From positions 1 to 37,421 of the forward strand of contig JBGPNV010000002.1 in NCBI GenBank assembly GCA_041487695.1: a stretch of 37,421 nt of DNA. Reading direction: 5' to 3'. The notes beneath the pieces are model-generated. The model ran no database searches, was not told where the DNA came from, and was given only the letters and a program-made list of their open reading frames with translations. Below are positions 1-37,421 of this stretch, one piece after another (position 1 is the first letter of the stretch; each line of letters opens with the position of its first letter). The translations under genes and the position numbers were made by a program. This DNA is from Thermoplasmata archaeon. Its GTDB lineage: Archaea > Thermoplasmatota > DTKX01 > DATEUP01.

Positions 1-115
1 CAAGGAGGGGCAGGGATCTCCGTTCCATGTGGGGCCAACCCAAGCCGTGCGGTTCCCCGGCGCCATCTTGAACCCTTGTGTTTCCAACGCCGCGCCCCGT
101 ACCGTCGAAGGGTCT

Positions 116-1339
116 TCACCGGTTGTAGTAGATCTCGCCCTTGCGCACGACCGAGTGGACACGGTTGCGCGAGAGCTCCGTGACGGCCTCGTCGACGGTG
201 CGGGCGTCAAGGATCGCAAAGTCCGCGAGCTTCCCTTCCTCGATCGTACCGACGAGGTGCCCTTTGCCAAGCGAGCAGGCCGCGTTCAGTGTCGCCGCCG
301 TGAGCGCCGCCTTGGGGGGCGCGCGCATGGAAAACACGGCAAGCGCCATCACGCGCTGCATCGAGGAGAGCTGACAGTTCGGGTTGAAGTCGGTGGCAAG
401 CGCGAAGGGCACGCCCTCGGCAATGAGCTCGCGGGCGTCCGGCCACTTGTGGCTGAGCAGCACGAGCGGCGCCGCCGGCGCAAGGACGGGCACGACGCCG
501 GCGTCCCGCAGGACGCGGAAGTCCTCCTGCGTCGCGCAAAGGAGGTGGTCGGCGGAGGCCGCGTGCACCTCGGCGGCGAGCCGCGCTCCGCCTGCGCGGC
601 CAAGCTCGTCTGCGTGGACGCGGAGCCCTAGCCCGGCACGCTGGCCGGTCAGCAGGACCGCCCGGCACTCCTCCGGCGTAAAGGCGCCCTCGTCGCACCA
701 CACGTCGACGAACGCGGCGAGCCCTTCGCGGACGACCTCCGGCAGCATTTCGCTGAGCACCATCTGGACGTAGACGTCGCGGACCTTGGCAAGCTCGCGG
801 GGGACGGCGTGGGCCGCAAGTAGCGTGGGGACGACATCCTGCACGGCGTCGGCCTTGATGCGCTCGATGGCCCGGAGCATCTTGATTTCGTTCTCCGTGT
901 CGAGCCCGTAGCCGGACTTCACCTCGACCGTCGTCGTCCCCTGCCGCAGCATTTCGTGGACGCGCTTCTTCCCCGATTCGACGAGTTCATCCGCCGAGGC
1001 CTTGCGGGTCGCCTCGACGGTGTGGTGGATGCCGCCGCCCCTCTGCTGGATTTCGAGGTAGCTCCTGCCCGCCACTTTGTGCTCGACTTCGAAGGCCCGG
1101 TCGCCGGCAAACACGGCGTGGGTGTGCGGGTCGACGAACCCGGGGACGACGAGCATGCCCGCGGCATCGAGTTCGTCGGCGCCCTCGGGAATTTTCACCC
1201 GGGAGCGCGGCCCGACCGCGAGGATCACGCCTCCCTCGTCGATGACGATGACGCCGTCCTCGACTTCGAAGAGGGCGCCCATCGCGCGCCCGCCCAGGGG
1301 CTGGCTGCCGCGCGGCGTCGCGATGCGGCCGCAGTTCAC
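116..1339 (-). CDS. hutI: imidazolonepropionase (HutI, amidohydrolase superfamily)
   Basis: 407-aa ORF with GFVDPHTHAVFAGDR, SYLEIQQRGGGIHHTV, VHADE and LATDFNPN motifs typical of HutI. Start is uncertain: GTG at 1339 or ATG at 1282. Confidence 0.85.
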   Translation of the reverse strand: MNCGRIATPRGSQPLGGRAMGALFEVEDGVIVIDEGGVILAVGPRSRVKIPEGADELDAAGMLVVPGFVDPHTHAVFAGDRAFEVEHKVAGRSYLEIQQRGGGIHHTVEATRKASADELVESGKKRVHEMLRQGTTTVEVKSGYGLDTENEIKMLRAIERIKADAVQDVVPTLLAAHAVPRELAKVRDVYVQMVLSEMLPEVVREGLAAFVDVWCDEGAFTPEECRAVLLTGQRAGLGLRVHADELGRAGGARLAAEVHAASADHLLCATQEDFRVLRDAGVVPVLAPAAPLVLLSHKWPDARELIAEGVPFALATDFNPNCQLSSMQRVMALAVFSMRAPPKAALTAATLNAACSLGKGHLVGTIEEGKLADFAILDARTVDEAVTELSRNRVHSVVRKGEIYYNR

Positions 1340-1369
1340 GAGGGCCTTGACCAGGGGCGCCCCTCCAGG

Positions 1370-2674
1370 TTACGGGGAGGGCGGCTTTGGAGAAGAGTCT
1401 TCTGCCGGGGGTTTCGAGTCGCCCGCCTTTCGCCGGCGCATCAAGAGGTACAGGAGCAGGAAGGCGGCCGCACCGAGGCCGGCCCCCCCAACGATCACAA
1501 TCGCCCCGTCGGAGGCCGGCCGCTCGACGTGGACGGAGACTTCCACCGTCTTCGAGGCCCCTGCGGCGTCCGTGACGCTCAAGGTCACCTTGTACGTCCC
1601 CGCCTCCGCGTAGGAATGGTTTGCGAGCGCGCCGGAGGCGGTCGACCCATCGCCAAAGGACCACAGGATTGTGAGGGGAAACGCCTCGGGGTCCGACGAG
1701 TGGCTCGCGTTGAACTTGACCGTTTTGCCGGGCTCCGTGTACCAGAGGTCGAACTCCGAGTCGGCGACGGGGGGCCGGTTCAGGACCTGCAGCGCGACGG
1801 CCGAGGTGTTCGTGGCGCCGAGGTTGTCGGTCACGGTGACCGTGAACGTGAAATTGCCGCTCGAGCGGTACTCGTAGCCGTTCGCCTCAGGGAACAGGGT
1901 CGTTGTGTTGCCGTCGCCGTAGTCGACGAAGTAGGACGCGATCGAGCCGTCGTTGTCGACAGCCTCGATGCCCGCCGACAGCGGCACGAGCGTGGAAATG
2001 GACGCGTCGGGGACGAGCACCAAGAGCAGAGGCGGCGCGTTCGGGACCTCGAGGGTGCGTGAACCCGTGGAGGCCAGGGAGGTGTTGGCGCTCGAGCGGA
2101 CGGTGAGGTTCACCGTCAGGTTCCCCGCGGGGGGCGAGTACGTTACGAGGTCCCCGTAGAGTGTGTCGGCCCCGACCTGCCAGGTGAAGTTGAGGGGCGC
2201 GCAGCCGTGCGAGGCCGTCGCGTTGAGGGTGAGGAGCATCGCACCGACATCGCCGGAAAGCTGGGAAGAGAAGTTCACGAAGGGCAGCACGACCACCTGC
2301 AGTGAGGCGTTGTTGTTCGATTCGTTGGTTTCGGGGACCGTGTCCAGGGGGTCGACGGTTAGGTTGACCCAGTGCGCGCCGCAGGGCAGCGAAAGGGACT
2401 GGACGGAGGTCCCGTTTTCGCCGGCGGCGAGCGGGCCGAGGGCGAAGGCCGTGCCGTTCGGGGCTCCGTCGATGAAGAGCTGCGCGTCGGCCGACGCGGT
2501 GGTGGCATCGCCGAAGTTGTCCACGCGGACGGTCACGTTGAAGGACGTGTTGTCGAGCGCCGTCGAGGGGCCCTGGAGGGAGGCCGTGAGGTCGTGGGCG
2601 GCAAGCGCGCCGCCCCCGAGGGCGAGGGCGGCGAACGTGAGGAGCGCGAGCGCGAGGCGGAGGGACTTCGACAT
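1370..2674 (-). CDS. secreted surface protein with CARDB-like and PKD-like domains and a C-terminal TM anchor
   Basis: ORF trimmed to ATG 2674 (MSKSLRLALALLTFAALALGGGALA, a signal peptide). A TATA box at 2701-2706 lies 27 nt upstream. The CARDB-like segment ends in VDPLDTVPETNESNN. PKD-like segments include WSFGDGSTASG..YKVTLSVTD. Many N-x-S/T sequons. The C-terminal hydrophobic helix is followed by RRRK. Confidence 0.8.
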   Translation of the reverse strand: MSKSLRLALALLTFAALALGGGALAAHDLTASLQGPSTALDNTSFNVTVRVDNFGDATTASADAQLFIDGAPNGTAFALGPLAAGENGTSVQSLSLPCGAHWVNLTVDPLDTVPETNESNNNASLQVVVLPFVNFSSQLSGDVGAMLLTLNATASHGCAPLNFTWQVGADTLYGDLVTYSPPAGNLTVNLTVRSSANTSLASTGSRTLEVPNAPPLLLVLVPDASISTLVPLSAGIEAVDNDGSIASYFVDYGDGNTTTLFPEANGYEYRSSGNFTFTVTVTDNLGATNTSAVALQVLNRPPVADSEFDLWYTEPGKTVKFNASHSSDPEAFPLTILWSFGDGSTASGALANHSYAEAGTYKVTLSVTDAAGASKTVEVSVHVERPASDGAIVIVGGAGLGAAAFLLLYLLMRRRKAGDSKPPAEDSSPKPPSP

Positions 2675-2822
2675 GGCAAGTCCATCCGACCGCGCCTGCG
2701 TATAAAGGTGAGGGCCCCCAAAGCGGCCGCGGAACTCAAGCCGGGAGGGAGCCGCCCAGCGTGGCCACGCTGCGGGGACGCAAGGCGAAGATTGACCTAG
2801 GCGGGCTCGCCCTGCCGTCCTT

Positions 2823-3320
2823 GTGGAAGCCCCGACACGGCTCGTCCTGCGGGAGGCCACGCTCGCCGACGTCGGCGCCCTCACCGCGATCGACGCGCTC
2901 TGCTTCCCGCCAGAGGACCGCTACGCGCGGGGCCTCATGGAGGACATCCTGCGGGGGAAGTTCCTCGTCGAGACTGTCGACCGCGTTTCGACCCAACTTG
3001 CGATCGAACGTGGTGCGGTGCCGGCCGCGGAAAAGGTCATCGGATTCATGACCGTGGCGAGGGACCGAGGGTTCGGGCTGATCGTGACGGTCGACGTGCA
3101 CCCGGAAAACCGACGGCGCGGGGTCGGCAAGCTGCTCATGCGGGCGGGCGAGGCCAAGATGCGCGAGTGGGGCGTCACGGCCGCCGTGCTCACCGTAGGG
3201 ACGCGCAACCAGGCCGCGCAGCGGCTCTATGAAAAAGAGGGCTACCTCCTGTTTCGGCGGATCCCTGGCTACTATGAAAGCGGTGACGACGCGCTCGAGA
3301 TGCACAAGCGCCTGGCCTGA
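2823..3320 (+). CDS. GNAT family N-acetyltransferase (RimI-like)
   Basis: 165-aa ORF with GTG start. Acetyl-CoA binding motif VHPENRRRGVGKLLM and C-terminal LYEKEGY are typical of GNAT/RimI. Confidence 0.8.
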   Translation: MEAPTRLVLREATLADVGALTAIDALCFPPEDRYARGLMEDILRGKFLVETVDRVSTQLAIERGAVPAAEKVIGFMTVARDRGFGLIVTVDVHPENRRRGVGKLLMRAGEAKMREWGVTAAVLTVGTRNQAAQRLYEKEGYLLFRRIPGYYESGDDALEMHKRLA

Positions 3321-3395
3321 CTCAAAGGCGTCTCAGGGGCGAACCTAGTCTTCAAAAAGTCCCCCGCTTTCAGGGGGCCTTGGGGTCAAGCCGAA

Positions 3396-4310
3396 GTGCC
3401 GGCCATTGTAATCAAGAACCTCGTGAAGCGCTACGGCGACCTCGTGGCCGTGAACGGCCTGTCGCTCGAGGTCGAGGAGAAGCAGATCTTCGGGATCCTT
3501 GGGCCGAACGGCGCGGGCAAGACCACGACGCTCGAGATCGTCGAAGGGATCCGCGACGCCGACGAGGGCGAGGTGGTGATCCTCGGCTTGAACCGCGCGA
3601 TGAAAAAGGCCGAGATCAAGCAGCTCATCGGCGTCCAGCTGCAGGCCACGGCAACGCCGGACCGCCTCACCGTCCGCGAGACGATCGACCTTTTCGGGAC
3701 CTTCTACGACCACCGGCTCACGGCCGACGAGGTGATCAAGTATGTCCAACTCGAGGCAAAAGCCGAGGACTACGTCGAAAAGCTCTCGGGCGGCCAGCAG
3801 CAGCGCCTCGCGATAGGCCTCGCGCTCGTGAACGACCCCAAGATCATCTTCCTCGACGAACCGACGACGGGGCTCGACCCCGCGGCCCGCCGCAACCTCT
3901 GGGACGTCATCGAGAACTTGCGCAAGTCCGGCAAGACGGTCATCCTCACCACGCACTACATGGAGGAAGCGGAACGGCTCTGCGACATCGTGGCGATCAT
4001 GGACCAGGGGAAGATCGTCGCCCAGGACACGCCTGCGGGCCTCATCCGGTCGCTCGGCGAGAACCAAGCGGTCGAGTTCACCCCGTCGGAGCCCGTGCTC
4101 CATTCGGAACTCGAGGCCCTGGCCGCGGTGACGAAGGTCCAGGTCGCTGAGGGCATCGTGTCGCTCTTCACGACCGACCCGGGGGAAACAATGCACGCCC
4201 TCATCGAGAAGGCCACGAGAGACGGCTTCAAGGTCGAGGGGATCCGGCTGCGGAGCGCCACGCTCGAGGATGTATTCGTGAACCTTACCGGCAGGAGGCT
4301 GCGCGAATGA
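3396..4310 (+). CDS. ABC transporter ATP-binding protein (ABC-2/DrrA-like exporter)
   Basis: Walker A GPNGAGKTT, signature LSGGQQQRL and Walker B IIFLDEPTTGLD. The stop overlaps the next start (ATGA at 4307-4310). Confidence 0.9.
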   Translation: MPAIVIKNLVKRYGDLVAVNGLSLEVEEKQIFGILGPNGAGKTTTLEIVEGIRDADEGEVVILGLNRAMKKAEIKQLIGVQLQATATPDRLTVRETIDLFGTFYDHRLTADEVIKYVQLEAKAEDYVEKLSGGQQQRLAIGLALVNDPKIIFLDEPTTGLDPAARRNLWDVIENLRKSGKTVILTTHYMEEAERLCDIVAIMDQGKIVAQDTPAGLIRSLGENQAVEFTPSEPVLHSELEALAAVTKVQVAEGIVSLFTTDPGETMHALIEKATRDGFKVEGIRLRSATLEDVFVNLTGRRLRE

Positions 4311-5437
4311 AGAACCGGTGGCTGAGGAACGCGACGGCGTTTGCGGTGGCGGACTTCAAGTCGTACCTGCGCAACCGCGAGGCGCTCTTCTGGACCTTTT
4401 TTTTCCCAATTTTCTTCATGGTCCTCCTGGGGCTCGTGTTCGGCAACGCCCAGGTGATCGACCTGAAGATCGGGGTCGTGAATGCCGACACGGGCGCGGA
4501 GGCGTCGAACCTCACGAAGCTCATCGACGACGCGCCAAACGTGCGGGTGGAGCCCTTTGCCAGCAACGAGAGCGCGGCGGCCTCGCTCGCGAAAGGCGAC
4601 ATCAACGTTTACATCCTGATCCCGGCGGACTACACCGCGAGGGTCGCGAGTTCCCAAGGCTCGAACAACACAAGCGCAATCGTCCCGGCCGTCCTCGATG
4701 TCTACTTCGCGGCCGACACGACGGGCAACGGCCGGGTCGCCCTCACGGTCGTCATGCAGATCCTCTCAGGCGTCAACAACGCGCTCGTGCACACGAGCCC
4801 CGTGCTCGTGCCCCTGCCTCACGAGATCCAAGTGACCAAGGGCCGGTACATCGACTACCTCGTCCCCGGGATCATCGGGATGACCCTCATGTTCAACGGC
4901 GTTTTCGCGATCGCGGGCGTCATGACGACGATGCGTGAGAAGGGGATCCTGCGCCGGCTCAAGGTCACACCGGTGTCGAGGAGCGCGATCCTGGCGGCCC
5001 TCATCACGACGCGCATGATCATCACGTTCCTCGGCGTGCTCATGATCCTCGTCGTCGGGGTCCTCGGGTTTGGCGTCTCGCTCCAAGGCAACCCGCTCAT
5101 CCTCGTCGGGCTCATCATCCTGGGGTCGCTCTCCTTCACGACCTTCGGCTTCGCGGTCTCCTCGTATGCCAAGACGATCGAGTCGGCCGAGTCGATGGCC
5201 AACGTGGTGACGATGCCGATGATGTTCCTCGGCGACGTCTTCCTCCCGGTCTCGCTGATGCCGGCCTTCATGCAGCCGATCGCGGGCGCGCTACCGCTGC
5301 GCTACCTCACGCAGGCGCTGCGCGATGTGGGGCTGAACGGCGCGGAGCTCTTCGACATTGTGTGGCCCGTCCTTGGCGTATTCGTGTGGGGGACGATTGG
5401 CTTCTTCCTCGCGGTGTACCTCTTCCGCTGGGAATAG
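4307..5437 (+). CDS. ABC-2 type transporter permease
   Basis: 376 aa: an N-terminal TM helix, a large extracytoplasmic loop, then five or more C-terminal TM helices. Translationally coupled to the ATPase. Confidence 0.85.
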   Translation: MKNRWLRNATAFAVADFKSYLRNREALFWTFFFPIFFMVLLGLVFGNAQVIDLKIGVVNADTGAEASNLTKLIDDAPNVRVEPFASNESAAASLAKGDINVYILIPADYTARVASSQGSNNTSAIVPAVLDVYFAADTTGNGRVALTVVMQILSGVNNALVHTSPVLVPLPHEIQVTKGRYIDYLVPGIIGMTLMFNGVFAIAGVMTTMREKGILRRLKVTPVSRSAILAALITTRMIITFLGVLMILVVGVLGFGVSLQGNPLILVGLIILGSLSFTTFGFAVSSYAKTIESAESMANVVTMPMMFLGDVFLPVSLMPAFMQPIAGALPLRYLTQALRDVGLNGAELFDIVWPVLGVFVWGTIGFFLAVYLFRWE

Positions 5438-5450
5438 GCAAGCGGGCCGC

Positions 5451-7028
5451 TCAAGAAAGCGCCGCGCGGACCTTCGCGTCGATGGCCGCCCCGAGCTTCT
5501 CGGTGCGCGTGCGCGCGGCCTGGAGCCGAGCCCTCGCCTGCAAGGCGAAGTCCGGGTCTTTGATCGACCCGAGGTTGATGAGGACGTTATAGGAGGCGCC
5601 GTCGAAGGCGGCGCGGGAGGCCTTGGCGCCGACCCCCACATCCGAGATCGCGCCGGGCAGCCCGTTGCGCGAGAGGGGCTCGAGCAGGTCGAGGGTGTCG
5701 GCGGCCATCTCCGCGACTTGGAGGGGGACGTTCGTGGCCCACTTGAACGCCTTCTGGAGGGCGGCCGAGCGTGTGGCCTTCTCCTCGGGTGTGGCTTTGG
5801 GCATCTTGAGCGCGGCGACGACCGCGTTGTAGGCCATGACGTCCTCGTCGACGGCCTCGATGAAGCGGCGCTGGAGGCGGTCGGCGACGCCTGCGATCTC
5901 CTCGAACATCGAGCGGCGCTCGTGGAACTCGGGCCTCTCCACCGGGAGGCGGCAGCACATCAAGGCGAGGGAGGCGCCGACCGCGCCGATGGCTGCGGCG
6001 GCGGCCCCGCCGCCCGGAGTGGGCTCGCCGGAGGCCAGCGCGTCGAGGAAGGGCAGGAGGCTCTTGCCGCCGTCGCCCGTGGAGGCACCCATCACAGCAG
6101 CCACTCGCGAGTTTAAGCCCGCATCGCTCGTGCCGAAGACCCTGACCTCGAGGATCTGGCCGGCGGAGAAGTTCTCGAGCCTCAGGGCCCGCACGGCGCC
6201 CTCCGGGAGCGCCGCAAGCGGCACGAGGCCCACGACCTCGCTGCCGTCCACTTCGGCACCGAGGGCCGTGGCCTCCCGCAGGACGGCCGCAAAGGCGACC
6301 GACGGGGGCGTCCTCGTGAAGTCGACGAGGTTCATGGAGACCTGCACGAGGCCGCGGTCGGCGAGCTCGAAGCCGAGCGCGCGGACGGCCGGGAGGCCTC
6401 CGTCCTTCTCGCGCACCTTCGAAGCGATCGCTTTGGCAAGGGAAAGGTCGCGCGACTTCAGGTTCACGTTGTAGGCGATGAGGAAGGGCCGGGCGCCCAC
6501 GGCGACGGCCCCGGCGGTCGGGTGGATGGAGCGTGGGCCGAAGTCAGGGTCCTTCTCGGGGTCCTTGCCGATCGCGTCACGGAGGCCTTCGAATTGGCCC
6601 TTGCGGACGTCGGGCAGGTTGCGCCGTCCGGGGCGGGCGGCCGCCTCCGAGTAGAGGAACACGGGGATGGAAAGCTCGCGACCGATGCGTTCGCCAAGGC
6701 GCCGGGCGAGACCCACGCAGTCCGCCATCGTGGCCCCCTGGATCGGCACAAACGGGATGACGTCGGTCGCGCCCATCCGTGGGTGTTCGCCCTTGTGGTG
6801 GTTGAGGTCGATGAGTTCGCAGGCCTTGCGCGCGAGGCGGAAGGCGGCCTCGGAGACGGCGGCGCCGGTCCCCACGAAGGTGAAGACGGCGCGGTTGTGG
6901 GACGCGTCGGGGTCGACGTCGAGGAGAGTGACGCCGACGACTTGGCTGACGACGGCGGCAAGGGCGTCGAGGACGTCCTTCCGGCGGCCCTCACTCACGT
7001 TGGGGACGCACTCGATGACCTCGGCCAC
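5451..7028 (-). CDS. glutamate formimidoyltransferase / formimidoyltetrahydrofolate cyclodeaminase (FTCD-like, bifunctional)
   Basis: The 696-aa track ORF was trimmed to GTG 7028 (VAEVIECVPNVSEGRR, the canonical formiminotransferase N-terminus). The C-terminal third (GGGAAAAAIGAVGASLALM...) looks like a cyclodeaminase domain. The upstream 171 codons are RP-rich junk. Confidence 0.8.
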   Translation of the reverse strand: MAEVIECVPNVSEGRRKDVLDALAAVVSQVVGVTLLDVDPDASHNRAVFTFVGTGAAVSEAAFRLARKACELIDLNHHKGEHPRMGATDVIPFVPIQGATMADCVGLARRLGERIGRELSIPVFLYSEAAARPGRRNLPDVRKGQFEGLRDAIGKDPEKDPDFGPRSIHPTAGAVAVGARPFLIAYNVNLKSRDLSLAKAIASKVREKDGGLPAVRALGFELADRGLVQVSMNLVDFTRTPPSVAFAAVLREATALGAEVDGSEVVGLVPLAALPEGAVRALRLENFSAGQILEVRVFGTSDAGLNSRVAAVMGASTGDGGKSLLPFLDALASGEPTPGGGAAAAAIGAVGASLALMCCRLPVERPEFHERRSMFEEIAGVADRLQRRFIEAVDEDVMAYNAVVAALKMPKATPEEKATRSAALQKAFKWATNVPLQVAEMAADTLDLLEPLSRNGLPGAISDVGVGAKASRAAFDGASYNVLINLGSIKDPDFALQARARLQAARTRTEKLGAAIDAKVRAALS

Positions 7029-7089
7029 GGGCGGGGCAAGCGCGCCTGGAAAAGAAGAACGTGCCGCGCGCCGGCCGTCCCCCGGCCCC

Positions 7090-7761
7090 TTAGCGGACCT
7101 GGAGTGTCTTGGCCTCGCTGCGGACCTCGCCCGTCCAGACAGGGACGAGGCCGGGGGCGTTGAACGGCCCCGAAGCGAAGTGGCCCACGAGACCGTAGTT
7201 GCCGGCCGCTCCGAGGAAGGCGGCGCCGCAGGGCGCAGACACGCTGTCGTCAGCCGACCAAACGATCGGGAGTGTGAAGGCGGACCGGAGGTAGCCGTCG
7301 GGGGGCAGCTCGACAAGGTCCGACTCGACAGGCGGCACGATGCGTCCGATGCAGCCCTGAAAATAGCGGAGGACCGGGCCCCCCTGGGGGTCGGTGACCA
7401 ACAGGTCGAAGTGCGGGTTGACGCGGACGACCGTTGCTCCCACGTTGAAGAGGGTGAGGTTCCCCGTGACGGAGGCGGACGACCCGCTGACGACCGACGC
7501 GGGGGCAAACTCCAGGGTGACAACCACGTCGCCGACCGCACCGTAGGTGTACCGGGCGCCGCCGGCGGAAAAGAGGAGGAGCACGGCCGTTACCGCGATG
7601 GCGGCGACCTTGAGCGGCGCCTTGACCCGCACCTTGCGCTGCGCGAGCTGCACGGCGATGCCTGCCGAGGCCGCCCCCGCCGCGCCGCCGGCAGCGGCGA
7701 GGAAGGGGGTCGCAGAGGGCGCGCGGGCGCCGGCTACGAGGACGACGAGGTAGAGGGCCAC
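7090..7761 (-). CDS. hypothetical membrane-anchored protein
   Basis: 223-aa ORF with two N-terminal hydrophobic segments, then a beta-rich soluble domain. High GC3. No recognisable motif. GTG 7761 is the first possible start after an in-frame TGA. Confidence 0.5.
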   Translation of the reverse strand: MALYLVVLVAGARAPSATPFLAAAGGAAGAASAGIAVQLAQRKVRVKAPLKVAAIAVTAVLLLFSAGGARYTYGAVGDVVVTLEFAPASVVSGSSASVTGNLTLFNVGATVVRVNPHFDLLVTDPQGGPVLRYFQGCIGRIVPPVESDLVELPPDGYLRSAFTLPIVWSADDSVSAPCGAAFLGAAGNYGLVGHFASGPFNAPGLVPVWTGEVRSEAKTLQVR

Positions 7762-7895
7762 GGCTGCGGCAAGGACGGTAGCCCAAGCGAACGCGTGGGC
7801 GCGGCTCGGGCGTGGGGGCGTCTCCGCGACTTCGTCGATTTCGTCCGTGGGCGGGCACCCTGCCTTGCACCTTCAAAACCGTTTGGGGGCGGCTC

Positions 7896-9077
7896 TCAGC
7901 CCGGGCGGGGTGCCCCGACCAGGGCGCGGTACTCCGCCTCCGTGCGCGAAACGACCGAATCCCAGTCGAACCGCTCCCCGACAGAGGCCCGGGCGGCCGA
8001 CCCCAGCTCCCGCCGCAGCGCGCTGTCGCCAAGAAGGGAGACGAGGGCGGATTTGAGGGCCCCCGCGTCCCCGTAGGGGACGAGGAGCCCGGTCTTGCGG
8101 TCCGCGATGATGTCCGACACGCCGCCGACCTTGGTGGCCACGCAAGGCTTCCCGCAGGCCATGGCCTCGAGGAGCACAATCCCGAACGCCTCGTAGTCCG
8201 AAGGCAAGACGTAGGCGTCGCAGGCGCGGTAGGCCTCCACGAGCTCCTCGGCGCTCAGGTGGCCGAGGAAGAGGACGCGCTTTTCGACCCCGAGTTTGGC
8301 CGCAAGCGCCGCCCATTCCGCCCGCTTGCCGTGGTCCTCGCCGACCGCGACGAAGGTGAGTTCGGGGAACTCCTTGAGCAGGTCGGGCATGAGCCCAATG
8401 ACGGACTCTAGCCTCTTGTTGACCGCCAGGCGCCCCGTGTAGAGGAGGAGCGGCCCGTGGAGGTGGTGCTTTTCGCGGAACGCACGGCCGTCGCCTACGC
8501 CCTCGAAGCGCTTCCGCTCGATCCCGTTGGGGATCACGACCGTGCGGGTCGTCGGGGGGATGAGCGGGCGCATCCATTCGAGCTCGACGCTCGAGACGGC
8601 GATCACGAGAGAGGCGGCGCGGAACGGCTTCGTCCCGAGCGCCTTGTCGTAGAACGCGCGCAGGCCCCTGCGACCCGCGCCGCCGGTCGTCGAGTAAGGC
8701 GGGTGGTAGTGGGGCGTGTAGACGAAGGGCACGCCCTGCCGCAGGGCGGCCTTGGCCGCAATGTGCGTTTGGTGGTAGCCGTACGAGTGCGCGTGGATGA
8801 GGTCCGCGCGGTCCTTGACCATCGCCTTCATCGCGGGCATGTAGACCCAGTGCATCCCGCCTGGCATCGAGCGCGCGGGAAACCGCCGCACGGGGACGGC
8901 GTCGACCGTGTCGTAGGCGCCGTCGAGCTTCACCATCGGGAACTCCGTGTTGAGGTCCGAGGTGTAGACCGTCACGTCGTGCCCGCGGGCCTTGAGACGC
9001 GTGGCAAGCGCATGCACGTGGGTCTCGGCGCCGCCCTTGGCGGGAGGGTAGCGCACGCAGGCCTCGATGATCCGCAT
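7896..9077 (-). CDS. glycosyltransferase family 4 (GT-B fold)
   Basis: N-terminal YPPAKGGAETHV and C-terminal EX7E region LPSDYEAFGIVLLEAMACGKPCVATKVGG. Confidence 0.85.
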   Translation of the reverse strand: MRIIEACVRYPPAKGGAETHVHALATRLKARGHDVTVYTSDLNTEFPMVKLDGAYDTVDAVPVRRFPARSMPGGMHWVYMPAMKAMVKDRADLIHAHSYGYHQTHIAAKAALRQGVPFVYTPHYHPPYSTTGGAGRRGLRAFYDKALGTKPFRAASLVIAVSSVELEWMRPLIPPTTRTVVIPNGIERKRFEGVGDGRAFREKHHLHGPLLLYTGRLAVNKRLESVIGLMPDLLKEFPELTFVAVGEDHGKRAEWAALAAKLGVEKRVLFLGHLSAEELVEAYRACDAYVLPSDYEAFGIVLLEAMACGKPCVATKVGGVSDIIADRKTGLLVPYGDAGALKSALVSLLGDSALRRELGSAARASVGERFDWDSVVSRTEAEYRALVGAPRPG

Positions 9078-9094
9078 AGGGGCGCGCCTCTCCC

Positions 9095-10228
9095 TTACGC
9101 CAGCCGCTCGGCCACGCGCGCGATGCGCTCGACGCCTTCCTTGATCCGCGGCGGGTCGAGGGCGAAGGAGAGGCGGATGTGGCCCTCGCCGGCGGGCCCG
9201 AACTGGCTGCCTGCGGTGACCTTCACGCCGCCCTTCAGGAGCTCGGACGCGTAGTCCGTCGAGGTCATGGGCTTCTTCGTCTTGAAGGACGGGAAGGCGT
9301 AGAACGCGCCGCGGGGCTTCACGGTGCGCAAGGTGGGCACTTCCGCGAGCGCCTTGACGACGGCGTCGCGCCGCTTGCGGAACACCTCGCGGCGCCTCGA
9401 AAGCTCCGCCTCAGGGGTCGAGAGGGCACCCAGCGCGCCGTACTGGATAGGCTCGGCCACGCAGGCCATGTGGTAGAAGAACATCTTTGCAAGCTCGTTG
9501 AAGTAGGGAGGTTTCGCGACCGCGTAGCCGATGCGCCACCCCGTGAGGGCGTGGATTTTCGAGAAGGAGTTCACGAGGATGAGCTTCTCGGCGCGGCCGA
9601 GAAACGAGGTGAAGGGCCCGTCGAAGACGAGGTCCGAGTACACCTCGTCCGTGATGACGGTGAGCCCCCTGTCGTTGGCGAGGTCCGTGATCGCGCTCAC
9701 GGTGGGCCCGTCGAAGGTGGAGCCCGTGGGGTTCGAAGGGGAGTTCACGACGATCGCCTTCGTCCGCCTCGTGACCTTTCCGGCGATCTCGTCTAGGTCG
9801 GGGGAAAAGCCGTCTTCGGCGCGCAGCGTGTAGCCGATGTCCTTCGCCCCCATCATCCGCGCGTGCGGCCGGTAGTAGAAGAAGCCGGGGTCCGGGACGA
9901 GGACCTCGTCGCCCTCGCAGTAGAGAGCCTGGGCGGCAAGCGCGAGGGCGTGCGTGCCGCTCGCGGTGATGAGGACGTGCTCCGGACCTACGGATGGGTC
10001 GATTTTCTGGAGCCGCTTGGCCACGGCCGCACGGAGCGCGGGCAGCCCGAGGGTCGAGACGTACTTGTTCTTCCCGCCCTCGACCGCGTCCTCGAGGGCT
10101 TTCCTGGCCTCCTTGGACGGCTGGAAGTCGGGCTCGCCGAGGCCGAAGTCAATCGTCCCAGGCGGGGGCGGCTCGAAGAGCCGGGTCACATCCGGCAAGG
10201 TCAGGGACGAGGCGAGCTTCGAGAACAA
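9095..10228 (-). CDS. class I/II pyridoxal-phosphate aminotransferase (aspartate/aromatic type)
   Basis: GLGEPDF, the PLP-lysine motif NSFSKIHALTGWRIGY, and HIRLSF near the C-terminus. The track ORF (to 10399) would overlap the divergent gene. I trimmed it to an in-frame TTG at 10228, but the start is uncertain. Confidence 0.75.
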   Translation of the reverse strand: MFSKLASSLTLPDVTRLFEPPPPGTIDFGLGEPDFQPSKEARKALEDAVEGGKNKYVSTLGLPALRAAVAKRLQKIDPSVGPEHVLITASGTHALALAAQALYCEGDEVLVPDPGFFYYRPHARMMGAKDIGYTLRAEDGFSPDLDEIAGKVTRRTKAIVVNSPSNPTGSTFDGPTVSAITDLANDRGLTVITDEVYSDLVFDGPFTSFLGRAEKLILVNSFSKIHALTGWRIGYAVAKPPYFNELAKMFFYHMACVAEPIQYGALGALSTPEAELSRRREVFRKRRDAVVKALAEVPTLRTVKPRGAFYAFPSFKTKKPMTSTDYASELLKGGVKVTAGSQFGPAGEGHIRLSFALDPPRIKEGVERIARVAERLA

Positions 10229-10373
10229 GGACGAGCCTCGCGCACCCCAAGGAGGGCGCCGAGCACAAATCAAGGTTAGTGAGCGCGTCAAGCCCGGGGG
10301 CTTCCCTCGACCGTTTGCTTTTTCTCCAAGAGCCTGATGGGGCGCTTGAGGGCAGTCCCTCAAGGTACCCCCC

Positions 10374-11114
10374 ATGCCAAGCGCGAACCCGGCGCTCAAC
10401 GCCAGGACATTCCAAGGGATCTACGCGCGCGAAATTGGCGCGGCTACGATGACTCTCCAAGGGACCGCTAAGAAGGCCGGCGTCCTCACGCTCTGCGTGG
10501 CGATCACCGCCATGTACTCGTGGGTCCAGCTCTCCTATGGCGGCTCGCAGTACGTGATGCCGCTCCTCCTCGTGGGCATGGGCGGCGGGATGGCCCTCGC
10601 GGTCGTCACGATTTTCAAGAAGTCCTGGGCGCCGGTGACGGCGCCGATGTACGCGCTCCTCCATGGGCTGTGGCTCGGCGTCCTTTCCGTGATCTTCGAA
10701 GTCGTCTACCCGGGCATCGTCTTCGAGGCGATCGTGCTGACTTTCAGCGTTCTTGCGGTCATGCTGATTGTCTACGCGACCGGACTCATCGCCCCGACCC
10801 AGAACCTCAAGCTCGGCATCGCGGCGGCCACGGGCGGGATCATGGTCTTTTACATGCTCGGCCTGGTGATGTCGTTTTTCGGCGTCCGCATCCCCCTCAT
10901 TTGGGACAGCGGGCCCTTCGGGATCGCCTTCTCGCTCTTCGTCGTCGGAATCGCGGCCCTGAACCTCGTGGTCGATTTCGACTTCATCGAGCAGGGCGCG
11001 GCGCAGGGGGCGCCGAAGTACATGGAGTGGTACGCGGCCTTCGGACTTATGGTCACGCTGATCTGGCTCTATGTGGAGATCCTGCGGCTGCTTGCCAAAA
11101 CGCGGCAGCACTGA
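10374..11114 (+). CDS. Bax inhibitor-1/YccA family membrane protein (BaxI_1-like)
   Basis: 246 aa with about 7 TM helices. The conserved C-terminal region is NLVVDFDFIEQGAAQGAPKYMEWYAAFGLMVTLIWLYVEILRLL. Confidence 0.75.
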   Translation: MPSANPALNARTFQGIYAREIGAATMTLQGTAKKAGVLTLCVAITAMYSWVQLSYGGSQYVMPLLLVGMGGGMALAVVTIFKKSWAPVTAPMYALLHGLWLGVLSVIFEVVYPGIVFEAIVLTFSVLAVMLIVYATGLIAPTQNLKLGIAAATGGIMVFYMLGLVMSFFGVRIPLIWDSGPFGIAFSLFVVGIAALNLVVDFDFIEQGAAQGAPKYMEWYAAFGLMVTLIWLYVEILRLLAKTRQH

Positions 11115-11141
11115 CCCCCTTCGGCAACGGGGCAGGGCCCG

Positions 11142-12101
11142 CTACCGCCGGTCGGGCACAATCCGTGTTCCTGTCTTGGCCTCCAGCGCGCGCGCGACCG
11201 AATCGAGGTGGCAAATCAGCGCCTCTTTGCCGCCCCGCTCGATGTAGAGGATGGCGCCCTCGACCTTCGTCCTCATCGACCCCGGCGGGAACTCGTGCTC
11301 CGCGATCCACTGGCGGGCCTCCGTGACCGTCATCCGGTCGATGTCGGCTTGGTCGTCCTTGCCGAAGTGCGAGGCGACCTTTTCGACGTCCGTGAGGACG
11401 AGGAAACGGTCGGCCTTGAGTTCGGCGGCAAGGAGCCCCGAGGCGAGATCCTTGTCGATGACGCCCTCGACGCCCGTGAGGGCCCCGTCCTTGAGGACCA
11501 CGGGGATTCCGCCGCCGCCGACGGTGATGGGAATGAGGCCGCGCTTTTGGACGGCGCGGACGGCTTCGAGGTCGACGAGCTTGAGGGGCCGCGGCGAAGG
11601 CACGACGCGCCGCACCGTCGGCTTGCCCGACGCGACGGCGACGCGCTTCATCGCCCAGCCGCGCTCGCGCCCGACCCTCTCGCCCGAGGCCGGGTCGTAG
11701 TGCGGCCCGACGGGCTTCGAGGGGTCCTTGAATGCGGGGTCGCGCGCGTCGACGAGCACGCGCATGAGCACGACCGCGCAGCGCTCCTCGCGCCCGCGCG
11801 ACTCGAGTTCCCGGTCGAGGGCCTCCGCGATGAGGTAGCCCATCCACCCCTGCGTCTCGGCCACGAGGACATCAAGGGGCGCCGGCGCGACCTCGTCGGC
11901 CGCGCGCTCCGCCTGGATGAGGAGGCTGCCGACCTGGGGTCCATTCCCGTGCGTAAGGACAAGCTTCGAGCCGTCGTCGACGAGACCGGCGATCAGGCGG
12001 GCCGCCTTCCGCAGGTTGCGCCGCTGCTCGGCGCCCGTGCCTCTCTCCTCGGCACGCTGAATCGCGTTGCCGCCGAGGGCCGCAACGAGAAGTCCCGCCA
12101 C
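11142..12101 (-). CDS. arcC: carbamate kinase
   Basis: LVAALGGNAI...LTHGNGPQVG...GGGGIPV motifs and 319-aa length are typical of ArcC. GTG start lies 12 nt after the prsW-like stop. Confidence 0.9.
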   Translation of the reverse strand: MAGLLVAALGGNAIQRAEERGTGAEQRRNLRKAARLIAGLVDDGSKLVLTHGNGPQVGSLLIQAERAADEVAPAPLDVLVAETQGWMGYLIAEALDRELESRGREERCAVVLMRVLVDARDPAFKDPSKPVGPHYDPASGERVGRERGWAMKRVAVASGKPTVRRVVPSPRPLKLVDLEAVRAVQKRGLIPITVGGGGIPVVLKDGALTGVEGVIDKDLASGLLAAELKADRFLVLTDVEKVASHFGKDDQADIDRMTVTEARQWIAEHEFPPGSMRTKVEGAILYIERGGKEALICHLDSVARALEAKTGTRIVPDRR

Positions 12102-12113
12102 GTGAGAGCCCCC

Positions 12114-12860
12114 TCACACGACCCGCGGGTGCGCCGACTGCCGGTCGAGCTCGCGGATTTTCGCGCGGGTGAACCGGTAAACGAGGCTCGCGAAGATGAA
12201 CACGAGGAGGAGCGAAAGCAGGGCGGCCGAGTAGTCCTCTGTCGCGAGCAGAGTCATCGAGGCGAAGAGGTTGAAGAGCCCGTGCATCAGCATCGCGAGG
12301 AGTAGGAGGCGCAGGAACGCACCGGCGCCCTCGTTCATCCGCCGCGCTTTGGCGACCCCCCAGCCGGCCATGGCGGAGGACGAGGCGTGGAGCAGCGTGC
12401 TCGTGAGGGTGCGCAGGACCGAGGTGACGAGCCAGCCGGCCGTGCCGTAGACCGCGAGCGCCGCGAGCTCATAGGCGAGGTTCTCGGTCGCGGCAAACCC
12501 GAGGCCGGCGGCCGCGCCGTAGACGAGCCCGTCCTCCTCCTCGGCGAGGCGCTTCTTGCGCAGGAAAAAGAGCCCGGCGACCTTGACCGGCTCCTCGACG
12601 AGAGGTGCAAGGATCACGGCCAGCCACAGCTGCGAGGGCACGCGCGAGGGGCGGAAGGCGTCGAGGGGGACGTTCAGCGCGTCCTCGAGGATGAAGGCCA
12701 GGATGATCGCGACGATCGCGCCCCACGCGAACACGAAGAGCATGACCGGCATGGGATTGCGGGAGAAGCGCTCGGCGTTGCGGATGCGGATGAGGTAGAA
12801 GAGGGGGGGAAGGAAGGCGACGGCGAGGATCACGCCGACCCCGATGCTGGTGTCCGCCAT
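12114..12860 (-). CDS. PrsW family intramembrane metalloprotease
   Basis: Polytopic membrane protein with LVEEPVKVAGL (the EExxK motif) and LHASSSAMAGWG (His motif). A TATA-like CTATAA (12887-12892) lies 27 nt upstream of the ATG. Confidence 0.75.
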   Translation of the reverse strand: MADTSIGVGVILAVAFLPPLFYLIRIRNAERFSRNPMPVMLFVFAWGAIVAIILAFILEDALNVPLDAFRPSRVPSQLWLAVILAPLVEEPVKVAGLFFLRKKRLAEEEDGLVYGAAAGLGFAATENLAYELAALAVYGTAGWLVTSVLRTLTSTLLHASSSAMAGWGVAKARRMNEGAGAFLRLLLLAMLMHGLFNLFASMTLLATEDYSAALLSLLLVFIFASLVYRFTRAKIRELDRQSAHPRVV

Positions 12861-13025
12861 CTGCCCTTTCGATCGCGGAGCCCTTCTTATAGCCTTATGC
12901 GGGCGGCGTGAGAGCGTGAGAACCGCACCGGCCAGGCGGGCGGCGAGCCCTCACGAAGGTTTTAATCTCGCGCGGGGTTGCCGCGATACTCGGGCGCGCC
13001 CGGGGCAATCGAGGGAGGTTTGGCT

Positions 13026-13703
13026 GTGGAAGGAAGGCTTGAGACGGGCATCCCCGGCCTCGACGAACTGACCGGCGGCGGCTGGGTGGTGCCCTCCTCG
13101 GTGCTCGTGGCGGGGGCGCCAGGGACGGGCAAGACGACACTCGCGGTCCAGACGCTCTTCCACGGCGCGAAGAAGGGCGAGACCTGCGTGTACTTCACGG
13201 GGATCTCCGAGCCCGGGTGGGTCGTCCAGCAGTTCCTGAAGGGGTTTGCGTTCTTCGACCAGGCGCTCATCGACCAGGGGAAGGTAATCTTCTCCGACAT
13301 CGGCGCGCCGCTGCGGAAGGGCGCGCGCGAGGGGGTCGAGCACATCGAGCGCGAGGTCGAGCGGATCGGCCCCTCGCGCATCGTCATCGACCCGATCACC
13401 GCGGTGCACACGGCGGTCGACAGCGAGCGCCAGTACCGCGAGCTCCTGCACGACCTTACGGCGCACATGAAGGGCCTCAACACGGTGCTCATCATGACCT
13501 CCGAGATGGACCCGCACGAGCACAAGTGGGGGACGGACGGCTACATGGTGGACTCGATCGTCCTCCTGACGTACCCGAAGGAGGGCACGGTCCGGCGCAA
13601 GTACCTCGAGGTCGTGAAGATGCGCGGCACGAAGCACATGGGCGGCGACCACGTCGCCGACCTGGGAGCCGCGGGGTTCAGTGTCCAGCCGGGGCTGCGT
13701 TGA
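13026..13703 (+). CDS. KaiC/RadA-like RecA-superfamily ATPase (single domain)
   Basis: GIPGLDELTGGG, Walker A GAPGTGKTT and Walker B-like RIVIDPI. I prefer GTG 13026 as the start because GGAGG precedes it by 7 nt. The track start is TTG 12978. Confidence 0.8.
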   Translation: MEGRLETGIPGLDELTGGGWVVPSSVLVAGAPGTGKTTLAVQTLFHGAKKGETCVYFTGISEPGWVVQQFLKGFAFFDQALIDQGKVIFSDIGAPLRKGAREGVEHIEREVERIGPSRIVIDPITAVHTAVDSERQYRELLHDLTAHMKGLNTVLIMTSEMDPHEHKWGTDGYMVDSIVLLTYPKEGTVRRKYLEVVKMRGTKHMGGDHVADLGAAGFSVQPGLR

Positions 13704-13712
13704 AGCGCGCCT

Positions 13713-14459
13713 TCAGCCGGTTTCCGAGACCTCGGCCGCCACCTGGGGCGTCCCCTTTAGGGGGAGGTTGGCGGGCTCCTTCTGCCCCTGCGCGTAGAGC
13801 TGCAGGTAGGGCACGAGCGCGTCCATGACGCGGTTCTCGCCCTTGCGCAGGTGCTCCTCGAAGGTCGAGCGCGACACGCCGGAAAGGCGGGCGACGTCTT
13901 CCGTGCCGACCTTCCGGGGGGAATTGTAGTACCCGGCGCGGTGGGCCTTGAGGAGCGCGCCTTTCTGCTTGTCCGTGAGGTCGGCAAAGAGGCTGTGGAC
14001 CCAGATGTTCGTAGGCAGGACCGTGAGCGGGAGCTCGCGCTTCGAGATGAGCTCGGCGCGGCCGTGGGCCTGCAGCTCCTTGAAGACGGCGCGGGTCGTT
14101 TCCTCCTCGAAAGAGAGGACGCGCGTGTAGCACCAGCCGTCGGAGAAGACCGTGGGGGGCGCGATGAGCCCGGCGTGGGGCTCGACGATGTTCCAGATCG
14201 AGTTCCAGCGGGCGCAGGTGTCCTTGAGGAAAAAGGTGCGCCCGCCGTTGGCATCGCCCCACTTCTCGATGATCCACCCGCCCTTCTTGAGCTCCTTGTC
14301 GATGCCGTCGAGGACGTCGGTGCGGTTCGTGGGCACCTGGAGCAGTTCGCGGTTCCAGATGCACCAGAGCGACATCGGCGTGCCGGGGTAGCGGCCGGAC
14401 ATCTCGATGAAGGGGTAGTCGTACTGCGTGCGGAAGGCCGTCTCCCAGAGGTTCATCAC
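13713..14459 (-). CDS. HTH_10 (bacterio-opsin activator-type) DNA-binding protein
   Basis: C-terminal LTDKQKGALLKAHRAGYYNSPRKVGTEDVARLSGVSRSTFEEHLRKGENRV is a classic HTH_10. A TATA at about 14486-14491 lies 27 nt upstream of the ATG. Confidence 0.8.
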   Translation of the reverse strand: MMNLWETAFRTQYDYPFIEMSGRYPGTPMSLWCIWNRELLQVPTNRTDVLDGIDKELKKGGWIIEKWGDANGGRTFFLKDTCARWNSIWNIVEPHAGLIAPPTVFSDGWCYTRVLSFEEETTRAVFKELQAHGRAELISKRELPLTVLPTNIWVHSLFADLTDKQKGALLKAHRAGYYNSPRKVGTEDVARLSGVSRSTFEEHLRKGENRVMDALVPYLQLYAQGQKEPANLPLKGTPQVAAEVSETG

Positions 14460-14748
14460 GGAGGCGTGTTTCGCGCTTGCGGCCCATATAGGTTCGCCCG
14501 TCTATGGACGGCGTCGGCTGGTGGGTGAAAGGGGATCGCGGGGGGCGGCAATGGAGGATTGAGGAGAGCCGAATGATCCCGATGGATGTTGAGACGCTGG
14601 GGTATGTGAATGCCTCGAGCCGCAGGGCCGGGCGCTTTGCCGAACTCGAGTATGCGCGGTCCGACCGCATGTGGGCGATGGGGAGGCCCGGCGGCAAGCG
14701 GCCGGCGCGAGGGGAACCCGAGCGCGCGCGGCTCTACGCGTTGCTCGC

Positions 14749-15144
14749 CTACTTCTCGCGAAGGTATGCCTTCCACGGCTCCCAGTAGTTCTCCCTCCAG
14801 CCGTCGTCGAGCGCGTCGCGCTGGTCGTCGGGCACGCCCGCGTGGACCATCGTGAGGAGGCTGCCGCCACCCTCCGCCTTCTCGAAATGCAGGATGAGGA
14901 AGGAGTCGGGGTCGCTGCCCTTCCAGTCCGAGCCGCGCCAGGTCTGGGCGATGAAGGTCTTGGGGACTGTGGCGAGGAGCGTGCCGGTGATGAAGCCGTC
15001 CCAGGCACTCATCGGCGAGCCGGGCGCTTTGCCGATCTTGGCGTTTGAGCCGACCGCGGCGCTGTGCTTCTTCGAATCCATGTAGATGTCGAAGAGCTTC
15101 GCGGGGGCGGCCTTGAACTTCACCTTGTGGACGATTGTTTTCAC
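14749..15144 (-). CDS. SRPBCC/AHSA1-family protein (Aha1-like START fold)
   Basis: VKTIVHKVKFKAAPAKLFDIYMDSKKH...WRGSDW...GGGSLLTMVHAGVP resembles AHSA1-domain proteins. The track N-terminal extension (to 15282) is R/L-rich and runs into the promoter AT tract, so I trimmed to GTG 15144. The start is uncertain. Confidence 0.65.
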   Translation of the reverse strand: MKTIVHKVKFKAAPAKLFDIYMDSKKHSAAVGSNAKIGKAPGSPMSAWDGFITGTLLATVPKTFIAQTWRGSDWKGSDPDSFLILHFEKAEGGGSLLTMVHAGVPDDQRDALDDGWRENYWEPWKAYLREK

Positions 15145-15264
15145 CAGGGGCCGACCTTCTGGCCCTTGGCACGAGTTTTTGGGGATAAGGGCTAGCCGGC
15201 GGTTCGTACGCCCAAGGCCGAGCAACGGGCGCCGCAGCAGCCAGGGGCGCCTCGAACACGAATA

Positions 15265-15271
15265 TTTATAA
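15265..15271 (+). promoter_or_regulatory. TATA box (TTTATAA) of the vapBC operon within an AT-rich divergent promoter
   Basis: This is the only AT-rich tract in the neighbourhood. Its 3' edge is 24 nt from ATG 15295, which implies a leaderless or near-leaderless mRNA. Confidence 0.5.
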
Positions 15272-15294
15272 TCTTTATACACATACTAAAGTCA

Positions 15295-15537
15295 ATGGCA
15301 TCCAAGATGGTTTCGCTGGACACTGAGGCCTACGAGCTGCTGAAGGCCAAGAAACGCCCCGGCGAAAGTTTCAGTGAGGTCGTGAAACGTGTCGCCGCGC
15401 CGAAGCGTCCGCTTTCCGACTTCATCGGAATATGGAAGGACATGCCGAAGGGCGAACTCGACGAAGTGAACGAGATCATCAAGGAAGGCCGCCGCCTCGA
15501 CCTTGAGCGGCAGAACCGCCTGGCAAAACGAGCGTGA
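15295..15537 (+). CDS. vapB: VapB-type antitoxin (archaeal COG1753/DUF217-like)
   Basis: 80 aa. N-terminal SLDTEAYELLKAKKRPGESFSEVVKRV matches the archaeal putative-antitoxin family. It has a 4-nt GTGA overlap with the PIN gene. Confidence 0.75.
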   Translation: MASKMVSLDTEAYELLKAKKRPGESFSEVVKRVAAPKRPLSDFIGIWKDMPKGELDEVNEIIKEGRRLDLERQNRLAKRA

Positions 15538-15929
15538 TTGCCGTGTACTGCCTTGATTCCTGTTTCCTAATCGATGTGGCCAGCGGCGATGCCGGGGCAG
15601 CGCGGAAAGTGAGGGCCATGGAGGGCGCGGGCGCCACGATGGCCATCGCGGCTCCGGCCCTCACGGAAGTCCTCGTGGGCGCCCATGTCCGCGGCGGGGC
15701 GTACCTCCGAAGGATGACGGAGCTCCTCGCGCCGATGGACGTGTGGGCGACCGAGGCCTCCGTCGCCAGGGAGGCTGGCGAGCTTGGCGCCGAGATGCGC
15801 TCACGGGGTTTCCCGACACCCACCGTCGACCTGATCATCGCAGCGACGGCGCGCAGCCGGGCCGCTACGGTCGTGACCCGGGACGAGGCCTTTGGGCGCA
15901 TTCCCGGGATCGCCGTCGAGGCCTACTGA
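15534..15929 (+). CDS. vapC: PIN-domain ribonuclease toxin VapC
   Basis: 131 aa. N-terminal acidic LDSCFLID, a central E, and C-terminal DLIIAATA...VVTRDEAF are typical PIN acidic residues. Confidence 0.85.
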   Translation: MIAVYCLDSCFLIDVASGDAGAARKVRAMEGAGATMAIAAPALTEVLVGAHVRGGAYLRRMTELLAPMDVWATEASVAREAGELGAEMRSRGFPTPTVDLIIAATARSRAATVVTRDEAFGRIPGIAVEAY

Positions 15930-16013
15930 TACGGCGCCCCTGGGACCTGCGTGGGGGGCTCGGCGTGGCCCCGGGTTGTAGCCGGCGGCCCGTGCGAGAG
16001 GTTGAAACGGGGG

Positions 16014-16097
16014 TGCCGGGGGGGAGATGTGAACTCCCGAGCTCTTACGAAAGCAGTTTTCGAGACTGGCGCGTTACCGGCCTTGCGCGACCTCGGC
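16014..16097 (-). tRNA. tRNA-Ser (anticodon CGA), class II with long variable arm; atypical features
   Basis: Hand-folded sequence: GCCGAGG TC GCG CAAGGCCGGTAA CGC G CCAGT CTCGAAA ACTGC T-TTC-GTAA-GAG-CTC GGGAG TTCACAT CTCCC CCCCGGC A. The cloverleaf is present but has an A5.C68 mismatch, a C27.C43 mismatch and C at T-loop position 58. Confidence 0.7.
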
Positions 16098-16191
16098 AGA
16101 AGACGCGCCTGGCTTGCGGGGGAGGCCTTGGCGCCTCGCGGCCGGGGATTTGCGTTTGTGCGACGGAGATCCCGACCCCTGCCGCACGCCA

Positions 16192-16593
16192 TCATCGGAC
16201 CGCCTCCTTGGCGGCGTCCACGATACGCGCAGAAAGCTTGGCCATTTTTTCTGAGTCCCCGGTCGAGATTCGCCGCCCTTCATACTCGACGCTTTTCTTT
16301 CCACTGATCAGCTCATTCAGTTGGCGTTGAAGATCAGCCTTCCGCGGGTGGGCCGTTTGAGCCACGAGCGCAATTGCATCGGCGTCGCGTTGCCCGGCCG
16401 AACGAAGCCCCAGGAAATGGATGGTAATCGCGTCGACGGCGCTGATGCCGGCGTGAATGGCGAGCACGCCCGCCGCGCTGGGGTCCCCGGCGGCCAAAGA
16501 CCGGGCGGCCGCCCGCTGGAACTCCTCGGCCTTGCTAAGATAGGCGCGCGCCTCGTCCTTGGGTACGACGACGGTTTCGCGCTGCCTCGTCAT
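16192..16593 (-). CDS. HEPN-domain protein (putative toxin of HEPN/MNT module)
   Basis: 133 aa from ATG 16593, an all-helical sequence (AGVLAIHAGISAVDAITIHFLGLRSAGQRD...). Its ATG overlaps the MNT stop (ATGA at 16590-16593). The track N-terminal extension is junk. Confidence 0.65.
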   Translation of the reverse strand: MTRQRETVVVPKDEARAYLSKAEEFQRAAARSLAAGDPSAAGVLAIHAGISAVDAITIHFLGLRSAGQRDADAIALVAQTAHPRKADLQRQLNELISGKKSVEYEGRRISTGDSEKMAKLSARIVDAAKEAVR

Positions 16594-17183
16594 CGGGCGA
16601 CCTCCAGGGGATGGCCTTCGCGCCGCGCGACCTCCCGTATTCGGGCGCGGGCGCCGCCCTTCACCTGTTGCGCGGTGTACACGAGGGCCTGGACCGGGTT
16701 TCCAAAGCGGGCCAGGACTTGGGCCTCCAGGTTGCGGAGCGTGCTCGTCCACGCGGCTGCCCGCCGCTTGTCGGGGAAAACAACGAGGAGGTCCACGTCC
16801 GAATTGGGGTCCTCATCACCGCGCGCGACCGAACCGAAGAGGATTGCCTCCAGGGCGCCGGAGCCCTTTAGCGCCACCTCGAGGGCCGCAGTCAGCTCGT
16901 GGGTGGACGCGTTGTCCAGTCCGATGAGGGGCCTTAGCCGCTCGGCGAGGAAATGGCGTTCTTCGAGCGTCCATAGGCTGGCCCGCCCCGCGCGCCGTTG
17001 ACGCACGACAGCCTCATCGTAGAGGCGGTAGAGAGCCTCCATCGCCTGCGGCGCCGAAACGCTTGAGGCCTTTGCCAATTCCCGCCCCGTCCATTCGCGG
17101 CCGGGCGCCTTGAGGAGGGTCTTGAGGACCGCGATGCGGGCCGGACTCGTGAGGAGCGTTTCGGCCAGGTTGTGGAAGCGCAC
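16590..17183 (-). CDS. winged-helix + minimal nucleotidyltransferase (MNT) protein, putative antitoxin
   Basis: N-terminal wHTH (RIAVLKTLLKAPGREWTGRELAKASSVS...) followed by the nucleotidyltransferase motif LFGSVARGDEDPNSDVDLLVV. GTG start. Confidence 0.8.
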   Translation of the reverse strand: MRFHNLAETLLTSPARIAVLKTLLKAPGREWTGRELAKASSVSAPQAMEALYRLYDEAVVRQRRAGRASLWTLEERHFLAERLRPLIGLDNASTHELTAALEVALKGSGALEAILFGSVARGDEDPNSDVDLLVVFPDKRRAAAWTSTLRNLEAQVLARFGNPVQALVYTAQQVKGGARARIREVARREGHPLEVAR

Positions 17184-17196
17184 GGTGACAGGTTTT

Positions 17197-17212
17197 CCTT
17201 ACATGTGTAAGG
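17197..17212. promoter_or_regulatory. perfect 16-nt palindrome CCTTACATGTGTAAGG, candidate operator
   Basis: Lies 14 nt upstream of the GTG of the wHTH-MNT gene and next to an AT-rich TTAGTTAAT tract (17214-17222) that could serve as the TATA. Confidence 0.4.
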
Positions 17213-17484
17213 ATTAGTTAATGTTTTCCCTGTCGGGCCGCCGGCCCGCTGCGGCCTCTGGAGGCCATGGCGAGGGGCGGAGGTGCCAAGGGGGAGATTT
17301 GGACGCGGGTTTGCCGGTAAATCGTTCACGCGCCTGACCGCCGACCCTGACCCCCTAAACCGCAACAAGCCTACCAAACATGACTAATTGAGCCGCAAGC
17401 CGCGCTCCAATCTGGTTAAGGGCCTCGCCGCCCACGCCCATCCCGCTGCGAACCACAAGGGGCGCAGAAGGAGAACCTGCTCGG

Positions 17485-17631
17485 ATGAAGACGGAACGGA
17501 AACTCCATTGCCGCGCCTGCGGCAGCGACTGGTCGGGCCGGAGGTGCGGGCATTGCCTCGGAGATTGGTTTGTCGACCTCAGCTACTTGGTCGGGGACAC
17601 CCGCAGCCGGCGCCCGGAAAACGGAGCCTAG
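17485..17631 (+). CDS. small zinc-ribbon protein (48 aa), hypothetical
   Basis: Too short for the ORF track. Sequence: MKTERKLHCRACGSDWSGRRCGHCLGDWFVDLSYLVGDTRSRRPENGA. It has a CxxC-x8-CxxC pattern, an AAGGAG element 11 nt upstream of the ATG, and GC-rich third positions. Confidence 0.35.
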   Translation: MKTERKLHCRACGSDWSGRRCGHCLGDWFVDLSYLVGDTRSRRPENGA

Positions 17632-17800
17632 GCTCGCGAGCCGCGGCCCGCCACTAGCGCCGCACCAAACCTCCTAAATAGAACCACGAGGGGCGCGCCG
17701 ATATGGTTAAAACGAATAGAACGCCGAAAAAGGGCCTGTGCGCGACAGTTCGCGGCGAACGCAATCTTCGCCTTGGTTCGAAGGCGAGGGGAGGACCGGA

Positions 17801-20800
17801 ATGATCTCGTGGCTCCGGCCTTTGGTCGCAATTCTCTTGACAACGGTCGCCACTCTGCTCGTCGCGGGACTCTCGGCCGCGGCGTCTCCCATACTCGATT
17901 GGCATAGCGCCACGCTCATCGACAACGCTGACTCCTACAATCCGGCCGTTGTGGTCGATGCGAGCGGAGTCAGCACCGTCGTCTGGGACCAACTCAACGG
18001 AACACGCGCCGACGTCTGGGGCAATCGATACGTCCCAGGTGCGGGTTGGGGGTTCCCCACGCTGATCGAGGACGATGACGCCGCGAGTGCGTATGAGCCG
18101 CATGCCGCCGTTGATGCCACCGGGACGGTTACGGCAGCATGGTGCATGTCCGACGGGGAAGTTTGGGCAAACCAGTACTTCCCTGCATCGGGATGGGGAA
18201 CACCGACCCTTGTTGAGGCGAACACAACAGCAGGTTGCTCTGGCCCGCAGGTAGTGGTTGATCCGGGCGGCAATGCTACGGCCGTATGGTACGAGACGAG
18301 ATTCATACCGACTTTCGTTCGTGACATTTGGGCCAGCCGCTTCGTCCCGGGGTCCGGTTGGGAACCCGCTTTGCTAATCGAGACCAACGAAGGACAGGCA
18401 CAGGAACCCCAAATTGACGTTAGTGACAGCGGGGAGGTAACGGCAGTATGGCTTCAGCTAAACGTGACCTTGAACAAGCTTGATGTTTGGGCCAACCGCT
18501 ACGTACCGGGGTCAGGTTGGGGCACGGCAGCCCTCATCGAGATGCACGATGGGAATGCGGGTTGGCCGGACATCGCGGTTGAGGCCAATGGCAACGCGAC
18601 AGCGGTTTGGGAGCAATATAACTTTACAAACGCCAGCCTCTTTTCGAATCGCTACACAGTAGGTTCGGGATGGGGGCTGGCGGCACCAATACCGATGAGT
18701 AACGACTCCGGAGGAGGGACCAACGCCCAAGTCGCCACAGACGAGAACGGGACAGCCTTTGCGACGTGGAAGCAGTGGGATGGGATCGTCTATAGCATCT
18801 GGGCGAGCAGGTACACGCCGGGCTACGGCTGGGGAAATGCTAGCCTTCTTGAAACGGACTCGGGTCTCGCCCACGACCCCGCCCTCGCGGTCTCCGCCGC
18901 GGGCGAAGCCACGGTGGCATGGGGGCAAGATGACGGGGTTCGATGGAACATGTGGGCAAACCGTTTCGTCCCCAACGTGGGTTGGGGCAACGCAACCCTC
19001 CTCGAGAGTGGCGACGGAAACGTTACTTGGCCAAGTGTGGCCGCCGACACAAGCGGATACGTGACGGTTGTGTGGCCCCAGTACGATGGGACATTCTACA
19101 GCCTGTGGGCAAATCGGTTCGGCCCCGCCTCGAACATCACGGTGATGTCAAGCCCAGTGGGGCTTGAGTTCGCCGTCAATGGAACCAATTACACCGTCTC
19201 CACCTCCTTCAGTTGCTTCAAGCATGTGCCAATCGCCGCCTTGTCCCCGCAGGAGATTGAAGGCGTCCGTTACGGCCTTGAAAACTGGTCCGATGGCGGC
19301 GCAAGAATGCATTTCGCGGATTGTAGCGCCGACCGAACGATCATTGCGAGTTTTGTTCCGACAGATTTCCAGGTCCAACTCATCACCACGCCGCCCGGGC
19401 TAACCCTCATGATCGACGGCATCCCAAGCCCAGGGAACGCATCCTTCTGGTGGAGCGCCGGAAGTACACACACGTTCTCCGATCCAGGCGGGCAAACGTT
19501 GGGAGACATGCATTTCCGGCTATCGAACTGGTCGGATTCGAGCGACTCTAATCGAACGATTCTGATCGGCGCACCCTTGGAACTTGTTGCATACTTCGCA
19601 GTTTCTGAATACCGTGTCCAAGTCGACAGTGTGCCCGCCGGGCGGAGCGTGCAAATCAATGGTCTGTCTGTCCCGACGCCCGTGGTGCGGTGGTTCCAAC
19701 CCGGGTCGCTACTCGATGTGGGGATCGTGTCCCCGCAGTTGGCTTCCCCAGGCATTCGCTACGGCTACGCGCAATGGGACGACGGCGGCTCGCAAAACCG
19801 GTCCATGCCGTTAATGGCCCCGCTAAGCCTGACCGCGCGTTTCTTCGCAGAGTTTTCTGTCTCCATCACTTCCTCTCCGATGGACTTCACCCTAGAGATC
19901 GACGGAGTTCCGATGAGGGCGCCAGTCGAGAATTGGTGGGCGGACGGGTCCTCTCACGCGCTCAACCAACCGGCATCGCTTCAAGAGGTCGGGCAGGTTC
20001 GGTATGTGCTGTCAGCATGGCGCGACGGGAGCCCAACAAACCGGAGCTTCGTGGTCAGCGGCCCGCAGTCGATCGGGGCGGTCTTCGCGCCCTCCGAGTA
20101 CTTTGTGAGGCTGACCACGAACCCCGTCCCCCTTGAATTGGAGATCGACGGAGCAACCGCAATGGCCCCCATCGAGGCGTGGTGGGCTGTGGGGTCGATC
20201 CATTGGATCGGTGCCGTGTCCCCACAAGCCGGCGGCTCGGAGCGCTTCACCTTCTCGAGTTGGAGCGACTCTCTCGGCACGACTCACCTTGCGGTCGCTG
20301 ATGGCCCCCTCGCCTTGTCCGCGCTCTATGACATCCAATGCGCTGTCACGATCGACGCATCTCCTGGTGTGACGGCCCTTGCCGTCGACGGCCAATTTCA
20401 GGCGATCCCGGCATCGCTTTGGTGGACAAACGGGTCCACGCACACGGTCGGATTGCTTCCGCCCTCCGTGTCATCGCCGGACACGCGGTTCGAATGGTCC
20501 AAGTGGAGCGACGGCGGGAACCGGAGCCACTCAGTCATCGTCGGCGGGCCTCTGTCCGTTCGCGCGGAGTTCGTAACGATGTTCCTGCTCGTGGCCGACA
20601 GCCCCTTCACGATCCCCGCGTGCGACGTCGCAAATTGCTGGTATGCCAATGGCAGCATGGCGGCCGTCTCCGTCCAGGCCTTCCTCTCCGCCGGCGAGGG
20701 GACACGCAACGCGTTCGCCGGGTGGGTCGGCGATGTCACGGACTCGCATGCCTCCGCGACAATCCTTATGGATGGGCCGAAGCGTTTGAGCGCCTCCTGG

Positions 20801-21763
20801 AAACTCCAATACGAACTGCGCGTCGAATCGGCTTATGGCTCCACGACTGGACAGGGCTGGTATGACGCCGGCTCGACGGCTCACCTGGCGGTCGTCTGGC
20901 CGAACGCAACCTCCTCCGGTGCCTCGTTCGTGTTTGGGGGATGGCGGGGAGGGATCGAATCGGATGCGCTGGAGCTCGACCTGACCATGGACTCCCCGAA
21001 GTCCGTCACCGTCAATTGGGTTGCGGCAGCTGGCCCGAGCTCCTCGCTGCCCATCGAAGTCGCCGGTGCAAGCATCTTGACCCTGATTATCGCCGGCCTC
21101 GTGTCCGTCACCTCCTCGCGTGCGGGGTTCGCCCTCGACGGGTTCGTGACCGTGCCGCTCTTCACGCGCCTGAAGAAGATCGATGTCACCTCGCAGTACC
21201 AGCGTGGCCGCCTCATCCAGTTCATTGATGACAACCCAGGTGCCAGCTACTCCGAGATCCGGCGGCGGCTGCAGATTGCCAACGGTGGATGTGCGTACCA
21301 CCTGCGTGTGCTCGAGCGCAGCGGCGAGATTCGGCGCGTGGCCCACGGCACGTCCGTCCGCTTCTACCCGGCCGACTACAGGGTCGATCCGGAGTCGCTT
21401 CCGCCGTTGTCGCTCGTCCAGCGGCGCATCCTCGAGCTCCTCCTCGCGCGGCCCGAGAGTGCGGCCGCCGAGCTTGGAAAAACCCTGGCAAGCGAGGGCC
21501 ACGCGATCAGCGAATCCACTTTGCTGTATCACATGAAGACCCTCGCAAGGGAGAAGAGCCTAATCACGATGCGCCGCGAGGCGGGTCGAACGAAGTACTC
21601 CCTGACCTCTGAACAGGCCGCCTACCTTAGGCGACGTCTTGGGGAGGAGGCCGCGGCCGACACGCTCCTGGATAGGGCAATGGACTCGAATCATGGGAAC
21701 GGCGAGCCTCATGGCGCGCCCCAAGCAACAGAGCCGAAGGACGAAGACCAAGGAGGGAAGTGA
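17801..21763 (+). CDS. giant membrane-spanning protein: signal/anchor, 8 propeller-like repeats, ~8 InlB-B-repeat-like modules, TM helix, two cytoplasmic wHTH domains
   Basis: 1320 aa from ATG 17801, with GGGGAGG 6-7 nt upstream. See the repeat features and findings below. TM helix IEVAGASILTLIIAGLVSVTSS is at 21050-21115. The wHTH-like segments are at 21200-21373 and 21413-21613. Confidence 0.85.
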   Translation: MISWLRPLVAILLTTVATLLVAGLSAAASPILDWHSATLIDNADSYNPAVVVDASGVSTVVWDQLNGTRADVWGNRYVPGAGWGFPTLIEDDDAASAYEPHAAVDATGTVTAAWCMSDGEVWANQYFPASGWGTPTLVEANTTAGCSGPQVVVDPGGNATAVWYETRFIPTFVRDIWASRFVPGSGWEPALLIETNEGQAQEPQIDVSDSGEVTAVWLQLNVTLNKLDVWANRYVPGSGWGTAALIEMHDGNAGWPDIAVEANGNATAVWEQYNFTNASLFSNRYTVGSGWGLAAPIPMSNDSGGGTNAQVATDENGTAFATWKQWDGIVYSIWASRYTPGYGWGNASLLETDSGLAHDPALAVSAAGEATVAWGQDDGVRWNMWANRFVPNVGWGNATLLESGDGNVTWPSVAADTSGYVTVVWPQYDGTFYSLWANRFGPASNITVMSSPVGLEFAVNGTNYTVSTSFSCFKHVPIAALSPQEIEGVRYGLENWSDGGARMHFADCSADRTIIASFVPTDFQVQLITTPPGLTLMIDGIPSPGNASFWWSAGSTHTFSDPGGQTLGDMHFRLSNWSDSSDSNRTILIGAPLELVAYFAVSEYRVQVDSVPAGRSVQINGLSVPTPVVRWFQPGSLLDVGIVSPQLASPGIRYGYAQWDDGGSQNRSMPLMAPLSLTARFFAEFSVSITSSPMDFTLEIDGVPMRAPVENWWADGSSHALNQPASLQEVGQVRYVLSAWRDGSPTNRSFVVSGPQSIGAVFAPSEYFVRLTTNPVPLELEIDGATAMAPIEAWWAVGSIHWIGAVSPQAGGSERFTFSSWSDSLGTTHLAVADGPLALSALYDIQCAVTIDASPGVTALAVDGQFQAIPASLWWTNGSTHTVGLLPPSVSSPDTRFEWSKWSDGGNRSHSVIVGGPLSVRAEFVTMFLLVADSPFTIPACDVANCWYANGSMAAVSVQAFLSAGEGTRNAFAGWVGDVTDSHASATILMDGPKRLSASWKLQYELRVESAYGSTTGQGWYDAGSTAHLAVVWPNATSSGASFVFGGWRGGIESDALELDLTMDSPKSVTVNWVAAAGPSSSLPIEVAGASILTLIIAGLVSVTSSRAGFALDGFVTVPLFTRLKKIDVTSQYQRGRLIQFIDDNPGASYSEIRRRLQIANGGCAYHLRVLERSGEIRRVAHGTSVRFYPADYRVDPESLPPLSLVQRRILELLLARPESAAAELGKTLASEGHAISESTLLYHMKTLAREKSLITMRREAGRTKYSLTSEQAAYLRRRLGEEAAADTLLDRAMDSNHGNGEPHGAPQATEPKDEDQGGK
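17900..19123 (+). repeat. eight tandem ~46-52-aa protein repeats ending in W(A/G)NRY.PG.GWG (predicted beta-propeller)
   Basis: Repeat ends seen: VWGNRYVPGAGWG, VWANQYFPASGWG, IWASRFVPGSGWE, VWANRYVPGSGWG, LFSNRYTVGSGWG, IWASRYTPGYGWG, MWANRFVPNVGWG, LWANRFGP. Each is preceded by a G..TAVW strand. Confidence 0.75.
19133..21019 (+). repeat. about eight tandem ~75-80-aa modules resembling divergent InlB B-repeat domains
   Basis: The recurrent core is (R/H)(Y/F).(L/F/W)..WSDGG..(N)RS. Examples: VRYGLENWSDGG, MHFRLSNWSDSS, IRYGYAQWDDGG, VRYVLSAWRDGS, ERFTFSSWSDSL, TRFEWSKWSDGG, NAFAGWVGDV, FVFGGWRGG. Confidence 0.65.
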
Positions 21764-21767
21764 AACG

Positions 21768-22073
21768 ATGGTGGAGACACGAAAACACGAGTCGAGAATT
21801 GGAATTAGCCTCACGTCGAAGAACGCCAAGGGGAATCTCGCGCCTCACGGGCGGGCCGGGACGGTGGCCGTCGCCGTCCTCGCTTTGGGGCTCGTCGCGC
21901 TTATGGCCGTATTGCCCGCAACGGCAGCAGACGCCCCGCAGTACCGCGACGACAACAACAACGGAAAATGTCCGGGCAGCTACACGCTCATTCATATCGG
22001 TTCGCTTAATGCCTACTTGGAAGCATACGACCTGAACCAAGACGGGTTGGTTTGCGGGCGCGGTCTGTACTGA
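21768..22073 (+). CDS. small secreted/membrane-anchored protein with DxNxDG calcium-loop-like motif
   Basis: 101 aa from ATG 21768, 4 nt after the giant gene stop, with AAGGAGGG about 10 nt upstream. It has a basic N-terminus, hydrophobic AVAVLALGLVALMAVLPATAADA, and a 45-aa mature part with 2 Cys and DLNQDGLVC. Confidence 0.55.
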   Translation: MVETRKHESRIGISLTSKNAKGNLAPHGRAGTVAVAVLALGLVALMAVLPATAADAPQYRDDNNNGKCPGSYTLIHIGSLNAYLEAYDLNQDGLVCGRGLY

Positions 22074-22136
22074 CTGGTTGCTGGCCCGCGCGGGCTGCGC
22101 CCCTCGGCCCCGGCGAATGACTTGCCCCATGAAGAG

Positions 22137-22220
22137 TGCCGAGAGGGAGATTTGAACTCCCGAGCTCTTACGAACACCAGTTTTCAAGACTGGCGCCTTC
22201 CCGGGCTAGGCTACCTCGGC
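22137..22220 (-). tRNA. tRNA-Ser (anticodon TGA), class II
   Basis: Hand-folded sequence: GCCGAGG TA GCC TAGCCCGGGAA GGC G CCAGT CTTGAAA ACTGG T-GTTC-GTAA-GAGC-TC GGGAG TTCAAAT CTCCC TCTCGGC A. All stems pair (one G.U), the T-loop is canonical, and the variable arm is long. Confidence 0.9.
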
Positions 22221-22250
22221 GTAGAATGGCGCCGATGGCGGCGCGAGGGA

Positions 22251-22256
22251 CTTAAA
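22251..22256 (-). promoter_or_regulatory. TATA box (TTTAAG on minus strand) for tRNA-Ser(TGA)
   Basis: Lies about 31-36 nt upstream of tRNA position 1 and overlaps the TAA stop (22252-22254) of the upstream FG-GAP gene. Confidence 0.45.
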
Positions 22257-25200
22257 CGTTGTCGGGGGGCGCGCGGCGGCGCCGAAGGAGCAGGGCGAGC
22301 GCGGCGACGGCGGCGGCGGCCACGAGGACGATGGCGGCGAACCCCGCATCGGCAGTCGGGGCCGTAACTTGAGGCGCGGTCGGCGGGGGCGGATTCGCCT
22401 CCGGGGGCGGCGGGACGACGACCTGGACGGTCACATTCGTCCGGACCTCGCCGTCCATCGAGTCGCGGACGACGAGACACAGTTCCACGGTGCGCGCGGT
22501 GGTCGTGCGCATGGGCTCGGCTGCATCCGCTGAGAAGTTGACGCTTGCGTTCGTCGAGAACGGCGGCGGGGGACGCGGCGGGGCGGGCGGGCGCGAGGGT
22601 TGAGGCGTGCACGAGCTCCACGCGTAGCGCAGGGGCTGGCCCTCGGGGTCGGTGGCCCTCGCATTCAAGGTGAGGTTCCCAAGGACGGCGACGGTGAAGT
22701 TCGCGGGCGTCGACTCGATCGTGACCGTCGGCACCTGGTTCACTCGGACCGTTGTGAGCGCCGTCACGGTGCGCCCGCCGCGCTCGCGGACCGTGAACTG
22801 GACGGTCGAGTTGCCCCGCTCGAACACACCGCCATTGGCAAACGAGGCGCTCCACTCGTCGGTGGAAACGGAGGTGGGAGACAGCGGCCAGACGGGGCCG
22901 AAGTCCAGGTCCGCCGGCCCCTTGATGCGATACGTGGCCCCGCCCGGTGAGACGGCGTCGAGGCCGCGCTGGGCGACGCCCTCCGGGCTGCCCTCGTGTG
23001 CCGCCAGCGAGAGGGGGACCGGGCCAAGCGGGAAGATCGAGCTTTCGTTCGGCTGGACCGAGACGATGATCGGCCGCAACGAGTCCACCCGGATCTGGAA
23101 CGGGTCGGAGAGCCGCAGGCCCACGCGCGCGTTGCTGTCGGCGCGCCACTGGACCCAGTTCGCGTCGCCTTCCTCGAGCGAGAGCGCGGTCGTAGCGACG
23201 AAGGCGGGGTCGAGGGGCGAGGAGAGCGTCGGGGCGGAGGTCCAGGGCCCGAAGGCGAAGAGGCCGGCCGTCGAGACGCGGTACTCGACCGAAGAACGGT
23301 AGACCCCGCTTGAGCCGCTGAGGATCTCCACGTTCGCGACGACCGACTGAGCGTTTTGCCATTCCGAGGCGGGAGGCCGGGGGTTTTGGAACGTGAGGCC
23401 GGTCGTGTCGACCTTGACGCCGAAGATGGGCGACTCGGCCGGGCCGTTGCCTGCTTTGTCCCATACGCGCCAGATTACGTTGGACAGGTTGCCTTCGGGG
23501 AAGGCGATGAGCGCTTGGCCCACGACCTCCGCCGCGGTCTGGCCCGGCAACGCAGTTGCGCGGTCCCAGCGAACGAAGGGCGCGCCGTCGTTTTCCCACG
23601 AGTACTCGATCCTGTCGGGGTCGACGCCCGATTCGTTGTCGAAGATGTCGACGGCGGCGAACGTGGGGGTCGACGTGACCCACTCGGACTCAAGGGGGAG
23701 GTGGGCGCCGAATTGCGGCAGGTCGCCGTCGAGGTTGATCGTGAAGTTGAAGGGGGCGGCGAGCCACGGAGCCGGTCCGGTCAAGATATCGACGCTCGCG
23801 ATTCCGAACGTGTACACCTTGCCCCTCGCCGTGGCCGGAAGAGTGCTCACGTTCGAAACCCGTGCGCCACCCGCCGGAGTCTCGAGCGCCATCGCGGTTC
23901 CCTCCCCTAGGAGCCAGTCGAAGAAATGCGGGGGGACCGGAATCTGCGGCAGTGCCGCATAAACGACGCTGAGGTTCGAAAAATTGATGGGCGCCCCCGC
24001 GCGCGACCACCCACCCTCGTCGAGCATGCGGCCGTCGGATTCGGCGGCAAGCGGCCCCCGGATTTCTACACGTGGGTCGTATCGCCCCGCGTTCGGGTTC
24101 TGGAAGTGCTCGCCGGGGCGACCCCAGAAGAAGTAAGCGTCCAGCGAGACCCTGTGAGGCGGCGCACCAGACCAATTCAGCCGGAAGGGGATGCCGATGT
24201 CCCAATGCGTGCCCGCAGGCCCGTCTGTCCGGTTGGCCCAAGACCCGGGGGCTATGGACATTACGTTGGGCGCCGAAGACACGACGACCGGCCCCGTCTG
24301 GTTCATGTCAACGTAAAGGCCGGGGGACAAACCGGTGACATTGATCCGCAGGTCCGTGCTGTTTCCGGTCGTCGTCCACCCCTGCACGTGGATCGTGTAG
24401 GTGCTGTCGCCCGGGATGAGGACTCCGCCGGAGTTGCCTTCGATCCAGACCCCGGCGTAGCGATCGACGACCGTCCGCCCGTAGAGCACGGCCACCAAGC
24501 CGGAGACCGATGTCCGCCCGCGCTCGGGCGCGTTGCCGCCGTAGTAGCCGACGGTGATGTCCTTGAGGCCGTCGCCGTCGTAGTCGCTGGCTACATTGAG
24601 GCGCAACCCGCCATCGTTCGTGTAGATGTCTGTGCCCGAGAGTGTGATCTCGGAAGAGTAGGAGAGGCTGGCCTCATCCGCCGCAAGGCAGTCCCGCAGC
24701 GGCCCGCAGATCGACGGGTTGACAAAAACATCGACAAGGATGTGCCCCGAGCTTGCGCTGGTCGTGTCGTACTTCAAGGTCACGAAGTCCGCGCGTCCAT
24801 TTCCGTCGATGTCCCCCACCTGAAGGCGCGGCGGTGGCTGGCTGGCGAAGATCGAAGGGCCCTGAAGGTGGAGAGACTCGGAGGGACGAGATTCGAGCCC
24901 GTTGCCCCCGATCCAAAAATGGAAGTTGACGTTCAGGAACGGGGAGGGGGAGATCCCTGGCTGGGCCGGCACAAACCCCCATGTGGCAAGGTCGGTGTGC
25001 CCATCGCCGTCGAAGTCGCCGAAGGCCGCCTGCGGCTGTTCGAGGGGAATTTCTTGAGCGGAACTTGGGGTGGGGCCGGCCTGCGACCCGTTCAGGATTG
25101 TCAGGAACCCGGGGGCAGGGACCCCGGTTGGCGAGGGGGCGATTGGAGACCAAAGGGCGAGGTCGGCAAGCCCGTCGAGGTCGAAGTCGGGCGCGGCGAG

Positions 25201-26025
25201 GAAACGGGGGGGCCGGGGCTGGGCGGAAAGGGGAGTCGGCTCGGGGAGGGTCCAGGGGTCGCTGGCCCCCGCCATCTGCCGACCCTTGATGTAGAAAACC
25301 TGGAATTGCGTAAAGGCCGGCGTCGTGCCGTTGTTCGCACGCTCGGGGTGCGGTTCCTCCACGATGACCGCCGCTCCATCACCGGGGCGCAACGGGGGCG
25401 TCAGATAGGCGAAAGCGGTCGGATTCCCTTGGACGCGCGGGGGGAGCTCGACCATCGGCGGCTGGGCGGCTGGCCACGGATAGGAGAAGTTGGGCGGAGT
25501 TTGGAAAAACATCCGGAAGGAGCCGACGGGGCAGGGATCGTAGAAACTGCAAGACAAAATCCCAGGGCCGACCCAGGTAAGCCAATCGTCGGCTCCGTCG
25601 AAATCCGCGTCAATGTGGGTGGGCGCCAAGTCGAGTTCCGAACCCGCTCCGGCGGGCCCATAAGGTTCAAACTCGGGATCGCCGAACCCGCCCCTGCACT
25701 TCAGGGGGCAGGCCTGCTCAAGAACGCTCCCGTTTGGCTGACCCCAACCCACAAACTGGCCCGGGCCCCCAAGACCAACGGTCCAGCCAACCAAATCGTC
25801 GTTGCCATCGCCGTTGAGGTCGCCGGGGCTTTGAAAGAGTGCCTCGCTGTAATTCATGGCCCAAGGGGATGCTAGCGAGCCATCGGCCGCTGGGGGAATG
25901 ACAAGAAGCCAGTCGGGTGCCGTGACTGCCAACGTCCCGAACGTTTGGGCCGCGGCCGAAAATGGCAGGCTGCTCGCAAGTAGGAGGACGCCTACGCCCA
26001 CAGCCCCCGCACCCCGCCCGCGCAT
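22252..26025 (-). CDS. giant secreted FG-GAP/VCBS-repeat (integrin-alpha-like propeller) surface protein with Ig/PKD-like domains and C-terminal anchor
   Basis: 1257 aa. Signal peptide is MRGRGAGAVGVGVLLLASSLPFSAAAQT. Six DxDxDG Ca-loop motifs. Long beta-rich middle section. PKD-like ATDPEGQPLRYAWS near the C-terminus. Pro-rich linker, then AGFAAIVLVAAAAVAALALLLRRRR. Confidence 0.85.
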   Translation of the reverse strand: MRGRGAGAVGVGVLLLASSLPFSAAAQTFGTLAVTAPDWLLVIPPAADGSLASPWAMNYSEALFQSPGDLNGDGNDDLVGWTVGLGGPGQFVGWGQPNGSVLEQACPLKCRGGFGDPEFEPYGPAGAGSELDLAPTHIDADFDGADDWLTWVGPGILSCSFYDPCPVGSFRMFFQTPPNFSYPWPAAQPPMVELPPRVQGNPTAFAYLTPPLRPGDGAAVIVEEPHPERANNGTTPAFTQFQVFYIKGRQMAGASDPWTLPEPTPLSAQPRPPRFLAAPDFDLDGLADLALWSPIAPSPTGVPAPGFLTILNGSQAGPTPSSAQEIPLEQPQAAFGDFDGDGHTDLATWGFVPAQPGISPSPFLNVNFHFWIGGNGLESRPSESLHLQGPSIFASQPPPRLQVGDIDGNGRADFVTLKYDTTSASSGHILVDVFVNPSICGPLRDCLAADEASLSYSSEITLSGTDIYTNDGGLRLNVASDYDGDGLKDITVGYYGGNAPERGRTSVSGLVAVLYGRTVVDRYAGVWIEGNSGGVLIPGDSTYTIHVQGWTTTGNSTDLRINVTGLSPGLYVDMNQTGPVVVSSAPNVMSIAPGSWANRTDGPAGTHWDIGIPFRLNWSGAPPHRVSLDAYFFWGRPGEHFQNPNAGRYDPRVEIRGPLAAESDGRMLDEGGWSRAGAPINFSNLSVVYAALPQIPVPPHFFDWLLGEGTAMALETPAGGARVSNVSTLPATARGKVYTFGIASVDILTGPAPWLAAPFNFTINLDGDLPQFGAHLPLESEWVTSTPTFAAVDIFDNESGVDPDRIEYSWENDGAPFVRWDRATALPGQTAAEVVGQALIAFPEGNLSNVIWRVWDKAGNGPAESPIFGVKVDTTGLTFQNPRPPASEWQNAQSVVANVEILSGSSGVYRSSVEYRVSTAGLFAFGPWTSAPTLSSPLDPAFVATTALSLEEGDANWVQWRADSNARVGLRLSDPFQIRVDSLRPIIVSVQPNESSIFPLGPVPLSLAAHEGSPEGVAQRGLDAVSPGGATYRIKGPADLDFGPVWPLSPTSVSTDEWSASFANGGVFERGNSTVQFTVRERGGRTVTALTTVRVNQVPTVTIESTPANFTVAVLGNLTLNARATDPEGQPLRYAWSSCTPQPSRPPAPPRPPPPFSTNASVNFSADAAEPMRTTTARTVELCLVVRDSMDGEVRTNVTVQVVVPPPPEANPPPPTAPQVTAPTADAGFAAIVLVAAAAVAALALLLRRRRAPPDNV
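24451..25848 (-). repeat. FG-GAP-like repeat region (six recognisable Ca-binding loops)
   Basis: Motifs seen: GDLNGDGNDDLVGW, DADFDGADDWLTW, PDFDLDGLADLALW, GDFDGDGHTDLATW, GDIDGNGRADFVTL, SDYDGDGLKDITVGY. Confidence 0.7.
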
Positions 26026-26107
26026 GGCCTCCTCACCTGCCGCTCGCCCCTAAAGACCGTTGTGGGACGTTCCATCATGCCGGCGCCCTTCGATTGGCTT
26101 ATGCCAC

Positions 26108-26920
26108 ATGGGAGCCATCCTCCTCCGCTTGCCTTCCTCCGTGATTACCCTCACAACGGACTTCGGTTCCTCGGAACTACCAGCGGCCATGCGCGGCGTG
26201 ATCCGCGAGCTTGCCCCGCAGGGCACCGAAGTCATCGACCTCAACCACACAGTCCCGCCGCACAACATCATCCAGGGCGCCTACTCGATGCTCACGGTTT
26301 GCCCGATCTACAAGGGCGCGGTCCACGTAGGCGTGGTCGACCCCGGTGTCGGCACGAAGCGCCGGGCAGTCGCGATCGAGACGGATGACGGCGTGCTGCT
26401 CGGCCCGGACAACGGCCTGCTCGCGCCCCTTGCCCACCGGCTCGGGATGAAGCGCGCGTTCACGCTCGCGAACCCGAAACTCTGGCGAGTGCCCGTTTCG
26501 GCGACTTTCCATGGCCGCGACATCTTCGCTCCGATCGCCGCGCGCCTTGCGGGCGGCGCGGCCATCGAAAGCGTCGGCCCCCTCGTAAGTGACCTCGCCA
26601 CACTTGCGGCGTTTGACGCCCACGACACGCCGAAGGAAATCCGGGGCGCCGTGGTCAACATCGACCCCTTCGGCAACCTCGTGACCTCGATCCCCGCGCC
26701 CATGGCGATCCACCTGCTCGAAGGCGGCAAGCGCATCGACGCGCGCATCGCGGGCAAGCGCTTGGGCATCCACCCCGTATCGGCCTACGGGGAAATTGAG
26801 GGCAAGTCCTACGGCGTCCTCCCGAATTCCTCCGACTTCCTCGAGATCGCGGTGCACCATGGCTCCGCGGTCGAACGCCTCGGCGTTCGCACGGGCGACC
26901 CCGTGGTCCTGTACAAGTAG
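26108..26920 (+). CDS. SAM hydroxide adenosyltransferase / SAM hydrolase family protein (DUF62)
   Basis: ITLTTDFG, VGVVDPGVGT, LLGPDNGLL and FHGRDIFAP motifs. Start is uncertain: ATG 26108 is preferred, with alternatives at 26060 or GTG 26141. Confidence 0.85.
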   Translation: MGAILLRLPSSVITLTTDFGSSELPAAMRGVIRELAPQGTEVIDLNHTVPPHNIIQGAYSMLTVCPIYKGAVHVGVVDPGVGTKRRAVAIETDDGVLLGPDNGLLAPLAHRLGMKRAFTLANPKLWRVPVSATFHGRDIFAPIAARLAGGAAIESVGPLVSDLATLAAFDAHDTPKEIRGAVVNIDPFGNLVTSIPAPMAIHLLEGGKRIDARIAGKRLGIHPVSAYGEIEGKSYGVLPNSSDFLEIAVHHGSAVERLGVRTGDPVVLYK

Positions 26921-26967
26921 AGGGCTCCCGGGAGCCTTCTTAAACGGCGACCCCTTGCGCGGCCCCC

Positions 26968-28128
26968 GTGAAGTCCTACGGCGTCCAGTTCCTCTACAAC
27001 GCCGCCCTGTCTTCCGCCTCACTCTTCACGCCGATCTACGCGAAGTCCCTTGGCGCCTCGGACCTCGTGATCGGCTACATCGGGATGGTCTACGGCCTCT
27101 CGATCTTCATGACGGGGATCTACTTCGGACGAAAGGCCGACGTTCTGGGGCGCCGCCGGTTCCTCATTGTCGGGCTCTTCCTGGCCTCCGTCCTCGCCTC
27201 CGTCCAGCTGTTCGCCTTCGACCCATGGATCCTCATGGTCACCCGGTTTGGGCTCGGGTTTGCCGCAGGCATGTTCCCCCCGGCGCTTGTCGCCTACGCG
27301 TACGATGAGGGGCTGCCGATGGGCCGCTTCGCGGCCGCTGGGTCGCTCGGGTGGGGCACGGGCAACCTGCTCGTTTCCTTTGCAGCCGTGGCAGGTTGGC
27401 TCTATGGCGCGCTGCTGCTCCACGAGCGCGTCTACTTCACCGGCGCCCTGGTCCTTGCAGCCGCCTTCGCCATCGCGCTCGGTCTGCACTCGGTCCCCCG
27501 TGAACCGATGAAGACCAAGCCGATCACGCTCGATGTGATCCGCCGGAACCGCGACGTCTACCTGTCGTTCCTCGTCCGGCACACCGGCGCGAACGCCGTG
27601 TGGATCATCTTCCCGCTGTTCGTCCTCGAGCTCTCGCCCCGCACGCCCTCCGGCGGGTACGACTACAACTGGCTTGGCATCATCTACGCCGCCAACGCGC
27701 TCACGCAGGGCCTCATCATGCTCTTCCTCGACCGCTTCGACGGGCGGCGCCTCGTCGTCGTCGGCGAAGTGCTCACGGTCGTCACCTTCGCGGGCTTCTA
27801 CTTCTCGCGGGACCACATCGACCTCCTCGTGTTTTCCTTCGTCCTTGCGGCCTCGTGGTCGTGCCTCTACGTAGGGTCCCTGAAGACGATCCTCGCCCGG
27901 TCGCCGGAGAAGGCGACGGCCTCCGGGCTCCTCAGCTCGACGACCTCCATGGCCGCGGTCGTGGGCCCGCTTGTCGGCGGTTTTGTTTCGAACTTTTTCG
28001 GCGGCTACCGCACGACAATTGCCCTTGCTGGCTTCATGACTTTGGGCGCGCTGGTGATCTTCAAGATTTTTACCGAATCGGTCGAGCGCCAGTACGGGGC
28101 GACCTCGACGGCACGGCCCCGCGAGTAG
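26968..28128 (+). CDS. MFS transporter
   Basis: 386 aa with about 12 TM helices and the GRKADVLGRRRF loop 2-3 motif. GTG start lies 24 nt downstream of a TTCTTAAA box. Confidence 0.85.
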   Translation: MKSYGVQFLYNAALSSASLFTPIYAKSLGASDLVIGYIGMVYGLSIFMTGIYFGRKADVLGRRRFLIVGLFLASVLASVQLFAFDPWILMVTRFGLGFAAGMFPPALVAYAYDEGLPMGRFAAAGSLGWGTGNLLVSFAAVAGWLYGALLLHERVYFTGALVLAAAFAIALGLHSVPREPMKTKPITLDVIRRNRDVYLSFLVRHTGANAVWIIFPLFVLELSPRTPSGGYDYNWLGIIYAANALTQGLIMLFLDRFDGRRLVVVGEVLTVVTFAGFYFSRDHIDLLVFSFVLAASWSCLYVGSLKTILARSPEKATASGLLSSTTSMAAVVGPLVGGFVSNFFGGYRTTIALAGFMTLGALVIFKIFTESVERQYGATSTARPRE

Positions 28129-28201
28129 GCCGGGCGCGTTCTTGGGGCGCCGATTTCGGGGTTCATAAGCTTCATAACGCCTCCGGCTCATCGGTGGGCG
28201 A

Positions 28202-30532
28202 ATGGTCTTCCCGCCCCTTACCGTGCAAGACCGCATCGTTTTGCACCTAATGGACTACCAGAACTTCTCGGACAAGTACGAGGTCCCCGCGCAGGTGACC
28301 CAACGCGGCATCGGCGAGGCGATTGAAATCGCCTGGAGCAACGTGCCGCGCGCGATGAAGAAGCTTGTGACCGACGGCATCGTGGAGGAGAAGAGCGCGA
28401 GGATCAAGGGCGACAAGCGCAAGAAGAAGGCCTACTTCCTCACGCACAAGGGCTACTCGTCGGCCCTTGCGCTGAAACAGGAAATGGGCACCCGCCCGAT
28501 CGTGGTCGTCGACGGGGACACGCAGCGCGAGGTCCTCACGAGCGAGCTTGCCAAGGAGACGGGCCTCTCGCTCTCCTTCCTCTCCTTCGTCATGAAGATC
28601 GCGACGGACGGCAAGTTCGATGTGGCAAGGGCCCGCGCGGTGGGGTCGACCCCCGCCGGCATCGTCGAGGCGATCGAGGGCGCGCCGGCGGTCCGCGCCT
28701 TTGTCGGGCGCGACAGCGACCTCTCGGCGCTCACGGCGATCATCGCGGCACACCAGGTGGCCGTGGTTTGGGGCGTTGCCGGCGTCGGCAAGACGACGCT
28801 CGCGATCAAGTCCATCGACCCGATGAAGGGCAAGCGCTCCGTGTTCTACGTGCGGCTGCGCACCTGGACCAACCTCGTCGGCGTGCTGATGCCGCTCGCG
28901 CGGTTCCTCGGCAAGATGCGGCGCACGCGCCTCCTTACCTACATCTCGACGACGACGCAGCCCGCCGTGGGCGACCTGCCTTCGGTCCTCAAGGAGGACT
29001 TCGACCAGATCGACGCCGTGCTGTATTTCGACGACCTGCAGGACGCGCCGCAGGAGATCCAGCAGTTCGTGCGCTTGCTCGTCGAAGTGAAGCCCGAATA
29101 CCCGAACCTCGCGATCGTCCTCGTGTCGCGGCCGCTGCCCCACATCATCGACAGGCGCGAGGTCGCGGTGACCAAGCGCGTCGTCGAGGTAAAACTCGAG
29201 GGCCTTGACAAGGCGAGCGCGCGGCTCATTGTGCGCCCCGAGATCATCGCGAGCCCCGAGGAGTTCGAGGAGGTCTACAAGCGCACGGGCGGCGTGCCGC
29301 TGCTCTTGGAGCTCGCTCAGCCCACGACTCGCCCCGCATACACGTCCGACGCCGCGGCGTTCGTGCAAAACGAAATCGTGAAGCGCCTGTCGCCCGGCGC
29401 CCTCGACCTTGTCTCGCTCGCGTCCGTTTTCCGCACGACAGTCAAGCGCGACGCGCTCTTTGGCCTGCCCGCGGCCAAGCCCGAGCACCTCGAGGAACTC
29501 GTCCGCTTTGACCTCCTCAGGGAACGGCCCGACGGCCGGTACGACATCCACGACGTGGTGCGCGAGTTCGTGTACACGAAGCTCACGCCCCAGCAGCTCA
29601 TCGAGTTCCACACGGCGGCCGCCGAGTTCCTCTTGAGGTCCGAGGAGCCGAAGGACGTCCTCGAGCGGATCTTCCACCTCGAGCGCGCGGGCCAGACGGC
29701 GGCTGCGGCGACCGCCGCGATCGCGGAGGGCTGGCGCCTTATCACGGCGGGGCTTTACCGCGAACTCCTGGGGACCGTCGAGAACCTCTCAGGCAAGGGC
29801 CTGGATGCGCGGGGCGTCATGGCGCTCGACGAGCTCAAGTCCGACCTCTATGCGAAGATGGAGAGCTGGGAGCCGTCTTTCGACCACGCCAAGGCCGCCC
29901 TCGACCGCTCGCTCGAACTTGGGCGCCACGAAGATGCCGGCCGCCTCTTTGCCAAGGTCGCGTGGCTCGAGGCCCAACGCGGTCTCACGGACGCCGCGAT
30001 CGAGCACTTCAACGAGTCGATCAAGATGCTTGCGGTCGCGGGCTCGGGCGCGTCCTCGGACCTCGCCCACGCCGAAATCAACCTCGGCATCGCGCTCCTG
30101 CGCCGCGAGGAGGTCGACGCGGCCCTACCGCACCTCGAGCGCGGCGGCGAGATCGCGCGCGCCGCCGGCAAGCCGATGCTCGCCGCCGAGTCGGGCCTCC
30201 TCATCGCCAAGACGCTCGCCGAGCGCGGGCAGCTGCCGCCCGCGCGGTCGCGCGTGAACGACGCGCTCAGCATGCTCGAAGGCGCGGAGGGCACGGAGCG
30301 CCCGCGCGCGGAGGCGCTCCTCCTGCTTGGCGAGCTTGCGCTCAAGGAGAAAAACTTCGACGAGGCGATCGGCCACCTCGAAGAGTCGCTCGAGCTTTGC
30401 GAGGAACTCGAGATCATCGACCTTGCCGTCAAGCTGGCGCAGCAGCTCGTCGAAGCCTACACCGCGATTGGCGACAAGGAGAGCGCCGACTTCTACGCGA
30501 AGAAGTCCCAGCAGTGGGCGCCTACGCTTTGA
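28202..30532 (+). CDS. wHTH - P-loop NTPase (STAND/AAA_16-like) - TPR repeat protein
   Basis: 776 aa. N-terminal wHTH is QRGIGEAIEIAWSNVPRAMKKLVTDGIVEE plus a basic wing. Walker A is GVAGVGKTT (28772-28795). Walker B-like is AVLYFDDLQD. The C-terminal ~300 aa are helical TPR-like repeats. Confidence 0.8.
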   Translation: MVFPPLTVQDRIVLHLMDYQNFSDKYEVPAQVTQRGIGEAIEIAWSNVPRAMKKLVTDGIVEEKSARIKGDKRKKKAYFLTHKGYSSALALKQEMGTRPIVVVDGDTQREVLTSELAKETGLSLSFLSFVMKIATDGKFDVARARAVGSTPAGIVEAIEGAPAVRAFVGRDSDLSALTAIIAAHQVAVVWGVAGVGKTTLAIKSIDPMKGKRSVFYVRLRTWTNLVGVLMPLARFLGKMRRTRLLTYISTTTQPAVGDLPSVLKEDFDQIDAVLYFDDLQDAPQEIQQFVRLLVEVKPEYPNLAIVLVSRPLPHIIDRREVAVTKRVVEVKLEGLDKASARLIVRPEIIASPEEFEEVYKRTGGVPLLLELAQPTTRPAYTSDAAAFVQNEIVKRLSPGALDLVSLASVFRTTVKRDALFGLPAAKPEHLEELVRFDLLRERPDGRYDIHDVVREFVYTKLTPQQLIEFHTAAAEFLLRSEEPKDVLERIFHLERAGQTAAAATAAIAEGWRLITAGLYRELLGTVENLSGKGLDARGVMALDELKSDLYAKMESWEPSFDHAKAALDRSLELGRHEDAGRLFAKVAWLEAQRGLTDAAIEHFNESIKMLAVAGSGASSDLAHAEINLGIALLRREEVDAALPHLERGGEIARAAGKPMLAAESGLLIAKTLAERGQLPPARSRVNDALSMLEGAEGTERPRAEALLLLGELALKEKNFDEAIGHLEESLELCEELEIIDLAVKLAQQLVEAYTAIGDKESADFYAKKSQQWAPTL

Positions 30533-30742
30533 AGGCCGCCAAGCCCGCACACGAGCGAATGCGTTTTTTAAAAGGGCGGCGCTTCGGCCACCTTGAGGCC
30601 CGTCGTGACTTCGTCGCCGGACCGTCCCGGAGCGTGAATCCCCCTGCCGATCGGCGGAATCCCGCCCATCCTCTTTGAGAGCCGGCCGCTGCCGCCGGAT
30701 GTCCTGCCGCCGGGCCTTGCCTTCGCGATCCTGGCGGCGCTT

Positions 30743-31780
30743 GTGCTCGTGCGCGTCGTGGGGGGACCTCTGGGTTACTTCGTCGCCCGGGCCCGCGCGC
30801 CGGGCCGCGAGGTCTGGTGGGGCTGCCTCACGACCGTGGTGCCGCTCATCGGGTTTGTGCTCCTCTTCGTGTTCCACGGTCCCAAACCCGACGTCTCCAC
30901 GGGCTCCTGGAACCCGTGGGTGCTCTGCCCGTTTTGCCGGACTCCGCGCGGGTACTCGCAGCTGCCTTGCCCGAATTGCGGGCAGGCGCTCCCCGTCCGG
31001 CCCGGGTATGCCCCGCCGCCCCCGCCGCCTTCCGCCCCTCCCTCGCGCGCTCGCGAAATCCGCGGCGGCCAGGTCGCGGGGGCCCTGCTCTTCACCATCC
31101 TCCTTGCGAACCTCGCAGTGATCCTGCTCATCCTCCCGGTCCTTGCCGACCCAGCGACGAGCGGGACCCGCGTGCGCGAGATCTCGGGAGCGGCGTGGTT
31201 CATCCTTCTCGCGCTCGTCGTGCAGGACTCGATCATGACGGCCGTCGCCGTCGACCAGGCCGTGTTCCGCAAGCGGCTCACGTGGGAGGACATGGGCCTC
31301 TCGCTGAAGCACGTGCCCTTCTCGGTGCCGCGCCAGCTCGGCCTCGGCGTCGGCGCGGGGGCCTTCACCTTCCTGATGTCGACCTTCGCGCTGCTCATTT
31401 TCCTGCGGACGCTCTCGCTGGCGGGGGTCTCAACCACGGGCGCAAGCACGAGCCCGACGCAGCCGCGCATCGAGTCTGTTTCCGACTACGGGTACTGGCT
31501 CGTGGCCGGCGTGATCGTGGCGCCCTTTGCCGAGGAGGTCTTCTTCCGTGGCTACGGTTTGGGAGGCTTCGTAAAGCGCCGCCAGGCCAACCGCGGGCTT
31601 GTGATCACGAGCGCGCTTTTCGCGGCGGCTCACCTCGACCCCATCGCGTTCTTGCCGCTGTGGGGGGCGGGGATGGTGCTCGGGACGCTGTACCTCGAAA
31701 CGGGGTCGCTCCTTGCCCCGATCGTCGCGCACGCGACGAACAATTTCATCGCGATGACTCTAACGTACTTTGGAATCTGA
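30743..31780 (+). CDS. CPBP (CAAX/Abi) family intramembrane metalloprotease with N-terminal TM + zinc-ribbon + Pro-rich linker
   Basis: CPBP motifs FAEEVFFRGY, FAAAHL and HATNNF. The N-terminal region has CPFCRTPRGYSQLPCPNCGQ, then PPPPPPSAPP. GTG 30743 is the first canonical start after an in-frame TGA at 30635-30637. Confidence 0.8.
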   Translation: MLVRVVGGPLGYFVARARAPGREVWWGCLTTVVPLIGFVLLFVFHGPKPDVSTGSWNPWVLCPFCRTPRGYSQLPCPNCGQALPVRPGYAPPPPPPSAPPSRAREIRGGQVAGALLFTILLANLAVILLILPVLADPATSGTRVREISGAAWFILLALVVQDSIMTAVAVDQAVFRKRLTWEDMGLSLKHVPFSVPRQLGLGVGAGAFTFLMSTFALLIFLRTLSLAGVSTTGASTSPTQPRIESVSDYGYWLVAGVIVAPFAEEVFFRGYGLGGFVKRRQANRGLVITSALFAAAHLDPIAFLPLWGAGMVLGTLYLETGSLLAPIVAHATNNFIAMTLTYFGI

Positions 31781-31804
31781 CGGCCGCAAGGGCGGCGGGG
31801 GCGC

Positions 31805-31957
31805 CTACTGGCCGCCGCGGGCGTCCTTGGCCTTGGCGCGAAGCTGCTTCGAGCCGCACTTGCGGCACTTCGTGGCCCGCCAGGCGTTTCGCGAGTAGCA
31901 CGCCATGCAGATCTTCTTGTGGAGGATTCGGGCCTCCGCTTCGGGGAATCGCGCCAT
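31805..31957 (-). CDS. rpl40e: 50S ribosomal protein L40e
   Basis: Too short for the ORF track. Hand translation: [50 protein letters not shown]. This is the canonical archaeal L40e N-terminus with a C4 zinc ribbon. Confidence 0.85.
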
Positions 31958-31984
31958 GGACGATCTCGGGCAGTCGAGAGGGCG

Positions 31985-31990
31985 ATATAA
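31985..31990 (-). promoter_or_regulatory. TATA box (TTATAT) with purine-rich BRE-like GGAAAACC upstream, rpl40e promoter
   Basis: The minus strand reads CCGGAAAACCTTATATCGCC. The box edge is 28 nt upstream of ATG 31957. Confidence 0.5.
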
Positions 31991-32032
31991 GGTTTTCCGG
32001 GCCCGCTCTGCGCGAGCGGCTGGACGCCGCCA

Positions 32033-33085
32033 TCACGGGCGAAGCCCGTCCAGAAGCTCGCGCTGGAAAGGCACGAAGGGCACTTTCTGCCGGTCGGAAG
32101 GCGCGAACCACCGGGCGTGCTCTTGCAGCCGTGCGCGCCCCTCCACCCGGCATGCAAACACCCGCGCGTCCCACACGCGCGAGGAGAACGCCTTGCGCCG
32201 GCGGTCGATTTGCCGGGCGGCCGCAAGCTTGAGGCCGTAGCGCCCGAGGTGGTAGGCAAGGGTCTCCTCCGGGGATTCCTCCGCGCGAATTTCGCCGCCC
32301 GGGAGGCCCCAGAGTCCCGCGAGCAGCGCCCCGCGGCCCCGGCGCACGGCAAGGACGCGCCCCTGCCGCTCGACAACCGCGAAAGCGACTTCGACCTCGG
32401 GGAGCGCGGGCCGTGGCGCGCGCGGCGGAAAGCCTGCGACCTTGCCCGTCTTGAATGCCTTGCAGTCCTTCGAAAGCGGACAGTCGCCGCACTTGGGCCG
32501 GCGGGGGAGGCAAACGAGGGACCCGAGCTCCATGAGCCCCTGGTTGAAGGCCGCGGGGTCCTTGGGTTCCAAGAGCCGCTGCGCGATTTCCCGGTACTCC
32601 CGCAGGCCCGCGCCGGAAGAGACCTCGGCCTCGACGAGGAGAAGGCGGGACAAGACGCGCGCGGCGTTCCCGTCGACGGCGGGCACCGGGAGGCCAAAGG
32701 CGATGCTCGCGACCGCGCCGGCCGTGTAGGGCCCGACCCCCGGCAAGGCCCGCAACTCCTCGAAGCTCGAGGGCACTTTCCCTCCGTGGCGTGAGACAAT
32801 CTGGCGTGCTGCCTGGCGGAGGAGCCTGGCGCGCCTGTAGTAGCCAAGGCCCTCCCAGGCGCGGAGCACCTCGTCCTCGTCGGCTTCGGCGAGGGCCTCG
32901 ACGGTCGGGAATTGGCGCAGGAAGCGGCTGAGGAAGGGTTGCCCCGCGCTGATGCGAGTCTGTTGGAGCGCCACCTCCGTGACGAGGACCGCGTAGGGGT
33001 CGCGTGTGCGCCGGAACGGGAGGTCGCGCGCGTTTTGCCGGTACCAGCGCAGAAGTGCGCGGCGGACTGCCGCCTCCGAACGCAT
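32033..33085 (-). CDS. mutY: A/G-specific adenine DNA glycosylase MutY
   Basis: HhH-GPD region LPGVGPYTAGAVASIAF, Fe-S cluster loop C..RRPKCGDCPLSKDC, and a C-terminal NUDIX-like domain GLWGLPGGE. ATG 33085 is preferred over GTG 33139, because a TATA-like tract at 33151-33160 is too close to 33139. Confidence 0.88.
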   Translation of the reverse strand: MRSEAAVRRALLRWYRQNARDLPFRRTRDPYAVLVTEVALQQTRISAGQPFLSRFLRQFPTVEALAEADEDEVLRAWEGLGYYRRARLLRQAARQIVSRHGGKVPSSFEELRALPGVGPYTAGAVASIAFGLPVPAVDGNAARVLSRLLLVEAEVSSGAGLREYREIAQRLLEPKDPAAFNQGLMELGSLVCLPRRPKCGDCPLSKDCKAFKTGKVAGFPPRAPRPALPEVEVAFAVVERQGRVLAVRRGRGALLAGLWGLPGGEIRAEESPEETLAYHLGRYGLKLAAARQIDRRRKAFSSRVWDARVFACRVEGRARLQEHARWFAPSDRQKVPFVPFQRELLDGLRP

Positions 33086-33208
33086 CGCCCCTCGATCAAA
33101 GGCGCCGGAGATAAGGCGGCTGGGCGTGCTTTCGCTCACCCCCGTCCCCGTTTATCTATGCCGCAACGCGCTGGGGCGGGTGGGCGGGATCAAGATAGTA
33201 AGGGGACT

Positions 33209-34393
33209 TTAGGCCGCCCCGCCAAAAATCCGGTCGACCATCCACCGCCGCGTGAAGGGCTGGAGGTCGTCGTACCCCTGGCCCGTACCGACAAAGAAAA
33301 TGGGCTTGCCGATCGCGTGAGCGATCGAGAGCGCCGCGCCGCCCCTTGCGTCCGTGTCGATCTTCGTGAGGACGACGCCGTCGATTCCGACGGCCTCATG
33401 GAACGCGGTCGCCTGGCTCACCGCGTCGTTGCCGACCCAGGCGTCCCCCACAAAGAGCGTGAGGTGGGGCTTGGCGACCCGCTTCATCTTCTTCATCTCG
33501 TCCATGAGGTTCGTGTTTGTCTGCATCCTACCGGCCGTGTCGACGAGCACGACCTCTTTGCCCCGCGCGCGGGCGTGCTCGATCGCGTCGAAGGCGACGG
33601 ACGCGGGGTCCGAGCCCGGCTGGTTCTTGATGAGCTTCACGCCGAGCCGGGTCGCGTGGACCTCGAGCTGGTCGATCGCGCCCGCGCGGAAGGTGTCGCA
33701 TGCCGCGATGACGGGCGAGAGCCCCTGCTTCTTGAGCCGGTGCGCGATGCGAGCGATCGTCGTGGTCTTGCCGGTGCCGTTGATCCCCACGAACATGATC
33801 ACGAAGGGCCGCGGGCCCGCCCGGATGGTCCCGTCGAAGTCGGCGTCGGCAGGGAGCGCGTTTTCGACGGCGATCTTGAGCGCGTGCTGGATGAGTTCGC
33901 CGTTGTTGGAAAAGGCCCCAACCTTCGCCCCTTCGAGTTCGGCCTGGACCGTCCGCTTCATCGCCTCGACGGTTTCCTGGGCAATGTCCCCCTCGTAGAG
34001 TGCGACCTCGAGTTCCGATAGGACCTCGCCAATCTCGGCCTCGCCGAGCCGCCGCTTGAGGAGCCCGCCCTCGAAGGCCTCCGCGCGCTCGTCGCGGAGG
34101 CTCCTCTTCACGCGGTCTTCGAGCTTCACCTCCGCCTTGGCCGCCGGTGGCTCGGCAGGTTGGGGAGCCTGCTTGGTGGCGCCCTTTTTCGCGGGCCGCT
34201 CCGGCGTGGGCGCAGGTGCCGGAGGGGCCGGCGCGCGTCCCTTGGGCGGAGCCGAGGGCGGCGCGGCAGGCGCCTGCGTCGCGGGCAGAGAGGGCGTGGC
34301 CTTGGGCTCGGCCCCCTGGGCGGCCGCAGCGGGGGCGCTGCCCGAGAATTTTTCCTTGAGCTCGGAGAGCCGGGCTCGCAGTTTGTCGAACAC
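33209..34393 (-). CDS. ftsY: signal recognition particle receptor FtsY
   Basis: NG domain motifs GINGTGKTTTIARIA, DTFRAGAIDQL, DTAGR and TKIDTDARGG. The N-terminal domain is A/P/K-rich. Confidence 0.95.
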   Translation of the reverse strand: MFDKLRARLSELKEKFSGSAPAAAAQGAEPKATPSLPATQAPAAPPSAPPKGRAPAPPAPAPTPERPAKKGATKQAPQPAEPPAAKAEVKLEDRVKRSLRDERAEAFEGGLLKRRLGEAEIGEVLSELEVALYEGDIAQETVEAMKRTVQAELEGAKVGAFSNNGELIQHALKIAVENALPADADFDGTIRAGPRPFVIMFVGINGTGKTTTIARIAHRLKKQGLSPVIAACDTFRAGAIDQLEVHATRLGVKLIKNQPGSDPASVAFDAIEHARARGKEVVLVDTAGRMQTNTNLMDEMKKMKRVAKPHLTLFVGDAWVGNDAVSQATAFHEAVGIDGVVLTKIDTDARGGAALSIAHAIGKPIFFVGTGQGYDDLQPFTRRWMVDRIFGGAA

Positions 34394-34441
34394 CCGTACC
34401 CGACCTCCGTCCGCCCGAGGGGGGCGGCCACCCGTCCCCGG

Positions 34442-34957
34442 CTAGTCCTCGTCGTCCTTGTCCTTGTCCGCCTTGTGCGAGTGGGCTTGCTGGGGACGGC
34501 CGGGCGCCCGCGCGGGCGCCGGAGCGCCCTGGAGCTGGGCGTAGAGCCCCTGGATCTGGTTTTCGAGTGCCGCGACCGACTGCTCGAGCCTCGCGGAACC
34601 CTCGAGGACCTTCTTGCGCGAGCTGTCGATCTTCTCCACGCGCTTCTGCAGCTTCTCGACGGCCACTTGGATCGGCAAGGCCGCCGAAAGTCCCGCCCCG
34701 ATCTCCGTGATCGCAGTCTTCGTCGAAGCGGAGTTTGCAAAGACGTAGGCGTTTGCGCCCACGGGCACGAGGACCTCCTGGCCCTCTTTCGCGTCCTTGT
34801 AGGCGTCCAGCGTGTCGATTGCGGTCCGGTGCTCCTCGAGCGAGATGCGCAGGAGCTCGGCCTGCGTGTTCAGCTGGTCGAGCTGCTCCCGGGTCTGCTG
34901 GAGCAGGCCGAGGAGGTTCTGGATGTCCCCCTCCAAGTCCTGCCTCGACTTCGCCAT
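34442..34957 (-). CDS. pfdA: prefoldin subunit alpha
   Basis: Coiled coil, then the double beta-hairpin core EVLVPVGANAYVFAN...ITEIGAGL, then coiled coil. Trimmed to ATG 34957 (MAKSRQDLEG). The C-terminal tail is KD-rich. Confidence 0.85.
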   Translation of the reverse strand: MAKSRQDLEGDIQNLLGLLQQTREQLDQLNTQAELLRISLEEHRTAIDTLDAYKDAKEGQEVLVPVGANAYVFANSASTKTAITEIGAGLSAALPIQVAVEKLQKRVEKIDSSRKKVLEGSARLEQSVAALENQIQGLYAQLQGAPAPARAPGRPQQAHSHKADKDKDDED

Positions 34958-34986
34958 AGCGCGTGGCCCCCCCACAAAGTCGGGCA

Positions 34987-35199
34987 TCACCGGGCGTGGC
35001 CGGCGTCCTTGTCTTTGTCCTTGACTTCCTCGACTTTTTCGATCTTGATAAGCCGCCTGCCGACGTGGTGCCTCGAGCCGTACTCCGAGTAGATCCGCTC
35101 ACGCGCCTTGGCTGGCGTGTCGCTTGCGACCTCGCTCGTGAAGTGCGACCAGTCGTGGCCCATCTTGAAGTTCCCCGATACTCGGTAGGTCTTCGTCAT
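34987..35199 (-). CDS. rplX: 50S ribosomal protein LX (L18Ae/L20A family)
   Basis: 70 aa: MTKTYRVSGNFKMGHDWSHFTSEV...RERIYSEYGSRHHVGRRLIKIEKVEEV. It sits in the conserved archaeal LX-pfdA-ftsY gene order. Confidence 0.85.
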   Translation of the reverse strand: MTKTYRVSGNFKMGHDWSHFTSEVASDTPAKARERIYSEYGSRHHVGRRLIKIEKVEEVKDKDKDAGHAR

Positions 35200-35289
35200 T
35201 CGTGTTCCCCCAGGCTTTTTCGAAGGAGTCGTTCCAACCGGCTTAAGCCTATTTGAATGTCGCGAGCCGGGCGCCCGCCCGTCCGCGCG

Positions 35290-36204
35290 TCAAAGCACGA
35301 GGTGGCCGTAGGCAGCGAGGGAGGCCACGAGGAACGCGGCGATCGTGCCGCCGTTGAGGAGCGGGAGGCCTGCTTGGGGGTTGCCCTTGAGGACCATCCC
35401 CATGAGTGCGCAGAACCCCGCGACGCCGCCGGCGAGCGTGAGGAGTGCGATGGCGAGGTTGGCCTCGAGCCCCAAGAAGAGGGGCGCGGAAGGCAGGAAT
35501 TGGAAGGCGGAGACCACGAGCGCGCCGGGGATCACGACATCGCCAAGGCCCATGAAGAGTGCGTCGCGGCTCTCGCCCGACGCGATCTGCTCTTTGAGGC
35601 CCTTGCCCTTGCGCATGAAGGAGTAGCCCCAGTGCTTGGGGATCACGAACATGATCGGCAGGCTCTCGGACATCACGGTGTCGGCAAGCGCGATCATGTG
35701 CTTCGTGCTGTAGACGGCCCAGGCGTCGTAGACGGCGAGCATCGCAAGCAGGAGGAGGGCGGGCAGGATCCCGAACGAGATCCCGAGGATCGCGGAGAGC
35801 CCGACGCACATCAGGACGCCTGCTGTGTCGATGACGTACCACTCGGGGAAGCGCCAGAGGAGGAGCGTGAGCAGGACCGCGACCTCGAGCGACACGCCGA
35901 GGGACGCCTCGAGCGTCATCGAATTGAAGAGGACGGGCGCGAGCACGAAGTAGACCGTGAAGCCCGTGATGCCGAGGAATAGGCCCTTGACGACCTTGCG
36001 CCCGCCGAGCTTCACGGCGAGGAGCACGCCGCCGGTGAAGCCAAGGATGAGGACAAGGTAGAGCAGGGAGTTCAGCGGGTTGTTCGTGTCGGGCCCGAAG
36101 GCTTGGTACTCGACCCCGTAGTACTGCGAGACGGTCATCCCGCCGAGGATGCAGAGCGTGAAGAGCCCGCCGAGCGCGACCACGCCCGGGATTTCGGCGC
36201 GCAT
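35290..36204 (-). CDS. presenilin/signal-peptide-peptidase homologue (A22 family aspartyl intramembrane protease)
   Basis: Polytopic protein with catalytic motifs AVYDAWAVY (YD) and FMGLGDVVIPG (GxGD), plus a C-terminal QAGLPLLNGG at the PAL-motif position. Trimmed to ATG 36204 to avoid overlap with the aIF-2 beta gene. Confidence 0.75.
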   Translation of the reverse strand: MRAEIPGVVALGGLFTLCILGGMTVSQYYGVEYQAFGPDTNNPLNSLLYLVLILGFTGGVLLAVKLGGRKVVKGLFLGITGFTVYFVLAPVLFNSMTLEASLGVSLEVAVLLTLLLWRFPEWYVIDTAGVLMCVGLSAILGISFGILPALLLLAMLAVYDAWAVYSTKHMIALADTVMSESLPIMFVIPKHWGYSFMRKGKGLKEQIASGESRDALFMGLGDVVIPGALVVSAFQFLPSAPLFLGLEANLAIALLTLAGGVAGFCALMGMVLKGNPQAGLPLLNGGTIAAFLVASLAAYGHLVL

Positions 36205-36253
36205 GGGGTCGCGCGGGCCTCCTTTGCTTTTGGTTGCGCCGCCGGCAAGCCCG

Positions 36254-36880
36254 TCACGGCGCGCGGTGGAGTTTCGCGAAGGCAATGTTGCCCGTGACCT
36301 TCTCGACGAAGGCCTTCACGGTCATCCCCTTGCCCGTGCCGGGGATGAATACGGTGAAGCCCTCCTTGCGAGCCACGCCATCGCCCCGGCCCCCGATGTC
36401 CTCAATGGTGAACTCGTAGACCTTGCCCTCCTCGAGGGCGGGGCGCGCGACTTGCGGCGCGGCCTTCTTGACCTTGATCGGGCGGTGCGCGCCGCAGGCC
36501 TCGCACTTGAGGACGAGGGTGCGCCCGTCGCGGATGAGGTGCGTGTCGGGGCGGTGGCACTCCGAGCACATGACAAAGGTCGCGACGTAGGAGTTCAGCT
36601 TGTCCTCGATCTGCCCGCGGACGAGGCGCCCTTGGAAGAGGAGGCGGCGGCCTTCCTGCGAGCCGGCGGTGCCGAGCTCCCGCAGGAGGTACTGGACGAC
36701 GTCGCGGTCCTCGCGGCGCAGCACTTCGGTGACGTCCTTGAAGTTGCGGAGGACCGTCGCCTTGCCTTCGTAGAGGATGTCGAGTTCAGGCAACTGGAAG
36801 CGCTCGTGCTCGGCGACATGGGCCGGAAGGTTCCCTTTCGCGCGCTCGAGGAGCGCAAGGTACTCGGGGTCGTTCGGCAC
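36254..36880 (-). CDS. eif2b: translation initiation factor aIF-2 beta subunit with C-terminal TRAM-like domain
   Basis: aIF2-beta core with zinc ribbon CSECHRPDT...CEACGA. An extra ~60-aa C-terminal beta-rich module (KVYEFTIEDIGGRGDGVARKEGFTVFIPGTGKGMTVKAFVEKV) resembles a TRAM domain. GGAGG lies 8 nt upstream of the GTG. Confidence 0.9.
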   Translation of the reverse strand: MPNDPEYLALLERAKGNLPAHVAEHERFQLPELDILYEGKATVLRNFKDVTEVLRREDRDVVQYLLRELGTAGSQEGRRLLFQGRLVRGQIEDKLNSYVATFVMCSECHRPDTHLIRDGRTLVLKCEACGAHRPIKVKKAAPQVARPALEEGKVYEFTIEDIGGRGDGVARKEGFTVFIPGTGKGMTVKAFVEKVTGNIAFAKLHRAP

Positions 36881-36996
36881 ACGCTTCCCTCCAGGATGCC
36901 GGCGAGAGGCTCCCGCTTAAAAAACCCTTCCCGGCGGCGCGGGGAATTCCGCCTGCGGGGAAGTCCTTAAGGGGCGCCCCAGCGTGGTTGACCAGG

Positions 36997-37389
36997 ATGG
37001 CAAAGGAGAAGGAAGCCGAGCGTGTCCGCTTCGACGGCGACGCGAAGCTGCAGGCGTTCCTCGGGGCCGTGGCGTTCCTTCTCGCCGCGCTCTTCTGGGC
37101 GTTCATGGCGTTGCGGCTCGGCCTTGCGGCCTCGGCGTTTTGGCCGGTGGCCGCAGCCGCGTGCGCCCTCTCGGCGCTTGCCTTCTTCCTCGCGTGGAGG
37201 CTGCGGGCCAAAATGGAAGCTGAGGTGGCCTTCGGCCGCTGGGACGTCCGCCGCCTTTTCCTTGCCGGGCTCGTCCTGGGGCTGGGGCTCGGCGCGCTTC
37301 CCTACCTCATCCTCCGCTTCAAGCTGGAGGACCCCGACTTCATCCACCTGGCGTCGAAGCCGGAGAACCTGCCGCCGGCCTTCCGGTGA
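36997..37389 (+). CDS. hypothetical membrane protein (3 predicted TM helices)
   Basis: 130 aa from ATG 36997 with three hydrophobic stretches and high GC3. No recognisable motif. Confidence 0.45.
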   Translation: MAKEKEAERVRFDGDAKLQAFLGAVAFLLAALFWAFMALRLGLAASAFWPVAAAACALSALAFFLAWRLRAKMEAEVAFGRWDVRRLFLAGLVLGLGLGALPYLILRFKLEDPDFIHLASKPENLPPAFR

Positions 37390-37421
37390 GGGCGCGCTAC
37401 CGGACGACTGCCGCCGGCGCG

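Follow-up and report, generated by a model that had tools for sequence, protein, structure and literature searches.

A membrane-anchored tandem winged-helix protein from a Thermoplasmata archaeon that probably couples cell-surface events to gene control

The window, a DNA stretch of 37,421 nucleotides, encodes a 1320-aa protein that belongs to a large archaeal, membrane-anchored tandem winged-helix family and probably couples cell-surface events to gene control. Its open reading frame (ORF) is a single genuine gene, and the product is a predicted type-I membrane glycoprotein with a tandem winged helix-turn-helix (wHTH) tail. The ORF (span 17738/17801 to 21763, plus strand) gives 1320 aa when counted from the ATG at 17801, and a Shine-Dalgarno-like sequence is located 6 nt 5′ of this codon (Table 1). 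From the N- to the C-terminus, the protein consists of a signal-like segment, an eight-repeat β-propeller, eight β-rich modules and one transmembrane (TM) helix. Behind this helix, a juxtamembrane PL(F/Y)xRLKK motif is conserved, and two winged helices of ArsR/MarR type lead on to a long helix and an acidic terminus. The original prediction for this ORF had given the same order of signal, repeats, TM helix, two wHTH units and acidic end, and its anatomy was borne out almost fully. The source organism of the ORF is an uncultured Thermoplasmata archaeon.

Table 1. Features of the 1320-aa gene and of its surroundings in the window.
Feature	Positions	Strand	Basis or remarks
Whole gene, 1320 aa; predicted type-I membrane protein with tandem wHTH tail	17801..21763	+	ORF; SD-like GGGGAGGA
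N-terminal signal-like hydrophobic segment, aa 1-30, ...GLSAAASP	17801..17890	+	Kyte-Doolittle
Eight-repeat β-propeller, lectin-like, aa 31-440	17891..19120	+	W-rich repeats, AF2, Foldseek
Six ~81-aa β-rich modules, aa 445-930	19133..20590	+	W-[SDRK]-D-[GS] anchor in each
Two divergent InlB B-repeat modules, aa 931-1078	20591..21034	+	Pfam PF18998 Flg_new_2
TM helix, aa 1085-1106, IEVAGASILTLIIAGLVSVTSS	21053..21118	+	second and last strong hydrophobic peak
Juxtamembrane segment, aa 1107-1126, motif P-L-F-T-R-L-K-K	21119..21178	+	alignment A1
Winged helix 1 (wHTH1), aa 1134-1193, ArsR-like, 'AYHLRVLE' recognition helix	21200..21379	+	Pfam, AF2
Winged helix 2 (wHTH2), aa 1205-1275	21413..21625	+	NCBIfam below cutoff, AF2, family profile
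Long C-terminal helix (aa 1270-1299) and acidic, disordered end	21608..21760	+	AF2, tail residues 201-230
Small downstream ORF, 101 aa, signal peptide, 'DLNQDGLVC'	21768..22073	+	sequence
22-nt copy of tRNA-Ser 3′ end	17283..17304	.	3 mismatches; chance expectation 0.00, 100 shuffles
tRNA-Ser(tga) gene	22136-22220		
PrsW intramembrane protease	12114-12860		
Rce1-like intramembrane protease	30743-31780		
Presenilin-type SPP intramembrane protease	35290-36285		

The signal-like segment forms a Kyte-Doolittle peak over aa 1-33, with one R in its n-region and an A-A-A-S motif, and a separate N-terminal hydrophobic segment was found in 57 of the 71 complete genomic relatives. The propeller region is built from eight W-rich repeats of ~51 aa, each ending W-[AGS]-[NS]-[RQ]-[YF], and was modelled by AlphaFold (AF2) as an all-β structure with a pLDDT of 93.5 and a pTM of 0.91. 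Using Foldseek against the PDB, the PLL/PHL/CV39L propeller lectins were the best matches to this model (E 7e-14 to 1e-11) with sialidases next, in agreement with the eight propeller-like repeats that had been proposed. Judged from the model, the N-terminal domain appears to be a lectin-like β-propeller, the solved folds closest to it being sugar-binding lectins; its sequence homologs are mostly bacterial multidomain surface proteins. The eight modules that come next are spaced by 81 aa (six modules) or 73 aa (two modules). The anchors of the six are at aa 496, 577, 659, 740, 821 and 902, and homologous modules are also present in P0004, P0010 and tail-family paralogs. All of the roughly eight modules had been described as InlB-B-repeat-like, which held for the last two, where PF18998 matched in two stretches (E 1.7e-5, 25.1 bits vs a cutoff of 23.6), as it also does in the orthologous module of locus L001; the description was not sustained for the other six because these had zero Pfam family matches. 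In P0010 and P0004, which are close homologs of the ectodomain, the C-terminus is a simple TM anchor that lacks a wHTH, and the ectodomain should therefore be able to function without an output domain.

Kyte-Doolittle analysis of the whole protein revealed two strong hydrophobic segments only, aa 1-33 and aa 1080-1110, i.e., a single TM helix besides the N-terminus as had been claimed, and this helix lines up with that of every member of the tail family. A polar turn, followed by 11-12 hydrophobic residues and then PL[FY]x[RK][LI][KR][KR], is a pattern shared by 155 relatives, the P and L of the motif being near-invariant in alignment A1. The mean number of K+R is 0.88 before the TM and 4.05 after the motif (higher after than before in 147 of 148 relatives), and the 1320-aa protein itself, with few K/R before the TM and many after it, fits the positive-inside rule. 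The N-x-S/T sequons, put at about 25 by eye, came to exactly 25 on counting, compared with 8.0 ± 2.4 when the protein was shuffled; all are within aa 66-1035, and there are none C-terminal of the TM helix. Together with the signal-like N-terminus, this hydropathy, charge and sequon pattern suggests that the ectodomain is outside and the tandem wHTH inside, as originally predicted. The TM region of the AF2 model is of low confidence. The start of wHTH1 is ~8 residues past the PLFTRLKK motif and ~27 past the TM helix, a tether so short that binding DNA from the membrane would be sterically difficult.

Both of the wHTH-like modules claimed for the tail were recovered, the first above Pfam cutoffs and the second by the AF2 model and the family profile. 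wHTH1 matches HTH_HVO_0163_N (PF24266, E 2e-11), HTH_20 (PF12840) and HTH_24 (PF13412), all above cutoff, and the family profile matches PDB 5DUK, a 'putative DNA binding protein', at this position (E 5e-12). The H and L of YHL in the ArsR-type recognition helix are invariant in alignment A1. The single-sequence HMM match of wHTH2 is weak (NCBIfam ArsR/SmtB NF033788, E 7e-7, below cutoff); at its position the family profile matches HosA/MarR, HlyU, SmtB, ArsR, AdcR and CzrA, which with 5DUK make the PDB matches of the profile DNA-binding regulators only, and distant family members match HTH_24/MarR with E down to 1e-17. Both units were modelled as H-H-H-β-β with a pLDDT above 90, and both are net basic (about +3). 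The C-terminal helix is kept only in the close subfamily and is missing from distant members.

The original prediction knew of no characterised protein with this exact combination of domains; the 1320-aa protein is no isolated oddity, and thousands of family members share its plan, some of them already named regulators. The TM plus tandem-wHTH tail was found in 3,627 cluster representatives at E≤1e-3 (1,017 at E≤1e-10), one member being called 'winged helix-turn-helix transcriptional regulator' by NCBI and others 'predicted transcriptional regulator' by JGI. Among the top 149 representatives, the tail is C-terminal in 145 and directly abutted by the TM in 134, and the region preceding the TM is 354 aa long at the median and 1,534 aa at most. 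The ectodomains of the family, from about 0 to 1,500 aa, contain DUF7948+SBBP, fn3, PKD, CARDB, NEW3 and propellers, so that by sequence the tail module stays constant while the surface-type ectodomains in front of it vary widely. Genome loci of the family (138 were found) often occur several per genome, and the 80 listed of these are from Thermoplasmatota-type MAGs, under the labels Thermoplasmata, Thermoplasmatota, Methanomassiliicoccales, Methanobacteriota or Euryarchaeota, and no others. There was no family-wide partner gene near the tail-family loci, as expected for one-component proteins. The 101-aa ORF begins 4 nt past the stop of the 1320-aa gene and is probably co-transcribed with it; it has zero Pfam matches and no counterpart adjoining the paralogs, and the two small neighbours, for which the original prediction had proposed a conservation check, proved not to be conserved beside the relatives. 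The 1320-aa gene is bracketed by the 22-nt copy and the tRNA-Ser(tga) gene, with no tRNA-Ser similarity beyond these 22 nt.

On balance, the 1320-aa protein is likely to act like a transmembrane one-component transcription regulator with an adhesin/lectin-like surface sensor, for which we infer DNA binding, signal and activation; the 'one-component logic' first put forward is still the most economical reading. The N-terminal segment would direct Sec export, and the N-glycosylated propeller and stalk would therefore be displayed on the cell surface, where the propeller may bind a glycan or a surface. The tail would be cytoplasmic, with its two basic wHTH units forming a pseudo-dimer that binds DNA via the 'YHL' recognition helices, which are conserved. 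When the ectodomain is occupied or clustered, the effect of the tail on transcription would change, the tail acting either still tethered or once cut loose.

The possibility that an assembly chimera, a frameshift or a read-through had joined the gene of an anchored surface protein to a small TM-wHTH gene was suggested by the first tail search, which gave two matches only, both short (256 and 265 aa), and by the existence of homologs of the ectodomain that carry a TM anchor of their own. However, the 'short' P0121 results from an insertion sequence (IS) in the same fusion, P0122 starts only 72 nt from a contig end, and long relatives number in the hundreds. The sole TM at the junction aligns with the wHTH-family TM and there is no extra anchor. 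An independent Thermoplasmata MAG has five long paralogs that are intact and whose alignments are unbroken over the junction; the BLAST matches there include L002 (q524-1312), L003 (q769-1294) and L005 (q586-1266), which continue over every domain junction. In L001, from a second metagenome, the orthologous gene is interrupted by an IS element with 15-nt perfect inverted repeats, a 3-bp AAC duplication and a DDE transposase, the removal of which restores ...KTVTANW...TM...PLFTRLRR..., corresponding to ...KSVTVNW... in the window. The cross-junction paralogs and the healed L001 exclude the frameshift or chimera at 21.0-21.2 kb that the original prediction had allowed for; an artefact is effectively refuted, and the alignments indicate that the ectodomain-TM-wHTH fusion is conserved across independent genomes.

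Two other readings concern what the tail does. It might be released as in Notch or SREBP, i.e., an inactive membrane-held precursor would be cut in or beside the TM upon ligand binding or shedding, and the free tandem wHTH would regulate genes. Presenilin-type proteases prefer type-I topology with a single TM, as predicted here, and the helix-destabilising G/S/T residues of the TM with the conserved polar turn after them, the short tether (which speaks against DNA binding in the anchored state), the three intramembrane proteases encoded in the window and the intact ORF with its own TM retained by the IS-separated tail of L001 all point the same way. Yet no protease gene adjoins the 1320-aa gene or is co-conserved with the family, soluble tail-only homologs do not dominate it, and the case is wholly inferential, which makes release unlikely. 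The main rival to a regulator is a tail that serves, like ScpB, ESCRT-II and YceH, as a cytoplasmic protein-interaction or anchoring module that attaches the variable surface proteins either to a partner in the cytoplasm or, without specificity, to the nucleoid, in a protein that is essentially an elaborately anchored adhesin or surface glycoprotein. Tandem-wH scaffolds (YceH, ScpB, RPC34/62, ESCRT-II) top the Foldseek list for the whole tail (E about 3e-4 to 1e-3), and the modelled tail appears, as a tandem unit, structurally closest to scaffolds and not to regulators, which counts against the regulator reading. Also against it, the propeller, B-repeats, CARDB and PKD are typical of structural surface proteins or adhesins, unlike classical small-ligand sensors; such adhesin-type ectodomains are interchangeable and have paralogs with simple anchors, and the many paralogs per genome with hypervariable exteriors look more like surface-protein repertoires than sensor sets. 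Still, the scaffold TM-scores are poor (0.2-0.4) and the rmsd values large, compared with 2-4 Å for superposition on regulators with a single wH, and by sequence both units match DNA-binding regulator families, not scaffolds, with an invariant recognition-helix H/L and a basic charge. A mere scaffold thus seems quite unlikely.

A regulator of this kind has counterparts among known systems. In ToxR-type receptors the DNA-binding domain, of OmpR/PhoB type, is N-terminal and cytoplasmic, and the sensor is C-terminal and lies in the periplasm. The 1320-aa protein has in common with ToxR, CadC and TcpP the logic of a sensor outside, one TM, a winged helix inside and no phosphorelay, but domain order and topology are inverted, the DNA-binding part is a tandem of ArsR/MarR type, and a far shorter tether is combined with a far larger ectodomain. 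With the order reversed and no Pfam match to the OmpR-type domain (Trans_reg_C), membership in the ToxR/CadC family was rejected, and the earlier label 'ToxR/CadC-like' fits neither family nor geometry. ArnR, which is crenarchaeal, has an N-terminal HTH and C-terminal TM helices and is not known to carry a large ectodomain. ArnR/ArnR1 of Sulfolobus resemble the regulator proposed here in being archaeal, membrane-bound HTH proteins that are kinase-free (PMC6396743, PMC4858521), with the TM domain stated as N-terminal in PMC4858521. Each wH unit shares its fold and the 'xHLxxL' recognition helix with ArsR/SmtB and MarR repressors (CzrA, SmtB, HlyU, HosA; PDB 5DUK), but these repressors are soluble and homodimeric, each chain having one wH and many of them metal sites, whereas here two units are fused in tandem and membrane-anchored, and the NCBIfam metalloregulator model reaches 29 bits vs a cutoff of 55. 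The propeller resembles the Photorhabdus PLL/PHL and Chromobacterium CV39L lectins (TM 0.55-0.75, W-rich blades in both), with an identity of 10-20%; the lectins are seven-bladed, as against the eight repeats in the sequence of the propeller here. RsgI-type anti-sigma factors of Clostridium thermocellum combine a carbohydrate- or ligand-binding extracellular module, one TM and a cytoplasmic transcription output, acting via a sigma factor and with the opposite topology, and Notch has type-I topology and a giant ectodomain rich in repeats and is released by a presenilin protease; both are analogies only, without homology, and proteolytic release here would be hypothetical. The transmembrane transcription regulators (TTRs) of Demey et al. 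2023 (PMC10269533) carry a predicted DNA-binding domain and a TM region on one polypeptide, as does the 1320-aa protein; in their census single-pass TTRs are commonest and archaea have about 4 per genome. In the 1320-aa protein the DNA-binding domain is C-terminal and preceded by a signal-like segment and an ectodomain of very large size, and the main text of PMC10269533 does not describe this family, with no mention of Thermoplasmat*, CARDB, PKD, HTH_20 or HTH_24. On the reading favoured here, the tandem-wHTH tail protein belongs with this known class of transmembrane transcription regulators.

By its sequence, the 1320-aa protein belongs to a family that is very large and evidently successful, and the singular protein implied by the original prediction gives way to 3,627 representatives that share its tail, i.e., the C-terminal transmembrane (TM) helix and the two winged helices wHTH1 and wHTH2. 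This number was obtained at E ≤ 1e-3 (1,017 at E ≤ 1e-10) in an exhaustive HMMER search of 1.84 billion cluster representatives with aa 1070–1320 as the query. Only this search revealed the family; a word-indexed protein search with the tail profile returned 9 proteins, and a single-sequence pattern scan of the GTDB genomes with the tail as query gave no confirmed match. Members already stand in databases under generic names, MBM4247901.1 as a "winged helix-turn-helix transcriptional regulator" (NCBI) and two others as "predicted transcriptional regulator" (JGI). With its 28 sequences, the tail alignment was too diverse for pattern scans and was therefore split into a close (A4) and a distant (A5) subgroup. 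The distant-tail profile detected 138 loci in genomes, the 80 listed of which lie in MAGs labelled Thermoplasmata, Thermoplasmatota, Methanomassiliicoccales, Methanobacteriota or Euryarchaeota, with three to seven copies in several of the genomes.

The family follows a common design, in which the TM helix is followed by a short polar turn, 11–12 hydrophobic residues, the juxtamembrane motif P-L-(F/Y)-x-(R/K)-(L/I)-(K/R)-(K/R), wHTH1 and wHTH2. The motif, PLFTRLKK at aa 1119–1126 of the window protein, aligned in 28/28 tails and was seen in 155 relatives, and wHTH1 starts ~8 residues past it and ~27 past the TM helix. In wHTH1, R, G, H and L are invariant, and the latter two belong to an ArsR-like "YHLxxLE" recognition helix. 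Among the 149 best HMMER relatives the tail match was C-terminal in 145, a hydrophobic helix abutted it in 134 (66 of the 71 complete genomic ORFs) and a separate N-terminal hydrophobic segment was present in 86 (57 of the 71), while the region preceding the TM helix varied from 0 to 1,534 aa (median 354); the 71 complete ORFs measured 169–1361 aa (median 752). The ectodomains of the members scanned contained DUF7948 with SBBP propeller repeats, fn3, PKD, CARDB and NEW3 domains, and the closest relatives, with tails 43–51% identical, carried the B-repeat-like modules or the propeller repeats of the window protein, differently combined. The window protein has the same features, namely tandem winged helices, an abutting TM helix with the motif, an N-terminal hydrophobic segment as signal or anchor, a variable ectodomain and a Thermoplasmatota host. 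The window also encodes archaeal prefoldin, aIF2-beta, a presenilin-type SPP and HTH_10, and its FtsY shares 85% and 74% identity with those of Thermoplasmatota MAGs, a paralog-bearing one among them; the closest tail paralogs were found in this same MAG group.

The main risk named in the original prediction, an artefactual fusion of two genes at 21.0–21.2 kb, was checked, and the fusion holds. The concern seemed at first to gain weight: the word-indexed tail search had returned only two close relatives, both short (265 and 256 aa), and the ectodomain homologs P0010 and P0004 carry no wHTH and finish with a simple TM anchor. The 256-aa relative (P0122) starts 72 nt from a contig end, so its apparent shortness is not to be trusted. 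The 265-aa relative (locus L001, JGI Ga0256864_1007966) is separated from an ectodomain ORF by a 1.3-kb insertion sequence (positions 278–1586). This element is bounded by perfect 15-nt inverted repeats (TCAGTAGATAGCGAA) and a 3-bp duplication of its target (AAC), and it encodes a DDE transposase of 413 aa (Pfam DDE_Tnp_1 slightly under cutoff). The ORF on the other side, at the contig edge, aligned to window residues 987–1079, the last ectodomain module (E 5e-19), and the insertion splits the orthologous gene exactly between this module and the TM helix. When the element and one AAC were deleted in silico, a single frame (...KTVTANW...TM...PLFTRLRR...) was restored, co-linear with ...KSVTVNW...TM...PLFTRLKK of the window. 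Furthermore, the close-tail profile scan of GTDB genomes picked up six loci, every one of them in a single Thermoplasmata MAG, with intact ORFs of 870, 1600, 1075, 735 and 1341 aa and one partial; ectodomain, TM helix and tail were joined in 5/5 intact ORFs, and a separate N-terminal hydrophobic segment was present in 4/5. BLAST alignments of the window protein to these paralogs ran unbroken across the junction (query residues 524–1312, 769–1294 and 586–1266), where there is one TM helix, which aligns with that of the wHTH family, and no extra anchor. The ectodomain–TM–tail fusion is genuine, and an assembly chimera or frameshift is effectively excluded by the healed L001 frame and the unbroken paralog alignments.

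The fusion is also conserved in archaeal MAGs, as the intact paralogs attest; for the small neighbours, whose conservation had been raised together with it, the outcome was negative, in that the downstream ORF is not conserved beside the paralogs and all-vs-all clustering of the flanking ORFs of 86 loci yielded no family-wide neighbour, only local synteny in one orthologous subgroup. The MAG Thermoplasmata archaeon OBJ_0618_7090110_316 contains at least seven tail-family paralogs with ectodomains of ~500 to ~1070 aa. This number in one genome suggests a diversified repertoire of receptors or surface proteins.

The original description of the ORF and its anatomy was correct, the sole qualification concerning the middle modules. 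A Shine-Dalgarno-like GGGGAGGA lies 6 nt 5′ of the ATG at 17801. The eight propeller-like repeats were modelled by AlphaFold (41-sequence alignment) as a confident all-beta structure (pLDDT 93.5, pTM 0.91), and its best PDB matches were the Photorhabdus PLL/PHL and Chromobacterium CV39L beta-propeller lectins (E 7e-14 to 1e-11), with sialidases and glycoside hydrolases next in rank; the likeness to PLL/PHL-type lectins, which are propellers with sugar-binding pockets between the blades, is a strong match in fold at 10–20% identity. A phmmer search of the full-length protein against PDB sequences gave no match. The middle region consists of eight modules, six at 81-aa and two at 73-aa spacing. 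All eight had been called InlB-B-repeat-like, which stands for the last two, as aa 931–1078 pass the cutoff of the divergent Pfam InlB B-repeat (Flg_new_2, PF18998; 25.1 bits vs. a gathering threshold of 23.6), and not for the other six (aa 445–930), which matched no Pfam family, PF18998 included. The repeat of the propeller, with the consensus ...PQVAxDxxGNAxAVWxQxDG....IWANRYxxGxGWGTAxLIE (proteins P0002–P0120), belongs to an apparently unnamed family, its sole library match being a sub-threshold one to the NCBIfam "PDIAV motif-containing lipoprotein". It is abundant in multidomain surface proteins of Geobacteraceae, Nitrospirota, Deltaproteobacteria and other bacteria, in which it is fused with Ig, PKD, FG-GAP and peptidase domains.

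The topology was followed by hydrophobicity, sequons and charge. On the Kyte-Doolittle scale there are two strong hydrophobic segments only, aa 1–33 and aa 1080–1110. The N-x-S/T sequons, estimated by eye at about 25, number exactly 25 and all fall within aa 66–1035 (8.0 ± 2.4 in the shuffled protein), with none in the 240 residues that follow the second segment; Lys and Arg are few before this segment and many after it. The positive-inside rule was obeyed in 147 of 148 members, with K+R of 0.88 before the TM helix vs. 4.05 after the motif. These features agree with the single TM helix and the orientation first proposed, and we infer that the ectodomain is outside and the tail cytoplasmic. A two-TM hairpin with an extracellular wHTH is disfavoured by the same rule and by an Asp in the juxtamembrane stretch of the window protein.

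Both wHTH-like modules seen by eye were recovered, by different routes. wHTH1 (aa 1134–1193) matched HTH_HVO_0163_N (E 2e-11), HTH_20 and HTH_24, all above the Pfam cutoffs, and the same matches were obtained in 8/8 relatives scanned; its closest solved sequence relative is PDB 5DUK, a 77-residue "putative DNA binding protein" with the wHTH1 motif. wHTH2 (aa ~1205–1275) was weak in single-sequence HMM searches and appeared in the AlphaFold tail model as a confident H-H-H-beta-beta unit (pLDDT >90), its position in the family profile matching HosA/MarR, HlyU, SmtB, ArsR, AdcR and CzrA. Both units are net basic (about +3). In the model they are followed by a long helix (aa 1270–1299), restricted to the subfamily of the window protein, and by an acidic disordered end, the acidic tail of the earlier description.

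The surroundings of the gene are listed in the table below. The 22-nt copy of the tRNA-Ser 3′ end, 497 nt upstream of the target, has 3 mismatches (0.00 expected by chance) and, together with the tRNA-Ser(tga) gene, brackets 4.8 kb that contain only the target and the small ORF; the GC3 of the target is 0.73, well under the 0.82–0.91 of its neighbours. The bracketed segment resembles what is left of an integrated cassette, although there is no integrase. The small ORF starts 4 nt past the target stop and had no Pfam match; its product has a signal peptide, and the mature part (~48 aa) contains two Cys and a DxNxDG-like motif, "DLNQDGLVC". The neighbouring gene in convergent orientation encodes another giant surface protein, in which a signal peptide and FG-GAP repeats are combined with a Pro-rich stalk and a C-terminal TM anchor with an RRRR tail, and a large secreted protein adjoins the tail-family gene in ~10 of 86 related loci. 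Of the two toxin-antitoxin-like pairs just upstream, one is VapB with PIN and the other an MNT-type nucleotidyltransferase (PF01909) overlapping a 186-aa ORF that had no Pfam match and is possibly HEPN; a VapBC pair also lies near the P0122 gene on its contig. No second copy of the tail was found in the window.

Coordinates of the target gene and of other features in the window
Feature	Position	Strand	Remarks
PrsW-family protease	12114-12860	-	candidate processing enzyme
Toxin-antitoxin-like pair	15295-15929	+	
tRNA-Ser(cga)	16011-16098		called by ARAGORN; unreported by Rfam at E ≤ 0.1
Toxin-antitoxin-like pair	16192-17183	-	
Copy of tRNA-Ser 3′ end	17283-17304		22 nt
Target ORF	17738/17801-21763	+	1320 aa counted from ATG 17801
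Trp-rich repeats	17891-19120 (aa 31-440)	+	eight, ~51 aa each
Small ORF	21768-22073	+	101 aa
tRNA-Ser(tga)	22136-22220		
Giant surface protein	22252-26025	-	1257 aa
STAND-like protein	28202-30532	+	776 aa; "archaeal ATPase" domain (PF01637/AAA_16), C-terminal TPR repeats; apparently unrelated to target
Rce1/CAAX-like protease	30743-31780	+	candidate processing enzyme
Presenilin-type SPP (PF06550)	35290-36285	-	candidate processing enzyme

The protein is probably a membrane-tethered transcription regulator with a lectin/adhesin-type sensor. Its N-terminal segment would serve as a Sec signal, and because of this the N-glycosylated propeller and stalk would be displayed outside, where the propeller may bind carbohydrate, in analogy to the proteins that it resembles most in structure. 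In the cytoplasm the two winged helices of the tail would form a built-in pseudo-dimer on DNA, under the control of the state of the ectodomain, be it ligand binding, clustering or shedding. In the main rival reading, which is considered unlikely, the tandem winged helix would serve as a scaffold for proteins or as an anchor. This reading would explain why the top Foldseek matches of the whole tail were YceH, ScpB, RPC34/62 and ESCRT-II, and it suits adhesin-like ectodomains, which also occur with simple anchors; but these superpositions were poor, whereas single-winged-helix regulators superposed at 2–4 Å, and every sequence-level match is a DNA-binding regulator.

If the tail is a regulator, it may act while anchored or after proteolytic release. 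The very short tether and the Gly/Ser-rich TM helix favour release, and the window also has genes for PrsW, Rce1-like and presenilin-type intramembrane proteases; against release, no protease gene adjoins the target or is co-conserved with the family. For cleavage within the TM helix by an S2P, presenilin or rhomboid protease, the topology, the TM composition and these genes are circumstantial evidence. Carried further, the multi-paralog type-I receptors with their lectin/adhesin ectodomains could be an archaeal counterpart of Notch, in which contact with glycans, particles or neighbouring cells would lead a protease (e.g., SPP or PrsW) to free the tandem wHTH and reprogram transcription. This is a speculative and distinctly improbable extension; if true, it would reveal a contact-sensing system in Thermoplasmatota and supply substrates for archaeal presenilin homologs, for which we know of no natural ones.

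Transmembrane signal transduction in archaea is poorly understood, and the window protein exemplifies, cleanly and with good support, a family with thousands of sequence clusters, often multicopy per genome, in Thermoplasmatota of soil, sediment and groundwater. The principle of the family is a constant cytoplasmic tandem-wHTH module combined with highly variable lectin/adhesin-type exteriors. A regulatory tail would mean a major unexplored coupling of polysaccharide, particle or cell contact to gene expression in uncultured archaea, and a compact modular receptor, made up of a sensor, one helix and a DNA binder, that would interest synthetic biology; a scaffolding tail would define a novel type of surface-protein anchor. 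In both cases the impression of a singular protein is corrected.

Among the known membrane-bound archaeal regulators are ArnR and ArnR1 of Sulfolobus, which have no large ectodomain or sensor domain, and none beyond these turned up in the literature searched. The same literature, papers on archaeal dark matter and T4P included, contained no description of ectodomain–TM–tandem-wHTH proteins of Thermoplasmatota; HVO_0163 appears only as a hypochlorite-induced "ArsR-type" protein in a proteomics paper, and the texts matching the string "5DUK" were unrelated to the PDB entry. An ArsR/SmtB metalloregulator was considered and rejected, since NCBIfam HTH_metalloreg (NF033788) scored 29 bits vs. a cutoff of 55 and there are two winged helices per chain instead of the single one of these regulators, which leaves a likeness at the fold level only. 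The ToxR/CadC-like one-component logic of the original prediction is plausible as logic and fails as to family and geometry: ToxR and CadC have an N-terminal cytoplasmic OmpR/PhoB-type domain (Trans_reg_C), a TM helix and a C-terminal periplasmic sensor, whereas the order is reversed in the window protein, its DNA-binding domain is of a different family and Trans_reg_C had no match even at E ≤ 1, so the protein is not a member of the ToxR/CadC family. Transmembrane transcription regulators (TTRs), defined as proteins in which a predicted DNA-binding domain is joined to one or more predicted TM regions, are a known class that has been censused in bacteria and archaea (Demey et al. 2023, PMC10269533), and the main text of that census does not mention the tail family. 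The window protein, with its predicted DNA-binding domain and TM helix, falls within this definition. What appears to be new, having found no description in the literature searched, is a putative type-I transmembrane regulator with a C-terminal tandem wHTH and lectin/adhesin ectodomains; already known are its relatives, as generically named database entries, and the TTRs as a class.
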